Of a stretch of 64,000 nt of DNA, positions 1 through 64,000 are shown in pieces. The position numbers and the translations under genes were made by a program. The DNA lies in NCBI GenBank assembly GCA_037143335.1, contig JBAWZA010000001.1, forward strand, positions 109,253 through 173,252, read 5' to 3'. The notes under the pieces were generated by a model. The model ran no database searches. It was not told where the DNA came from and saw only the letters and a list, made by a program, of their open reading frames with translations. The stretch comes from a bacterium. Its GTDB lineage: Bacteria; Bacteroidota; Ignavibacteria; Palsa-1295. Positions within the stretch are counted from its first letter, which is position 1. The number at the start of each line of letters is the position of its first letter.

Positions 1-112
1 ATCAGCTTGTCGCCCTGAGACAGCATGAAGCATTTGATGAGATAATTTTGTTCAAACCCTAAGAATCAGTGGCGAAGACTCCTAGTCCGTTCCACTTATG
101 TAGAATTTTAGA

Positions 113-946
113 ATGCGTTTAGATTACACCGATCCAGAGTCACTTGTTCATATCGTCGAAGCAATCGTCTTTGCTACCGACGAGCCTCTTTCTGCGCAAG
201 AAATTCGCTCGCTGATCTTGGATGAACAGATCGTCAAAACAGAAGTTGGCGCTGAAGCCACCCCTGATGCAGCACTCGGAGCAGAGCTTGAACCGACTGC
301 AACCGAAGCACCGAAGCGCAAGAAAGCAAATCCGCTTGAGCCATCCATCATCAAAGATGCAATCAGGTTGCTCAATGCTCGGTACGAAGAAACGGGCAGA
401 GTTTTTCATATCATCGAAATAGCAGGCGGTTATCAATTTGCAACAAAGTCTGATGTTGCGCTCTATGTCTCGCGATTATATAAAGACCGTTCGCGCAGAA
501 GACTCTCCGGCGCATCGCTTGAGACACTTTCGATCGTTGCATATAAACAGCCTGTTTCAAAGTCGGATATTGAAAATATCAGAGGCGTCAATTGCGATGA
601 AGTGATTAAATCGCTCCTCGAAAAAAATCTTATTACCATCACTGGCAGATCAGAGAGCGTCGGGAGACCGCTCCTTTATGGCACGACACAGGACTTCCTG
701 CGTCATTTTGGTTTAGGTTCTATGCGCGATTTGCCGAAACCTCGCGAGATAGAAGAACTCTTGAAAGAAGAATCGGTAAAAGCAACAACACTCGAAGAAG
801 CAGCAAACGAATTTGTAGATCAAAATGGCCAAGAAGATTCAGTTACCATTGACGAAGTCATCGCCGTCGCCAAGGAAGAGCAATCCGAAGGGCTTACCGA
901 AGAAGAAGCTGACCTTATCGCCGACTACCGGAACGGCTCCGCGTAA
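113..946 (+). CDS. scpB: Segregation and condensation protein B (ScpB)
   Basis: The N-terminal motif (LVHIVEAIVFATDEPLS...IRSL) and later YQF/TK and RGV..DE segments are characteristic of ScpB winged-helix pairs. The acidic C-terminal tail is typical. Confidence 0.88.
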   Translation: MRLDYTDPESLVHIVEAIVFATDEPLSAQEIRSLILDEQIVKTEVGAEATPDAALGAELEPTATEAPKRKKANPLEPSIIKDAIRLLNARYEETGRVFHIIEIAGGYQFATKSDVALYVSRLYKDRSRRRLSGASLETLSIVAYKQPVSKSDIENIRGVNCDEVIKSLLEKNLITITGRSESVGRPLLYGTTQDFLRHFGLGSMRDLPKPREIEELLKEESVKATTLEEAANEFVDQNGQEDSVTIDEVIAVAKEEQSEGLTEEEADLIADYRNGSA

Positions 947-2192
947 AACTTTTTCTCGTTCGAATGATCGTCCGATCAGACGTAGCTCAGATTCACGTCC
1001 GAGGGATGCTTCGGCAGGTCCGCGAAAGAAAATCGACTTGCCACAAAGCTCCGAACCGTTTCGCCGTCCCGTAGGCAGACCACGCCGAGATGATTCAAGT
1101 GCGCCAAGTTTTCGCGCAAGACCAGCTTTTGGCGGGCGACCAAGATCAGATTCGCCTCGCTCGTCATCAGCACGACCTTTTCCAGCAAGGGGTTCTTCAT
1201 CAAGACCAGGCTCGTCGAGACCATCGTCATCGAGGCCGTTTTCATCTCGTCCACCATCATCACGCCCTTCGCGTCCATTTTCACCGCGAACAAGCGATAG
1301 CACAACTCCTCGGAAGCGGATAACGCTTGCACCTACAACTGGCAAAAGCTTTGATGCAAAACCGCGACCAATCAGAAAAACATCTAGCGGTGGAGTTGTA
1401 AAACCTTCGCTAAAAAATAAAGTCATCACCGCGGCGAAGCCGGTAAAAGATACCGTTCGATTGAATCGCTTCATTGCGTCGGCAGGAATTGCTGCCCGAA
1501 GAAAGGCAGATGAACTCATTACTCGCGGAAAAGTAACAGTCAATGGCAAAGTAATTCGCGAGCTTGGTGTCCAAGTGAATCCAAATACCGATCTTGTCAC
1601 CGTTGATGGTATGACCATCTCGATGAAGACGAAGTTTATTTATCTGCTCTTGAATAAACCGAAGGATACGATCACGACTGTCAAAGATGAGATCGATAGA
1701 AATACGGTCATGAATTATGTGGATACTCACGAGCGAGTCTATCCCGTCGGCAGGCTCGATAGAAATACTACCGGAGTCTTGCTCCTCACCAACGATGGCG
1801 ACCTCACGCAACGCCTCACGCATCCAAGTTACGAGATCAGGAGAGAGTATCACGTCACGCTCGATAAACCGCTGAAAAAAGATGACGCGCAAAAAATTGC
1901 TGTTGGCGGAATTGATCTTGGCGATGGCGAGATCTCTCCAGCAGTCCACCTTGCTTACGCCGAGCGTGACGCCAAAGATGTCATGCTCACGCTTCGTGAA
2001 GGCAAGTACCGCGAAGTCCGCAGAATTTTCGAAACCACAGGCTATGACGTTCGCAAACTTGATCGCACCATGTTCGCCGGTATCACCCACCGAGGCATGA
2101 AGCGCGGCGAGTCCAGAGTTCTAACCCCAAGAGAAGTGCGAGAGTTAAAAAAGATGGTCGGGCTTGATGTAGGGGAGAAGTTTGATTATTAG
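825..2192 (+). CDS. rluB: 23S rRNA pseudouridine synthase, RluB/RsuA family, with S4 domain; long Arg/Ser/Pro-rich N-terminal extension
   Basis: There is an S4 RNA-binding segment (RLNRFIASAGIAARRKADELITRGKVTVNGK). The catalytic motif VYPVGRLDRNTTGVLLLTNDGDL matches the RsuA/RluB family. The ATG at 825 overlaps scpB by 122 nt, and the true start may be downstream (for example TTG near 1038). Confidence 0.85.
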   Translation: MAKKIQLPLTKSSPSPRKSNPKGLPKKKLTLSPTTGTAPRKTFSRSNDRPIRRSSDSRPRDASAGPRKKIDLPQSSEPFRRPVGRPRRDDSSAPSFRARPAFGGRPRSDSPRSSSARPFPARGSSSRPGSSRPSSSRPFSSRPPSSRPSRPFSPRTSDSTTPRKRITLAPTTGKSFDAKPRPIRKTSSGGVVKPSLKNKVITAAKPVKDTVRLNRFIASAGIAARRKADELITRGKVTVNGKVIRELGVQVNPNTDLVTVDGMTISMKTKFIYLLLNKPKDTITTVKDEIDRNTVMNYVDTHERVYPVGRLDRNTTGVLLLTNDGDLTQRLTHPSYEIRREYHVTLDKPLKKDDAQKIAVGGIDLGDGEISPAVHLAYAERDAKDVMLTLREGKYREVRRIFETTGYDVRKLDRTMFAGITHRGMKRGESRVLTPREVRELKKMVGLDVGEKFDY

Positions 2193-2209
2193 ATTTTATG
2201 ATACTAAAA

Positions 2210-2623
2210 TCACTCGGAATGAGCTTCAATAAACTCCGAAGGACTGATAATATTTATACCACGATAGGGATTCATATCTAAAAGATCACCATCGCCGCTG
2301 ATGATAAGGGTTGCTCTACCATCAATGGCAAGTTCGAGAAATTTGTTATCCTTCGCATCGGGACAATCGGTAATCCGAGAAGTTGTTTCGATTTCAACAG
2401 CCATTACGATTAGACGACGAAAAAAATAGATACGATCCTGGACATGTACATATTTGTCTAACTTTGGACGAAGAAGTACTTCCTCAATTTCTTTCACTGT
2501 CTCCGGAGAAATCAAAAGAATAGAGTGGGAGTAAATATGATTAATAACTTTTCGGGGAGTTGAATGTTTCTTGAGCGTGGCGCTTACAATAACATTCGTA
2601 TCGACAACTATACGTTCAGGCAT
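2210..2623 (-). CDS. PIN-domain toxin of a type II toxin-antitoxin pair (putative TA-system PIN family)
   Basis: The N-terminal VVDTNVIVSA motif and the C-terminal segment DCPDAKDNKFLELAIDGRATLIISGDGDLL...GINIISPSEF are hallmarks of the PIN_3 / 'putative toxin-antitoxin system toxin component' family. The ATG at 2623 gives MPERIVVDTN. Confidence 0.8.
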   Translation of the reverse strand: MPERIVVDTNVIVSATLKKHSTPRKVINHIYSHSILLISPETVKEIEEVLLRPKLDKYVHVQDRIYFFRRLIVMAVEIETTSRITDCPDAKDNKFLELAIDGRATLIISGDGDLLDMNPYRGINIISPSEFIEAHSE

Positions 2624-2858
2624 CTTCGGCAAGAATTTCCTTCAGAATTTCGTCCGTCAATCCTTGCTTCTCTGCATAATCGCTCATCCGATCCATTACC
2701 TCTAGTAACGAGGGAGTATCCTTTTCCCGACTGCGTTCTTTCATGAGAATAGAAAAGAACGTTCCGAGTTTCATTTTCTCCTCCTTCGACGCGGACTGGT
2801 ATGCTAATGCTGCCGAAGCATCAACTCGAAGAGTTATATTTTGCGTATTTCCTTGCAT
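2616..2858 (-). CDS. Putative antitoxin (ribbon-helix-helix-like) cognate to the PIN toxin
   Basis: This is a small ORF directly upstream of the PIN gene on the same strand, with an 8-nt overlap. A beta-strand-like NITLRVD is followed by helical segments. The start was chosen at the internal Met (MQGNTQNITL). Confidence 0.5.
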   Translation of the reverse strand: MQGNTQNITLRVDASAALAYQSASKEEKMKLGTFFSILMKERSREKDTPSLLEVMDRMSDYAEKQGLTDEILKEILAEDA

Positions 2859-2894
2859 ACAATTCCTAACAAAAGTCCAGTTGTAATGTTTCCT

Positions 2895-3001
2895 CCCACC
2901 GAGGCATGAAACGCGGCGAGACCAGGGTCCTAACCCCAAGAGAAGTGCGGGAGTTGAAGTGGTTGGTGGGGCTGGATGTGGGGAGAAGTTTGATTATGAA
3001 A
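2895..3001 (+). pseudogene. Orphan duplicated fragment of the rluB 3' end (last ~35 codons), ~86% identical to 2086-2192
   Basis: The translated fragment (MKRGETRVLTPREVRELKWLVGLDVG) mirrors the RluB C-terminus (MKRGESRVLTPREVRELKKMVGLDVGEKFDY). No upstream catalytic domain is present. Confidence 0.65.
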
Positions 3002-3130
3002 CGATTAATGTTCCACTTAACAGATCAGAATAGGTTGAATGATGTGATGAAAGTTATCTCTGGTGAACATTGTTTATCTATACTGCAAATTACTGAAAAG
3101 AGATTTCACCGTTGTATCTAACCGTGCAGC

Positions 3131-4036
3131 TTATTTAACTTTAGCGAGCTTCCCGACTTTTTTCTCGATTGAAAGGATATTCTTTTCGAGGGAATCAAAC
3201 TTCTTTTTCATCTCTCTTTCAATTCTGGGGCGTGTACCTTTTTCATAACCGTAGGGAAAAGTTTTCTTAAATAGTTCAATACTACTTTGAACTAGCTTTT
3301 CGACTCCCTCGACCTTATCCTTTAAGGATGCAATTTCATGAATGTGCTTATCTAATTTTTCCTCAGTGAACTTAAACATGTTATCATTTTGCTTCAAAAT
3401 ATCTGCGTCTTGATATTGGTCATACCGCTCGACACCAATCTTCTTCCATCCACCGTCTTGCTTATTCTGTACACTACCACCGAACATACTTATAAGAAGT
3501 GCTTCAAGCAGATGTACTTCAGATGTAAAAGAAATCCCACTTGAGCCTCGGCCTATCGTCTTTCCCAATTCTTTTGTTTTACCCACTTTGCAAAAACCAA
3601 ACCACGAGAATTTATCCCATTTGTTCGCCAAATCATCAATATGGTGTTCCTTAAGTCTATCTCCTAAAACGCGTGCAGTAGGATCCTTCAAAGCTTCCTT
3701 CGGCTTTTTATCTGTGTTGGACTTTATCCCTATCTGGCCTACATAGATAGGCGAATAATTTTTGTATAGGACATAGATCCCTTTTTGGCCCCAGAAGTTT
3801 GGCAAACTATCAGCGTTGGGTGTCTTTCTTGCTTTATACTGATGGATTCTCCGTATCCCGAGAAGTTTTTTCCCGTTCCAATCGACGTATTCGGTTGACC
3901 AAAACAGTCCGAAATTTTGAACGTGCACACCAGATTTTACTGACTTATTACTTTTCTTGGGTTTTTGGGGCATATTAATAGAGACACGAAAATAATAGGA
4001 CATCACCGTTTCAAAGATAATTCCAATTACCTTCAC
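3131..4036 (-). CDS. GIY-YIG nuclease-domain protein with C-terminal coiled-coil region
   Basis: It has a GIYVLYKNYSPIYVGQ motif followed by conserved Arg/His (RLKEHH), Glu (LEALL) and Asn positions. The C-terminus is Lys/Glu-rich and heptad-like. Its GTG start overlaps the stop of the upstream AlbA_2 gene (GTGA). Confidence 0.72.
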   Translation of the reverse strand: MKVIGIIFETVMSYYFRVSINMPQKPKKSNKSVKSGVHVQNFGLFWSTEYVDWNGKKLLGIRRIHQYKARKTPNADSLPNFWGQKGIYVLYKNYSPIYVGQIGIKSNTDKKPKEALKDPTARVLGDRLKEHHIDDLANKWDKFSWFGFCKVGKTKELGKTIGRGSSGISFTSEVHLLEALLISMFGGSVQNKQDGGWKKIGVERYDQYQDADILKQNDNMFKFTEEKLDKHIHEIASLKDKVEGVEKLVQSSIELFKKTFPYGYEKGTRPRIEREMKKKFDSLEKNILSIEKKVGKLAKVK

Positions 4037-4743
4037 TCCCCCAACGTAAAATACTCTGGCGTCTCGGTATTGTGAAGTAAGATGGTCCCGGCGCGGACGA
4101 GGTCAACAAGAATTTTTGATGCGCGGCGGCGCGAGATGTTGACGAGGTCGGCGAATTCTTGAACCGTTATTTTCCCGTACTCTTCGAGATACTCGAAGAG
4201 TGTGCGCTCGTTGAATCCAATTGCAATTCGTAATGGCGGTGCGTCGGGTTGATTTGCGCGCATGACGTTCATCACTTCTTTCGAGGCTTGCATGGATTTA
4301 TCTTTGACTCTGACAAATCCGATGCGCGTCCCATTCGTCACCCTTCTTCCAGATGAATCATACTCAACAAGTGTGTGAGGCTTATGCGAACTTTGCTCGA
4401 CAGTTACGGCGATGATATCTGTATGACCGCCGAACGGAATAATATCGCACCGAATATCAATCGGAGGTTCGCAAAGGAATTGACTTACGTGTTCGATCTC
4501 ACTAATTTCCGATTTCTCGCTATCCAAACCATACACGCTTCCATCATCGTCAACCCCAAAAAGAATCGTCCCGCCTCTCGTATTTGCGAAAGCGATCATC
4601 TCTTTTGCAATTTTCTCAGGGGAGGAAAAATGTCTCTTAAATTCAACTTTCAATCCTTCGCCCTCAGCGATGAGCGCTATCGCGTCTTTGCGAGTCACTC
4701 GTTTGCCTGATGTGAGTTTCTCATCTAAAAATCCTTCGTACAT
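4033..4743 (-). CDS. AlbA_2 (Schlafen-like, 'divergent AAA/RecG-like') domain protein with C-terminal winged HTH
   Basis: The N-terminal segment (EGEGLKVEFKRHFSSPEKIAKEMIAFANTRGGTILFGVDDDGSVYGL) is typical of the PF04326 AlbA_2 family. The C-terminal segment LFEYLEEYGKITVQEFADLVNISRRRASKILVDLV looks like a wHTH. Confidence 0.72.
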   Translation of the reverse strand: MYEGFLDEKLTSGKRVTRKDAIALIAEGEGLKVEFKRHFSSPEKIAKEMIAFANTRGGTILFGVDDDGSVYGLDSEKSEISEIEHVSQFLCEPPIDIRCDIIPFGGHTDIIAVTVEQSSHKPHTLVEYDSSGRRVTNGTRIGFVRVKDKSMQASKEVMNVMRANQPDAPPLRIAIGFNERTLFEYLEEYGKITVQEFADLVNISRRRASKILVDLVRAGTILLHNTETPEYFTLGE

Positions 4744-5633
4744 ACAAACACTTTTTCTTTCGTGAGCACGTAAAAATCTTTTTTATATACGCACAATGCA
4801 ACTACTGGCTTCACTTCCTCTGGTAAAAGTATTCTGCCTTGATTCGAGAGGTCGGTGGCATTGTAGGCTCGGATAAAGCTCAACTCAGGATCAACGACAT
4901 AAAGAATCTGCCCTGATAGGCAAAGCCTGATGGTCTCTGCATGATCGCACTGAACGTCATGAATGGGGAAGAGGGCACTACTGAGCAAAATAATTCTCTT
5001 CGAAGCGGCATCGGCAAGTATTATGCTTTCATCCGTAGTGGTTGCGATAGCGGAGGGGTTCATGCTTAGATCAGAAGTCAATCCGGAGTTGCTTATCCAT
5101 TCCTGACTCCCTGAAGCTGGGCTTATCCGAAGCGCACGTTTATTTTCTCCGTCAATGATAGAATAATTTCCTGATGCACTCACAGATACACCTGAAGGAT
5201 ATCCAAACTTTATTTTTGAATCGCCGTTATGACCGTTGATGGTCGTCTGCCATGTGAGATTACGCGAGTAAATTTCGATGCGATGATTATTCTTGTCGCT
5301 AACCGCAATGGAATTTGTGAGAGATGCATCAATATCAATTGGTGAGTCGAATTCGTTATGCGCATTTCCGAATCCGACCACCGAGGTAATTAGTTTTCCC
5401 GTATCATCGAACTGAAATACACCAGGCGCATTTCTATCAACGACATACACTTCGCCGAATGCGTTAATACTTATGCTACGTGCATCAGCAAAATGTCCGA
5501 ATGATTTCTGGACATGAAGTGAGCCAAGAAGGGTATCTCGCACGACCTTTGAGATTTGAGTACGAGGGGCTGAGCACGAGGTGCAAACTAGGAGACTAAA
5601 AACTAAACTGCACAGCAAGCCGCCACGGCTCAT
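4725..5633 (-). CDS. NHL/beta-propeller repeat lipoprotein
   Basis: It has a lipoprotein-type signal (LLCSLVFSLLVCTSCS). Repeated segments (AFGEVYVVDRNAPGVFQFD / IAVSDKNNHRIEIYS) are NHL-like. The start is uncertain. Confidence 0.55.
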   Translation of the reverse strand: MSRGGLLCSLVFSLLVCTSCSAPRTQISKVVRDTLLGSLHVQKSFGHFADARSISINAFGEVYVVDRNAPGVFQFDDTGKLITSVVGFGNAHNEFDSPIDIDASLTNSIAVSDKNNHRIEIYSRNLTWQTTINGHNGDSKIKFGYPSGVSVSASGNYSIIDGENKRALRISPASGSQEWISNSGLTSDLSMNPSAIATTTDESIILADAASKRIILLSSALFPIHDVQCDHAETIRLCLSGQILYVVDPELSFIRAYNATDLSNQGRILLPEEVKPVVALCVYKKDFYVLTKEKVFVCTKDF

Positions 5634-6123
5634 GGTGATTCGCAGGTGGTGAAATGTATGCGCCTTGTGGTTCGGAAACATCAAAGTCAAATAAGTGAGC
5701 CGAAATATACGCATCAATCAGGTTCGCCATATAAAAAAGTCCGGCATAGATATACCATTTGTCCCGGTCGTCATGATAAAACTCACGTTGGTTAGTGTAA
5801 AGAGAGGCGCGAAAGGTATCACCGCGGGCAGTTTGATTTTTCACGGAATCTACATCGGCTTGGTATCTGCCGTTCTGCACTGAAGCAGCATAGAAGCAGC
5901 CGACGATTGCACCTAAAAGAAAAGGAGCCTTATACCAACCGCCTGTATAAATTTGTCCAGCACCGGGTACGATTCCGCTGAGCACCAATGCAACCGTCGG
6001 AGAGCGTTGCATCTGAAAATGGGAAGTGTCAGCGTTTTTTTTCTTAGACGAATCTCGGAATTGTGCAACAGATGAGTTTGCAACAAAGAAGCTGAAGAGC
6101 AAAATAAAAAGGATGCGAATCAT
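5596..6123 (-). CDS. DUF5683-like membrane/outer-membrane-associated protein
   Basis: It has a signal peptide and the segment SGIVPGAGQIYTGGWYKAPFLLGA, typical of the DUF5683 family common in FCB-group bacteria. Confidence 0.5.
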   Translation of the reverse strand: MIRILFILLFSFFVANSSVAQFRDSSKKKNADTSHFQMQRSPTVALVLSGIVPGAGQIYTGGWYKAPFLLGAIVGCFYAASVQNGRYQADVDSVKNQTARGDTFRASLYTNQREFYHDDRDKWYIYAGLFYMANLIDAYISAHLFDFDVSEPQGAYISPPANHHEPWRLAVQFSF

Positions 6124-6126
6124 GGA

Positions 6127-6504
6127 TCAGAGGACTCGTGCTATACATTCGATTTCAATTCTTCCGCCCTTTGGCAATGCACTTACTGCGACGGTGCTAC
6201 GAGCAGGCTTTGCATCTCCGAGGCGAGCACCATAAATTTCATTTACCTTCGCGAAGTCATTCATATCCGTCAGGAAGATTGTTGTCTTGATGATGGATGA
6301 GAAATTCGCACCACCTGCGGTGAGAAGTGCCTCAACGTTCGTGAGTACTTGATGCGCCTCCTCTTCGATGGAGCCTGCCAGCATTACTCCCGTTTTCGGG
6401 TCAAGTGCAATCTGCCCAGAGCAGAATAGCAAGTTGCCTTCGAGGATGGCTTGCGAATAAGGTCCAATAGGAGCGGGTGCGTTTGGGGATAAAATTATTT
6501 CCAT
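6127..6504 (-). CDS. ridA: RidA/YjgF family reactive-intermediate deaminase
   Basis: APAPIGPYSQA...TTIFLTDMNDFAKVNEIY...RSTVAVSALPKGGRIEIE matches the RidA signature. Confidence 0.85.
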   Translation of the reverse strand: MEIILSPNAPAPIGPYSQAILEGNLLFCSGQIALDPKTGVMLAGSIEEEAHQVLTNVEALLTAGGANFSSIIKTTIFLTDMNDFAKVNEIYGARLGDAKPARSTVAVSALPKGGRIEIECIARVL

Positions 6505-7460
6505 TAAAGTACTTCTTGTATATTCAGTAGCATCTCAGTAATGCGTTCGAGATCATCACTTGAGTAAAATTCGATTGCGATCTCGCCTCTCTCATGTTGT
6601 TTTTGGCGAATGTGTACTTGCGTTGCAAGTTTTTGCTTCAGACTATTTTCGAGCGGAATTAATTCCTCATTCACTTCATCCGCCTCAGTAACGGGCTTCA
6701 TCGGTCTGCCCGATTTCTTACGCGGAGCAGTACCGTTTGTAACATGCGTATCCGAGGCGGCTTTCCTGGCGAGTTCTTCTAACTTGCGGACGGATGACCC
6801 TTCACGAACAGCAGAGCGCCAAACCACAATTTGATGCGCTGCGTCTGGAATTCCCATAATCGCTTTCGCATGCCCCATGCCAAGCTCGCCCTTGCGGAGC
6901 GATTCCTGAATTTCGTCAGGCAATTTCAGGAGTCTCAAGAAATTTGATACTGTGGTACGGTCTTTAGCAATACGATCAGCGACTTCATCTTGACGCAATC
7001 CGCACTCTTGAATGAGTCGTTGATAGGATTCTGCTTCTTCGATAGGATTTAAGTCTTCGCGCTGAACATTCTCGACGATAGCGAGTTCGAGCATCTTCCG
7101 ATCACTCGGTACGTCAATAACGAATGCGGGAATTTCCTGCAGGCCAACAACACGTGAGGCGCGGACGCGCCTTTCACCCGATACTAATTGATAAGACCCA
7201 CCAGAAATTTTGCGAAGCGTAACGGGCTGAATAATCCCATGCTCACGGATAGACTCGACAAGCTCTTGCAGAGCTTCGGTGGTAAAATCCTTACGTGGCT
7301 GAAATGGATTTGCGGAAATGCGGTCGAGGCTGACAAATGCCGTTCCCTCGAATGTACCTCCAAGCTGGGCAACCTCTTGAGCGACTTCCGTTGCCGTGGT
7401 TTCCGCTCCGGGTATCAATGCTCCCAGACCTCGTCCTAACGTAAATTTACTTTTCGACAT
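6504..7460 (-). CDS. parB: Chromosome partitioning protein ParB/Spo0J
   Basis: The N-terminal LGRGLGALIP and the ParB box (QPVTLRK...YQLVSGERRVRAS) are present. The gene is adjacent to parA. Confidence 0.9.
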   Translation of the reverse strand: MSKSKFTLGRGLGALIPGAETTATEVAQEVAQLGGTFEGTAFVSLDRISANPFQPRKDFTTEALQELVESIREHGIIQPVTLRKISGGSYQLVSGERRVRASRVVGLQEIPAFVIDVPSDRKMLELAIVENVQREDLNPIEEAESYQRLIQECGLRQDEVADRIAKDRTTVSNFLRLLKLPDEIQESLRKGELGMGHAKAIMGIPDAAHQIVVWRSAVREGSSVRKLEELARKAASDTHVTNGTAPRKKSGRPMKPVTEADEVNEELIPLENSLKQKLATQVHIRQKQHERGEIAIEFYSSDDLERITEMLLNIQEVL

Positions 7461-7535
7461 AACACAACATCAATCTTAAGTCGTCGGAATAATCAACCGA
7501 CATTTGTTATGGACTTCACAGATCACATCGTCCAT

Positions 7536-8315
7536 TTATGTTTTCTTAATTTTCGGGTTCCGTGCAATCACTTCCTTCGATAGGTCCAAATAATTATGAG
7601 CGCCTGTGCTCCATGGGTCATAGATCACGACTGGTTGACCGAAGCTGGGAGCTTCGGATAGTCTTACATTTCTTGATATGACGGTCTTAAAAACTTTATT
7701 ATCAAAATATCTTTGAACTTCACCGACAACTTGGTTCGATAACCTGAGCCTGCTGTCAAACATCGTTAGCAGCACGCCCTCAATGTCAAGACTTGCATTC
7801 AAATGCTTCTTGACGATATTGATGGTATTCAATAACTGCCCTAATCCTTCGAGTGCATAGTACTCGCACTGCACTGGGATGAGCACGCTATCAGCCGCAG
7901 AAAGAGCGTTGAGTGTGAGCAGTGAGAGAGACGGCGGGCAATCTATGATGATGTAATCATAGACAGATTTGAGTGGCACGAGTGCGCGCTTCATTACGCG
8001 TTCACGATCGCTCACGTCAATGAGTTCGATCTCAGCTCCGACAAGATTTATGTGAGAAGGGAGTAGCGAAAGGCGCTCGACCTTCGTCTCGATAATGGCA
8101 TCCTGAGCCTTCATCGAATTCACCAAAACTTCATAAATGGTCTTCGAGAGTGGTTTTGGGTCAATTCCCAATCCGCTTGTCGCATTTGCTTGCGAATCAA
8201 TATCTACCAGGAGCGTCCGAAAGCCAGCAAGAGCGAGCGAGGCAGCAAGGTTCACAGCAGTCGTCGTTTTCCCGACTCCGCCCTTCTGATTTGCTATTGC
8301 GATTATCTTTCCCAC
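7536..8315 (-). CDS. parA: Chromosome partitioning ATPase ParA/Soj
   Basis: The deviant Walker A motif [18 protein letters not shown] is present. Confidence 0.9.
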
Positions 8316-8656
8316 TCGATGTGATTTTCCCTGTTTATTTTTTTGAAGTCAGGGTATAACGATAAAGTATGCCGAAAAATTAAACATGACGATGGAATTG
8401 TGGTATTCATTTATGGGACACCTAAGTCACTGACTTCCTGTTGCATTTTTTCATCCGATAACCGAAATGAAGTATTTTTTACTGCTTCTAATAAATAATA
8501 GAAGTATTCATCGCCAACAAATCTTCCGCACAATGGGAGCAGGCGAGTGTTGCTTCGGCGTCGCCGATATACGGTATCAAACAAATTCAAGACAAAGTCC
8601 TCGCATACGGCGAGGGAGGATTATTCATCTCGACTGATCGAGGAGATCATTGGAAA

Positions 8657-10522
8657 GTGATCTGGTCCAACTCTGCGGTGAACCAGGTAGCCGTGCAGGA
8701 TTCACTATTGTTTGCTGCAACAGATGCGCATCGAGTAATAGAAACCATTGATTTTGGTCGCTCATGGATTGAGCTATCTAACGGATTGCAGGATGTTGAT
8801 TTTCAATCAATCGATCTCCTTGGTTCACAAGTGATAGCAGGTGCTACGGATGCGATTTATTCTTCGGATTCTTATGGTGTTCAGTGGAAGCGGTTACCGA
8901 TCACAGCATTTGGAAAGACTTCTGTTGTGATGTACGATTCAATCTTTCGTGTGAGTATTTGGGGTACGGGTGTATTTACTTCGACAAGACCGTGGGAGTA
9001 TTGGTTTCAGGATTCGGGATATTGGGATCTCAGAAATCTTTCGAGCACCTCCACCGATGTCTTTGCAACTGATGATAAGGGAAATGTACTTCGATGTAGC
9101 CGGAATTCTACCAAGTGGCATATCACTGCAATGCAGGGATTACAAACAACGGCATTGGTAACAAACGGCGATAGCATCTATGTCGGAACGGCACAAGGTA
9201 CAATCTATATTTCAAAAGACCGAGGTTTGCAATGGACTCAGATCGTATCAATTTTACCGAAGGAAGCAATAACATCGATTTCCGTGATCGGGTCTGATAT
9301 ATATGTGGTGATGACAACACAGTTATTCCGCTCGTCAGACCGTGGGAAGAGTTGGACCTTGATTAGTAATGATATCTACTCCGCAACGCTGGTCGTTTCA
9401 TCCTCAACAAAGCTTACGAACAGGATGTTTATCGGTACTAATCATGGTGTTTTCTACTCCGATGATGAGGGAGAGCATTGGATAACCACAAGTTTGACCG
9501 TCGGAGGAGTATATGCTCTCGCTTCTGGCGGTGATTCTATATATGCTGGTACGGAGAATGGAGCATTTGTCTCTGGTGATCATGGGAATTCGTGGAAGCT
9601 AATTGATACGAATAAGCATCAGAAGACTACGACATTTTATTTGAATGATTCGGTTCTACTCGTTGGGACTGTTGACGGTATTGATCGGTATGATCGAGAA
9701 AATAACAATTGGCGATATCTTGACCATTCTTTCAAAGCCGAGACAGTTACCTCAATTTCCCGCTCCAACGGAATTTATTATGCAGCAGTCATAGATTTGG
9801 TGGGATTTTCTCAGGTCTTTACGATTAAGACTTCCAAAGACGAAGGTGCCAGTTGGCAAAATAATTTTTCTCCGACGTACGCAGTTTCACACTTATTCGA
9901 CTATCTATCAAAAATTTGTGGTACCTATAGTTCGTGTTATAACAATTTTGGAACGAATGCCAATTGTGCTGGGGGCACTTTAATTTCAAGAGACTTCGGG
10001 AATAAATGGTCTACATCCCAAGTTCCTGGTGCTGGCAATTGTGCCGCTATTGGGGATAATATGCTTTGGGTTGGTTCAGATATCGGAATATTTCAGTGTA
10101 GTGCCACGACATTCGACTGGCAGAAACAGGATTCTGAATTGCCAGATCTTTCAGTTCAAAACATCTTCTTCTCTCCGCACTACATGTTTGCAGGGACATA
10201 CAAACACTCCATTTGGCGACGACCCCTAAGCCAATTATCAGTTCTGCCAGAGAATGCTGATGAATTAGTGCTTGGCAATATATTCCCAAATCCGACTTCG
10301 AGTGAGATTGAAGTTTCATTCGTGCTACCGAAGGCTCAACTTATTTTACTGCAAGCCTTTGATCTTGCTGGCACGCTCGTCGGAACATGCACTGATGCAT
10401 ATTACGAAAAGGGAAAACATAGCATCAAATGGGATTGCAAAAATTTGGAAGCGGGCAGTTATTACATTCGCTTGCTCACAAATTCTGCGAAGTGTACGAA
10501 GAAATTTATTTTGCGGAAGTAG
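8657..10522 (+). CDS. BNR/Ycf48-like beta-propeller repeat protein with T9SS C-terminal sorting domain
   Basis: It has multiple S.D.G..W BNR-like repeats. The C-terminus (LGNIFPNPTSSEIEVSF...YYIRL) is a Por-secretion-type domain. The GTG start is doubtful because repeat-like sequence continues upstream in frame. Confidence 0.65.
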   Translation: MIWSNSAVNQVAVQDSLLFAATDAHRVIETIDFGRSWIELSNGLQDVDFQSIDLLGSQVIAGATDAIYSSDSYGVQWKRLPITAFGKTSVVMYDSIFRVSIWGTGVFTSTRPWEYWFQDSGYWDLRNLSSTSTDVFATDDKGNVLRCSRNSTKWHITAMQGLQTTALVTNGDSIYVGTAQGTIYISKDRGLQWTQIVSILPKEAITSISVIGSDIYVVMTTQLFRSSDRGKSWTLISNDIYSATLVVSSSTKLTNRMFIGTNHGVFYSDDEGEHWITTSLTVGGVYALASGGDSIYAGTENGAFVSGDHGNSWKLIDTNKHQKTTTFYLNDSVLLVGTVDGIDRYDRENNNWRYLDHSFKAETVTSISRSNGIYYAAVIDLVGFSQVFTIKTSKDEGASWQNNFSPTYAVSHLFDYLSKICGTYSSCYNNFGTNANCAGGTLISRDFGNKWSTSQVPGAGNCAAIGDNMLWVGSDIGIFQCSATTFDWQKQDSELPDLSVQNIFFSPHYMFAGTYKHSIWRRPLSQLSVLPENADELVLGNIFPNPTSSEIEVSFVLPKAQLILLQAFDLAGTLVGTCTDAYYEKGKHSIKWDCKNLEAGSYYIRLLTNSAKCTKKFILRK

Positions 10523-11089
10523 TTATTTCCCTTGCAGGAGTTTCAACCACATGAACGCCGCCACGACAAGTGAGTGCGTGATGTGTCCAGTGCGGATGAG
10601 GTCATCTACTTTATCCAATGGCTCTATACGGACGATGATGTTCTCGTGAACATCAAACTGCTGCTCTGCCTCTTTCTTCACATTCGTAATGAGATAAGTG
10701 AAGCACGAGTTCGTCAAGAATGCTGGATTCGGGAGGACTCTGCCGATGAGTTTTATTTCGCTCTCGGTAGTCGGCACAAAACCCGTCTCTTCCCGCAGTT
10801 CGCGAATAGCAGCGTCCTTGGGATCTTCTTCGTGTTCAACTAAACCGCCGACAATTTCAAGCTCGAAATTTTCTGAGCCATGTCTGAACTGTTCGACAAG
10901 CACAGCCTCATTCTCAGGAGTAAGTGCGATGACATTGATCCAATCGGCGGCTTCTAAGATAAAGAAATCGCCTGTATTATTTGTGCCTTCTTCATCGCGT
11001 AGTGATTTTTCTAGGCTGAAGATTCGCGTCTTCGCAAGTACTTCGCTTTTGCGCGTAGTCCACCGTGGCAGTTGAGAGTGTTTTTTCAT
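10523..11089 (-). CDS. NUDIX hydrolase (ADP-ribose pyrophosphatase-like)
   Basis: The Nudix box GGLVEHEEDPKDAAIRELREETG is present. Confidence 0.8.
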   Translation of the reverse strand: MKKHSQLPRWTTRKSEVLAKTRIFSLEKSLRDEEGTNNTGDFFILEAADWINVIALTPENEAVLVEQFRHGSENFELEIVGGLVEHEEDPKDAAIRELREETGFVPTTESEIKLIGRVLPNPAFLTNSCFTYLITNVKKEAEQQFDVHENIIVRIEPLDKVDDLIRTGHITHSLVVAAFMWLKLLQGK

Positions 11090-11216
11090 TATGAACGATG
11101 ATAAACATTCAGAAGCGGTGTTGCGTGTCGTAGTTTTAGTAATTTATAGCTGTGGGGGTGAGAATTACCATAGTTGATGGGATTCTTCAACGGCAATTGC
11201 TTCGTTAGGAAGGGGA

Positions 11217-12725
11217 TTGTTACAAAGAAACACCATACTATCGCTACGCGCTGTAGCTACTTCGGCAGTACTTGTCTTGCTTTTAGCTTCACAAGTATTT
11301 TCGCAGAGTCGTTATGCTATTGCCTCAATCGAGATTCGCGGTGCAAGAGTGATTCCGACAACTGAATTAAGAAAGATGATTTCATCCGCGGTTGGCGATT
11401 CATTTGTGGCATCGCAACTTGAAATGGAAATCCATACCATTCTCCGTGCCTACGAAAGAATGAATTATCCACTTGCTACTTGTGAGATAGAAAAAATTCA
11501 ACCGCGTGATTCAACTTCTATAGACATTATCCTCCGAATTCACGAGGGTGTCGTTCCGAGGGTTACCGATATCAGTGTGTCGGGCAATACAATCACTGAT
11601 TCATCTATTTTTACCCGCGAATTTTTCCTCAATGAATTTCCACACTTCGATTACCGTGCAATCGAATCAAGTCGAAATAGACTGGCGCGATTGGGTATTT
11701 TCTCAGAAGTAAGTCAACCAGAAGTAAAAGCGATTTCTGACTCGACGATTGGATTACGAATCAGTGTGAGCGAATCTCAAACGACATTCATTGACGGGAT
11801 TCTCGGATACAATCCGCCAGCATCAGGAAATGTTGGTGGTTACTTGAACGGATTTATCTCACTTGGGTTTTTGAATATTGCAGGAAGTGCTCGTAGAGCA
11901 ACGCTGGATTATAGAAGAGAGACTCCCTCAACACAAGAAATATCTGCAACGTATCAAGAGCCGTGGATTTTCAATGTACCCATAAATGCAAGTATCTCAT
12001 TTCACGAGCGCGATGAAGATAGCATTTATACTCGGACAAGTTTCGGAATCGAGCCTTCATTTTTTTTATCGAATGGGGTAGAGATCAGAGCGAGTGGGAG
12101 TTATGACAATATCGTGCCTGGCTCAGCGCATCTCGTGAGTTCGAGTCACACTTATTCCATTGGCTTAGAGGGAGTTTATGATTCGCGTGATAATATCGCT
12201 TCACCTCGCAACGGTTTTCTTGTCTCAATCGGAGGCGGTATCGGCTCGAAATCGTCGGATAGTATTTCTGGTGGAGCGGCTTCCATACAATCAGTTCGCA
12301 TCAGCGCACTCGTACCGATGAGTCATTTTTCTGAGAGACTGGTATTTGTACCTTCGATTGAAGTAAAGTTAGTTACGCTCTCGCATGGCAATCTTGATGA
12401 GAGCGATCTTTTTCGTGTAGGTGGATTGCGATCACTTCGGGGATACTATGAATCCGAATTTCATATTTCGCAATATGCAATCGTTCATGCCGAAGAGCGA
12501 CTCATCACAGGGCATTCATCTTTCATTGGAATATTTGTTGACTACGGTTATCTCCATAGAACGCAGACCCCGATGCTCGCTGGACAAACACTCTATCCAC
12601 TTGGTTATGGTGTGAGTTTGCAATTCGATACACAACTCGGACTCTTGAGTGCAAGTATCGGGCTTGCGAAGAATGAAACACTCGACCGTGCGAAATTACA
12701 TTTCGGAATTGCAAAAGGATTTTAG
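11217..12725 (+). CDS. Omp85/BamA-family outer membrane protein (POTRA plus beta-barrel)
   Basis: It has a signal peptide, POTRA-like N-terminal segments, and a C-terminal barrel with alternating hydrophobic residues ending in Phe. Confidence 0.65.
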   Translation: MLQRNTILSLRAVATSAVLVLLLASQVFSQSRYAIASIEIRGARVIPTTELRKMISSAVGDSFVASQLEMEIHTILRAYERMNYPLATCEIEKIQPRDSTSIDIILRIHEGVVPRVTDISVSGNTITDSSIFTREFFLNEFPHFDYRAIESSRNRLARLGIFSEVSQPEVKAISDSTIGLRISVSESQTTFIDGILGYNPPASGNVGGYLNGFISLGFLNIAGSARRATLDYRRETPSTQEISATYQEPWIFNVPINASISFHERDEDSIYTRTSFGIEPSFFLSNGVEIRASGSYDNIVPGSAHLVSSSHTYSIGLEGVYDSRDNIASPRNGFLVSIGGGIGSKSSDSISGGAASIQSVRISALVPMSHFSERLVFVPSIEVKLVTLSHGNLDESDLFRVGGLRSLRGYYESEFHISQYAIVHAEERLITGHSSFIGIFVDYGYLHRTQTPMLAGQTLYPLGYGVSLQFDTQLGLLSASIGLAKNETLDRAKLHFGIAKGF

Positions 12726-13394
12726 TTGATGAAAAAGAACGAGTCAATATCGTGGAGGCTTGAGCGAGCCTATCTTGCCGATGGCAAGTCCGCCATTATT
12801 GGCATTGACGAAGCAGGCAGAGGTCCGCTTGCTGGACCTGTGGTGGCTGCTGCTGTTGTGCTTCCGCTCACTGGAAAACTTCCGCGCAATTGCTTCGGTC
12901 TTGATGATTCAAAAAAACTTTCGCACTCCGAGCGCGAAGAGTTATTCAACTTCGTCTGCGACCACGCTCTTGGGTATGGAGTAGGAATAATCGAAGCATC
13001 CGAAATTGACGAGATTAATATTTTACGCGCAACGATGAAGGCAATGACATTTGCAGTCAACGATCTGCTCACAAAATCGCCACTGATCAGACCAGATATG
13101 TTACTTGTGGACGGAAATTATTTCCGAACTGAACTGCCGTATCCCTTCCGAACAGTTGTTCATGGTGATGCGCACTCGCCAAGCATAGCCGCCGCCTCGA
13201 TCGTTGCGAAGGTCACGCGTGATCGCATTATGGAAAAACTGCACGAAGAGCACCCAAAATACAACTTCAAACAAAACAAAGGCTACGGCACCCAAGCGCA
13301 CAGAGATGCCATCGCCCAACACGGCAGATGCCCCGAGCACAGAAAAACCTTCCTACTCAAAGAGGAGAGAGCAATTCAGTTAGAGTTGGGATAA
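12726..13394 (+). CDS. rnhB: Ribonuclease HII
   Basis: GIDEAGRGPLAGPVVAAAVVL and the DDSKKLS motif are present. Confidence 0.9.
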   Translation: MMKKNESISWRLERAYLADGKSAIIGIDEAGRGPLAGPVVAAAVVLPLTGKLPRNCFGLDDSKKLSHSEREELFNFVCDHALGYGVGIIEASEIDEINILRATMKAMTFAVNDLLTKSPLIRPDMLLVDGNYFRTELPYPFRTVVHGDAHSPSIAAASIVAKVTRDRIMEKLHEEHPKYNFKQNKGYGTQAHRDAIAQHGRCPEHRKTFLLKEERAIQLELG

Positions 13395-13399
13395 ACCCC

Positions 13400-15067
13400 T
13401 TACCTCACATGCACAAATTTCCGAATCTCATCGCGGGTGGTGTTTTGGTAGGCAACACGGACGATGAAGGAGCCAGTGGGTAGGTCGTGCGTGTCTATGG
13501 TGAGAATATTGTTTGCAACTTTGTAATCTGGGAAGTACTGTATGCCGAGGAGGTCGTAGAATTCGACAAACCTCACTACCATTGAATTGAATAAATGCAA
13601 ATTTGCTTCTTCTAATGCGGGATTAGGATAAACCCATAACGAAAAAATATTATCGACGTAGGAATTTGCCACTTCATTCGGAACATCTTTGAGTTCTATT
13701 ACCCAGAGATCCTGGACAGCGGAGTCTCGACCGCCTTGATGAAGAGTTGTAACATCACCATTTTGAATGGAGTTGGTAGTACCTGCGATGACATAATCTC
13801 CAAGTTCTGTCTGGATAATAGAAATTCCTTCCTCAATTCGATTCGCACCAAGACATTTTTGCCAGAGAATCGTACCCGATGCAGAAATCCTGGCTGTAAA
13901 AACATCCCCACCACCATGATTGCCAACTACATCTCCATCATTGGAGATTGATCGTCCTACAAAAGTATATCCACTATCACGGTTTTGAATAATTGAATTT
14001 GCCAGATCATCTTTCGAACCACCATAACAATGTTGCCATTCGATTTTGCCTAGTATGTCCGTTTTGACAATCCAAGCATCCCCGAGATTAACACTCCCAC
14101 CATGATTTCCACTAACATCGCCATCTTTCGATGTCGTACTCCCAGCAAAAATGAATCCCCCATCTTTCGCCTGAATCACAGAACGTGCATCTTCGTCACC
14201 TGTGCCCCCGTACAAACCATGCCACAAGACACTTCCGTCACTATCTAAGCGAACTAACAAAGCATCGCTGCCTCCATGATTAGGAAATCCCTCATCAATA
14301 GATGAAGTAATCCCAGCAAGGACATATCCTCCGTCTCTCATTTCTATAACCGATTCCAAGTCTTCACCATACGTACCACCGATACATCCCTTCCAGAGAA
14401 TATTACCCTTAACATCAAATTTGGCTACCCAACCATCCTGCCCGCCATGATTATCCGGAAAATCACCGTCATGTGAGTTTGTAAAACCGACTGCCACCAG
14501 TCCGCCATCTTGCGATTGGATGATTGCTTCCGCCATTTCACTGCCTGTGCCACCAAGGCACTTTGTCCACTGAATATTTCCTACAGAATCCAGCTTTACA
14601 ATCCATGCATCATAATCTCCATATCCGCCATGATTCCCGTGCACATCGCCGTCATTTGATAGAGTTTGGCCAGCCACTGCAAAGCCACGGTCGAATGTTT
14701 GCACGATACGGAAGCAATATTCGGACGCACTTCCTCCAATGCAACGCTGCCATTCTATATTCCCCATCCTGTCTAATTTTACTAACCAGCCATCTCCACC
14801 ACCATGCGTGCCGACCACGTCACCGTTATTTGAACCAGTTTCGCCTATCAAAATGTAGCCACCGTCAGCTGTTTGGATGATATTACCTGATGTCTCTTCG
14901 CTTGCACCTCCGTAGGTTTTCTGCCATTCTACTTTGGGGGCGGTTTGAGCAATTGAGATAGCAGGTGTGATAATCGAAGCGATGAATAAAAAAAAATAAG
15001 CCGAAAGACCCGATACAATCGATGACGATATTATGCATTTGATTGAAAGTTTGATTGGGCTTATCAT
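13400..15067 (-). CDS. Secreted tandem-repeat (beta-propeller-type) protein with T9SS C-terminal sorting domain
   Basis: There are about nine tandem repeats of ~48 aa with the pattern GG..E.A.SIIQT.DGGY...G.T.S.DGDV.GNHGG.D.W.VKLD..GNI.W. The C-terminus is a Por-type domain. Confidence 0.65.
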   Translation of the reverse strand: MISPIKLSIKCIISSSIVSGLSAYFFLFIASIITPAISIAQTAPKVEWQKTYGGASEETSGNIIQTADGGYILIGETGSNNGDVVGTHGGGDGWLVKLDRMGNIEWQRCIGGSASEYCFRIVQTFDRGFAVAGQTLSNDGDVHGNHGGYGDYDAWIVKLDSVGNIQWTKCLGGTGSEMAEAIIQSQDGGLVAVGFTNSHDGDFPDNHGGQDGWVAKFDVKGNILWKGCIGGTYGEDLESVIEMRDGGYVLAGITSSIDEGFPNHGGSDALLVRLDSDGSVLWHGLYGGTGDEDARSVIQAKDGGFIFAGSTTSKDGDVSGNHGGSVNLGDAWIVKTDILGKIEWQHCYGGSKDDLANSIIQNRDSGYTFVGRSISNDGDVVGNHGGGDVFTARISASGTILWQKCLGANRIEEGISIIQTELGDYVIAGTTNSIQNGDVTTLHQGGRDSAVQDLWVIELKDVPNEVANSYVDNIFSLWVYPNPALEEANLHLFNSMVVRFVEFYDLLGIQYFPDYKVANNILTIDTHDLPTGSFIVRVAYQNTTRDEIRKFVHVR

Positions 15068-15116
15068 AAGGTGATTGACAGAAATACCAACGAAATAATT
15101 CCGAGTTGCTAAGAAA

Positions 15117-15178
15117 GACAGCTTACCCCTCTGTTTTGCGTATCAAAGTTGATACTTGTATATGAGGGATAAGCTGTC
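15117..15178. repeat. 15-bp inverted repeat (one mismatch) with 32-nt spacer
   Basis: GACAGCTTACCCCTC at 15117-15131 pairs with GAGGGATAAGCTGTC at 15164-15178. Confidence 0.6.
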
Positions 15179-15196
15179 AATCTGATAGAATTACCC

Positions 15197-15766
15197 TCAG
15201 AAGGTTACTGAGAAATCACACACATGCCCGTTACATTGAGGTGTGGCAGGCGATGTAACAGTTATGTCGTAAGTCTGGTGAGCAGGTGGGGCATTTGTAC
15301 CCTTTGTATTTCGGCATATACGAAAGCTGGCACAAGTATTGTCCGGTACCCCATTGACATTTTTATACCAAATTTTTCTTGTGTTGTACCAGCTACATGA
15401 TGAGCCACTCGGAGTTGCTGAGTAAGTGAAATCTCCCGAGCTACAAACAGAATGACAATCCGTGTTTGATCGCGAGACGATAGTAAATTCGTATGGGTTT
15501 ACCCCAGTACACGAGTCTGTACAGATCGTAACGATTACACATTTGTCGCAGGTATGAGTATCATTAGGATTCGGACCACACACTGTTGCGTCGTCACAAC
15601 TTGTTCCAAGAGTATCATATACAACATAAACACTGAAACAAGGTGAGTTCGTATGGGTCGGATAAGTCTGCGAATACGATTTGTCGAGCCAACCAAAACA
15701 CACCATATATACCGAAACCGCTAAAGCGATTCCTTTGAGTTTTGAAGTTAATTGTATCATTGTCAT
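15197..15766 (-). CDS. Cysteine-rich secreted hypothetical protein
   Basis: It has a signal peptide and about 19 Cys in 189 aa. I do not recognise a family. Confidence 0.45.
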   Translation of the reverse strand: MTMIQLTSKLKGIALAVSVYMVCFGWLDKSYSQTYPTHTNSPCFSVYVVYDTLGTSCDDATVCGPNPNDTHTCDKCVIVTICTDSCTGVNPYEFTIVSRSNTDCHSVCSSGDFTYSATPSGSSCSWYNTRKIWYKNVNGVPDNTCASFRICRNTKGTNAPPAHQTYDITVTSPATPQCNGHVCDFSVTF

Positions 15767-15844
15767 CGAGATGAATATAGTTTAAAAAAATGAAAACACC
15801 TGTTTTCAACGATGCGAATATACAATAATACGAAAAAAATCCGT

Positions 15845-15890
15845 TACGCCAAAATACGCTGAAATACGCCAAACAACTCTGATTTACGCT
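15845..15890. promoter_or_regulatory. Four TACGCY direct repeats phased at 10/10/20 bp in the promoter region of the Cys-rich protein gene
   Basis: TACGCC at 15845, TACGCT at 15855, TACGCC at 15865 and TACGCT at 15885, each preceded by A/T-rich sequence. Confidence 0.4.
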
Positions 15891-15907
15891 AATTCCGCAC
15901 CGATTAT

Positions 15908-16198
15908 TTACAGAATCTTCAAGAATGCATTTAATCGTTGCCCATCCTTTAACCCTGCCTTCAGAGAAACAGTCATTCGGTGCTTCTCCACCGTTCTCTC
16001 AGGAATTCCAAAAATTAAGCCAATATCGTGGTTGGAATATCTTGCGTGTACACCAGCGCACACATCCATCTCATCGTCAGTGATCCGTTGGACATTCTTA
16101 AATGGCTTCTCAAAAAAACGAGGGTGTTCGAACGTGAATTTCCCAATAAATTCATCACGCGAAGGTATAGAATTTTCTGATTTATTTTCAGTTGCCAT
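15908..16198 (-). CDS. Small HTH protein (LuxR / sigma-70 region-4-like)
   Basis: The C-terminal segment GLIFGIPERTVEKHRMTVSLKAGL resembles a LuxR-type HTH. The start is uncertain. Confidence 0.4.
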   Translation of the reverse strand: MATENKSENSIPSRDEFIGKFTFEHPRFFEKPFKNVQRITDDEMDVCAGVHARYSNHDIGLIFGIPERTVEKHRMTVSLKAGLKDGQRLNAFLKIL

Positions 16199-16419
16199 GA
16201 CGATTAAGTCAATGAAAAAAAATGACGCAAGATTAATCACTAAAAAAACAGAGCAATAAAATATCACGGCTTGCGCCCTGGTGATATAGTATTGCTCCGT
16301 GTATAGATAAAACTATTACAAATATAACGAATTATTCCCTTGATTCGGGAAAAAGCAACTGTCCCTATTTTGGACTCTTAGTGCAATCTTTGCTAGATTT
16401 AATCTCGTATTAAGTCACC

Positions 16420-17748
16420 TCACTTCAACCCATCCATCGCTAAGCGGAGTTGGGGGACGATGGTGTTGATCTCCTCCATTGATACTGCACCAACCGAGAG
16501 GCGGAACCAGCCGCTATCCTCGCGCAGATCGAATGCTTGGAAGGGGACTACGGCGAAATCGGCGGTGTGGAGAAGGTACTTGCGGATGTCTTCGTTGGTG
16601 CGAAGTGTGTCGCCGTTCGGAGTTGTTTTGCCAATAAAATTAAATCGTGCTGATAAATAAATTGCTCCCATCGGAGGAATCACATCTACGGGATAGCCAG
16701 CATCCTTCATCGCAGTAATTTCAGAGAAGAGTGCATTGAGTCGGATCTCGACATCATTGTGCATTTTCTCGTGATATTCATTTACTGCTTTATGATTATT
16801 TAATAGATGCGCGGTCGCAACTTGCTCAGGTCTTGGCGCCCATGCGCCGACATGCCCTAAGATATTCGACATCGAAGCCGCAATGTCGGGCGGTGCAACT
16901 GCCCAACCAACACGCAAGCCTGTCGAAGCAAATGCCTTCGAGATGCCGTCAACAAAAATTGTATATTTCGCCATCTCGGGGCGAAGTGATACTGGATTAA
17001 AATGTTCCGTCTGCCCAAACGTAAGCATCCAATACACTTGATCGTACATGAGGAAGAGCGGACGCTCGGCGGCACTGCGCTTCGCATTTTCTTCTAAGAC
17101 GAGATCGCAAATTCCTTCGAGTGCTTCTTTCGTGAATGCAGTGCCAGTCGGGTTGAGCGGTGAGCATAATGATAAAAGTCTCACGCCCGAGAGCTTGCCT
17201 TCCAATGTTTTGCGCGTCGGCAAGAATGCATCTTCGGCTGAACTGATGACGGGCTTTCCGACAGCACCAATCAAGTTGCAATAGTGATTATTATTCCATG
17301 ATGGAACAGGATAGACAACCGTATCACCTGGTGCGACGACGGCACTATACACACCGTAAATCACAGGACGTGCGCCACCTGTGATAATAAAAGATTCGAT
17401 CGGGTAATCAAGCCCAAGACGAGTTCTGTAAAATTCCTGAACAGCTTTACGTAAAATGAGAATGCCATCAGATGGCGGATAATTTGTCTCGCCTTTGATG
17501 AGTGCTATCTCGATTTCATTCTTGAGAAAATCCGGAATCGGGAAGTACGACGAGTTGAAATCACCAACGGTGAGATTGCAGATTTTATTGCCATCAGCGA
17601 TCATCGCGCGAATATCGGCGGCGATTTTCAGGATTTCTGAACCGATAATCCCGGCCGCCATCGGCGACACGCGAGGCTTCGAAACATTCATGTCAAATTC
17701 AGGTGTGATAAGTTCTTGCGCGATCACTGTTGATTCTTCTGCTCTCAT
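16420..17748 (-). CDS. PLP-dependent aminotransferase, class I/II
   Basis: It has the SKAFASTGLRVGW lysine motif and a fold-type I pattern. Confidence 0.85.
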   Translation of the reverse strand: MRAEESTVIAQELITPEFDMNVSKPRVSPMAAGIIGSEILKIAADIRAMIADGNKICNLTVGDFNSSYFPIPDFLKNEIEIALIKGETNYPPSDGILILRKAVQEFYRTRLGLDYPIESFIITGGARPVIYGVYSAVVAPGDTVVYPVPSWNNNHYCNLIGAVGKPVISSAEDAFLPTRKTLEGKLSGVRLLSLCSPLNPTGTAFTKEALEGICDLVLEENAKRSAAERPLFLMYDQVYWMLTFGQTEHFNPVSLRPEMAKYTIFVDGISKAFASTGLRVGWAVAPPDIAASMSNILGHVGAWAPRPEQVATAHLLNNHKAVNEYHEKMHNDVEIRLNALFSEITAMKDAGYPVDVIPPMGAIYLSARFNFIGKTTPNGDTLRTNEDIRKYLLHTADFAVVPFQAFDLREDSGWFRLSVGAVSMEEINTIVPQLRLAMDGLK

Positions 17749-17857
17749 ATAAATAGCCGTTCAAATTATCGGGGCATAGTAACAAGCATTCGGGAAGTTA
17801 TGCTCCGTAATTGAAGGTTGTGGAAGATAGTCGTGCAATACGCCGTATTTTTGCACA

Positions 17858-18979
17858 ATGAATAACGCGACACATGATACTTTTATGCTCCAAGCGCTTG
17901 CGCTTGCAGAGCGGGGGCGGGGCTTCGTAAGCCCGAACCCGCTGGTGGGTTGTGTGGTCGTGAATTCTGGGGGTGAAGTGATTGGTTCGGGGTGGCACCA
18001 GAAATTTGCCGGAGCACATGCGGAAGTGAATGCAATCACTGATGCTGAGAAAAATGGACATGATGTTGCTGGAGCGACCGTGTATGTGAACCTCGAACCA
18101 TGCTCGCATCACGGAAAAACCCCGCCGTGCGCTGATCTGCTGATAGCAAAAAAAATTAGGCGATGCGTTGTCGGGATGGTTGACCCGAATCCCGAGGTTA
18201 GCGGCTCTGGAATCGCGAAGATGCAAGCCGCTGGAATTGAAGTAATTTCGGGAGTTGAGGAAGATAGATCAAGAGAATTGAATAAATTCTTCATCAAGTA
18301 CATTGCGCAAAGCCTTCCATATATTACCCTCAAGATTGCTTCGAGTATTGATGGCAAGGTTGCACTGAAGTCAGGCGTATCACAATGGATAACATCCGAA
18401 GCATCACGCAAGCACGTCCACCAGATGCGAGCTGAATATGATGCAGTGCTGGTGACAAGCGCGACAGTGCTTGCTGATGATCCGCAACTCACCGTTCGAT
18501 TAGTGGAGGGTCGCTCGCCGAAGCGAATAATTTTGGATGCGAACTTGCGAGTGCCTGAGTCCGCGAAAGTATACTCGGATAAATACACAGAGCAGACGTT
18601 GATCGTTACTACCGAGCGAACAATTCAGGAAAAAAAATCGCTAATTCAAACACTCTCATCACGAGGTATTCTGTTTGTATCCGCAAAAGATACACAGAAT
18701 CAATTTGTTTTTCGTGATGTCTTTGAGCGACTTGGGAAAGAACAGATTGCAAGCATTCTTGTTGAGCCTGGTCCAACCCTTGCGACGCTCTTGCTAAGGG
18801 AAAATCTGTTTGATGAGTTGGTGCTTTTTATTGCTCCGATAGTGTTAGGTAGCGATGCCAGATCGGCATTCGGCGATCTGCATGTGAAGCGGCTTCAGGA
18901 TGCGTATCAGGTGAAATTGATCTCATCTGAACCCGTCGAGGGATCGGAAGATATAAAAATTGTTTACCGCCGCCTCTAG
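17858..18979 (+). CDS. ribD: Bifunctional riboflavin biosynthesis deaminase/reductase RibD
   Basis: The CMP/dCMP deaminase zinc motifs HAEVNAI and PCSHHGKTPPC are present. The C-terminus is a RibG reductase domain. Confidence 0.9.
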   Translation: MNNATHDTFMLQALALAERGRGFVSPNPLVGCVVVNSGGEVIGSGWHQKFAGAHAEVNAITDAEKNGHDVAGATVYVNLEPCSHHGKTPPCADLLIAKKIRRCVVGMVDPNPEVSGSGIAKMQAAGIEVISGVEEDRSRELNKFFIKYIAQSLPYITLKIASSIDGKVALKSGVSQWITSEASRKHVHQMRAEYDAVLVTSATVLADDPQLTVRLVEGRSPKRIILDANLRVPESAKVYSDKYTEQTLIVTTERTIQEKKSLIQTLSSRGILFVSAKDTQNQFVFRDVFERLGKEQIASILVEPGPTLATLLLRENLFDELVLFIAPIVLGSDARSAFGDLHVKRLQDAYQVKLISSEPVEGSEDIKIVYRRL

Positions 18980-19010
18980 TTTGGCAAAATCATAATAAAT
19001 AAAAAAAATA

Positions 19011-19910
19011 ATGCTTATTTCCATGACAGGCTTCGGCAGGGGCGAAGCGACAAGCCCATCCGATAAAGGGGGCTTAACAGCTACTGCAGAAGTTCGAAGC
19101 GTCAACTCCCGATTCCTTGAGACTTCTGTTCGTCTGCCTCGCACGATGAGCGAACGCGAATTCGAAGTGCGCGAGCTTGTTCGGAAATCGCTTGAGCGAG
19201 GGAAAATAAATATCAGCGTTAATATTACGCGTGGTGAAGTTGCGGCTTCGGTACCGCTTGAAGTGAATGAACCACTTGCGAAGGGATATTTCGAATTGTT
19301 GGATAGATTGCGAACCGTCACAGGCATGACAGCAGAGATTACGTTGCGTGATTTGACAGGATTCAGCGATATTTTTCTCTCCGATATTTCCAAAGCCGAT
19401 GTTGCGCAAGCGGAGTGGATTGTTGCACAAGAGGCAATTGGCAAATCGCTCGCGGCATTACATGAGATGCGCAGGCAAGAAGGTTCGGAACTTGAAAAAG
19501 ATCTGAGAAAACGAATTGCGAATCTTGATGAAAAAGTAAAAGAAGTCGAGCGTCTCTCTCAAGGCACAGCAGAAGCGGAGTTCGCAAAACTCAAGCTACG
19601 TGTCATCGAACTCACGCAAGATATTAACGTGATCAACAAAGAGAGGCTCGATCTTGAGGTTGCTCTCCTTGCTGAGCGATTAGACATTACCGAAGAGATC
19701 GTTCGTTTCCGCTCGCACATCAAATTTTTCCTCGAAGCGCTTGAATCCCCAGAGCCTGCCGGACGTAAACTTAATTTCCTGATACAAGAAATGAATCGGG
19801 AAATAAATACGATGGGGTCAAAGACCAATGAGGTGCAGGTACAGCACATCGTTGTCGGTGCCAAAGAAGAGATGGAGAAAATTCGTGAACAGATTCAGAA
19901 TGTGGAGTAA
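19011..19910 (+). CDS. yicC: YicC-family protein
   Basis: The N-terminal MTGFGRGE and the C-terminal DUF1732 segment are present. Confidence 0.85.
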   Translation: MLISMTGFGRGEATSPSDKGGLTATAEVRSVNSRFLETSVRLPRTMSEREFEVRELVRKSLERGKINISVNITRGEVAASVPLEVNEPLAKGYFELLDRLRTVTGMTAEITLRDLTGFSDIFLSDISKADVAQAEWIVAQEAIGKSLAALHEMRRQEGSELEKDLRKRIANLDEKVKEVERLSQGTAEAEFAKLKLRVIELTQDINVINKERLDLEVALLAERLDITEEIVRFRSHIKFFLEALESPEPAGRKLNFLIQEMNREINTMGSKTNEVQVQHIVVGAKEEMEKIREQIQNVE

Positions 19911-20841
19911 GATTTCATTCATTATTTGCTGTGTGCTCGTATTCGTTACGGTTGCAACCAGCCACTTATGGGGTTTTACTGGTACGGATTCGACACTTAT
20001 CGATTCGCGTAAAATATCATTTAGCATCGCTAAAGAGTCTTCCTTCAATGATGATTATCAGAAGATAATTCTTGAAATCAAGAAAAAGAAATTTAACAAT
20101 CTACCTCTGGATGAATGTATCGTTGCAATAGGCAAGCTCTTTGTCGGGAAACCCTATATTGATAAATCTCTCGAAACGACATTAGATGAATCCGAAACCG
20201 TTTGCAACCTAAGTGGCTTTGATTGCGTAACTTATTTTGAGTCTTCGTGGGCAATGGCAACTACCGTTAAGAAAATTACTAAGCCCACTTATTCAGATTA
20301 TGGTAGCCAGTTAACGAATCACCGTTACCGCAGTGGCATCCGCAAAGGCTTTCAATCTAGATTACACTATACGTCCGATTATTTTTATGACAATGCTTTG
20401 CGTGGGAATTTAAAGGCGATGACAAAGTCTATCGGTGAAAAATATGCGAAGCTCGAAACGAAGCCGATTAATTTTATGACCACTCATCCAAATCTCTATA
20501 AGCAACTCAAAGATGATCCGGCAATGGTTGCGAAGATGGATTCGATCGAAAAAATGATGAAGGAGCGCGGAGGATTTTATTTTATTCCCAAGGAGCATGT
20601 TGCAGAGATTGAGAAGGGAATTCATGGCGGCGATTTAATCGGCATCACAACGAGCATCGCGGGCATTGATTGTTCGCACACAGGCATTGCGGTTAAAGGC
20701 GATGACGGAAGAATTCATTTCATGCATGCAAGCTCTGCGATGCATAAAGTGATTATCAGCCCAACACCGCTTGCGGATTACCTTGCAGGCAATGCCAAGC
20801 AGACGGGGATAATAGTATATAGACCGTTAGAAACAAAATAA
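19900..20841 (+). CDS. DUF1460-like secreted protein (permuted papain-like fold)
   Basis: The signal peptide starts at the internal Met (MWSKISFIICCVL). NLSGFDCVTYFE is a Cys-containing motif. Confidence 0.55.
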   Translation: MWSKISFIICCVLVFVTVATSHLWGFTGTDSTLIDSRKISFSIAKESSFNDDYQKIILEIKKKKFNNLPLDECIVAIGKLFVGKPYIDKSLETTLDESETVCNLSGFDCVTYFESSWAMATTVKKITKPTYSDYGSQLTNHRYRSGIRKGFQSRLHYTSDYFYDNALRGNLKAMTKSIGEKYAKLETKPINFMTTHPNLYKQLKDDPAMVAKMDSIEKMMKERGGFYFIPKEHVAEIEKGIHGGDLIGITTSIAGIDCSHTGIAVKGDDGRIHFMHASSAMHKVIISPTPLADYLAGNAKQTGIIVYRPLETK

Positions 20842-20889
20842 ATTAATAGCTTTTGGATTGACGACAAAAGACGAATCACGATAAAAGAA

Positions 20890-21228
20890 ATGGTAACAAA
20901 AGAAAACGTTGAGCATATTGCAAAACTTGCGAAGTTAGATTTCTCAGGCGAAGAGTACGAGAAGTTAACTGCGGACATGAATAATGTACTCGGCTATATC
21001 GATCAGCTCAAGGAGCTTGATGTATCGAACGTAGCTCCTCTTGAAAATTTGAATGAAGCAACAGAACAGAATGTCTTCCGCTCCGATATTGCTGGGCAGT
21101 CGCTAACCACTGAGCAAGCATTAAGCAATGCTCCAAAATCTGGGGATGGATATTTCCTTGTCCCAAAAGTAATTGAGAGGGTAAAGAAAGATGTGGTCGC
21201 TGATGATGTGGATGAAGAGGAGTTGTAA
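20890..21228 (+). CDS. gatC: Glu/Asp-tRNA amidotransferase subunit C
   Basis: Size and sequence (VEHIAKLAKLDFSGEE...LGYIDQLKELD) are typical of GatC. Confidence 0.8.
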   Translation: MVTKENVEHIAKLAKLDFSGEEYEKLTADMNNVLGYIDQLKELDVSNVAPLENLNEATEQNVFRSDIAGQSLTTEQALSNAPKSGDGYFLVPKVIERVKKDVVADDVDEEEL

Positions 21229-21252
21229 GGGGGGCTAAATTATTTCCCCCTA
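21223..21252. terminator. Possible bidirectional stem-loop between convergent gatC and meaB
   Basis: AGGGGGG...CCCCCT forms a hairpin with flanking T/A runs. Confidence 0.35.
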
Positions 21253-22193
21253 AATTCTTTTACTAATGATTGAGCCACAGCATAACTTGACTCTTTATGA
21301 GCTGCAACATCTTCCAAAAGTACTTCCAATTTATTTTTCCTCTCAGTAGTCCAGAAATCTACTCTTAGGAGACTCTCTACTAATTCGATCACACGTTCGC
21401 GCTCACGGTTGATCCGCTTTGCATCTAATGACTTCGTCTGCACAAGCTGCGCTTTGTGCCTTTCAATTTCAGCAAGCACTGCATCTACGCCGATACCTTT
21501 ACTTGCAACGGTCGAGATCACGTCTGGTATCCACTCATCCTCGGCATGAGTGATTCGGAAGGTGAGAATAGTTTTCAGTGCACGAATGGCTTGCTCGGCA
21601 CCTTCGCGATCACTTTTATTTAAGACAAAAAAATCGGCGATCTCCATCAGTCCCGATTTCATCGCCTGAACGGCATCACCTGACTCTGGTACGAGCACAA
21701 CGATTGTTGTATCCGCTGCTTTTGCGATGTCAAGTTCCGATTGACCAACCCCTACAGTCTCGAAGATCACAATATCAAAGCCTGCGGCATCAAGTACATC
21801 AGCTGCATCTTTTGCTTTTGCTGAGAGTCCGCCGAGCGAGCCACGCGTAGCCATTGAGCGCACGAAGACTCCGCTATCCATCGAGACATCTTGCATCCGG
21901 ATTCTATCACCCAGTAATGCACCACCAGTGAATGGACTTGTCGGATCAATCGCGATAATTCCCACCGTCTTCCCGAGCTTACGATAGGCTTTTGTCATCT
22001 CGGATGTGAGTGTGGATTTTCCTGCACCAGGAGGACCAGTAATACCGATGCGATACGCATTCCCAAGTTTTGGAGCAAGCGAGTGCAAAAGCTCCGCGGC
22101 TTGTGGTGAATCATTCTCGACAATGCTAATCGCCTGCGCGATAGCACGACGGTTGGTGAGGGAAAGAGTATTTATTACGGATTGAGTCTCCAA
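21240..22193 (-). CDS. meaB: Methylmalonyl-CoA mutase-associated GTPase MeaB/ArgK
   Basis: The Walker A motif GITGPPGAGKSTL and the NKSD GTPase motif are present. Confidence 0.85.
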   Translation of the reverse strand: METQSVINTLSLTNRRAIAQAISIVENDSPQAAELLHSLAPKLGNAYRIGITGPPGAGKSTLTSEMTKAYRKLGKTVGIIAIDPTSPFTGGALLGDRIRMQDVSMDSGVFVRSMATRGSLGGLSAKAKDAADVLDAAGFDIVIFETVGVGQSELDIAKAADTTIVVLVPESGDAVQAMKSGLMEIADFFVLNKSDREGAEQAIRALKTILTFRITHAEDEWIPDVISTVASKGIGVDAVLAEIERHKAQLVQTKSLDAKRINRERERVIELVESLLRVDFWTTERKNKLEVLLEDVAAHKESSYAVAQSLVKEFRGK

Positions 22194-22306
22194 TGAAAAA
22201 CCTAATTCATTCGTGTAAGAAAATTACTGGCTCAGCAGTTGTTGGTATCGAACAAGTTACTTTGTAAGGATGTTCTTTTCTTACTTAGAATTTTGATAAA
22301 TCTCAG

Positions 22307-22840
22307 ATGAAAGACCTAGCATACTTTAGAGAGAAAAAGTACTACCGGAAAATTTCGGGACTTGTTGCATTTGGTGTTTTCGTCATTGCCTTTTTCGTCT
22401 ATGATGTAACGCTGAGCGAGAAACTAAAATATTTCCAGTACATTTTTTGGTTGCTTTATCTTTTCATCTCAATCTATAGTAGAGTCCGAAATCCAATACT
22501 CACCGTGCTGCCCGATGGACTTATCTGGGCTTTCCAGAGAGGAACTTGGTGGAAAAGTAGGGAGATATACGTAACGTTTGCGGATTTCAAGAAAATTTGG
22601 ATAGAGAATACGCGAAACCGATTTCCTTGGATACCAAGATACAAACGAACGATAAACATCATAGATAATTGCGATAAGACTGGTACAATTATTTCTGTAA
22701 CGAGTTTCAGAAAAAAAGATCGCGCTGAAATAGAAGAATTAATTTTAAGAATTCAAGAAAGAATTGACGAACTCATCAAGACCGGTAAAGCAGAACCTCT
22801 CTATCAAGTTTCTGTTTTGGAATTAATCAGGGAGAAATGA
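22307..22840 (+). CDS. Hypothetical membrane protein (2 TM plus cytoplasmic domain)
   Basis: It lies in an AT-rich local context. I do not recognise a family. Confidence 0.4.
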   Translation: MKDLAYFREKKYYRKISGLVAFGVFVIAFFVYDVTLSEKLKYFQYIFWLLYLFISIYSRVRNPILTVLPDGLIWAFQRGTWWKSREIYVTFADFKKIWIENTRNRFPWIPRYKRTINIIDNCDKTGTIISVTSFRKKDRAEIEELILRIQERIDELIKTGKAEPLYQVSVLELIREK

Positions 22841-22844
22841 GCTG

Positions 22845-23636
22845 TCAGGCTGACTCCATCTCATCATACATTTTCCGGAATTTTTGCAAGTCTTCCCATG
22901 CTCCGACCTTCCAACCTGGATTGCGTAGGAGTGCGGCGGGGTGATAGGTGACCATGACCTTTGCTCCCATGAAATCATACGCCTTGCCACGCATCTTACC
23001 CAAGACATCTTCATTCAAATTCAATAAATTATTTCCTGCGACTCGTCCGACACAGAGAATCATTTTTGGTTTGAGTATCTCAATCTGTTTCAGGAGATAT
23101 GGCATACATGCTGCAACCTCTGCGGGTAGCGGATCGCGATTGCCTGGGGGGCGGGACTTAATGATGTTTGCGATAAATACTTCCTCTCGCGGAAACTTGA
23201 TCGCCTCTAACATTTTATTGAGCAACTGTCCGGCTCTGCCAACGAATGGCTCGCCCTTTTCATCTTCATCTGCGCCGGGACCTTCACCAACGACCATCAC
23301 TTTTGCATTCGGATTGCCAACGCCGAATACAAAATTTTTCCGCGTCTCGTGCAGAGCACATTTCGTACAACCAGAGATCATCATCTTTAATGTCGGAAGA
23401 TCGGAAGCCTTCATCCAATCTTCGTTTGTCATTCCGACAGGAATCGTCGGTAGTTTTGGTGAGACGGTCTTTTTCATAATTGGTTCTGGTGCAGCTGTAA
23501 CAGCGATTGTAGGTTTTGTCTTTGTCCCTACAGCTGAAGCGGTATCAACGTAGAGCTTATCTTCACCTTCGGCAAGCCGCGAGTGCGCCCATATTTCGAT
23601 GTCTGAAATTATATCTGTTAGCGTACGATCAGACAT
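22845..23636 (-). CDS. Uracil-DNA glycosylase, family 4, with N-terminal extension
   Basis: GCTKCALHETRKNFVFGVGNPNAKVMVVGEGPGADED...PFVGRAGQLL matches the family-4 UDG signature. Confidence 0.8.
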   Translation of the reverse strand: MSDRTLTDIISDIEIWAHSRLAEGEDKLYVDTASAVGTKTKPTIAVTAAPEPIMKKTVSPKLPTIPVGMTNEDWMKASDLPTLKMMISGCTKCALHETRKNFVFGVGNPNAKVMVVGEGPGADEDEKGEPFVGRAGQLLNKMLEAIKFPREEVFIANIIKSRPPGNRDPLPAEVAACMPYLLKQIEILKPKMILCVGRVAGNNLLNLNEDVLGKMRGKAYDFMGAKVMVTYHPAALLRNPGWKVGAWEDLQKFRKMYDEMESA

Positions 23637-24868
23637 TATTCCATTTCAGCTATTTGTGAGAGAATAATGCGCGCGCATTCTGTCTTTGATACAAGTGGAA
23701 TATCTTTTCGAAAGCCGGACTTAGCGTACATCGTAATCCGATTCGTATCCGTTGAAAATCCTGAACCTGATTCATCGTAGCGATTCAAGACAATCATATC
23801 AAGCGATTTTCCTTCGAGCTTGCCTAAGGCGTACTCTTCCGCACCTTTGCCACCTTCGAGTGCGAAGCCAATAATTTGTTGATTTTTCTTTTTGCGCTTT
23901 GTAATTTCTTTCAAGATATCACGTGTAGGCTCAAGCTCAATAGCAAGTTGTTTCTTGCCAGTTTTTTTCATTTTAATTTTTGATGGATCAGCAGGACGAA
24001 AATCACTAACCGCTGCATTCATGATGACAATGTCATGTCCGCCAAGTTGAGAGAGCACTTCTTCGTACATTTCGTGGGCAGTTTCCACATTGATACGATG
24101 AATGCTTTGTGGACTTTCAACGGATGAAGGTCCCATGATAAGAGTTACATCAGCGCCGAATACTTGGGAGGCTTCGCGCGCCAATGCCACAGCCATTTTT
24201 CCGCTTGATCTATTTCCGATAAATCTGACAGGATCAATTGGCTCGAACGTTGGTCCACCGGTGATAAGAATATGTTTCCCTTCAAGAGCGAGTGGAGTTG
24301 GCGGTTGATGTTCTACGCGAGGTGAGTGAACCAACTCGTCAAATTTCCTCACGATTTCATGAGCCTCGGGCATTCTTCCCATGCCAATGATTCCGCTCGC
24401 AAGTGCGCCAGTTGTAGGTTCGATAAATTCTACACCCTGAGATTTGAGCCACGCAATATTACTCTGCACCGCAGGTTGCAACCACATTTCCTCATCCATT
24501 GCAGGTGCTATCACAAGCCGAGCATCTGGCCTTAGCGATGAGGCAAGAAGCAAAACGGGATTATCATAAATGCCATGGCGCAACTTTCCAATCGTCGTAG
24601 CTGAACAAGGCGCAATTAGCATTGCAGAAGCTGATCGTGCAAGATGTACATGCCACGTGCCTGTCTCTGATTTCGGAAAAATATCGGAAACAGCTTCAAT
24701 GCCTGTGAGGATGGAAAGACTGTACGGTGTAGTAAATTTTTTAGCAGACTCTGTCAAAGTGCAATGAACTTCAGCACCTGCACGGACAAGTTCGCGCGCA
24801 ATGATAGGCGCTTTAATCGCCGCGATGGAGCCTGTGATTCCGTATATTATTTTTTTTCCGCGAAGCAT
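23636..24868 (-). CDS. coaBC: Bifunctional phosphopantothenoylcysteine decarboxylase/synthetase
   Basis: The N-terminal flavoprotein segment (IYGITGSIAAIKAP) and the C-terminal DFP domain are present. Confidence 0.9.
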   Translation of the reverse strand: MLRGKKIIYGITGSIAAIKAPIIARELVRAGAEVHCTLTESAKKFTTPYSLSILTGIEAVSDIFPKSETGTWHVHLARSASAMLIAPCSATTIGKLRHGIYDNPVLLLASSLRPDARLVIAPAMDEEMWLQPAVQSNIAWLKSQGVEFIEPTTGALASGIIGMGRMPEAHEIVRKFDELVHSPRVEHQPPTPLALEGKHILITGGPTFEPIDPVRFIGNRSSGKMAVALAREASQVFGADVTLIMGPSSVESPQSIHRINVETAHEMYEEVLSQLGGHDIVIMNAAVSDFRPADPSKIKMKKTGKKQLAIELEPTRDILKEITKRKKKNQQIIGFALEGGKGAEEYALGKLEGKSLDMIVLNRYDESGSGFSTDTNRITMYAKSGFRKDIPLVSKTECARIILSQIAEME

Positions 24869-24871
24869 CGT

Positions 24872-25999
24872 TTATGCAAAGATGGTATTCATCGTCGTGC
24901 GCAATTCTTCTTCCGTATTGTAGTAATTCGGAGAGATTCTCAACTTCCCGGCGCGCAATGCGATAATGATATTCTTACTCTTCAACCGCTTTAACACTTC
25001 CTCTGGGTTTTCCATCTCAAAGCTGACAATACCAGAACGTTCATGCTCGGCTTCGGGTGTCAATGGTTGGATGCCATGCGTCTTGAGTCTTGCGATCAAG
25101 TAGGCACTATGATCTAATATTCTGCGGTTCATCTCTGCATAACCAAACTCCTTATGAAATTTCAAGACAGCATGAAGTCCAGCGATTCCAGGATAATTCA
25201 GCGTACCATTTTCATAACGTGAGGCATCATCGTGCAACCTCTTGATGTCAAAATCGAAGAGATTGTTGAACCTGTCTTTCACGCTCGCTGCGCCCATTGA
25301 ATTTTGATGAATGAGGTCTTGTGCCTTCTTGCTCACGTACGCAAACGCAACACCCTCAGCACTGTGCAGCCATTTATGCGCACCTGCTGCAAGAAAATCT
25401 ATGTGGCATTTCTCAACATCAATCGGAGAATGCGGAAGACTCTGAATTGCATCTATTGCGAAAAGGATGTTTTTCTCTTTGCAGAAATTTCCTATCGCTT
25501 CGAGATCGGGTTTGTACCCAGTAAGAGATGTTACCGTGCTAAGACTGATGAGTCGAGTCTGCGGAGTGACGTGCTCTTTTATCACATCCAAAGTAATTCG
25601 CCAATCCGCTGGATTCATAAAATCCACAACTGCTCCGTGCCTTTCCTGAATCATATAAGGATAGACATTCGCTGGATATTCATAGCGATAGACGAGGATT
25701 CTATCTCTTTCATTCCAATCGAGACCTGAAGCAAGCAGACTCACCGCATCAGCAGTGTTAAGCAAGAATGCAATCCGCTCCGGAGCGGTGTGCAGAATTT
25801 CGGCAATGAGTGTCTTCGCTTCAAATGCCATCCGATTCGCCCATGGAATCCACTCAATACCTTTGAGTGAGCGGCGTTCAAGATGTTTATCTATTGCATC
25901 CCGTACAACAAATGGAAGAGGTCCGACTGCCGCATGATTAAGATAAATCATGTCCGTCCAGGTATGAGGGAATTGCTTACGTGCTTCTTCGACGGTCAT
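24872..25999 (-). CDS. Class V aminotransferase / cysteine desulfurase-like PLP enzyme
   Basis: The AGAHKWL lysine motif is present. Confidence 0.75.
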   Translation of the reverse strand: MTVEEARKQFPHTWTDMIYLNHAAVGPLPFVVRDAIDKHLERRSLKGIEWIPWANRMAFEAKTLIAEILHTAPERIAFLLNTADAVSLLASGLDWNERDRILVYRYEYPANVYPYMIQERHGAVVDFMNPADWRITLDVIKEHVTPQTRLISLSTVTSLTGYKPDLEAIGNFCKEKNILFAIDAIQSLPHSPIDVEKCHIDFLAAGAHKWLHSAEGVAFAYVSKKAQDLIHQNSMGAASVKDRFNNLFDFDIKRLHDDASRYENGTLNYPGIAGLHAVLKFHKEFGYAEMNRRILDHSAYLIARLKTHGIQPLTPEAEHERSGIVSFEMENPEEVLKRLKSKNIIIALRAGKLRISPNYYNTEEELRTTMNTIFA

Positions 26000-26730
26000 T
26001 TCTTTTTTCTCAAAATTTCTTCTACTTTTCTTACGTCAGCAGGTGTGTTTACCTCGATCGAGGCATTCTCAACTTGTACTGCCCTGATGTTATATCCATG
26101 ATAAAGCCACTTTAATTGTTCAAGCTTTTCGATTTCTTCGAGTTCGGTTGAGGGCAGATGTCGTATTTCTTCTAAGATCTTTCTTCTGAATCCGTAAAGC
26201 CCGATGTGGCGCCAATACTGCATTCGTGATTGATTATCGCGGTCGAACGGGATTGTCGAGCGAGAGAAGTACATAACGTTATCCGATTTGTCCGTTACTA
26301 CTTTGACAATATTAGGATTCGTTACATCTTCTAAATTCAGAATCGGAGCCACCGGTGTTGCTATTTGTACTTGAGCATCCTCGAAGCTCGCTCTCATTTT
26401 TTCGATCACCTCTTGCTCGATGAGTGGTTCGTCACCCTGTACGTTCATGATAATATCAATATCATCAGCGAGGTGGCGAGCGGCATAGGCAACACGATCT
26501 GTTCCATTCGGGCAGTCTTCTGGTGTCATGATTGCTCCTGCACCAAAACTGTTCACGTGCTTGGCAATCTCGTCGCTATCGGTTGCGACAACGACCATAT
26601 CTATCCCACGAGCGAGTTTGCACTGCCGATAAACCCGCTCGATGAGGGTCATTCCGGCTATCATCTGGAGCGGTTTTCGGGGCAATCGGGTTGATCCGAG
26701 GCGCGAGGGGATAATAATTGCTGATTTCAT
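25996..26730 (-). CDS. kdsB: 3-deoxy-manno-octulosonate cytidylyltransferase
   Basis: IIPSRLGSTRLPRKPL...VQGDEPL matches KdsB. Confidence 0.9.
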   Translation of the reverse strand: MKSAIIIPSRLGSTRLPRKPLQMIAGMTLIERVYRQCKLARGIDMVVVATDSDEIAKHVNSFGAGAIMTPEDCPNGTDRVAYAARHLADDIDIIMNVQGDEPLIEQEVIEKMRASFEDAQVQIATPVAPILNLEDVTNPNIVKVVTDKSDNVMYFSRSTIPFDRDNQSRMQYWRHIGLYGFRRKILEEIRHLPSTELEEIEKLEQLKWLYHGYNIRAVQVENASIEVNTPADVRKVEEILRKKK

Positions 26731-26835
26731 TTGTACAAATATGCACTATACTTTTGGTTCGGCTCAAGGTTTCGGTAATTTCGGCTCGGCGTAAGTGAAA
26801 ACAAATCCTCAAAAATAGCGTATTTTTGTAGGAAC

Positions 26836-27423
26836 GTGATGAAGCAAACAGATCAGGAATTACTTCAGGCTATATCGGGTGGTGCATCTACTGCGCTCTC
26901 CGAATTCTATGATAGGCACTCAAAGCTTATCTATGGCGTGGTGCTGCGACTTTTAGGCGACTCGGACGATGCCGAAGATATCGTCCAGGAAGTATTTGTG
27001 CAAGTCTGGCGCAAGGCATCTACCTATAAACCCGAGCTTGGCTCTCCGAAGAATTGGGCACTCAGAATCGCGCATAACCGAGCACTCAATTTAATTCGTG
27101 CGCACAAAAGCCGAGGCAGGAAATTACAGGTCTCTATTTCGGACGAAGAGAGCAGGGTACTTTCATCTCCAGAGTTGATGGAGGATAATCTTTTGTCGCA
27201 GACGATGAGCGCGGAACGGATGGAGATTATTTCCTCGGCAATGCAGGACTTGCCAAAAGACCAGGTGATGCTCATTGACATGGCGTTCTTTCAAGGATAT
27301 TCACATTCCGAAATTGCAGACGCATTGGGGATTCCGTTAGGGACAATTAAGACGAAGATTCGCAACGGATTACTTTCGTTAAGAAATTCATTGAGTTTTA
27401 TGAAAGGCGAGCTTGCGGAGTAG
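26836..27423 (+). CDS. ECF-type RNA polymerase sigma-70 factor
   Basis: Region 2 (DAEDIVQEVFVQVWRK) and region 4 HTH are present. Confidence 0.85.
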   Translation: MMKQTDQELLQAISGGASTALSEFYDRHSKLIYGVVLRLLGDSDDAEDIVQEVFVQVWRKASTYKPELGSPKNWALRIAHNRALNLIRAHKSRGRKLQVSISDEESRVLSSPELMEDNLLSQTMSAERMEIISSAMQDLPKDQVMLIDMAFFQGYSHSEIADALGIPLGTIKTKIRNGLLSLRNSLSFMKGELAE

Positions 27424-27462
27424 ATCATTCACATCCAATACTACGAATGACGTGTATTCGAC

Positions 27463-28080
27463 TTGAGGCTAAGGGTATTTGAACGAAACATGAAACCAGA
27501 AAACGAACATATCGGCGATGAGAACCAACAGGTACAGCAGTATCTGATGGGACTAATGACCCCTGATGAAGAGGTTGCATTCGAGCACGCTGTCGCCAAA
27601 GACCCCCAGCTTGCAACAGAGTTGAAGGAATCGTCAACGCTGATGGAATCGCTCTACGAAAAACTTTCGAAGGGAATGCCCGCGCCAAGAAAAGGCCTCA
27701 AGAATACGATCATGTCGAAGATCACCGGAGAATTCAAGGACAGAGCAGATGCTGATTCCTACTTACTCAGAGCATCAGAAGTAGAATGGGCGAAGACGAA
27801 TATCCCCGGAATAGATTTTAAGATCCTCTACAAAGATGAAAACGAGCGCACGATGTTTATTGCACGTCTGGCTCCTGGTGCTTCACTCCCATCGCACCGC
27901 AGACTGAGCACCGAAGAGTGCTTGGTCTTATCAGGCGATTTCTGGGCTGATGGCGAAAAACTTGTAGCTGGTGATTTCATCGCCGGTCGCGAAGGCAACG
28001 AGCCTGAAGCTGTCTATACCGAAGGCGGCTGCGAACTCCTCCTGAAGATGCGAATTCCTGAAGAGATTACTATGAATTAA
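27463..28080 (+). CDS. Anti-sigma factor with C-terminal ChrR-like cupin domain
   Basis: It lies immediately downstream of the ECF sigma gene. The C-terminus is cupin-like (ARLAPGASLPSHRRLSTEECLVLSGDF). Confidence 0.6.
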   Translation: MRLRVFERNMKPENEHIGDENQQVQQYLMGLMTPDEEVAFEHAVAKDPQLATELKESSTLMESLYEKLSKGMPAPRKGLKNTIMSKITGEFKDRADADSYLLRASEVEWAKTNIPGIDFKILYKDENERTMFIARLAPGASLPSHRRLSTEECLVLSGDFWADGEKLVAGDFIAGREGNEPEAVYTEGGCELLLKMRIPEEITMN

Positions 28081-28346
28081 TCTATTGCATTTGTATCCGC
28101 AGGCGCATCCTCCACGGCTGATGCATGTACGTTCCGCTTAATCAGTACTTTGGTTTTTACCGACTCTGGATTCCTGCCTTCACGGGAATGACTGTTTACT
28201 TTTAACTCCCCAATCGCGGTCGGCTTTAGCATATTAATCCTCGATTATTAAATTTCCAACATCCACTCTTTCACCTCGCGTGTAATAGCCTCGTTCATTC
28301 GGACAATTTTTTTCTACCGGATGATTTCACTTTTTACATACATACT

Positions 28347-30398
28347 ATGACTACCAAAAGAATACTATCTCTTATCGTTGTTGGGGTGATGCTGTTCTCA
28401 GCAACCTTCACAGCTCAGCGTTCTGAGGCTTCGAGCCATCGGGAAGCACCACTGATCAGTAATGATCCGCTTGCGGATAATACTGATCTCTACGCATTCC
28501 GTTCACCTGATGATCCGAACACCATCACGATCATTGCGAACTACATTCCATTCGAATTACCTGAAGGTGGACCAAACTACTTCAGCTTCGGAGAGAATGT
28601 TCGTTATGAGATTCATATCAAGAACAAAACGACAACGACAGGGGATGACATCACCTACCGTTTTACGTTCACGAATATGAATGAAGATCCAACGACATTC
28701 TTCAATATCCGTCTTGGTAAACAAAACCTCAAGACCACATACATGTGCCAAAAAAGCACTGATGGCGGTGTGACTTGGGCTACGATAAAGACTGGTGGCG
28801 TTGTGCCTCCTGCGAATATCGGCGCACGCTCGATTGATAATGCTACCGTTGGATTAGGAATGCCTTACGAGACAATCTGGAATAATGCGATCACCACTGC
28901 AACCACTGGCGAGACCATGTTCTGCGGACCAGTTGACGATCCATTCTTCGTTGATCTTGCCGGTATTTTTGATCTCGGTAATTTCCGTAAAGATGGCAAG
29001 GTTGATGCACTTGCAGGATTCAATTGCCATACAATTGCAATGAAGATCCCAATCAGTATGCTCCAAAAAGATGGCAAGTCTGTTTCGCAAGCAGCTAATA
29101 TTTTGGATGGCGATTTCGTCATCGGAGTTTGGGCTTCAGCCTCACGACCAAAGATCACAACACTGATGAGCGATGGAAGCAAGCCGATGGTATCTGCTGA
29201 CTATGTGCAGGTTTCACGCCTTGGAATGCCACTCACAAACGAAGCAGTTATTCCGATTGGAATGAAGGACAAGTGGAATGCAACCAGTCCATACAACGAT
29301 TTACAATTTGCTACATACTTTGTAAATCCTGAACTTGCACTTTATTGTGGCAATGGTGATTTCGGAGCAGCAGTTGGAACGTTGCTTGATCTTCGCATTG
29401 ACAAAAATTCACTCGGAGCTGGATTTGATTTCCGCAACGGAAAAGACGGACTCTACGGGTTGAAGGCAACGAATGCAGGTAAGGGTACAGCACTTGATAC
29501 TGCACTCTTCGGAAATATCTTATTGCAACAAGGTGCACCTCGCTCGGTTGATATTCTTCCGATATTCTATACTGGCGCACCGAACTTGGCTCCGTACCAA
29601 CTTGCAACTGGCAAGACAACCGGACCGCTCGCAAATGGTAAGCCATTTATCAATAACTTCTTGCCGACTCTTGGCGATATGCTTCGCTTGAATATGGCTG
29701 TGCCTGTCACACCACGTAACGATCCGAACTTCAGCTCTGAAGGACTCATTCAGGCTGCGGCGATTGGATTAACCGTTGCGCCATTTAACACAACAGCGAA
29801 CTTGGAGAATATTCCGAACATGGACGGATTCCCGAACGGTCGCCGTCTCGAAGATGATGTTACACGTATTGAAATGCAGGCAGTAGGCGGAATTGTCCTG
29901 AATGCGATTGGCTTATGGACAGATGACTACGTTCCTGGCGTAACAGCGTCACCCGTTACACCTCAGCTTGCAGCAAAGCTCACATGGAATGCTGGCGTAT
30001 CGCAGAATGACGTAGCATTCCGCGCCGCATGGCCTTACATGGCATTGCCTCATCGCGGTGCTGACGGACTTCGCACGCACAGTGCAGTTGCCGTTCAGCA
30101 TCCAACATCTATCGGTATCAAAGCACCGAGGAATTTCTTCAATGGATCGAATTACCCGAATCCAGTGAGCGCTTCGACATCAATGAACTATCATCTCACC
30201 GATGCTGGTGATGTCAGAGTCGTGCTCTATGATATGAATGGTCGTGAAGTCACAACCGCATTCAGCGGGTACCAATCGGCTGGTGACTATACCGCAAATT
30301 GGAAGCCTGAGCAAAACATGAGCGTAGGCACATATTTCGCCGCTCTTCTCATTGATGGAGTTCGCTCGCATGAGATGAAAATAACGGTTACGAGGTAA
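28347..30398 (+). CDS. DUF4331-family secreted protein with T9SS C-terminal sorting domain
   Basis: After the signal peptide comes SHREAPLISNDPLADNTDLYAF, the DUF4331 hallmark. The C-terminus is a Por-type domain. Confidence 0.7.
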   Translation: MTTKRILSLIVVGVMLFSATFTAQRSEASSHREAPLISNDPLADNTDLYAFRSPDDPNTITIIANYIPFELPEGGPNYFSFGENVRYEIHIKNKTTTTGDDITYRFTFTNMNEDPTTFFNIRLGKQNLKTTYMCQKSTDGGVTWATIKTGGVVPPANIGARSIDNATVGLGMPYETIWNNAITTATTGETMFCGPVDDPFFVDLAGIFDLGNFRKDGKVDALAGFNCHTIAMKIPISMLQKDGKSVSQAANILDGDFVIGVWASASRPKITTLMSDGSKPMVSADYVQVSRLGMPLTNEAVIPIGMKDKWNATSPYNDLQFATYFVNPELALYCGNGDFGAAVGTLLDLRIDKNSLGAGFDFRNGKDGLYGLKATNAGKGTALDTALFGNILLQQGAPRSVDILPIFYTGAPNLAPYQLATGKTTGPLANGKPFINNFLPTLGDMLRLNMAVPVTPRNDPNFSSEGLIQAAAIGLTVAPFNTTANLENIPNMDGFPNGRRLEDDVTRIEMQAVGGIVLNAIGLWTDDYVPGVTASPVTPQLAAKLTWNAGVSQNDVAFRAAWPYMALPHRGADGLRTHSAVAVQHPTSIGIKAPRNFFNGSNYPNPVSASTSMNYHLTDAGDVRVVLYDMNGREVTTAFSGYQSAGDYTANWKPEQNMSVGTYFAALLIDGVRSHEMKITVTR

Positions 30399-30423
30399 GT
30401 AATCGCAACCAGTTATTCGATTA

Positions 30424-30453
30424 AATGGTGGCCCGAAAGGGTCACCATTTTTT
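30424..30453 (+). terminator. Rho-independent terminator
   Basis: AATGGTGGCCC-GAAA-GGGTCACCATT is followed by a T-run. Confidence 0.75.
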
Positions 30454-30527
30454 ACATATAATGCACAAAAAAGACACATCCAGTTCGGATATGCCCGTGT
30501 ATTAGGTGCATCAAAACGACAAAAACA

Positions 30528-31868
30528 ATGGCTATGAATCTCAAACACATTACTTACGCTTCGCTCATCGGCTTGATGAGCCTTGGATTTTTCTCCTGCA
30601 CAGCAGTTGAGAGAGTTACGACAATGCCAGATCTCTCCGCCCGTTCGGGGGATACCACTTCGACTGAATTTGTCGTTGCACAGGCAACAGTCCGTCAACT
30701 TCGTAGTGAACTCGCAAAACATCCAGCCGATACAAAAGAAATGGTGAAGCTTGCGCAAGTGTATATCCAAGAAGCACGTGTATCCGGCAAGCACCACGAA
30801 TATTTTCCAATCGCTGATCGGATTTTGAGCAGAGTATTGGGAAAAGACCCAAATAATTTTGAAGCAAACGTTCTGCGTGCTGGCATGATGATGACGCGTC
30901 ATGATTTTATTCATGCCAAGCAGACCATCGAGAAAGCAATCGAGCGCAATCCGTATAATAGCGGAGCCTACGGCGTACTTTGCGATGCCAACGTTGAACT
31001 TGGTAATTACGACGAAGCAGTAAAGGCAGTTGATGCGATGATGAATGCTCGACCTGACTTGCGTTCGTATGCACGTGCATCATATCTTCGTGAACTTCAC
31101 GGTGATCGTACCGGAGCAATCGAGTCAATGAAACTCGCCGCTGATGCTGGTGCCGCCGGACAGGAGAATCGTGCATGGGCTTTGTATAATCTCGGCAATA
31201 TTTATTTGAATTGGGGTAAGCTTGATACGGCTGAGTACATATTCAAAGGAATTCTCGAAGAGCGTCCGAACTATAGTTTCGCGATGAGCGGGCTAGCGAT
31301 GATCGAGTCAGCGAAAGGAAATTACTCACAAGCTATTGTATGGCTTGTCAAAGCATCGCAGGTTCAACCTGAGCATATTTTTATCGAACAGTTAGCCGAT
31401 ATGTATCAAGCGATGGGACAAAAGGATGAGGCGGAGCAATTCGAGAAAAAAGTACTTGATGCTTTCGAACTACATAGAGCTGATGGATGGAGTGTGGATC
31501 GTGAGTACGCAGTATTTTGCTTGAATCACAATATCCACTTATCAGAGGCGAAATCACTTGCAAAAAAAGACTATACTGCAAGACCAAATAACATTGATGC
31601 ACTTGATACTTATGCTTGGGCGCTCTACAAACAAAGTTCCGCGAACGAAGCTTTGCCACTGATTGAACAAGCTCTGCGCATGAATTCACTCAGTGCAAAC
31701 GTGCATTTTCATGCAGGCATGATTTATTCAAAGACCGGTAATGCTGAAAAAGCAAGAGCAGAATTGTCGAAGATTATCGAGGGCAAGCATTTCCTCAGCC
31801 CAATCGCTCGTCAAGAAGCAAAAAATACACTTGAGATGCTCTCAGGCAAAACTGCGGAATTGAAATAA
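30528..31868 (+). CDS. TPR-repeat lipoprotein
   Basis: It has a lipoprotein signal (LMSLGFFSCT) and multiple TPR-like repeats. Confidence 0.75.
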   Translation: MAMNLKHITYASLIGLMSLGFFSCTAVERVTTMPDLSARSGDTTSTEFVVAQATVRQLRSELAKHPADTKEMVKLAQVYIQEARVSGKHHEYFPIADRILSRVLGKDPNNFEANVLRAGMMMTRHDFIHAKQTIEKAIERNPYNSGAYGVLCDANVELGNYDEAVKAVDAMMNARPDLRSYARASYLRELHGDRTGAIESMKLAADAGAAGQENRAWALYNLGNIYLNWGKLDTAEYIFKGILEERPNYSFAMSGLAMIESAKGNYSQAIVWLVKASQVQPEHIFIEQLADMYQAMGQKDEAEQFEKKVLDAFELHRADGWSVDREYAVFCLNHNIHLSEAKSLAKKDYTARPNNIDALDTYAWALYKQSSANEALPLIEQALRMNSLSANVHFHAGMIYSKTGNAEKARAELSKIIEGKHFLSPIARQEAKNTLEMLSGKTAELK

Positions 31869-31899
31869 TAACTTTTCACGTAAGCTGACAATCACTACT

Positions 31900-32394
31900 A
31901 TGAGACAAATTTCACTCATACTTATACTCCTACTGACGGTCTCAGTCACGAATGTTTGCAGTGCACACGATATTCATATCAGCTACGCACAAGCCGAGTT
32001 GAAGGGGAATACATTGTCCGTTAAAGTATCCTATTACAAGGATGATTTCTCGAAAGCAGTGAAGAGTTGGTATCAAGGAAGAGCAGACCATTTTTCGGAC
32101 GAGCAATTCAAAGATGCAGAGTTCGAGTATGTGAAAAATTATTTCCGAGTCGCTACGAATGGGGATAACAAAGGAATCGTCGCTCCGAAGCTCATGAGCC
32201 GAACTGATGATGGCTCCACAGTTGTGATGCAGCTTGAATATACTTGTGCCAATCCATCACAGATAACAATTGATCACCGTGTTCTCTTCAAAGAATATTC
32301 CGATCAGATGAACATCTTTTTTATCAAAGCTTTTGGCAAAGAAGAAAATCACATCTTTACGCCTTCAAAACCTACGATACAAATTAAGCCGTAA
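31900..32394 (+). CDS. Secreted hypothetical protein translationally coupled to HupE/UreJ
   Basis: It has a signal peptide, and its stop overlaps the start of the next gene (TAATG). Confidence 0.5.
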   Translation: MRQISLILILLLTVSVTNVCSAHDIHISYAQAELKGNTLSVKVSYYKDDFSKAVKSWYQGRADHFSDEQFKDAEFEYVKNYFRVATNGDNKGIVAPKLMSRTDDGSTVVMQLEYTCANPSQITIDHRVLFKEYSDQMNIFFIKAFGKEENHIFTPSKPTIQIKP

Positions 32395-32960
32395 TGGGAC
32401 AGCAATTTTCTACATTTTTTGGGATCGGATTCTATCATATCCTTGAAGGATACGATCACCTTCTCTTCCTACTCGGACTTATTATTGTTACGAAGGATTT
32501 TCGTTCGCTCTTCAAAGTTATTTCTGCATTTACCGTTGCTCACTCAACAACACTGATTCTTTCGGCTCTCGGCATTTTATCTTTGCCACCTGTTATTACG
32601 GAGTCATTAATTGCCTTATCAATAGTATATGTCGGGATCGAGAATGTGGTCAGAAAAGAAACGAAGAACAGATGGATCGTCGCCGGAAGTTTTGGCCTCA
32701 TTCACGGCGCGGGATTCTCCGGGCATCTCACCGATATACTAAAAGGGATGATCGAAGGTGGCAACGTCTTTATACCTCTGACAGGGTTCAATGTGGGTAT
32801 CGAGATAGGTCAGATCGTTGTCATATCAGTCGTATTTCCACTCATGTGGGTTGTGAGAAAATACGGCAAAGAAAAAGAAATCGTGCAAGAAGTATCTCGT
32901 GTGATAGCGGCTGTCGGTGCAGTGCTGTTAGTTTTCCGAGCTTTTGGGATGAATCCGTGA
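32394..32960 (+). CDS. HupE/UreJ-family membrane protein (Ni/Co uptake-associated)
   Basis: It carries multiple His in TM helices (HILEGYDHLLFLLGL...FTVAHSTT...HGAGFSGH). Confidence 0.8.
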   Translation: MGQQFSTFFGIGFYHILEGYDHLLFLLGLIIVTKDFRSLFKVISAFTVAHSTTLILSALGILSLPPVITESLIALSIVYVGIENVVRKETKNRWIVAGSFGLIHGAGFSGHLTDILKGMIEGGNVFIPLTGFNVGIEIGQIVVISVVFPLMWVVRKYGKEKEIVQEVSRVIAAVGAVLLVFRAFGMNP

Positions 32961-33012
32961 CCTCGAGTAAAACTTCTAACAAATCATATCCAATCAAAAA
33001 GTCTAATCGGGA

Positions 33013-33480
33013 ATGAAATTCTTTTATCTCATATTCTTAGCTCTATCGGTGTCTGGGTTGTATGGGCAGTCAGCAGGAGATAGAATACTTTCCCAATCCT
33101 CGGATAGAATTGTGCGAACGGGTAGTGCGAGCTATCAGAACACTCAGCAATACTTGACTCTGACTGTTCTAAACTCGAACCTCAGCGACAAAATCGTCCC
33201 TTATAATTCGGGAATAGCGAGCATTCCAATTGAAATCCTACCCAATGATACACCAATGTCTGAATCTCTGGTGACGAATTTCGTCAATGGAGTTTTCAAT
33301 CTCTCAACATCATACCAAATAGGAGCATTTGAGATTTCGGCGAACCTCTCAAATATCTTGGATATTTCTGCCAATGCCATTGAACCCGATGCCTTCAATA
33401 GGATATTTGGGGATGTTGGGCTTATCTACACGCCCGGAGTACCTCGCTCAGTGTGGCTTGGTATAGCTTGTCAATTTTAA
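33013..33480 (+). CDS. Hypothetical secreted protein
   Basis: It has a signal peptide. I do not recognise a family. Confidence 0.4.
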   Translation: MKFFYLIFLALSVSGLYGQSAGDRILSQSSDRIVRTGSASYQNTQQYLTLTVLNSNLSDKIVPYNSGIASIPIEILPNDTPMSESLVTNFVNGVFNLSTSYQIGAFEISANLSNILDISANAIEPDAFNRIFGDVGLIYTPGVPRSVWLGIACQF

Positions 33481-33566
33481 GAACCTGTTCCCCCGAACTC
33501 TTATCCCTTGCCTGCTGTTATTAGCGTCCCGAAAAAAAACGGGGAAATAACTTTAATTAAGACACT

Positions 33567-33818
33567 ATGCCGCAACATAAGGGCGCTGAACGCCGAGTAC
33601 GCTTATCTGAGAAACGTCGCATTGCCAATAAGGGCACAAAGATTGCTATGCGCAATCTATTCAAGGAATTTGATCCAGCCGCTCCGACTGCTGGTGATTC
33701 GCTCAAAAAGCTCCAATCTACACTCGATCGCTTAGCGAGAAAAGGGATCATCAAGAAGAATTTCGCCGCTAACAAGAAATCCAAATTAGCAAGATCCATC
33801 AAAAAAGTGACTGCGTAA
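33567..33818 (+). CDS. rpsT: 30S ribosomal protein S20
   Basis: HKGAERRVRLSEKRRIANK matches the S20 N-terminus. Confidence 0.9.
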   Translation: MPQHKGAERRVRLSEKRRIANKGTKIAMRNLFKEFDPAAPTAGDSLKKLQSTLDRLARKGIIKKNFAANKKSKLARSIKKVTA

Positions 33819-33870
33819 GCATCTCTCAATCGCTGAGAAGCTTTTAGCCTGTCCTCTGGATGGGCTTTTT

Positions 33871-34152
33871 TTATGCCCCGACTCTGGATTCCTGTCTGGC
33901 TTTGGCAACTTCGTCTTCGATTGCTTCGCGGAGGGCGGGGGCGATGAAGATGTTATCTAAGCCGAATTCGTGCAGACCGATGGCGAGGGTGCGCGTTTTG
34001 CGTGTGATGGTGGAGCGACGGTTGATGACGAGCATCTTTTCTTCGCGGAGCAGACAGTAGCCGCCTTCAAAATTACCAGTCTCGAAGCGGAGCTTCAGAC
34101 CCATTTCCGATGCAAGTGCTTTAAGAGATTCGAGAAGTTCTTCGCTTGTCAA
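33871..34152 (-). CDS. Hypothetical small protein (93 aa)
   Basis: It is an ORF of coding-like composition. I do not recognise a family. Confidence 0.45.
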   Translation of the reverse strand: MTSEELLESLKALASEMGLKLRFETGNFEGGYCLLREEKMLVINRRSTITRKTRTLAIGLHEFGLDNIFIAPALREAIEDEVAKARQESRVGA

Positions 34153-34184
34153 GTTAGTTGGTAGTGTTTATTCGTTTGCAGAGG

Positions 34185-34475
34185 TTAGGCTAATTTGCCT
34201 GTGGTATCAATTGTGATTCCGCCGTGATCAATGATGTGAAGCTGTTCGGTGATATGAGCAACGACATCGCTTATCGGAAGTGACTTCGGGTTGAAACGCG
34301 AGCGCGCCGCATCAACCGCTTCTTGTAGCGAGCCAAGTTCACCACGAAGATAGAGCCAAACATGATACCCTAAACGATTGCGATCGTTTGGTTCAACAGT
34401 TGGTACAGCACGAACAGATGCGTAGGCCTTTTCAGCAAGCTCAGTATCATGCGCTACGGTTACGTTAATGGACAT
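34185..34475 (-). CDS. Hypothetical small protein (96 aa)
   Basis: It is an ORF of coding-like composition. I do not recognise a family. Confidence 0.45.
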   Translation of the reverse strand: MSINVTVAHDTELAEKAYASVRAVPTVEPNDRNRLGYHVWLYLRGELGSLQEAVDAARSRFNPKSLPISDVVAHITEQLHIIDHGGITIDTTGKLA

Positions 34476-34489
34476 GTGCGTAAAGAAAA

Positions 34490-36466
34490 TTACTTCGTAA
34501 AAACAAATTGCCCCTTGGCTATTAACTTGTCATTCAACATAAGCAAGGCAAAATATGTCCCGCTCTCAAGCCCTTCGGTGCTAAAAAAATATTGGACTAA
34601 CTGTGTGCCACTATCCATTTTCTCCGATTCCGGCGTGATTTTTCGGACTTCATTTCCTTGAGTGTCATAGAGAAGTAATCTTGTTTGAGTATCCGAAGAG
34701 ATGCTCATCGCAGATGGCATAGCGTGCTGTGCGATCATGTGTGTAGCATTCGAGGGATTCGGCACGAACCGCAACTCTGGTATCTTCTCAGGTTCAAAAC
34801 TACTAATAGCTCCAAGTTTAACTGCTCCGTTCAATTTTTTAATAATTGCTCCATCTGGATCGAAGACGATACTATCTGGGATGAATGAGTTTTGGAAGGA
34901 TGCCTCACTTATCCGCAGAGTGTCAAGTAGAACTTCGTGTCGTTCCGATTTCCCACCAAACGTTCGCGCCTCCACAATGATAGGCTGACGGAAAAATCCG
35001 ATTCGCACTGAATCCTGTGTTTGCAACATCTGCAAGCGAACAGTCGAATCATGCTTTGACCATGTAACTGTGATTGCAGGGTGGCCGATTCCGAACATCC
35101 ACTCTGCAACGAAATATCTCAAATCGCGCATCAAGGTATCTTCTACGATACCTTGAAAATCTTCGGTTGTAGCATTGGAGTAAGCCGTGTACTTACCGTA
35201 CGCTCTGAGACCAGTAAAAAAATTTGCATCACCAAGTGTATATCGTAGCATTCCCAATACCGCAGCGCCTTTATTGTAAATAACAGGCGGATAGTTGTTG
35301 CGTGGGTGAGTGTAGTAGGGTGCACCGAATAGTGAGATCGTGTCTTGACCTTTTGTTAACGCGCTGGCGATATTCGAGTGCTGAGTTTGCCAATACGCCT
35401 TCTCCCCTGAAAACCGCTCCTGAAAAAGAGCTTCGCTATACGTTGCGAATCCCTCATTGAGCCAGGGTTCATTAAAATCAAAACAAGTTGTCTTATCTCC
35501 CCACCATTGATGGGCAAGTTCGTGAACAGCAGTGGTATTATTCGTATCCAAAACTGAATTGACGAGAGTGATCATTGTCTGATGCTCCATCGAGCCGATG
35601 GGCGCGATGACGTAACCGACTTTCTCGAAAGGATATTCACCAAAGAGCGAGTCGAAATAGACTAATGCTTTCACAACTCTCTTTTCCATCAAGGTACGTG
35701 CTTTTGCTGTATCTTTTGCAAAGGAATAGACATCGAATGGGATGTTGAGTGGATTCTTGATACTAAGTTTCTGGAATGGACCAAAAGCAAAGGTCAGCAA
35801 ATAGGTTGCGATTGGATGCGTGATTTTCCATTCATAAAAATTCGTCTTGCCACCGTCTGTGCCAGCTAAATATCCTGTGAGTAAACCATTAGATACGACA
35901 ATCCCAGAAGTATCAGCAAAAAAACGAAGCGTCACAGAATCAGCTTTATCATCGGGTTCATCAAAACATGGAAGCCAATGTCGTGTGCATGATACATACG
36001 GAGCATTAAATCCTACTCCCATCGCAAACATCATGTTCCCTTCGTTATGCACACCGCCCCATTTGTTTGTACCTTCCTCAACCATCCCTTTTCCGTGGTA
36101 ATAAGTTTTGACAGTGAAGTTTGAACCATTGTGGTATTGGCCAGGGAAGCCGACGACCTTATACATCCCGTCTGAGTCTGGGGTCAAGAATGTTGCAGGC
36201 GCATCGTCAACGAAGACACTGTCAATCTCAATGAATTTGGCATGTTGCACAATCTCGGTGATTTCGCCCATCGAAAGTACGTTCATCTCGACCCAACCGG
36301 AAATCGTATTTTGTTTCCGGTCAAGCCAAATCGTTGCTTTATAGGACTTAACATCATAGCTTTTCATCTGATTTAGCCGAACGAGCGGAGCAAGCTGTCC
36401 CTGTGATGTCTCCGAAAGAATCATCATTCCAACGAATGCAACCAAAATGTGTGAAAATCGTATCAT
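34490..36466 (-). CDS. M1-family zinc aminopeptidase with T9SS C-terminal sorting domain
   Basis: The HEXXH-(18)-E motif (VHELAHQWWGD...WLNEGFATY) is present. The C-terminus is a Por-type domain. Confidence 0.85.
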   Translation of the reverse strand: MIRFSHILVAFVGMMILSETSQGQLAPLVRLNQMKSYDVKSYKATIWLDRKQNTISGWVEMNVLSMGEITEIVQHAKFIEIDSVFVDDAPATFLTPDSDGMYKVVGFPGQYHNGSNFTVKTYYHGKGMVEEGTNKWGGVHNEGNMMFAMGVGFNAPYVSCTRHWLPCFDEPDDKADSVTLRFFADTSGIVVSNGLLTGYLAGTDGGKTNFYEWKITHPIATYLLTFAFGPFQKLSIKNPLNIPFDVYSFAKDTAKARTLMEKRVVKALVYFDSLFGEYPFEKVGYVIAPIGSMEHQTMITLVNSVLDTNNTTAVHELAHQWWGDKTTCFDFNEPWLNEGFATYSEALFQERFSGEKAYWQTQHSNIASALTKGQDTISLFGAPYYTHPRNNYPPVIYNKGAAVLGMLRYTLGDANFFTGLRAYGKYTAYSNATTEDFQGIVEDTLMRDLRYFVAEWMFGIGHPAITVTWSKHDSTVRLQMLQTQDSVRIGFFRQPIIVEARTFGGKSERHEVLLDTLRISEASFQNSFIPDSIVFDPDGAIIKKLNGAVKLGAISSFEPEKIPELRFVPNPSNATHMIAQHAMPSAMSISSDTQTRLLLYDTQGNEVRKITPESEKMDSGTQLVQYFFSTEGLESGTYFALLMLNDKLIAKGQFVFTK

Positions 36467-36553
36467 TAGCCCGTATATGAAAATGAGTCGTAAAAACTGT
36501 CAACCGAACTTACAACAGCCTAATCTAAGTTCTATTGGTATCAGAAACAATAA

Positions 36554-37732
36554 ATGCCAACACAGAGCATAACACCAAATCACTCAGAGAAACTTCCTAA
36601 CCATATTGTCGCCCATAGCGACGAAATGCGGGAGTTGCTATCTGTTGTTCGAGCGGTCGCACCGACGCTGATTACCATTCTCCTAACCGGGGAGAGCGGA
36701 ACAGGGAAGGAAGTATTCGCTCGTCTTATCCATGATTGGAGTATGCGTGGCATTGGTCCGTTCATTACAGTGAACTGCGGAGCAATACCCGAAGGTCTGA
36801 TTGAGAGCGAATTATTTGGTCACGAAAAAGGCTCGTTCACAGGTGCATCCTCGGAGCGCAAGGGATTTTTCGAAGCCGCCAAGGGGGGCACGATATTTTT
36901 GGATGAGATCGGCGAGATGCCACTCACTGCGCAAGTGAAGTTGTTACGTGTGCTCGAGACAGGCAAGTTCACTCGCGTCGGTTCGAGCGCCGAGCGGACG
37001 ACGGATGCGCGCGTCATTGCCGCCACGAATCGTGACCTTGAGCATGAAGTTCGTGATGGTAAATTCAGAGCAGATCTATTTTACCGCCTCCGTGCAGTCA
37101 TGCTCAGACTTCCACCACTTCGGAATCGGAGAGAAGACATTCCATTTTTGGTAGATGCAATTTTGGAGGATTCGGTGAAGCGACATTCGCTCGTCCATAC
37201 TCCGCATCTTGAACCCGAAGCAATTTCGGAATTGACAACGAATGAGTGGCGTGGAAATATCAGAGAATTACGAAATACGCTCGAACAACTTTCTGTCATG
37301 TCATTCTCACCACTACATCATGCTTCGCTCGGAATAATCACGGGTGAGGATGTGCGTAGCGTGTTGCACAAATCAATTGAGGGTGAGATTAGTACCCATC
37401 ACACTTTTGCACTCTCGCAATTACCGCCTCCACCACAGCAGAGTTCGGAGTTGGCACTGATTTATCGGGCATTGTTGGAGCTCCGTCTCGAGATTGGACA
37501 AATCAAAGAAATGCTTGCTCCACAGAAGAATGATGCACGTCTTGCCCTGCCATTAGGGAATGTATTACCCGATCTATCGTTCAACGAACTCAATATGAAA
37601 CTGCAAGAGGAAGCATTGATTCATCAAGCACTCAGGAGATTCGAAGGTGATAGGAAGCTTGCCGCGCAGGCGCTTGGGATTAGTGAACGATCACTCTACA
37701 GAAAACTAAAAGAATTTGAAGAGGAAAAATAA
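36554..37732 (+). CDS. Sigma-54-dependent transcriptional activator (AAA+ plus Fis-type HTH) lacking a receiver domain, PspF-like
   Basis: GESGTGKEVFARLIH plus the GAFTGA-like segment (GSFTGA) and ESELFGHEKG are present. The C-terminus is an HTH. Confidence 0.85.
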   Translation: MPTQSITPNHSEKLPNHIVAHSDEMRELLSVVRAVAPTLITILLTGESGTGKEVFARLIHDWSMRGIGPFITVNCGAIPEGLIESELFGHEKGSFTGASSERKGFFEAAKGGTIFLDEIGEMPLTAQVKLLRVLETGKFTRVGSSAERTTDARVIAATNRDLEHEVRDGKFRADLFYRLRAVMLRLPPLRNRREDIPFLVDAILEDSVKRHSLVHTPHLEPEAISELTTNEWRGNIRELRNTLEQLSVMSFSPLHHASLGIITGEDVRSVLHKSIEGEISTHHTFALSQLPPPPQQSSELALIYRALLELRLEIGQIKEMLAPQKNDARLALPLGNVLPDLSFNELNMKLQEEALIHQALRRFEGDRKLAAQALGISERSLYRKLKEFEEEK

Positions 37733-38226
37733 TGTATAAGAAGCTGTTCTCTATTTTACTGTTTGCGCTATACTTTTTTTCGGGTTGTTACTCGTTTACC
37801 GGAGCAAGCCTTCCTGCTGGAATTAAGAGCATTGCTATCCCACTTGCAGCCGACAACTCAAACTTTGCGCAAGCGGATTTGCGGCAAAAGCTGACAGATC
37901 AATTGGTTCAGAAATTTACGCACGATGGTTCGTTGCAAGTTCGCGATAGAAGTTCATCCGATGCATTACTTGACGTAACGATTACGAGTATCTCCGATTT
38001 GCCGACGGGTGTCTCGGCAGATCAAGTGACAAACAAACGGATTACGATTTCAGTGGAAGCCACGTATCGTGATATGAAGAAACAGAAATTATTTTGGACT
38101 CGCACTTTTCAGCAAACGGCTGATTATCCCATCTCTGCAGCACTTGCCGGACAACAAACCGCACTCAAAAATGCCGAGGACAAACTCTCCGACGAGTTGC
38201 TCTTAGGAGTTATTTCGAATTGGTGA
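37732..38226 (+). CDS. LptE-like LPS-assembly lipoprotein
   Basis: It has a lipobox (FFSGC) and the size and pattern of LptE. Its start overlaps the upstream stop (TAATG). Confidence 0.5.
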   Translation: MYKKLFSILLFALYFFSGCYSFTGASLPAGIKSIAIPLAADNSNFAQADLRQKLTDQLVQKFTHDGSLQVRDRSSSDALLDVTITSISDLPTGVSADQVTNKRITISVEATYRDMKKQKLFWTRTFQQTADYPISAALAGQQTALKNAEDKLSDELLLGVISNW

Positions 38227-38962
38227 TGGAATCCATTGTTTTTTGATATTGCACATTCCACCGCGTATCAACTTCTTTCCAATTTGTTTTCCAAATTATC
38301 TGATAGCCGAAATACAGACCAAATGCTAACATCGCTCCGCCAGTGAAATGGTTAATCCTTCTGAGTGTGAGAGGTTTGAGCGACGTAGAGCGTTTTGCAA
38401 AATAGCGAACGACTGTGAAGAACCAACCAGCGGTGCCGATGCCTGCCCCAATCGCAAACCCGAGAGCTGATGAGTAACCTGTGAGTGAGATGCCTTGATT
38501 ATTCCAGAATGAACTGATGAATATCCACTCTGGTACACCAGCAATGTTTGAGGCATAGAGAAGAACTCCGAGAAAAAATGAGCCAACATAGCTTGCCTTT
38601 TTTAACGGTAATCTTGAAAGCCGCTCTTCACCTTTGAGTTCGCGCTTTGTATCGGCTGCCGAAGGAGCAAAGGGTTGAGTCTCTTTTTTCGAAAGGAGAG
38701 AAGTAATCCCAAGATAGAGCAATAATCCGAAGCCAAGGATCTTGAATGAAAGATTGAAAATAGGGGAGTTCAGTAAGAATACATTGATCTGCGTAGCACC
38801 TCCGCAATAGATCACATCCATCAGTGCTCCGCCAAGTCCGACGACAAATCCATGTTTGTAGTTTAGATTTATTGTACGCGAAATCGCTGCCGCATTTGTC
38901 GGTCCGATCGGCATGGAAATCAGCCACCCAGACATAAATCCTACGATTATTGCTAAAATCAT
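38210..38962 (-). CDS. LysE/RhtB-family amino-acid exporter
   Basis: It has about six TM helices. The N-terminal helix (GPTNAAAISRT) is LysE-type. Confidence 0.65.
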   Translation of the reverse strand: MILAIIVGFMSGWLISMPIGPTNAAAISRTINLNYKHGFVVGLGGALMDVIYCGGATQINVFLLNSPIFNLSFKILGFGLLLYLGITSLLSKKETQPFAPSAADTKRELKGEERLSRLPLKKASYVGSFFLGVLLYASNIAGVPEWIFISSFWNNQGISLTGYSSALGFAIGAGIGTAGWFFTVVRYFAKRSTSLKPLTLRRINHFTGGAMLAFGLYFGYQIIWKTNWKEVDTRWNVQYQKTMDSITNSK

Positions 38963-39112
38963 TGATGCAAAGATACCTCCGCGAAGAACCGATCAAATAA
39001 TTTATACCGATAGCACTTGATTAGATGTCTGTCACAAAATAAGTTGTATTTTTGTATGTTGATGAATCTTACAATCGAATTTGCGATAGGGTAAAATCAT
39101 TTTTGTAGAACT

Positions 39113-40918
39113 ATGAGAAGTATCAAACTCTTCACGCTCGCTGTACTCGCATTTCTTTTTTCGCAATGTAAGGTAACCGCCCCGACTGACACAGCGGGTT
39201 CTTCATCGCTTGTCACGGAAGTTTTCAAAATTCTTGATATTACGGAGAATCGATTCTTACACTTCGGGGATTCAACAAATGGTAATCCTTGGAAAGCAAT
39301 CATGCGAACGGCAGACTGGCTTCAGACGCAAGCGAACGTTCAGTCAGTTGAAACCCTCGATAGCATCTACATTCGTGTTACGTTAAAATCCGGTTTGAAA
39401 GCAATGTTTCATTTTGATGAAACGGATGCGAACGGAAAGACACTATTCCGGGGTGGGGGACATTCGAATGGAAAAAACGACATGAGTCTGGAGCCATCAC
39501 CGCATCTGTTATCAACTAATACAATCAAGAATAAAAAGGTTTTAATTTTTTCTCCGCCCTATTATGAATTCTATGCCAATAACAATGAGATGCAAAAAGT
39601 CCTGGACCTATTGCACAGTTCGTCATTAAATCTGAATGTTACGTTACTCAAAAATGAGGAATGCTCTTTTGATGTGGTTAATACATTCGGAGACTACGGT
39701 CTTGTCATCCTCGATACTCACGGAAAGCCTGATGGGTTTATGGTCGGTGGTGTTGATACAACTTCCGATACAACTCAATGGCTTGCGGGCTTGACTCAGG
39801 ATCAGCTTAAGAGTCTTGCAGACACCCATGCAGGCGAAGGAAGCTACAATAAAATTCTTTCCGGCGATATCACTTTAGAGATGAGTGTCAAGGTGAATCC
39901 GACCCACTTTCAATGGTCCAAGGTTCAACACATGTACAAGTTCATCACATTCATGCTGAATTCCAGATACCTAGCTACGATACCAGATCTTAGCAAGACT
40001 GTTGTTTTCGGAAATATGTGCTATAGTGGTTGGAATTTCATTGGTCATAAAAACAGCTACTTTGTAGATGATCCAATCCGAGCCGCATTTTTGGCAAAGC
40101 ACCCGATTAGCTATTATTGTTATCATTTTGGCGATCCGAACTCTGACCTATCCCGGACTGTCTATGATGACTTTGCACATGTGATGGAGGACTCGTTACT
40201 CAGTGGTCTGGTGACGAATCGAGATAGTACTGGTCAGGTGTACCTGGAGCCAAATGGTACAAAGTATTATGATAACTTCGCCCCTGCAAATTATACAAAA
40301 TTATTTTTTAATCATTATGGCGCTGATGATTATAGTTACGCCCTCTGTGGTGATGACCTTCTCGACACACGCGATGGACAGATTTATAAAACAGTTTGCA
40401 TCGGCAAGCAAGTATGGATGGCGCAGAATCTGAATTACAATGTTGCGGGAAGTCATTGTCCCTATGACGATGGATCGCTGTGTGCTAAGTATGGCAGATC
40501 ATACGATTGGAAAACTGTTTTAGCGGGTTCAGATACCACTACAAAAATCCCAAGCGGAGTTCAAGGTATTTGTCCAAAGGGTTGGCACATTCCAAGTCCC
40601 GGAGAGTTCGATCAGTTAGTGACATTTCTTGGTGGTCCGTCGCTTGCAGGAGGGAAGATGAAAGATACAGTCCTATGGGACAGTCCAAATGCAGGTGCAA
40701 CAAACTCAAGCGGATTCTCTGCTCTTCCTGCTGGGCTTTGGACTGGTACACCTAACAACCAATACGCGTTCGGACGCCAGGCGTATTTCTTAACAACAGC
40801 GCAAAATCAAGGATTACCGATACAGTATTTGTTAGATACAGCAGGACCGGTGTTAAATTGGTACGGTGGCACATACGGTTCCAATTTTGCTTCGTGTAGA
40901 TGTGTGAAAGATCCCTAA
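39113..40918 (+). CDS. Lipoprotein with C-terminal Fibrobacter-type paralogous (FISUMP) domain
   Basis: The C-terminal segment (KTVCIGKQVWMAQNLNY...YGRSYDW...CPKGWHIPSPGEFDQL) matches the TIGR02145-type domain. Confidence 0.7.
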   Translation: MRSIKLFTLAVLAFLFSQCKVTAPTDTAGSSSLVTEVFKILDITENRFLHFGDSTNGNPWKAIMRTADWLQTQANVQSVETLDSIYIRVTLKSGLKAMFHFDETDANGKTLFRGGGHSNGKNDMSLEPSPHLLSTNTIKNKKVLIFSPPYYEFYANNNEMQKVLDLLHSSSLNLNVTLLKNEECSFDVVNTFGDYGLVILDTHGKPDGFMVGGVDTTSDTTQWLAGLTQDQLKSLADTHAGEGSYNKILSGDITLEMSVKVNPTHFQWSKVQHMYKFITFMLNSRYLATIPDLSKTVVFGNMCYSGWNFIGHKNSYFVDDPIRAAFLAKHPISYYCYHFGDPNSDLSRTVYDDFAHVMEDSLLSGLVTNRDSTGQVYLEPNGTKYYDNFAPANYTKLFFNHYGADDYSYALCGDDLLDTRDGQIYKTVCIGKQVWMAQNLNYNVAGSHCPYDDGSLCAKYGRSYDWKTVLAGSDTTTKIPSGVQGICPKGWHIPSPGEFDQLVTFLGGPSLAGGKMKDTVLWDSPNAGATNSSGFSALPAGLWTGTPNNQYAFGRQAYFLTTAQNQGLPIQYLLDTAGPVLNWYGGTYGSNFASCRCVKDP

Positions 40919-40920
40919 GC

Positions 40921-41385
40921 TTATTTTTTTACGGATAATATTGTTCTCTCCATTTGCCTGAGATGTTGGAGGTCGTGGTCTGCCATAATATCAAGAATCC
41001 GGTATGTATCTATTTCGCCAAACTTCGAGTGCATCCCTATGCGAGCAAGATCTTTCTCATTAAGTGCTTCGACAAGTTCGATTGTTTCATTGCGAGATGC
41101 CTTCCAGTCAGCGATGCCTTGATGAAAATCTTGCTCGTTGTATTTGTTCGTCTTCGCAAGTTCATCAGGATCAATTCTCTCGAAGTGCGGCTCGTCCTCA
41201 TGCAACATCAGGTGAATGCGTCGCTGCCAAAGTTCTTCTACCTCGAGTAAATGGTAAATGATCTCATTCACTGAGAATGCAATTTGATCTGGTTTGAGGG
41301 TCCTCAGTGAAGGTGGGATTACCTCCGCATAGGTGATTACCCTATGTATCGTATCTCTTAATTTTATGATTTGTTCTTCAATCAT
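40921..41385 (-). CDS. DinB-family (DinB_2) four-helix-bundle protein
   Basis: It has His-containing helices (IIYHLLEVEELW...DHDLQHLRQ). Confidence 0.7.
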   Translation of the reverse strand: MIEEQIIKLRDTIHRVITYAEVIPPSLRTLKPDQIAFSVNEIIYHLLEVEELWQRRIHLMLHEDEPHFERIDPDELAKTNKYNEQDFHQGIADWKASRNETIELVEALNEKDLARIGMHSKFGEIDTYRILDIMADHDLQHLRQMERTILSVKK

Positions 41386-41398
41386 AGTTCGTCTGAAA

Positions 41399-43369
41399 TT
41401 ACTCCTCCTCCGTTTGTCTCAATTTTTCCAACACAGAAAAATCCTCAAGCGTTGTGGTATCACCTTTTACATTTCCGGTGGATGCAAGCTCGCGGAGTAA
41501 TCTGCGCATTATCTTTCCTGATCTCGTCTTCGGCAATGCATCCGAAAAATGAATATCATCAGGTTTCGCGAATGATCCGATTTCCTTAGCAACATGTTCA
41601 CGCAATTGCGATTTAACTTCCTCGCTTCCAATGGAGCCAGACTTCAAGGTAACGAACGCAACAAGCGCCGAACCCTTGATCTCATCCGGTCTGCCAACTA
41701 CAGCGGCTTCAGCAACGCTTGAGAATGAGACAAGTGCGCTTTCGACCTCCATCGTGCCAATTCGGTGGCCACTTACATTGATGACATCATCGACGCGCCC
41801 CATGATCCAGAAGTAGCCATCCTTATCTTGTCTGGCACCATCTCCAGTGAAATAGATATTCGGGAATTCAGTGAAGTATTGCATCTTGAATCGCTCAGGG
41901 TCTTTATATATTCCTCTGAGCATCCAGGGCCAAGGTTTTTTAATGAGTAGGAATCCGCCTTCGTTTGCCTTTACTTTCACTCCTTCTTTATTCACAACTT
42001 CTGGCTGAATTCCAAAAAACGGTAAAGTCGCTGAGCCAGGCTTTGTGGCGATTGCTCCAGGAATTGATGCTATCATGATTGCACCGGTTTCTGTTTGCCA
42101 CCACGTATCGGTGATAGGACATTTTCCACCGCCAATTATTTTCTGATACCACATCCACGCTTCTGGATTGATCGGCTCGCCGACGGTGCCAAGTAAGCGA
42201 AGCGAGGAAAGGTCGTGGCGTTTGGGGAATTCATCTCCTGCGCGGATAAACGCACGAATAGCAGTCGGAGCGGTGTAAAAGATGCTAATTTTTCTGCGTT
42301 CGATGATATCCCAAAATCTTCCGAAGTCCGGAAAATTCGGCGCACCTTCATACATCATAATTGTTGCACCGTTCGAGAGAGGTCCGTATATCACATAACT
42401 GTGTCCCGTAACCCAACCTACGTCAGCTGTGCACCAAAAAATATCTTCGTCCTTCATATCGAAAATATATTTTGTCGTCAGGTATGCTCCGAGTAAATAC
42501 CCTCCTGTTGAGTGCACGATGCCTTTTGGTTTTCCTGTAGTCCCTGAGGTATAGAGAATAAAAAGCGGATGTTCGCTATCGAGTGCAACGCATTCGTTGG
42601 TTGCACTTGCTTCACTCATCAACTCCTGCCACCAATGATCTCGGCCGCTTGACATCATTACTTCTGTACCGGTCCGCTTGAGGACGATCACTTTTTCGAC
42701 AGTCGGACATCCGGTGCCGAGTAACGCATTATCTACATTCTTTTTTAATTCGATCACCGAGCCTCTGCGGAAAGTGCCATCGGCAGTAATAATAATTTTT
42801 GCTTCAGCATCATTTACACGGTCACGAATTGCTTCGGCGGAGAATCCACCGAAGATAACTGAATGCGTTGCACCAATTCGTGCACATGCAAGTACTGCGA
42901 CTACAAGTTCGGGCGTCATTCCCATATAGATTGCGATGCGGTCGCCTGATGTTGCTCCAAGTGAAATCAACATATTCGCGGCTTTGCATACCTCGCGGTG
43001 TAGCTGTTGATAGGTAAGTGTACGCTCATCGCCGAACTCTCCTTCAAAAATAATCGCTGCTTTATTTCTGCGTGCTGAGTCAAGATGTCTATCGAGGCAA
43101 TTGTAGCTTGCATTAATTTTTCCGCCAACGAACCACTCGGCAAAGGGTGCTTTCCAGCTCATTACTTTTTTCCATTTCTTAAACCAGTGTAGTTCTTCGG
43201 CTTGCTTTGCGAAAAATTTCTGCGGGTCGGCGATGCTTGCCTTATACATTTTTTCATATTGTTCTAGCGAGGAAATGTTGGCAACTGCACTAAATGTTTT
43301 CGAAGGCTTAAAAACTCTTTTCTCCGAAAGAGCTGATTCGATATGGGTTGATTGTTTCTTTGCTATCAT
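41399..43369 (-). CDS. acs: Acetyl-CoA synthetase
   Basis: The AMP-binding motif [11 protein letters not shown] and an Acs-type N-terminal domain are present. Length is 656 aa. Confidence 0.95.
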
Positions 43370-43451
43370 ATTGATTTAACGTTGGACTACAAAAATACCT
43401 CCACCGAGCAAGCAAGAATGGAAATCCCTGTTCTTGGGAGAATCAAATTGG

Positions 43452-43591
43452 TAGGGGCAGGCTTATAACCTGCGCCTACAGGTAAGGTGCAATTCGATGA
43501 ATCAGTGGGACGGACTCTTAGTCCGTCCCGAAAATTCGAACGGACTGAGAATCCGTTCCACTGGGACTGTGATTTCACAATCCAGACAGTC
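43452..43591. other. Cluster of four stem-loops in the acs/SDR divergent intergenic region (candidate structured RNA or regulatory element)
   Basis: The hairpins are at 43452-43478, 43507-43529, 43538-43558 and 43565-43591. Two of them share an ACGGACT...TCCGT core. Confidence 0.35.
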
Positions 43592-43630
43592 AAAGAATAG
43601 CCCGAACCTTTTCTACTCGAATGCAATTGA

Positions 43631-44377
43631 TTGCAGTTCAATATGGATATGCAAATGGACCAAGATCGGAGCGAAATCGTATGGATTACTGGTGCTTCTA
43701 AAGGCATTGGATATGCTTGTGCACGAGTGCTGGCAGCATCGGGTATGCGTGTTGTCATGAGTTCGCGCAATCGCAACGAGCTTGTGAATGCTGCAATGGC
43801 TATCCGAGCCGAGGGTGGAGATGCCCGCGCTGTGCAGTGCGATGTTTCAAACGAAGAGGATGTCGAGTGGGCGATTAAAAGTATTATGAAAGAGTATGGC
43901 GAAGGACCAGACATTCTCATCAACAATGCTGGGATTTCTCCGTATCAAAATATCGAAGATACCACGTCGAAGATTTTCGATGAAGTTATTGGAATAAACT
44001 TGATAGGAAATTTTATGTGTGCCACGGCAGTCTTGCCTGAGATGATTCGCAAAGGCAAGGGTACGATCGTTCAAATGCTATCCATCGCATCCACAAAAGC
44101 TTTTGCAGGTGGTGTGGCATACGGAGCGTCTAAATTCGGTGCGCTCGGATTTACGAATGCGCTTCGCGAAGAAGTTCGCCACCAAGGTATTCGCGTTGTA
44201 TCTGTTATGCCCGGTGCAACGGAGACGGAAGCATGGGATGAGCAAGAGCGCGATGCCTATCGTTCACGAATGATGCAACCGGGTGACATCGCCAAGGCTG
44301 TATCTGATGTTCTTGCTCAACCACATCGAACGATGGTTGAAGAAATTGTTTTACGACCGATCGGCGGAGATTTATAA
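43631..44377 (+). CDS. Short-chain dehydrogenase/reductase
   Basis: The TGASKGIG Rossmann motif and the YGASK active site are present. Confidence 0.85.
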   Translation: MQFNMDMQMDQDRSEIVWITGASKGIGYACARVLAASGMRVVMSSRNRNELVNAAMAIRAEGGDARAVQCDVSNEEDVEWAIKSIMKEYGEGPDILINNAGISPYQNIEDTTSKIFDEVIGINLIGNFMCATAVLPEMIRKGKGTIVQMLSIASTKAFAGGVAYGASKFGALGFTNALREEVRHQGIRVVSVMPGATETEAWDEQERDAYRSRMMQPGDIAKAVSDVLAQPHRTMVEEIVLRPIGGDL

Positions 44378-44389
44378 TTTTTTTTTCGA

Positions 44390-46039
44390 ATGCACAAAAA
44401 TATTCACGCACCCACAGGTACCGAACTCACGTGCAAAGGCTGGCTACAAGAAGCCGCGTATCGGATGATACAAAATAATCTTGACCCCGATGTTGCCGAA
44501 CGTCCCGACGAACTTGTCGTTTATGGTGGATCGGGTAAAGCTGCACGCAACTGGGAATGCTACGATGCGATTTTACGATCTCTCAAAGATCTCGAGAATG
44601 ACGAGACACTTCTTGTCCAATCAGGCAAACCAGTTGGGATCATGAAAACATATCCTGATGCACCGCGAGTTGTAATTTCAAACTCTCAGATCGTACCCGC
44701 TTGGGCAAATTGGGATGAATTCCGCAGACTCGAAGCGAAGGGCTTGACAATGTTCGGGCAGATGACAGCTGGAAGCTGGATATACATCGGTTCACAAGGC
44801 ATCGTCCAAGGAACCTACGAAACCCTCATGGAATGCGCGAAGCAACATTTCGGTGGCTCACTTGCTGGACGAACTGTACTAACCGCCGGTCTTGGCGGTA
44901 TGGGTGGTGCACAACCACTTGCTGGGAAAATGGCAGGAGCTGCAATCTTGTGTATAGAAATAGATCAGTCACGAATCGAGAAAAGAATTGCAACAGGGTA
45001 TTGCGATAAGTGGACTGGTGATGTTGATGAAGCTATTCGTTGGATAGACGATGCGAAAAAAGAAAAGCAAGCCATCTCCGTCGCTTTGCTTGGAAATGCA
45101 TCGGAAATTCTGCCTGAGCTTGTCAAGCGCAATTGGATTCCGGATATCGTCACCGATCAAACGAGTGCGCATGATCCACTCCGAGGTTATTATCCTGCTG
45201 GATATTCGAAAGCCGAGGCAGATAAGCTCCGCGAAACATCTTCGAGTGAATATGTGAAGCATTCGCTCGATTCGATTGCAACGCACGTTCGTGCAATGCT
45301 CGAGATGAAATCCAGAGGCGCGATTGCATTTGATTACGGAAATAATATCCGTGGCGAAGCGCTGAAAAATGGAGTAAGTAATGCATTTGATATTCCAGGT
45401 TTTGTACCCGAATATATTCGTCCACTTTTTTGCGAAGGCAAAGGACCATTCAGATGGGTTGCGCTCTCAGGCGATCCCGAAGATATTTACACAACCGATA
45501 GAGAAATTCTCAAATTATTTCCGAACGATGAAATTCTTCATCGTTGGATTCCACTTGCGCAAAAGCATATACATTTTCAAGGACTCCCCGCTCGCATTTG
45601 TTGGCTTGGAATGGGTGACCGTGCGAAAGCGGGATTACTCTTTAACCAGTTAGTGCGTGATGGAAAGGTGAAAGCACCAATCGTCATCGGTCGTGACCAT
45701 CTTGATTGCGGCTCGGTCGCAAGTCCGAATCGAGAAACTGAAGCCATGAAAGATGGTTCAGATGCGATTGCCGATTGGCCAGTTCTGAACTTTGCAATGA
45801 ATGCCATCGGCGGAGCGACATGGGTATCGCTTCATCACGGAGGTGGAGTGGGAATTGGGAATTCAATTCACGCTGGTATGGTAATACTCGCTGATGGGAC
45901 TGATGAGGCAGCAAAACGCTTGCAACGATGCCTAACCTATGATCCGACAATGGGAATTTTACGTCATGCCGATGCAGGGTACGAGAAAGCGGCATCGGTG
46001 GCGAAAAGCAACGGGATTCGGATACCTATGAATGTTTGA
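44390..46039 (+). CDS. hutU: Urocanate hydratase
   Basis: Full-length match to the urocanase pattern ([15 protein letters not shown]...[23 protein letters not shown]). Confidence 0.95.
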
Positions 46040-46129
46040 GAAGTTACCATCAGTGAGAGAGTTGCTATAACTCCTCGCGATGACGCTTTTCTCAAACTGG
46101 TCTTACAACATCTCAACACCAATTACTCC

Positions 46130-46858
46130 TTAAAAATACTTTTCAATTGCTTGCGGAAGCATTTCTCGCCAGGTGGGCCAATCGTGTTTCCAGGTTTCAT
46201 CCCAGCATTCAACGAAGTTAGGGATCTGTTTTTGTCCGAGCACCTCCGCCATCTTCCAACTACCTGAGGGATCTTCGTAGTCGCCACTACCTGTGTAAAG
46301 GTATATTTTTTTGTCGTTGCGCAACTGGCTCAAGATGTTTTGATCTTCGAGATTCGGCAAATAATCCATCGGTGAATTGAAATACACATCTTCATCGAAA
46401 TACCCTTTCGCGTACTCCTTGAGGTCATAGACTCCGCTCATACCAATTGCTCCATCAAAAAGATCGGGGCGGCGCAGTAGAGTATTGAGTGCATGGAGTG
46501 CACCGAATGAGACACCTGTTGTATAGAGCTTTTGTCCGTCTATCAAATTTTTGATATATGGGTACACCTCATTTACGATGTACTGATTGTATTGTTGATG
46601 ACGGATAGCTTTTTGACGGGGTTCGATCTCGGAGTTGAGCCAGCTCTCGGAATTGATTGAGTTAATCGAGAAGCAACGGATGCGCCCTGATTCGATATGG
46701 TGCTTAATCGAATCCACAAGATAGAATCGCTCGTACTCAAGGTAGTCCGCGGCAGCTGATGGGAACATCAGGAATGCGGGTCCCTGAAATCCGTACGATA
46801 CGATGGGCATATCCTTGCCAAGGTTATCCGAGTGCCATGAATCAAGTGTTCTTTGCAT
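46130..46858 (-). CDS. Esterase-family alpha/beta hydrolase
   Basis: The serine nucleophile is in context TGVSFGALHAL (G-x-S-x-G). Confidence 0.7.
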   Translation of the reverse strand: MQRTLDSWHSDNLGKDMPIVSYGFQGPAFLMFPSAAADYLEYERFYLVDSIKHHIESGRIRCFSINSINSESWLNSEIEPRQKAIRHQQYNQYIVNEVYPYIKNLIDGQKLYTTGVSFGALHALNTLLRRPDLFDGAIGMSGVYDLKEYAKGYFDEDVYFNSPMDYLPNLEDQNILSQLRNDKKIYLYTGSGDYEDPSGSWKMAEVLGQKQIPNFVECWDETWKHDWPTWREMLPQAIEKYF

Positions 46859-46937
46859 AAAGTCTGAGAGTATGAGAAAAAGTGAACTTCAACGCCAAAT
46901 TAACGGTAGTATAACCTTCTTTTAACGAAACGGATTC

Positions 46938-47561
46938 ATGGGAGATTTCTTACATTCACTTTTTTCCTCCGAAGGCTTGCGCCAGATGGTTACAAACGGC
47001 GGAATACCTGTGCTCTGCCTTATCATATTTGCCGAGACGGGCTTGCTCGTTGGTTTCTTTTTGCCAGGCGATACACTTCTTTTCTTGGCAGGCTCACTCG
47101 CCGCTACTGGAGAAATCGAGATGAATGTATTCGTGATGATCGTGCTCCTCACGCTCGCTGCGATCATCGGCAATTCTGTTGGATACTACATTGGCGCAAA
47201 AGCGGGTAAAAAATCATTCGACCGCCCGAACTCACAATTCTTTAAGCGCGAATATCTGATCAAAACACATAATTTCTATGAAAAATATGGTGGCATCACG
47301 ATGATCTTGGCAAGATTCTTGCCGATCGTCCGCACCTTTGCCCCTGTCGTCGGCGGAACGGTGGGCATGAGCAAGCAACGATTCACGATCTACAACATCG
47401 TCGGCGGTATTCTCTGGATCGGCGGAGTAACCATGCTCGGATTTTACCTCGGAAAAACTTTTCCCGATATCATCAAGTACCTCCAGATAGCCGTCGTCGG
47501 TGTGGTTATCGTATCGCTCTGTTTACCAGTAGTTGGATGGTTGAAGAGCCGGATGAAGTAA
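46938..47561 (+). CDS. DedA-family membrane protein
   Basis: AETGLLVGFFLPGDTLLFLAG matches the DedA motif. Confidence 0.8.
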   Translation: MGDFLHSLFSSEGLRQMVTNGGIPVLCLIIFAETGLLVGFFLPGDTLLFLAGSLAATGEIEMNVFVMIVLLTLAAIIGNSVGYYIGAKAGKKSFDRPNSQFFKREYLIKTHNFYEKYGGITMILARFLPIVRTFAPVVGGTVGMSKQRFTIYNIVGGILWIGGVTMLGFYLGKTFPDIIKYLQIAVVGVVIVSLCLPVVGWLKSRMK

Positions 47562-47681
47562 CATTAAAACTATGTTCGTGGATTTTCTTAAACTGATTGT
47601 ACTGATCCAGTTTTTCCATTTGGAATTATATGAAAAAATGCGTATATTTGTGTCTTAATGATCAAACACAAACAGACTTAA

Positions 47682-48239
47682 ATGGTTATTTTGATAGTTT
47701 TACTTGCTGTCGTTTTTATTGCTTGGAGCATATATAATAATAAAAAAGAATCTGCAGCACTTCTGGAGAAAGAAAAAACGACAGCTTATTTCAAAGATCA
47801 CCCTGAAGAAAAGGTAGAAAACGATTATCATCTTACTTACCGATTTGGGAAATATCTTACAGGACACCCAGACATTAACACTTCTCAGCTTGCTGACATA
47901 CGTGTGGCGCGTGATAGAATTGAGGTAATTAGTTCCGATGGAGACTACGGAGAAAACATTCTCGCCACAATACCAATTCTTCAGGTAAAATCCTCGAAGG
48001 TCGAGGACAGGAGTACGGTCGAATCTAGAATCACTGCAACAAGGCTAGTAGCTCTTGGGGTATTTGCTTTTGCTGCCAAAAAAACTGAAAAGCACCCTGA
48101 TTATTATTTAGTAATCGAGTGGAGTGATGGGAAATTCGATTTTGAGACAATCTTTGAATACTTTATTCCAGAGGCGAACGAGCTTGCAAATACAGTTAGT
48201 AACGCAATAATAAGAAGATGCAGAGAGCAGTCCCAGTAA
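47682..48239 (+). CDS. Hypothetical N-terminally anchored protein
   Basis: It has a single N-terminal TM helix and lies in an AT-rich context. I do not recognise a family. Confidence 0.4.
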   Translation: MVILIVLLAVVFIAWSIYNNKKESAALLEKEKTTAYFKDHPEEKVENDYHLTYRFGKYLTGHPDINTSQLADIRVARDRIEVISSDGDYGENILATIPILQVKSSKVEDRSTVESRITATRLVALGVFAFAAKKTEKHPDYYLVIEWSDGKFDFETIFEYFIPEANELANTVSNAIIRRCREQSQ

Positions 48240-48349
48240 ATACTGCATAGGAATTTGAGCTACTGCGTACTAAACCGATTTTTTTTCGGCATATTTTATT
48301 GTGGATCCGCCTATAGGCAGGGTTCGTAGCGCAATGAAATGGATAGGAA

Positions 48350-49369
48350 TTATTTCATCGCTGCTTCCAAAATTTTTTTGCACAAGTCCTCAAAGCTCAT
48401 CCCTGCGGCTTTGGCAGCTTTTGGGACAAGGCTGGTTTCTGTCATCCCGGGGAGTGTGTTGATTTCGAGGCAATAGAATGTATTATCGGGTTTGAGACGA
48501 TAATCCACTCGCGCATACCCTGTGCAATCACAACAGTTATAGACATTGAGTGCAGATGCTTGAATTTTTTTTGTAAGTTCATCCGGCAGATCAGCTGGTG
48601 CGAAGTATTGCGTCATGCCTTTTGTGTATTTATGATGGTAATCATAAAATCCACCTTCGGGGGCTATCTCGACTATCGGTAGTGGCTTCCCATCGAGAAC
48701 AGTCACAGTCAGTTCTCTTCCTTCGATGAATTCTTCGATGAGTGCGCCTTTGGAATATTTCCATGCAAGTCGTATCCCCGCTTCTATATCAAAATCTGCT
48801 TGAGTTGAAATTGTAAGTCCAACGGTCGAGCCTTGATCATTTGGTTTTACAACGATTCCGCCAGGCATCTTGGCAAGTGAATCTTTCATCACGTTCTCAA
48901 GCAACTCCGGTGTTGTGCTCGAAATGAAATTCCATTTCGGTGTGGGTATCCCACCTGCTTGCATCAGAATTTTCGTATAAGCTTTATCAATGGAGACAGC
49001 AGATGATCGAGAGCCACTACCCGTAAATTTCTTCCCCAATAATTCGAGCACGGCTTGCACTGGTCCGTCTTCGCCAGGTACTCCGTGCAATCCGATGATC
49101 ACTACATCAGCTTTTCGGACAGTATCTGAGACAAGACAATCCACGAAGACGCTCCCTTGCGAAAGCTCGCCAAGCTCTTCGGGTGTGGGCGCATGTGCTT
49201 TCGCAGGTGTGGTTGAGTATTCTGCTACGCTCATAGACTTGCCTGTGGCGGGGTCAAGAAGGGTTACATCATGCCCGAGCGCTACATAAGCCTTTGCCAT
49301 TGCATAGCCCGAAAGCAGAGAAATCTCGCGCTCAGCACTTGTGCCACCGAATAAAACGCATAAATTCAT
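48350..49369 (-). CDS. ddl: D-alanine--D-alanine ligase
   Basis: The N-terminal LFGGTSAEREISLLSG and a C-terminal ATP-grasp domain are present. Confidence 0.9.
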   Translation of the reverse strand: MNLCVLFGGTSAEREISLLSGYAMAKAYVALGHDVTLLDPATGKSMSVAEYSTTPAKAHAPTPEELGELSQGSVFVDCLVSDTVRKADVVIIGLHGVPGEDGPVQAVLELLGKKFTGSGSRSSAVSIDKAYTKILMQAGGIPTPKWNFISSTTPELLENVMKDSLAKMPGGIVVKPNDQGSTVGLTISTQADFDIEAGIRLAWKYSKGALIEEFIEGRELTVTVLDGKPLPIVEIAPEGGFYDYHHKYTKGMTQYFAPADLPDELTKKIQASALNVYNCCDCTGYARVDYRLKPDNTFYCLEINTLPGMTETSLVPKAAKAAGMSFEDLCKKILEAAMK

Positions 49370-49463
49370 AGAATTGAGAATTTAGAGTGTCAAATGAATT
49401 GTTGCAAAACTACGATGAACCGGTGATTGATACCGAGTTATCGCAATTCTATCGCCAACAACT

Positions 49464-50261
49464 GTGAGAGTTACAACCAGAACTATAGCCGAAAAAAAAC
49501 AGCGCGGTGAAAAAATCACCATGCTCACCGCGTATGACTATACCTTCGCACGCTTGCTTGATGATGCCGAGATAGATATGCTCCTCGTTGGCGACTCGCT
49601 CTCGAATGTGATACAAGGAAATGACACGACTCTACCTGTCACACTTGATGAGATGATCTATCACACGAAAGCTGTCGTCAAAGGCGCAACCAAGTATTCG
49701 ATGGTGGTGTGCGATCTTCCTTTCATGTCGTACCAGACAAGCGAGAAAGACGGATTCCGCAACGCTGGAAGAGTGATGAAGGAAACTGGAGCTGGCGCAG
49801 TAAAGCTCGAAGGTGGCGAGAGAGTTTGTGGTACGGTGAAGCTAATGACTGACAACGGAATTCCCGTCTGCGGGCATTTAGGACTTACACCACAATCAAT
49901 TAATCAGTTTGGCACGTATCGGACGCGTGGCACTACGCCTGAGGAAGCTGACAAAATCAAACAAGATGCACTTGCGCTTCAAGATGCCGGTGTGTTTGCG
50001 ATTGTACTTGAAAAAGTACCAGCCACGTTAGCGGCTGAGGTCACGGCAATGCTGAAGGTTGCAACAATCGGTATCGGTGCCGGAAGCGGATGCGACGGAC
50101 AAGTTCTTGTGCTTCACGATATGCTCGGATTGAATGAAGAATTCCATCCCCGATTCGTTCGCAAATATCTGAACTTGGCTCAGGATGTTCGTACTGCATT
50201 TAAACGTTATAGTGAAGATGTTCGGAGCGGAGACTTCCCAAGTAAGGATGAGTCGTACTAA
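49464..50261 (+). CDS. panB: 3-methyl-2-oxobutanoate hydroxymethyltransferase
   Basis: EKITMLTAYDYTFARLLDDAEIDMLLVGDSL matches PanB. Confidence 0.9.
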   Translation: MRVTTRTIAEKKQRGEKITMLTAYDYTFARLLDDAEIDMLLVGDSLSNVIQGNDTTLPVTLDEMIYHTKAVVKGATKYSMVVCDLPFMSYQTSEKDGFRNAGRVMKETGAGAVKLEGGERVCGTVKLMTDNGIPVCGHLGLTPQSINQFGTYRTRGTTPEEADKIKQDALALQDAGVFAIVLEKVPATLAAEVTAMLKVATIGIGAGSGCDGQVLVLHDMLGLNEEFHPRFVRKYLNLAQDVRTAFKRYSEDVRSGDFPSKDESY

Positions 50262-50334
50262 CGAACAGATTTATTTTTATCTTGCTCCAAAACTCTGCGT
50301 ATTTTCGTTCTTGATAACACAGATGAATTGAAGT

Positions 50335-52854
50335 ATGAAAGCAATAATAATGGCCGGCGGATTCGGAACTAGGTTGAGACCGCTGACGATGAATCTCCCA
50401 AAACCTATGGTCCCGCTGATGAATCAGCCAATGATGGAGCATATCGTAGAATTGCTAAAGCGTCACGGTTTCAACGATCTGACTTCACTCCTCTACTTTC
50501 AACCTGAGGCAATTACATCGTTCTTTAATGATGGCTCCGACTTTGGAGTGAGGATGAACTACACTCGCGCCGAAGCAGATTACGGCACGGCTGGAAGTGT
50601 GCGAAACGCTACCGAACAACACGATATTAAAGAGAGAATACTCATTATCAGTGGCGACATCCTCACCGACTTTGATCTCTCTGCCGCACTTGCATTTCAT
50701 GAAGAGAAGAAAGCAGTTGCAACAATCGTACTGACGCATGTCAAGAACCCCTTGCAATTTGGTGTAGTCATCACAGAAGAGGATGGCAAGATTGAACGCT
50801 TTCTCGAAAAACCATCGTGGGGCGAAGTCTTCAGCGATACAATCAATACAGGAATTTATATTTTAGAGCCAGAAGCATTCGAGAGAATCCCGTATCGTCG
50901 CGAGTTTGATTTTAGCAAAGATTTATTTCCGCTCCTGCTCGAAGAGAAAGCGGGCCTCTACGGATATATTGCCAATGGATATTGGAGAGACATCGGAAAT
51001 CTGATTGAGTATCATGAAGCTCACCTTGATGTATTGGCTGGGAAGGTTGGAGTCACGAACGCAGGTACGGACAAACCTCACGCTACGATTGGAAAAAATT
51101 CACAGACTGATGGAGTGATATTCGAGGGGCAAAATCTGATTGGCGATAACGTAACTATTGCACCAGGAACGACACTACTAAATTCCGTAATCGGTGACGA
51201 CGTTTCCATTGGTGCCGGTGCTTCACTCGAAGATGCTGTGATCTGGAAAGGTGTAACCATTGGCGAACGAGCCTACATTAATCATGCAGTTGTGTGTGCT
51301 CACACGAATATCGAAGCTGGTGCAAAAATTCACGAGCATGTATTCATCGGTGAGCGGTGTCAAATTGGGGAGAACGCCGAACTCATGGCGAACATAAAGC
51401 TGTGGCCACAAAAGCAAATCGAGGGTGGTTCGATTCTGCATACGAGTTTGGTTTTAGAGGATCGTTGGTCAAAAGCACTCTTTACGAATTCCAGAATTTC
51501 TGGTGCATCAAATATCGAAATCACCCCAGAATTTACCGCAAAAGTTGGCGCTTCACTTGGTGCATTGGTTGGCATGGGGCAGTACGTTGTGATTTCGCGC
51601 GATAGCGACCCAGGTTCACGCGTGATCTCGCGCGCGCTCACAAGCGGACTGATGAGTGCAGGTGTTCAGGTGCGCGATCTGGAGCAAACACCGATTCCGC
51701 TCACGCGGCATGACCTGCTTAATGGCAGACAAGCGGCAGGCGTGCATATTAGAAAAAATCCGAACGAGAAGCGACGCAGCGATATCATCTTTTTTGATTC
51801 TGATGGCAAAGACCTCACTACCTCAAAGGGCAAAACGATTGAAAGATATTTCTTTGGTGAAGACTTTCCGCGCGCTCCATTCGATAAAGTTGGTTCAATC
51901 GAATTCCCAGTTCGCACAGGTGAGGCATACAGAAGAAATTTTCTGAAATCAACTGACACTGAAATTATCAGCAAATCAAAATTCAGAATTGCAATTGATT
52001 ATTCCTTCGGAATCACCTCAACCATTTTTCCGAATATCCTTGGCACACTCGGCGCAGAGGTTGTCGCATTAAATGGTTATCTTGATCCAACGAAACTCAC
52101 TCGCGCCAAGGAAGAATTCAAGCGTTCGTCCGAACAGCTGAAAAATATCGTGACGTCACTTAGTTACGATGTCGGCTTCATGCTTGATGCCGGGGGCGAA
52201 CGCATTTCGGTTATAGATGAGAAGGGAACATTCCATCACAATCAAAATTTATTGACACTCGTTACGAAATATTTTCTTGAGAGCAGAAAACGTGAGGGCA
52301 AACCAGCAAAGATAATTTCTGTGCCGATTTCTGCATCAAATGAAGTTGACACAGTTGCGGCGGAGTATGGTGTGGAAGTCGTCTATACAAAAAATTCTCA
52401 CGCCGCGATGATGGTGGCATCGAATAATCCTGATGTGAGTTTTGTTGGCGGCACAAGAGGGGGCTTTATTTTTCCGGATTATTTCTTTGCTGTTGATGGA
52501 ATGTACAGTGCGACCAAATTGCTGGAGATGATGGCTCGCACTGAACTTTCGATTGGCGAAATTGCTAAGGACCTTCCACATCGAGTGCAATCACACAGAC
52601 AGGCATTTTGTCCACAAGATCAACTTGGTACAGTCATGCGGCGTGCGATGGATCACACGAAATCCATGAAACGAACCCTTGTAGACGGAATTCGTTTTTC
52701 ACCGATACCGGGAAGTTCTGCGTGGGTCTTAATTATTCCTGAGAAGGAGAGACCGTACTGTGAGATTCTCACTGACGCAGACTCTCGCGAAACAGCCGAT
52801 GTGCTCGCAGAGGAATATTCTGCACAAGTATATGAATGGCGGAAAGGTAGTTGA
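50335..52854 (+). CDS. Bifunctional sugar-1-phosphate nucleotidyltransferase / phosphomannomutase-phosphoglucomutase-like protein
   Basis: The N-terminal GGFGTRLRPLT NTP-transferase segment, a middle left-handed beta-helix and a C-terminal PGM/PMM-type domain are present. Confidence 0.85.
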   Translation: MKAIIMAGGFGTRLRPLTMNLPKPMVPLMNQPMMEHIVELLKRHGFNDLTSLLYFQPEAITSFFNDGSDFGVRMNYTRAEADYGTAGSVRNATEQHDIKERILIISGDILTDFDLSAALAFHEEKKAVATIVLTHVKNPLQFGVVITEEDGKIERFLEKPSWGEVFSDTINTGIYILEPEAFERIPYRREFDFSKDLFPLLLEEKAGLYGYIANGYWRDIGNLIEYHEAHLDVLAGKVGVTNAGTDKPHATIGKNSQTDGVIFEGQNLIGDNVTIAPGTTLLNSVIGDDVSIGAGASLEDAVIWKGVTIGERAYINHAVVCAHTNIEAGAKIHEHVFIGERCQIGENAELMANIKLWPQKQIEGGSILHTSLVLEDRWSKALFTNSRISGASNIEITPEFTAKVGASLGALVGMGQYVVISRDSDPGSRVISRALTSGLMSAGVQVRDLEQTPIPLTRHDLLNGRQAAGVHIRKNPNEKRRSDIIFFDSDGKDLTTSKGKTIERYFFGEDFPRAPFDKVGSIEFPVRTGEAYRRNFLKSTDTEIISKSKFRIAIDYSFGITSTIFPNILGTLGAEVVALNGYLDPTKLTRAKEEFKRSSEQLKNIVTSLSYDVGFMLDAGGERISVIDEKGTFHHNQNLLTLVTKYFLESRKREGKPAKIISVPISASNEVDTVAAEYGVEVVYTKNSHAAMMVASNNPDVSFVGGTRGGFIFPDYFFAVDGMYSATKLLEMMARTELSIGEIAKDLPHRVQSHRQAFCPQDQLGTVMRRAMDHTKSMKRTLVDGIRFSPIPGSSAWVLIIPEKERPYCEILTDADSRETADVLAEEYSAQVYEWRKGS

Positions 52855-52875
52855 TTTATTTTATAATGCTAACAG

Positions 52876-53730
52876 ATGAATATGATAAAGATGAATAAGA
52901 TACTTATTTTCGTAGTGCTATTGGCAATCACACAAACCCTCTCGGCTCAGGACAAATGTTGCATGATGCCAAAGCAAGCAAGTTTCGCTTCGTTTGCAGT
53001 CGAAGATGAATTTATCCGCGCTCATGCCGAGCCGATTGCATTTAGAGCTACTGGTTTAGCAGGCACAACAATCTCATTCGCTGTTGGCACCGATGCGAAA
53101 GGCTCTGCATACTTTGTGAAATCAGAGAAGCATCCGAATAAAGTAATCCTCCTTTTTCATGAGTGGTGGGGACTGAACGACTACATCAAAACGACTGCCG
53201 ATAACTTAAGCAAGGAATTGGAAGTATCCGTTTGCGCTATTGATCTTTATGATGGTAAAGTCGCCTCGAAGCGCGAGGAGGCATCGGTATATATTCAAGC
53301 TTTAAAACCAGAACGTGCGAAGGCGATTATAGATGGAGCGATAGCATATTTCGGTAAAGATATTCGCTTTGGTACAATCGGCTGGTGTATGGGTGGCTCA
53401 TGGAGCCAGGAGGCTGCACTTCGGAGTGGGAAACAATGCGATGCGTGTGTGATTTTTTACGGGATGCCCGAACTTGATGTAACTCGTTTGAAAGAACTTC
53501 ATGCACCAGTATTTGGATTTTTTGCAACGAAGGATAAATGGATCACTCCGAAAGTGGTGAGCGATTACCAAGAAGCGATGAGAAAATCAGGCAAACAGCT
53601 AAGTGTCAGAAATTATGAAGCAGATCACGCCTTCGCAAACCCAAGCAATCCGGATCACAACGCAGAAGCAACAGAGGACTCTCACCGCTTCGCTGTGGAT
53701 TTCTTTAAAAGAAAAATGCGATTATTCTGA
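52876..53730 (+). CDS. Dienelactone hydrolase-family protein (secreted)
   Basis: It has a signal peptide and the nucleophile context GWCMGGS. Confidence 0.75.
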   Translation: MNMIKMNKILIFVVLLAITQTLSAQDKCCMMPKQASFASFAVEDEFIRAHAEPIAFRATGLAGTTISFAVGTDAKGSAYFVKSEKHPNKVILLFHEWWGLNDYIKTTADNLSKELEVSVCAIDLYDGKVASKREEASVYIQALKPERAKAIIDGAIAYFGKDIRFGTIGWCMGGSWSQEAALRSGKQCDACVIFYGMPELDVTRLKELHAPVFGFFATKDKWITPKVVSDYQEAMRKSGKQLSVRNYEADHAFANPSNPDHNAEATEDSHRFAVDFFKRKMRLF

Positions 53731-54401
53731 TGACGACAAGTGAACTTGCCGAGATAGTGAAGTTGAACGGACTCGATCTCTCCGATCAGACATTAAGAAA
53801 AATCGAACAGTATGCAGAATTATTGCGAGAAACAAATCAGGTGGTGAACTTGATCTCCCGTAAAGATGAGGAGAATATTCTCTCGAAACATATTTTGCAT
53901 TCACTCACTTTGACGATGCCCTTGCTTCACCATGCTGGTATTCCAAACAATGCTTGGGTGTTCGATCTTGGAACTGGTGGCGGGTTGCCAGGAATTCCAC
54001 TCAAAATAATTAGGGATGATCTTCGCGTCGTTCTTTGTGATTCGATTGCAAAGAAGGTCGTGGCAGTTGGAGAAATGGTCCAGAAGCTCGGTCTGCAAAA
54101 TTGTCTAGCTATTACGGCACGTGGGGAGTCGCTATCCTCTCAGAACGCTCATCGAAAAAAATATGATGTTGTCGTCACACGTGCAGTTGCTCCACTAGTT
54201 GGCCTACTCACCTGGTCTCAGGACTTGCTCAAGCGTGGCGGTGTGTTGCTCGCGCTCAAAGGTGGAAACCTTGATGCCGAAATTGCAGAAGCATCGAAGT
54301 TGCGGTTCGTGAAATCAATCAAGGAGCAACCGCTCACGTTGAATGGCTACGCAGAATTTGCGACGGAAGAGAAGAAAATTGTTCGCGTAGAACTTGTATG
54401 A
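53730..54401 (+). CDS. rsmG: 16S rRNA (guanine527-N7)-methyltransferase
   Basis: The SAM motif DLGTGGGLPGIPL is present, with GidB-like length. Confidence 0.9.
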   Translation: MTTSELAEIVKLNGLDLSDQTLRKIEQYAELLRETNQVVNLISRKDEENILSKHILHSLTLTMPLLHHAGIPNNAWVFDLGTGGGLPGIPLKIIRDDLRVVLCDSIAKKVVAVGEMVQKLGLQNCLAITARGESLSSQNAHRKKYDVVVTRAVAPLVGLLTWSQDLLKRGGVLLALKGGNLDAEIAEASKLRFVKSIKEQPLTLNGYAEFATEEKKIVRVELV

Positions 54402-56533
54402 AATCTGTAAATTTTTGTTTCGCAACGCACAACCATCAACCGATCGGTAACTTTGATTATGTCTTCGAGGATGCCTACCAAAAATCCTATCTCCCATTCT
54501 TTCGACTCTTAGAAAAACACAAGCTTCGAATCTCTACGCATTTTTCAGGCATATTACTTCAGTGGATCGCAGAAGAGCACCCTGAGCATATTCAACTCCT
54601 TCGCAGTCTGGTCTCTCGTTCGCAGTTGGAGATGATTTCAGGTGGATATTACGAACCGATACTTTCGGTTTTTTCTCCGAAAGATGGAGAGTTGCAAATC
54701 AAGAAACTATCAGAGTACATCAAGTATCTCTTCGAAACCAAGCCAAAGGGTTTGTGGCTTGCCGAACGCGTTTGGGAGCCTCAGTTGCCATCGTTACTTT
54801 CAAGTGCCCAGATGAAATATACGATTCTTGATGATACGCATTTTCGTGGCGCCGGTCTTTCAGAGAATGATCTCTCAGGTTATTACATGACTGAGGATCA
54901 AGGCAAACGAGTAGCCGTATTTCCGATTTCGAAAGCACTGCGCTATACAATACCATTTGCATCGGTTGATGAAACACTTCGGGTTCTTCGCGATTCAACT
55001 TCAGAAGCGGGCAATAGAATTGTCACCTTCGCTGATGATGGCGAGAAATTTGGCGTGTGGCCGAAAACATTCGACCATGTGTACGGCGAGGGATGGCTTG
55101 AAGAGTTCTTCACGAAGATAGAAGAGAATGACGCGTGGCTCAAGACGATTCACTTCAGCGAAGCGATTGAGACGATAAAACCTGTTGGTACAATTTATCT
55201 TCCGACATCAAGTTATTCTGAGATGATGGAGTGGTCATTGCCAAAGTCTGAAGCCGCATTGCGATACGAAGTATTCACAAAAAAGCTCTCGCATGATGAA
55301 GACGAATGGAAAAAAAATCAGCAATTTGTTCGGGGAGGATTCTGGAGAAACTTCTTCGCAAAATATCCTGAGTCGGATCATTTACATAAGCGAGTTCTCG
55401 GAGTAAGCAATCGTCTGCATGCGCTTCCCGATGAATTGAAGCATTCGGTAATTTACACGCAAGCTCTTGACAATCTTCTTGCCGCAGAGTGCAACGATTC
55501 CTATTGGCACGGCGTCTTCGGTGGTATTTACCTTGCGAATCTTCGTCATGAAGTGTACTCCAAGCTTATTTGTGCCGAGAATGAGTTGTGGATACTTGAG
55601 AATGCAGGCGCACTTACACTTCGGCAGTTGAATGAATTGGGTTCGTCGTATTACTCAATCGAGAATGCAAACTTGCGAATTATTATTGAGGCTAAGGATT
55701 CGTGTTCTATTCGTGAGATTGATTTTAAGCCTGCGTCATTTAATATCTCTAATTTCATCAACCGAATCCCCGAGCCTTCACATGAGAAATTAAAAATGCT
55801 GGGCGAGCCACAAGATGCGGATACAAGTGCGGCATCTATTCACGAGCGGATTCTTACCAAAGAAAAAGACTTAGAGAGATATCTCATTTACGATTCCTAT
55901 AGACACGGATCATTCATCGAGCACTTCTTCGATCCAAAGTGCACGATTGATGATATGAAAAATATGAGATTGCTTGAGCAAGTAGAATTTGGAGATGTAG
56001 ATGAATCAGCACAATTGGCTGAGTCGGCGAATAGGATAACCATTCATCAATCGCGGATTGGAATTCATCGCGATGGAAAGACGGAAAGCACATTGAGATT
56101 AGGTAAGACTCTCACAATTGAACGTGATGCTAATGTGGTCGGGGTAAAGTATTATATTCAAAATGAGTCGAATAATATCCTTCGTCTTCGATTCGGTTCC
56201 GAGTGGACATTCGGATTGCTTGCTGGCGATGCGCATGATAGATATTTCGATTCGCCTGATGCGAAATTGCGGAGTAAGAAGTTAAATAGCTCAGGTGAAA
56301 TACGAGGAGCTAAATCATTTGCACTTGTAGATGAGTGGTCGGGATTCAAAATTGCACTTGAGTCTCCTATACCAACAACATTTTGGCGCACTCCCATCGA
56401 AACCGTCTCACTGAGTGAAGAAGGGTTCGAGCGGGTGTATCAGGGGTCAATAATTTTTGCCCTATGGGATATTTCGCTTGAACCCAAGGAGGGAAGGGAC
56501 GTTGCAATCGATATTCGTGTTTCAACTCTATGA
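54398..56533 (+). CDS. Glycoside hydrolase family 57 alpha-glucan-active enzyme
   Basis: The N-terminal FATHNHQPIGNF matches GH57. Length is 711 aa, with C-terminal DUF1925/1926-like regions. Confidence 0.85.
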   Translation: MKSVNFCFATHNHQPIGNFDYVFEDAYQKSYLPFFRLLEKHKLRISTHFSGILLQWIAEEHPEHIQLLRSLVSRSQLEMISGGYYEPILSVFSPKDGELQIKKLSEYIKYLFETKPKGLWLAERVWEPQLPSLLSSAQMKYTILDDTHFRGAGLSENDLSGYYMTEDQGKRVAVFPISKALRYTIPFASVDETLRVLRDSTSEAGNRIVTFADDGEKFGVWPKTFDHVYGEGWLEEFFTKIEENDAWLKTIHFSEAIETIKPVGTIYLPTSSYSEMMEWSLPKSEAALRYEVFTKKLSHDEDEWKKNQQFVRGGFWRNFFAKYPESDHLHKRVLGVSNRLHALPDELKHSVIYTQALDNLLAAECNDSYWHGVFGGIYLANLRHEVYSKLICAENELWILENAGALTLRQLNELGSSYYSIENANLRIIIEAKDSCSIREIDFKPASFNISNFINRIPEPSHEKLKMLGEPQDADTSAASIHERILTKEKDLERYLIYDSYRHGSFIEHFFDPKCTIDDMKNMRLLEQVEFGDVDESAQLAESANRITIHQSRIGIHRDGKTESTLRLGKTLTIERDANVVGVKYYIQNESNNILRLRFGSEWTFGLLAGDAHDRYFDSPDAKLRSKKLNSSGEIRGAKSFALVDEWSGFKIALESPIPTTFWRTPIETVSLSEEGFERVYQGSIIFALWDISLEPKEGRDVAIDIRVSTL

Positions 56534-56565
56534 TATCTAAAATTATCTTTGCACTGCCAAACTGA

Positions 56566-57576
56566 GTGAAACACAGTCTTGTCATTTATTTTCTTCTCCT
56601 ATCTGTCCCGATCTTCGCGCAGATACGCCTTGAGGCCACTGGTGCCACAGCGCATGATAGCCTTCCACCTGCAATAGGGCATAAATCATATTTAGGAAGC
56701 CCTCATACTCTTCCGGCGCCTCAGCAAACAAGTGTTCAAGAAATCAATTGGACAAAATTTGGAATTGCATCGGGGTTGATGGCTGGCTCGTTTGTTGGAC
56801 TTTACTTTATAGAAAAATCATGGTGGCCCGATTCAGATCGAACGGCTTTTCATATACAAGATGATCCGGACTATGAAAAAAATTACGACAAGTTCGGACA
56901 TGGTTTTGGCGCATATTATACGAGTCATTTTTTTCAGGAGGCTTTTGCCTGGAGCGGAATTGATAGCTCACAATCATATTTGCTCGGAGCTGTCTGTGGT
57001 GCGATGTATGAGTTTTATGTAGAGATTGAAGATGGATTCGGAAAATCCTGGGGCTTCTCCCCAGGGGATGCAAAGGCTGATCTTATCGGTGCAAGTTTTT
57101 TTCTTTTACGAAATCGGGTTGATTTTTTTAGAAATTTTCAGTACAAGTGGCTCTACTATCCGAACGCAGACTCACTTTATTTCGCTTCTCATTCTACCTA
57201 CAACCCGATAGATGATTATGAGGGGCAATCATATTGGTTTACTGCAGATATTCATCGGATGCTCCCTGAATCCTGGAAAGACTATTGGCCGATGTGGTTG
57301 AACCTCGCATTTGGAATTGGTGGCATCGGCTTAGAAACATTTGATACAAATTCACCTACAGGGAATCCGTACGATAACCGCCACAAAGCGTATTACCTAA
57401 GCCTTGACTTCGATATGGAAAAGATTATTCCTGAGTCAGATATCGGTATCATAAACTTCATCAGGCGTGGGTTATCGTATTGGCATTTACCTGCGCCAGC
57501 GTACCGGATCTCACCTGATCCGAGATTTTTTGTGCTATTCCCGTTTCACATGACCATCGGGTCACACGCACATTGA
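56566..57576 (+). CDS. Hypothetical secreted/outer-membrane protein
   Basis: It has a signal peptide. I do not recognise a family. Confidence 0.45.
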   Translation: MKHSLVIYFLLLSVPIFAQIRLEATGATAHDSLPPAIGHKSYLGSPHTLPAPQQTSVQEINWTKFGIASGLMAGSFVGLYFIEKSWWPDSDRTAFHIQDDPDYEKNYDKFGHGFGAYYTSHFFQEAFAWSGIDSSQSYLLGAVCGAMYEFYVEIEDGFGKSWGFSPGDAKADLIGASFFLLRNRVDFFRNFQYKWLYYPNADSLYFASHSTYNPIDDYEGQSYWFTADIHRMLPESWKDYWPMWLNLAFGIGGIGLETFDTNSPTGNPYDNRHKAYYLSLDFDMEKIIPESDIGIINFIRRGLSYWHLPAPAYRISPDPRFFVLFPFHMTIGSHAH

Positions 57577-57577
57577 T

Positions 57578-58333
57578 GTGTTCTTGATGGAAGACCAAAA
57601 AATTCAGATTTCGATTGTTATTCCCACAAAGAACGAAGAGTCCTTACTTGCAGCATGCCTCAAGCAAATCTCAAATGATCTCCAGCAACGATATTCGCTC
57701 GAGCTGATCGTCTCCGACGGAGGTTCGACCGACAACACCGTGACGATTGCGAAAACATTCACGGATCGCATCGTCATCCATGATACTGCATCACGCCTTC
57801 AAACAATCGCCGAAGGAAGAAATGCAGGGGCAGCGTTAGCGAAAGGAGAAATTATCATGTTCCTGAACGCGGATACCGAAGTGCCGAATTGTGAAAAATT
57901 TATTCAAAGAATATTACACCTCATGTCACCAGATAGAGAGCTTGTGGCATTAGCAGTGAAGGTACAAATTCGTCCTGATGAGAGAATCCTCTCTGATAAA
58001 TTATTCCACACATTTTTCAATCAGTACGTACGAATCCTGAATTTTTTCGGAATGGGAATGGGCAGGGGGGAGTGTCAGATCATTCGTAAAACTACCTTCC
58101 TAGCCTGTGGTGGCTATAACTCATCACTTGCCGCTGGCGAGGATTTCGATCTCTACCATCGCCTAACTAAATATGGGAAAGTGCGCTACGATAGTAGATT
58201 ACTCGTCTATGAATCACCACGTCGTTACCGAAAATACGGGTACGCAAAAGTGTATTTCGATTGGGTGAGTAATGGATTATCGGTTCTCTTTCGGGGGAAA
58301 GCCTCGAGCAAGACTTGGGAAGAAGTGCGGTAA
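57578..58333 (+). CDS. Family 2 glycosyltransferase
   Basis: ISIVIPTKNEE and the DGGSTD motif are present. Confidence 0.8.
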   Translation: MFLMEDQKIQISIVIPTKNEESLLAACLKQISNDLQQRYSLELIVSDGGSTDNTVTIAKTFTDRIVIHDTASRLQTIAEGRNAGAALAKGEIIMFLNADTEVPNCEKFIQRILHLMSPDRELVALAVKVQIRPDERILSDKLFHTFFNQYVRILNFFGMGMGRGECQIIRKTTFLACGGYNSSLAAGEDFDLYHRLTKYGKVRYDSRLLVYESPRRYRKYGYAKVYFDWVSNGLSVLFRGKASSKTWEEVR

Positions 58334-58344
58334 TTCTCGCGCTC

Positions 58345-60096
58345 TTAAAAGCTAGTATAGAATTTTACTTGAAGATCAAATTGCGAAGGCTGGCCTACGC
58401 CGAGAGGGAAGATAGGTCCGGCAGTGACATCAACGCCAACCGAAGTCCCGACACCACCTGGTGTGGTCATAATGCCGAACGAAGGCGCCATGAGCGTAGC
58501 TGAGTGAATTCCACCTCGTGACGTTGGGCTTTCGGAAGAATAGATTCCGTAAAATCCTAAGCGGACAACGGGTTGAATCACGCCACCGAGTATACTAAGT
58601 GGCGACCATCCTAATTGTAAACCAAGCGATTTAGGAGAACTGAAAAAATTTGAGAAATTTGATGGTGCGTCATACGTAAGGTAAGGCCCACTTGCTGAAT
58701 AAAGCCATCCGTACGAAAGATCTAATGTTAGCGATGGCACGGCTGATTGAATCCCTATCATCAAGCTCGCACCAGAACTCTTACCAAAACCAAGTCCAAC
58801 TCTTCCACGAAGCCCAGAAATCACATTGGATTGACTTGCTTCCACTATCCGCTTCAGTTCTGCCTTCTCGTCGCGCTCCTTGTCAAGTGTCGCATTCAGG
58901 GTGGTTACCTTGCTTTCCGCAACCGTCTTTGCAATATTCAATGCGTACAACAGTTTTTGTGCGCTCTCTTTCTTTCCGCCAACTTCCAATGTGTCACTTG
59001 CAAGTGGGAATGAATTACGAACGATCATCGGCGATTTCTTTTCGAAGCTTTTTGTCTCCTCGAAAATAATTTTCCCAGATTCAATATCTTTTGCTTGCAA
59101 GCGGTACTGATATGTGCCGTCGAGGTTATGCTTCATATCATGCTCAGCAAGATAGTCTGCTGGGTGCATGACTGAATCAATAAGTGTGAGCGGATGCGCT
59201 GGATCGACGACGGAAAGCAGATCCAGCTTCACAGCACACGTCTTAGCAATCGTATAGCCAATGGAGAGCTTTGATGAAATAGATGAGATTGATGACTTGC
59301 CAAGATCGAAATGGAGCTTATCGCCGTTGAGTAAAATATCCTCTTTGATATGACGGGCGAAGTCTTCGTAGAAATTTAGCGTTTCGTTGTCATCGATCTT
59401 GAAGATGTAATGGTTATCAGATGGAGTGTTATCGAGGCTCAATCTGATTGGCTCCCCGGGACGCGTCGTAAATTCTTTTGCATATCGCTCGAACTTCTTT
59501 TCATCATCCGTACGATTGGATTCGACAGCGCGTTCGATCACGATATAATACCGAAGCGAATCACTCTTCGCATTCGGAATTCGTGGTAATGGCAGAATTC
59601 CGATATAGATCGAGTAGGATGCCAAGTCACCAATCGTAGCAAGCGGACTTACAAGTGGGAGTGCAAGTGGAGTGCGCGCTGAACCTGTGAAATACATCAC
59701 GGCTTGATGATTCGGCGGGGTGGAATCAGATGTATGCATCCGACCCTCCGGCGAGTAATTCATGTAATGGGGAACGAGGTGGAAGCTTGCTTCATGCAAA
59801 ACAACTTCACCTGTTGGTGCATCGGTACGTACGTAATTTGCTTCGAGGCGGAGTAATTCGGGTTCGAGATTCGAGCCGTATTTTGCGCGCTCTTGCTCAA
59901 GGCGCTCATGCATCAAATCGTCAATGGTCTTGATATACTCTTGCGGAGTCTTCGCGCGCAACGGCACATCAACTCTATATGGATTATCATGGACGGTTTG
60001 TGAAAAAACCGAACTAACAGTAACCATAACAAAAGCCACGAGCAGAATGACTCTGCCTGTGGCTCTTGTACGAGGTATGTGTTTCTCTGTATTCAC
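58345..60096 (-). CDS. Hypothetical outer-membrane protein with C-terminal beta-barrel-like region
   Basis: It has a signal peptide, a C-terminus with alternating hydrophobic residues, and a terminal Phe. Confidence 0.45.
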   Translation of the reverse strand: MNTEKHIPRTRATGRVILLVAFVMVTVSSVFSQTVHDNPYRVDVPLRAKTPQEYIKTIDDLMHERLEQERAKYGSNLEPELLRLEANYVRTDAPTGEVVLHEASFHLVPHYMNYSPEGRMHTSDSTPPNHQAVMYFTGSARTPLALPLVSPLATIGDLASYSIYIGILPLPRIPNAKSDSLRYYIVIERAVESNRTDDEKKFERYAKEFTTRPGEPIRLSLDNTPSDNHYIFKIDDNETLNFYEDFARHIKEDILLNGDKLHFDLGKSSISSISSKLSIGYTIAKTCAVKLDLLSVVDPAHPLTLIDSVMHPADYLAEHDMKHNLDGTYQYRLQAKDIESGKIIFEETKSFEKKSPMIVRNSFPLASDTLEVGGKKESAQKLLYALNIAKTVAESKVTTLNATLDKERDEKAELKRIVEASQSNVISGLRGRVGLGFGKSSGASLMIGIQSAVPSLTLDLSYGWLYSASGPYLTYDAPSNFSNFFSSPKSLGLQLGWSPLSILGGVIQPVVRLGFYGIYSSESPTSRGGIHSATLMAPSFGIMTTPGGVGTSVGVDVTAGPIFPLGVGQPSQFDLQVKFYTSF

Positions 60097-60171
60097 TTTT
60101 CACAAACAATCTGTTGGGCAAACTATAGTAGTGTTGTGGCGGGAATCACGTCACTTCCGTAATAATGTTGA

Positions 60172-60927
60172 TTACATTTGGTCTGCCACTTTGTCCTGGT
60201 CGGTAACGGCTACAGCACGAGTCTCTTTGATAAGCTTAGCATACCGATGAGAAATCATGATGTCTGCTGGATCAACCTTTGTTTGCGTCTGTGGGGGCGC
60301 TTCGGCTACTGTGCTTGTGTTGACTGCAAAATCTGTTTTTGTTATTGATTGCTGAACTGGTGTCGCGGCTTGATGACGAACACTTGTGCCAACATTCGAA
60401 GTTAAATGTTGTGTCGCATTCAATGCTACATCATTCGAAGTAGTAGTTGTCGGAGCAACCGCTGCTGGCACTGACTGCGTAGGAGTTGAAACGCTTGGGG
60501 ATGTCGAGACAGGCACTTGCGTGATCATCTCGTTACGCACATTGAAATTAAACCAGACAGATACCGCCAGACCAGCGAGTACAAAACCCATTGCTGTACG
60601 CTTTGCCCAGAGATACTTGACATTGCGAACTGCCGTCACGAGCTTCTCAGATGCAATTGGTGCGCGAGCCGGAACAACTGCTGCTTTGCGGGCATCAGCC
60701 ATCGCACCAAGCAGAATGTTCTTTGTCTTACGATCAACTTCTTTCGAGAGCATAAATCTATTATCAACTCCAGAGCGTGCCATCGCTGAAGCCAAGATTT
60801 TGTACTCGGCAACTGCGCTTGCAAGTGTGGGGTTGGAGCGAAGCTCTTGCTCGAACTCTTGGGTTGCCGAGAGTTCGCCATCGAGATAGGCTACAATATG
60901 CTCATCTGTTATAATATGCTTTTTCAT
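60172..60927 (-). CDS. Anti-sigma factor (single TM, Ser/Thr/Pro-rich periplasmic tail)
   Basis: The N-terminus (DEHIVAYLDGELS) is typical of anti-sigma factors. It has a 4-nt overlap with the upstream ECF sigma gene. Confidence 0.55.
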   Translation of the reverse strand: MKKHIITDEHIVAYLDGELSATQEFEQELRSNPTLASAVAEYKILASAMARSGVDNRFMLSKEVDRKTKNILLGAMADARKAAVVPARAPIASEKLVTAVRNVKYLWAKRTAMGFVLAGLAVSVWFNFNVRNEMITQVPVSTSPSVSTPTQSVPAAVAPTTTTSNDVALNATQHLTSNVGTSVRHQAATPVQQSITKTDFAVNTSTVAEAPPQTQTKVDPADIMISHRYAKLIKETRAVAVTDQDKVADQM

Positions 60928-61856
60928 ACGTTGTCTTCTTCTTGTTCTGCGACGCTATGCTTCGCAGGAAAATCTTGGCCGATTAACGGCGTTAACACTT
61001 TGCGCAAACGCTTCTTGGCACGGAATACTCGGATCCTGATCGTTGATAGCGATGTACCGGTTATTTTCCCGATCTCATCATACGTCAGTCCTTCGTACTC
61101 GCTCATCAGCAGTGCTTCGCGATAGGTATCAGGAAGCTCGGCTATGGCAGCCAGGAGTAAATTCGTTTGCTCCTTCTGGGATAGTATCTCAAGAGGGTCA
61201 TCATTTCTTGATACACTTGTCGCACCTTCGAGTGCTTCATCTTCGCTGAATGCATCCGGATCAACCGTTTGCCCAGCAGAGAGATGGCTTCGAAGACCTC
61301 GTTTCTTTGAACTGAGGCAGGTATTACGAGTAACCGTAAAGATCCATGCGCGGAATTCGCCTGAAATAAAGGTGTTGCGATACTGAGAAACCCTAAGAAA
61401 TACCTCTTGGAATGTATCCTCTACCAGCTCTTCGGAAAGTCCTGCCGAAAGGAGTACTTTCGCACAGTAAGCATACACGCTTGATTTATAGCGCTCGTAG
61501 AGAATTAAAAAAGCTTTGTCTTCGCCCTTTTGGTACCGAAAGAAGCAATCTTCGTCGTTCTCAATCCCTTTTGCAATGAACTCGTCTGTGAATGATTTCG
61601 CAACTCCCGGACGCTTGCGCATCTGGCCGTTGGCAAAAAATCGCGACTTCGGAACTTCGATCACCTCAGGTAACTCTGCTTCCAGAATTTCCTCGTGGGT
61701 GGTCTCAGCAAGATCAATCTCTGATGATGGAAAGTCTTCGGTCGGCATAAGGGGTAAAGAGGACTCCTCAAAGTAGTCCTGTGATCCAGCGGCCAGACCT
61801 CTGCTTTCCGAATTATCCAGAGGTGTATCCTGTCGTTTATAAGAACTTTCAGACAC
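60924..61856 (-). CDS. ECF sigma-70 factor with ~100-aa acidic N-terminal extension
   Basis: Region 2 (EDTFQEVFLRV) and a region-4 HTH (YEGLTYDEIGKITGTSLSTIRIRVFRAKKRL) are present. Confidence 0.8.
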   Translation of the reverse strand: MSESSYKRQDTPLDNSESRGLAAGSQDYFEESSLPLMPTEDFPSSEIDLAETTHEEILEAELPEVIEVPKSRFFANGQMRKRPGVAKSFTDEFIAKGIENDEDCFFRYQKGEDKAFLILYERYKSSVYAYCAKVLLSAGLSEELVEDTFQEVFLRVSQYRNTFISGEFRAWIFTVTRNTCLSSKKRGLRSHLSAGQTVDPDAFSEDEALEGATSVSRNDDPLEILSQKEQTNLLLAAIAELPDTYREALLMSEYEGLTYDEIGKITGTSLSTIRIRVFRAKKRLRKVLTPLIGQDFPAKHSVAEQEEDNV

Positions 61857-62126
61857 GTGAATAATTACACCTCAAGATGAAGAAAATATGAAAATACCTT
61901 GTTCAAGTAGTAAAAAACCTAACTATGTTGAAAAGTGGATAAAATTGGGGATAAGTGTATAACTCCCCCCACCACAAACTCACCTACATGTAGTAACGCC
62001 GTTCAAATTATTTAAGTGCTAAAATGGTAGAAAACCCTCCTACTAATGTACGAAAACTTCTGAATAGATGGATGTAAGGGGGGGGCGTATCAATAATTTA
62101 CTGAACCCGGAATGCCAAAAGTAAAA

Positions 62127-64000
62127 TTATGCAGCTCGGGAATACAGATGCTTCTGGAAGTCGAAAAAGACGTTGCGGATGGTCTCGACATTGCCAAGAT
62201 TGCGGACTGCATCAGCAGAGGAATGATATTTCAGATTCAATAGAACAGGAAGTTTTTCTTCATCCAATTCTTCGACTCCTTTTTCGGAGTATTTGGAAAT
62301 GACGAACTTGAGGAATTCGGAATGATTGTCATCCACTCCGGCAAAGATCTTATCGTTGACAAGCTTAACCCTTTCCACTCTGGAAATTTTCGGCGTGACG
62401 AAGGTAATATAACTCAACACATCGAGCAAGTCGCAATCTTCGGCATCGACCATCTTCTGCAATGCTTCCAGATTCTCTTTATTAAATCCTTGCTCGGAAA
62501 GTTTATCCAATAAATCTTTTCTCGTTTTAGGGACTGACCAAAGCTTCCGAAGTTCTTCTTCGGTCTTGCAATAGGCGGGCATAATGCCTATCATCGAATC
62601 CATAAATTCCTGAACGGACATCGGCTTACCGTCTGCGCTCCAGAAACTCGTCTGCATCATGTGCTGGATTTCGCGCTCTTTGCCGTCGCGAAGTTTGATT
62701 TTGATCTTTTTCTTTGGCTCCGGCCCGGGTTCAGGCCCCGGCTCTGGCGGAATGGGAGGGGGTTTCGGCTTTGGGATTCCGGGTTCTGTCGTCTCATCTA
62801 TCGGATCGCCATCCCATTCAGGATCGGCGAAGTGATGGTAGGCATCGACAAAATCAAAGATCGTAAAATATTCCTTGCCTTCGAAAAGCCTTGTTCCTCT
62901 GCCGATGATCTGTTTGAATTCGATCATAGAATTCACAGGGCGCATCAAGACGATATTCCGAATGTTCCTTGCATCGACACCGGTCGAGAGTTTTTGCGAA
63001 GTGGTAAGAATTGTGGGTACGGATTTTTCATTATCCTGGAAGTCTCTCAGAAATTGCTCGCCTCGCGCGCCGTCATCGGCAGTTACGCGCTCGCAGTATC
63101 CCGGATCGTGGCTTGTCTTGACTTGATTGATCAAATCTCTGAGGAGCAATGCATGTTTCTGCGTTGCTCCGAATACAAGAGCCTTATCATTCTGATCGCA
63201 TTCATTCATGAAGACCTCAACGCGTTTCCTCTCGCGTGCTTCGATCTCGATGGTGCGATTAAAATCTTTCTCTTCGTAAACCTTGCCTTCTTCTATTTCT
63301 CCTTCAACGACCTCGTCATCTGACGTATAAAAATATGTATCAAGTGTGGTTTGGATGCGGTGTACTTTGAAGGGCGTAAGGAAGCCGTCGTTGATTCCGG
63401 CTTTCAGCGAATAGGTATAGAGCGGTTCGCCGAAGTATTTATAGGTATCGACATTATCTTTTCTCTTCGGAGTTGCCGTGAGACCTAACTGCACTGCCGG
63501 AGAAAAATAATTCATGATATCGCGCCAGTTCGATTCATCGTTCGCGCCGCCGCGATGGCATTCGTCTATAATAATAAGATCGAAAAAATCCGGAGGGTAT
63601 GCGCCAAAATACGGTGTGTTCTCCGGTCCGCTCATGAAGGTCTGGAATATGGTGAAGAATATACTTCCTGACATCGGCAAGCCTTTCTTGCGGATTTCAT
63701 CGGGCTTGATGCGGACTTTCGCATCGTCAGTGAATGCACCAAATTCATTGAATGCCTGATCGGCAAGGATATTCCTATCGGCTAAGAATAAGATTCGCGG
63801 ACGTCGTGCACCGTCTCTATTCAAATTCCACCTCGCCTGAAAAAGCTTCCAGGCAATTTGAAATGCAATCGTTGTTTTGCCTGTGCCTGTTGCCAAAGTC
63901 AGTAGTAATCTCTGCTTCTCTTCGGCAATCGCATTAACCGTTTTGTTAATTGCAATCTCCTGATAGTAGCGCGGAGCACGTGTGCCTTCAAGAGGAATTT
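62127..64000 (-). CDS. hsdR: Type I restriction enzyme R subunit (HsdR), 5'-truncated by the window edge
   Basis: The helicase motifs Q (YYQEIAI, 63963-63983), I (ATGTGKT), II (DECHR) and III (LTATP) are present, plus an EcoEI-type C-terminal domain. The reading frame stays open to position 64000. Confidence 0.9.
   Translation of the reverse strand, partial: IPLEGTRAPRYYQEIAINKTVNAIAEEKQRLLLTLATGTGKTTIAFQIAWKLFQARWNLNRDGARRPRILFLADRNILADQAFNEFGAFTDDAKVRIKPDEIRKKGLPMSGSIFFTIFQTFMSGPENTPYFGAYPPDFFDLIIIDECHRGGANDESNWRDIMNYFSPAVQLGLTATPKRKDNVDTYKYFGEPLYTYSLKAGINDGFLTPFKVHRIQTTLDTYFYTSDDEVVEGEIEEGKVYEEKDFNRTIEIEARERKRVEVFMNECDQNDKALVFGATQKHALLLRDLINQVKTSHDPGYCERVTADDGARGEQFLRDFQDNEKSVPTILTTSQKLSTGVDARNIRNIVLMRPVNSMIEFKQIIGRGTRLFEGKEYFTIFDFVDAYHHFADPEWDGDPIDETTEPGIPKPKPPPIPPEPGPEPGPEPKKKIKIKLRDGKEREIQHMMQTSFWSADGKPMSVQEFMDSMIGIMPAYCKTEEELRKLWSVPKTRKDLLDKLSEQGFNKENLEALQKMVDAEDCDLLDVLSYITFVTPKISRVERVKLVNDKIFAGVDDNHSEFLKFVISKYSEKGVEELDEEKLPVLLNLKYHSSADAVRNLGNVETIRNVFFDFQKHLYSRAA

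Follow-up and report, generated by a model that had tools for sequence, protein, structure and literature searches.

A PIN-type toxin-antitoxin pair between two copies of the rluB 3′-end at a variable locus of uncultured Bacteroidota/Ignavibacteriota-like bacteria

Toxin-antitoxin (TA) pairs show a patchy distribution, and the movement of those that are not carried by plasmids, phages, transposons or integrons is mostly unexplained. Genomic islands, IMEs and CIMEs use the 3′-ends of tRNA or housekeeping genes, examples being ICESt1 and CIMEs at fda and SCCmec at rlmH/orfX. Insertion with long target duplication was reportedly described for restriction-modification gene complexes by Nobusato et al. 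in 2000, and the minimal mobile elements of Neisseria are said to go back to the work of Saunders and Snyder in 2002. Restriction-modification addiction modules insert with target duplications of 30-500 bp and carry no mobility genes (Furuta, Abe and Kobayashi 2010, PMC2853133; PMC3874152). For the minimal mobile elements of Neisseria, the exchange was attributed to homologous recombination of the flanks (PMC1797815).

The locus analysed here, at which a PIN-type TA pair lies between two copies of the 3′-end of rluB, shares features with each of these systems. It resembles the restriction-modification insertions in the combination of a small and here presumed post-segregational-killing cassette, an empty-site genome and the absence of transposase and integrase, in flanking direct repeats of about 30-500 bp, both of which can be aligned with the target where it occurs once, in a repeat that may overlap a gene 3′-end, and in a deviating GC content (PMC2853133). 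It differs from them in that the cargo is a PIN-type TA pair, that the two repeats share only about 86% identity and have signs of mosaicism, and that members of a single cassette family turn up at one specific gene end in a number of lineages. Moreover, the restriction-modification insertions invoke DNA breakage by the cargo, which the present PIN pair cannot supply; if the long-duplication footprint also applies to an RNase-type TA pair, DNA cutting by the cargo would not be needed for insertion. With the Neisseria elements the locus has in common that alternative cassettes occupy one syntenic site and that mobility genes are lacking (PMC1797815). However, those elements need no internal repeat, whereas here the duplicated gene end seems to belong to the unit, and the hosts are uncultured Bacteroidota/Ignavibacteriota-like bacteria. 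As in islands, IMEs and CIMEs, the 3′-end of a conserved gene is used, the gene end is rebuilt and direct repeats flank the insert, and as in SCCmec the target is an rRNA-modification gene. In contrast to these elements, no recombinase was found at the site, neither here nor in relatives, the insert has only 0.7 kb, and the repeats exceed typical att cores by far in both length and divergence.

By analogy, the locus would represent a small mobile cassette with a long target duplication and no recombinase, for which the examples described to date are restriction-modification genes. It offers a compact and bounded case, in which empty sites and horizontal movement are seen and another occupied site has junctions identical to those of the window. 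It also suggests a search rule for metagenomes, namely a gene-end duplication around a small addiction module combined with an empty site in a relative.

The duplicated rluB end and the enclosed gene pair

The window, i.e. the whole 64-kb stretch of DNA that was analysed, contains the following features at and downstream of rluB.

825..2192, plus strand: rluB, 23S rRNA pseudouridine synthase (Pfam S4 and PseudoU_synth_2; names of homologues)
2086..2192, plus strand: repeat copy 1, the functional rluB end, mosaic (MAFFT, repeat finder, blastn, site patterns)
2193..2209, no strand: spacer of 17 nt from the rluB stop to the PIN stop, between convergent genes
2210..2623, minus strand: PIN-domain toxin, 137 aa from the ATG at 2623, match to PIN_3 and TIGR00305
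2616..2858, minus strand: antitoxin-like ORF, 80 aa, without family assignment, overlapping the toxin start by 8 nt
2859..2894, minus strand: 5′-region of the antitoxin gene, presumed promoter or leader, 32/36 identical to locus L004
2895..3001, plus strand: repeat copy 2, a non-coding, frameshifted duplicate of the rluB end (MAFFT, repeat finder, blastn)
3131..3973, minus strand: GIY-YIG-like ORF, 280-301 aa, rare family, a second insert in this hotspot
4033..4743, minus strand: gene with AlbA_2 (Schlafen-like) and winged-helix domains, the native downstream neighbour of rluB

The rluB ORF has a long Arg/Ser/Pro-rich N-terminal extension and its start codon is uncertain (the NCBI product has 243 aa); homologues are named pseudouridine synthase or 23S rRNA pseudouridine2605 synthase. 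Its last 107 nt (2086-2192), which form the final 35 codons and the TAG stop of the ORF and are in frame in copy 1, recur at 2895-3001 with 85-88% identity. Gapped blastn of both copies gave 87.5% over 104 nt (E = 2.6e-31). With MAFFT and a repeat finder, an ungapped pairing of 2086-2174 with 2895-2983 at 85% and a second pairing of 2172-2189 with 2980-2997, identical at 18/18 positions, were obtained. Copy 2 lacks 1 nt between 2979 and 2980, and this deletion offsets the two aligned blocks and shifts the frame. Perfect blocks of 16, 20 and 18 nt are present within the repeat, and third codon positions account for 8 of the 12 substitutions between the copies. A third repeat copy was found neither in the 64-kb window nor at any fetched locus except L004. 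A preliminary description of this DNA had proposed a duplication of about 107 bp with copies about 86% identical, differences that are mostly synonymous-like, and a PIN toxin with a small antitoxin-like gene between the repeats; all of these proposals were confirmed, the pair being separated from copy 1 by 17 nt and from copy 2 by 36 nt.

An assembly artefact was ruled out, as a second assembly and an independent contig show the identical structure. Over 10.6 kb, a Logan assembly of SRR12676966 (L003) is 100% identical to the window, and L004, a contig from an unrelated JGI metagenome, has the same layout and the same repeat spacing of 809 nt.

The PIN toxin reached 73.7 bits with PIN_3 (cut-off 27) and 82.3 bits with TIGR00305 (cut-off 29.15), and the motifs DTN, DNKFLELA and GDxDLL are kept in the window protein as well as in 13/13 listed relatives. 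According to the protein look-up, the start on record is the ATG at 2623 and not the TTG. The small ORF is probably coupled translationally to the toxin by the overlap of 8 nt, and orthologues of it are located upstream of the PIN gene in L004, L005, L011 and L013. Comparison of the window with L004 yielded dN/dS values of 0.19 for the PIN gene and 0.07 for the antitoxin-like ORF, and both TA genes are under purifying selection. The ribbon-helix-helix (RHH) label given to the antitoxin in the preliminary description was not confirmed. A family search with the antitoxin-like ORF gave no match in Pfam, NCBIfam, PADLOC or PDB sequences, and its AlphaFold single-sequence model (pLDDT 58, helices 14-22 and 25-44, N-terminus unmodelled) was too poor for a fold search. 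The pair is similar to VapBC-like type II modules with TIGR00305/PIN_3 toxins with respect to the PIN_3 match above the cut-off and the coupled small upstream ORF, and plasmid relatives of the present PIN protein are annotated as toxins of TA systems; unlike in those modules, the putative antitoxin matches no described family.

The GC content is 0.38-0.42 in the insert versus 0.45-0.53 in the flanks, which points to a foreign composition of the insert relative to its surroundings. The spacer at 2193-2209 has an equal length of 17 nt in the window, L004 and L005, and 10/17 of its positions are identical between the window and L004. At the opposite side, the window, L004 and L011 share the motif GGAAACATT (minus strand, 2885-2893), which marks the conserved 5′-boundary of their cassettes. 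A scan of the region 1900-4200 for sigma-70 promoters and terminators revealed nothing above shuffle expectation. The only inverted repeat in or near the cassette is a 20-nt palindrome inside the PIN gene (I7, 2489-2520). An integron gene cassette was considered and rejected, as there is no attC at the cassette end and no integrase was found.

Occupancy of the site and divergence among relatives

A search with RluB against genome contigs gave distant relatives only (38-41%) and no empty site. The relatives used here came from a metagenome scan and from protein-index look-ups, and they belong to the same uncultured Bacteroidota/Ignavibacteriota-like clade. Empty sites were identified in L008/L009/L010, L015 and L016 and on the 1-Mb contig of P0013 (for P0013 from the gene list only). 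In the empty-site genomes the stop of the AlbA_2 gene follows 2-85 nt after a single rluB stop, and the order rluB, then AlbA_2-NHL-DUF5683-RidA-ParB equals the synteny of the window minus the inserts. Both 107-nt repeats are 74-77% identical to the rluB ends of these loci. The empty site anticipated in the preliminary description was hence found in four or five independent relatives, but its downstream neighbour is the AlbA_2/wHTH gene and not, as had been expected there, the GIY-YIG-like or the NHL gene.

Among the occupied sites, L004 has the cassette, the duplication and the junction between aatgtttcct and the rluB end all as in the window, and related PIN/antitoxin pairs are located directly 3′ of rluB in L005, L013 and L011/L012. 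The check for the pair elsewhere therefore had a positive outcome: besides the window, four lineages (L004, L005, L013, L011/L012) have such a pair at this site, and in L004 rluB-end repeats flank it. Copy 2 is known in two lineages only, the window and L004, and the contigs of L005 and L013 end before that point; for the cassette family in general, the repeat is at most a putative feature. The site also holds other cargo, namely a Por_Secre_tail gene encoding 388 aa in P0002 and a set of five ORFs in L017, and in L006/7 the rluB tail is replaced; rluB-end copies around other cargoes were not found in L017 and L011. At least six states between rluB and AlbA_2 were counted across the relatives. 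Four different site states occur among genomes with 94-96% identical RluB, and RluB of L013, which has the TA pair, shows this identity to RluB of L015, L016 and L017, which are without it. Rather than a uniform duplication with invariant cassette content, the relatives thus display a site whose content varies, and the convergent rluB / AlbA_2 junction is a hypervariable hotspot in this Bacteroidota/Ignavibacteriota-like clade.

The divergence of the cassette was compared with that of rluB. Between the window and L004, dS was 2.5-3.5 for rluB, 0.48 for the PIN gene and 0.65 for the antitoxin-like ORF, which places the cassette 4-5 times below rluB. Identity at 4-fold sites was 36/100 in rluB and 51/76 in the PIN gene and antitoxin-like ORF together, and identity at third positions was 102/220 in rluB versus 159/215 in the TA genes (p = 4e-9). 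For L005 versus L013, mismatches amount to 31% in the rluB body (dS 1.25) and to 9% in its terminal 107 nt (dS 0.45), and the divergence stays low into the PIN gene (dS 0.57). The Fisher test for this contrast gave p = 1.5e-5. The best breakpoints for this pair, 133 to 73 nt before the end of the stop codon, bracket the left edge of the repeat, although rluB of L005 is itself mosaic and the position of the tract edge relative to the repeat edge is therefore imprecise by plus or minus about 30 nt. The PIN proteins are 88% identical between L005 and L013 and 59% identical between L005 and the window, whereas the RluB identities of those pairs are 86% and 88%. The cassette has moved horizontally, since its dS is far below that of rluB and the similarities of PIN and RluB are discordant, and it is probably younger than its hosts; the mobilised small TA cassette that had been one of two initial proposals is in this respect supported.

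The 17-nt spacer and the 3′-end of the PIN gene are poorly conserved between the window and L004. This fits neutral decay, yet it blurs the left limit of the tract shared with L004.

Origin of the duplication and spread of the cassette

The 107-bp duplication is a footprint left by an insertion at the 3′-end of rluB, at a point where 35 codons of the gene remain. We lean towards the explanation that a TA cassette of about 0.8 kb was inserted into the hotspot with a long rluB-end target duplication and was then spread by homologous recombination. The cassette would comprise the PIN_3 toxin, the small putative antitoxin and their own 5′-region. With the upstream copy rluB stays intact, and the downstream copy is a non-coding duplicate 5′ of the TA operon. 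No dedicated recombinase would take part; the cassette and the downstream repeat would pass between lineages by ordinary homologous recombination, with the rluB body and copy 1 serving as the left arm and copy 2 as a right arm that could be used whatever DNA follows in the recipient. The repeats could gene-convert each other and could also delete the cassette, and the putative addiction to the toxin would counter-select such a loss. What we infer here is recombination as the mechanism, from sequence patterns only, together with the use of copy 2 as an arm and the addiction.

The relations among the repeat copies bear on this explanation. The four copies of the window and L004 are star-like. 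Copy 1 of the window is mosaic, in that repeat positions 57-81 hold a cluster of unique, mostly synonymous differences and the flanks match the shared type. The site patterns across the four copies (3 concerted, 2 orthologous and 1 cross) do not single out either copy as the native one. Copy 2 moves together with the cassette, as the DY ending, the TGA-derived stop and the junction are common to the window and L004. The simple division proposed initially, with one copy borne by the element and the other representing the displaced native end, fails in view of the star-like copies, the mosaic copy 1 and the joint travel of copy 2 and cassette.

Copy 2 is conserved between the window and L004 at 91/106 positions, against 67% for a neutral proxy (p = 9e-6), next to the similarly conserved 36 nt of the 5′-region, and copy 2 of L004 keeps an open frame with a stop codon. 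Copy 2 directly adjoins the 5′-side of the antitoxin gene, as read along the strand that encodes the operon, and might accordingly be kept for a function of its own, be it as promoter or UP element, as antitoxin operator, as 5′-leader or as coding sequence. We consider such a role rather unlikely. The cassette of L011 has the GGAAACATT edge without copy 2, and therefore the TA operon does not need copy 2; a search for a decayed copy 2 in L011 gave as best local alignments only 7-9-nt matches, which were equalled or beaten by 33-279 of 500 shuffles. Furthermore, no sigma-70-like promoter was found in copy 2, the window copy is frameshifted, and gene conversion by the selected copy 1, or a more recent exchange, would also give conservation.

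The preferred explanation of insertion and homologous recombination can be carried further. In its boldest form, the cassette would be a self-sufficient, recombinase-free mobile unit that brings its own right-hand arm and can be installed by RecA-type recombination into related genomes with rluB, with element-level selection keeping the arm gene-like and addiction guarding against deletion. Such selection on the arm would account for the conservation of copy 2 far beyond the neutral expectation. This extension is put forward tentatively and is, in our judgement, rather doubtful.

Site-specific integration had been the initial interpretation of the duplication, with an eroded integrative element as one of its possible products. 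In such a case, the cassette would be a remnant or satellite of a CIME-like element whose tyrosine or serine recombinase has been lost or lies elsewhere, the integrated element would have brought a replacement for the 3′-end of rluB, the repeats would be attL and attR, and the cassette would be mobilisable in trans. A gene-3′-end duplication around an insert is the classic att footprint, several cargoes reuse the site, and the foreign tract of L005 starts near the repeat position. The perfect repeat blocks of 16, 20 and 18 nt could hold a core, but they coincide with strongly conserved codons and are therefore not diagnostic of a crossover core. Integrase, transposase and recombinase Pfam families had no match among the 59 ORFs of at least 110 aa in the 64-kb window, and none of about 12 related loci, among them the ones where other cargo fills the site, lists an integrase or transposase; tRNA and Rfam matches were likewise not found in the window. 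The initial remark that no integrase or transposase is visible is hereby corroborated, for the relatives as well as for the window. Moreover, the other cargoes of L011 and L017 are without rluB-end repeats, and with 107 bp the repeats at the present locus are long, their identity being only about 86%. It is also copy 2, and not copy 1, that co-varies with the cassette, which is the reverse of classical attL/attR. An integrative element as the source is quite improbable. Neither site-specific integration, with no integrase listed at the site in any relative, nor erosion, with the minimal form of 0.8 kb itself being conserved in the window and L004, could be substantiated. A phage or plasmid vector is unlikely as well, as there is no phage match and the plasmid relatives of the PIN protein are below 46% identity.

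In a history without any mobility, the TA pair would be old and inherited vertically, as would the rluB-end repeat, which would have arisen by local tandem duplication, and the patchiness would reflect repeated loss. This agrees with the fact that the pair adjoins rluB in both subclades of RluB, the distant L011 (RluB 76-78% identical) being among its carriers. Such a history is nevertheless very improbable in view of the synonymous divergence of the TA genes, which is far below that of rluB in two independent pairs, the discordance of PIN and RluB similarities, and the four site states among genomes with nearly the same RluB.

The GIY-YIG-like ORF is missing from the empty-site relatives and from L004 and is a second insert, independent of the first, in the rluB / AlbA_2 hotspot. 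That it is a free-standing homing endonuclease which cuts naive rluB ends and thereby co-converts the TA cassette and the repeat, as its place in the variable slot next to copy 2 and its GIY-YIG-like features might suggest, is hardly tenable, since L004 has the cassette and copy 2 with unrelated DNA at the place of this gene and the gene is absent from L011, the cassette-bearing locus with enough sequence. Searches of the 301-aa ORF against Pfam, NCBIfam and PADLOC gave nothing above noise, and the profile of its family matches nucleases weakly (Eco29kI, E 0.13; UvrC, E 0.6). One homologue of this putative nuclease is named GIY-YIG nuclease, and the catalytic Y, Y/G, R, H, E and N columns are invariant in the family.

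The rluB-end repeat in the window

The 3′ end of rluB was present in two copies on either side of a cassette, which consists of a PIN_3 toxin gene and an antitoxin-like ORF. Relative to genomes with an empty site, a 0.8-kb toxin-antitoxin unit has been inserted with a 107-bp target duplication.

Features of the rluB region in the window
825-2192, plus strand: rluB (Pfam S4 and PseudoU_synth_2)
2086-2192, plus strand: repeat copy 1, the last 107 nt of rluB (35 codons and TAG)
2210-2623, minus strand: PIN toxin, 137 aa (PIN_3 73.7 bits, TIGR00305 82.3 bits)
2616-2858, minus strand: 80-aa antitoxin-like ORF, overlapping the toxin start by 8 nt
2895-3001: repeat copy 2
3131-4036, minus strand: second insert, a 280-301-aa ORF between copy 2 and the AlbA_2 gene (low GC, 0.35-0.42)
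4033-4743, minus strand: AlbA_2 gene (Schlafen-like and winged-helix)

The two copies were 85% identical across 89 ungapped nt (MAFFT and repeat finder) and 87.5% identical over 104 nt in gapped blastn (E = 2.6e-31), with 8 of the 12 substitutions at third codon positions. Both also contain a perfect 18-mer (2172-2189 and 2980-2997), displaced by 1 nt owing to a single-base deletion in copy 2 between 2979 and 2980. No third copy of the rluB end was found by blastn in the 64 kb. The ATG start of the toxin agrees with the public gene call, and the insert is AT-richer than its flanks (GC 0.38-0.42 vs 0.45-0.53). The alignments, together with an independent Logan assembly (L003) matching the window at 100% across 10.6 kb, confirmed the repeat, its coordinates and the enclosed gene pair as reported in the preliminary description. 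The RHH label given there to the 80-aa ORF was not supported, as no match was obtained in Pfam, NCBIfam, PADLOC or PDB sequences; the AlphaFold single-sequence model of this ORF had a pLDDT of 58.

The ORF at 3131-4036, an insert independent of the cassette, separates copy 2 from the AlbA_2 gene, and therefore the latter, rather than the GIY-YIG-like or NHL gene named previously, is the native neighbour of rluB. The ORF belongs to a rare family (44 matches, one named GIY-YIG nuclease) and had no Pfam, NCBIfam or PADLOC match. The family profile gave weak matches to Eco29kI (E 0.13) and UvrC (E 0.6), both GIY-YIG nucleases, and the catalytic GIY-YIG columns are invariant in the family.

At its other end, the rluB ORF carries an Arg/Ser/Pro-rich N-terminal extension of low complexity and ~200 aa (825-1460), which overlaps the scpB 3′ end by 122 nt. 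The NCBI call comprises 243 aa only, and the related P0003, P0004 and L017 proteins (421-464 aa) retain a similar extension.

State of the site in related loci

The nearest RluB proteins belong to uncultured 'Bacteroidota', 'Ignavibacteriota' and 'Kapabacteria' MAGs. Since the gene contexts of the closest RluB relatives show this arrangement, the ancestral order is rluB followed by the convergent AlbA_2/wHTH gene, NHL, DUF5683, RidA, ParB and ParA. The related loci (L, metagenome contigs and MAGs; P, contigs of related RluB proteins) differed at the rluB end.

State of the rluB end in related loci
L008/L009/L010 (three NCBI MAGs): clean empty site, 16-nt spacer
L015: clean empty site, 85-nt spacer
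L016: clean empty site, 2-nt spacer
P0013 (1-Mb JGI contig): clean empty site, judged from the gene list only
L004: toxin-antitoxin pair directly 3′ of rluB (RluB 91%, PIN 85%, antitoxin 90% identical)
L005: pair directly 3′ of rluB
L013: pair directly 3′ of rluB
L011/L012: pair directly 3′ of rluB (RluB 76-78%, PIN 61%); in L011 a 719-aa BNR/Por_Secre_tail gene beside it
P0002: other cargo, a 388-aa Por_Secre_tail gene
L017, 2744-6160: other cargo, five ORFs (~3.6 kb) between rluB and AlbA_2
L006/L007: rluB tail replaced, different downstream region

Two of the checks named in the preliminary description, empty sites and recurrence of the pair at other rluB ends, gave positive results, and in L004 the pair is repeat-flanked. 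The cassette family thus recurs at one gene end. L004 carries the same duplication as the window, with a repeat spacing of 809 nt in both, an identical junction (aatgtttcct/rluB end) and a second copy in which the in-frame reading ...GGKFDY-TGA is kept; beyond copy 2 the two sequences are unrelated at once (45% identity). In L011 the cassette has the same conserved 5′ edge, GGAAACATT, and a second rluB end could not be detected at a significant level, which shows that copy 2 need not accompany the operon. The contigs of L005 and L013 end within the antitoxin gene, short of the position of copy 2.

In L006 (5570-5611) and L007 (3795-3835), whose RluB are ~92% identical, the final 7 rluB codons are swapped after GGGCTGGATG for an unrelated ...EIGFTKYEKN-stop, and different genes follow downstream (a 190-aa ORF and TPR genes). 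The change marks a further rearrangement breakpoint within the same 107-nt segment. For the five ORFs of the L017 island no Pfam match is on record, and the island contains neither a PIN pair nor an rluB-end repeat; its 73-aa ORF (5935-6156) is putatively HicB-like, as read by eye. The L004 contig end after copy 2 (2266-2303) is an ORF start, MSKITYDESFKR, a very short fragment which we take to resemble the N-terminus of IS3-family OrfA transposases. L011 has a second toxin-antitoxin pair ~5 kb from the rluB site (13012-13527; a 76-aa ORF and a YafQ-family toxin). The ASH/Ig-domain gene next to this pair is also found beside scpA in the window's contig.

Age of the cassette and relation of the repeat copies

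RluB group A comprises the window, L004, L006 and P0002, with L005, L008 and P0013 nearby, and group B comprises L013, L015, L016, L017 and others, with L011 further out. Genomes with and without the cassette are interleaved in both groups; RluB of L013 (pair present) is 94-96% identical to that of L015, L016 and L017 (pair absent). PIN similarity is discordant with host similarity: L005 is 88% identical to L013 in PIN and 86% in RluB, vs 59% and 88%, respectively, to the window. The cassette is also younger than its hosts. Between the window and L004, dS was 2.5-3.5 (saturated) for rluB, 0.48 for PIN and 0.65 for the antitoxin. Third codon positions were identical at 102/220 (46%) in rluB vs 159/215 (74%) in the toxin-antitoxin genes (Fisher p = 4e-9), and four-fold sites at 36/100 vs 51/76. 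Both genes are under purifying selection (dN/dS 0.19 for PIN and 0.07 for the antitoxin, same comparison). The cassette has therefore moved horizontally, and inheritance by vertical descent only, with losses, is highly improbable.

The window and L004 are highly similar from ~2265 up to the position of the copy 2 stop codon (~3001). Both the PIN C-terminus and the 17-nt spacer (10/17 positions identical) show roughly the conservation expected of unconstrained sites at such divergence. For L005 vs L013, mismatches fell from 31% (dS 1.25) in the rluB body to 9% (dS 0.45) in the last 107 nt of rluB (Fisher p = 1.5e-5), and low divergence persists in PIN (dS 0.57). Measured back from the last base of the stop codon, the best breakpoints lie at 133 to 73 nt, a range that brackets the window/L004 repeat start at 107 nt. 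No block of the region is more conserved at the nucleotide level than the one containing this start (codons MFAGITHRGMKRG), and recombination between such diverged sequences would be expected to resolve there. The L005 rluB (37-804) is a mosaic, nearer to group B in its 5′ third, to group A in the middle and to L013 at the end, which suggests frequent homologous exchange among lineages.

The repeats also interact with each other. Window copy 2 and both L004 copies share 86-90% mutual identity, and window copy 1 is the outlier (80-86%). The four copies give star-like site patterns: three are 'concerted', one is 'cross', and the two 'orthologous' ones sit at the outermost edges. Of the nine private changes of window copy 1, six, mostly synonymous, are grouped between repeat positions 57 and 81, as would be expected if this patch were the window lineage's own rluB and its flanks had been converted to the shared type. 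Both window copies and L004 copy 2 end in ...FDY, and L004 copy 1 and every other relative in ...F(D/E)F. Because of the star-like patterns, the private patch and the shared endings, the earlier assignment of one copy as element-borne and the other as the displaced native end fails; copy 2 travels with the cassette, and window copy 1 is a mosaic. The non-coding copy 2 (2895-3001 vs 2065-2172 in L004) is identical at 91/106 positions, vs 67% at the toxin-antitoxin four-fold sites (p = 9e-6), and the 36 nt between it and the antitoxin start at 32/36. Candidate causes are conversion from the selected copy 1, later exchange, a regulatory role for the operon that follows it and selection for recombination competence.

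Spread of the cassette

With moderate confidence, based on these comparisons, we favour spread of the unit via homologous recombination. The left arm would be the rluB body or copy 1, and the right arm copy 2, which would match the recipient's rluB end whatever hypervariable DNA lies downstream. The same product could arise from a single crossover of a circularised fragment carrying the rluB end and the pair. The repeats may also delete the unit, which could be one source of empty sites, and the toxin would act against cells that lose it this way. In the main rival reading, which shares the integration footprint and is considered unlikely, a site-specific recombinase has since been lost or works in trans, and the cassette would be a CIME-like remnant. 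None of the 59 window ORFs of at least 110 aa matched integrase, transposase, resolvase or relaxase families, none of these was in the precomputed Pfam lists of all related loci, and the window has no tRNA and no Rfam match. Of the preliminary proposal, the footprint and the mobility hold, whereas site-specific integration is unsupported. A homing role of the GIY-YIG-like gene is the least probable, as this gene is missing from L004 and L011 and is therefore not the cassette's mobility gene.

The footprint agrees with the 'insertion with long target duplication' of restriction-modification complexes, with 30-500-bp repeats, no mobility genes and empty-site genomes (PMC2853133; summary PMC3874152), in which the repeat overlaps a gene's 3′ end in some cases (PMC2853133). 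The hotspot behaviour agrees with the 'minimal mobile elements' of Neisseria (PMC1797815). In contrast to the restriction-modification cases, the cargo at rluB is a predicted RNase-type toxin-antitoxin pair, so that cargo-made DNA breakage, as proposed for those systems, could not be the cause. Further differences are the diverged, mosaic repeat and the association of one cassette family with a single gene end in several lineages. In open-access full text, no toxin-antitoxin cassette was found described with such a footprint, which is not proof of novelty; the rluB cassette is chiefly valuable as a clean and testable case of toxin-antitoxin cassette movement without a recombinase.

Elsewhere in the window, ~1 kb (33480-34490) is devoid of tRNAs, of Rfam matches and, on both strands, of ORFs of at least 110 aa. 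At the window edge is an ORF resembling the R subunit of type I restriction enzymes (62127-63896, minus strand), with ResIII, SWI2_SNF2 and EcoEI_R_C domains; just upstream of it are two ORFs without a family match (58345-60096 and 60172-60927) and an ECF-type sigma factor.
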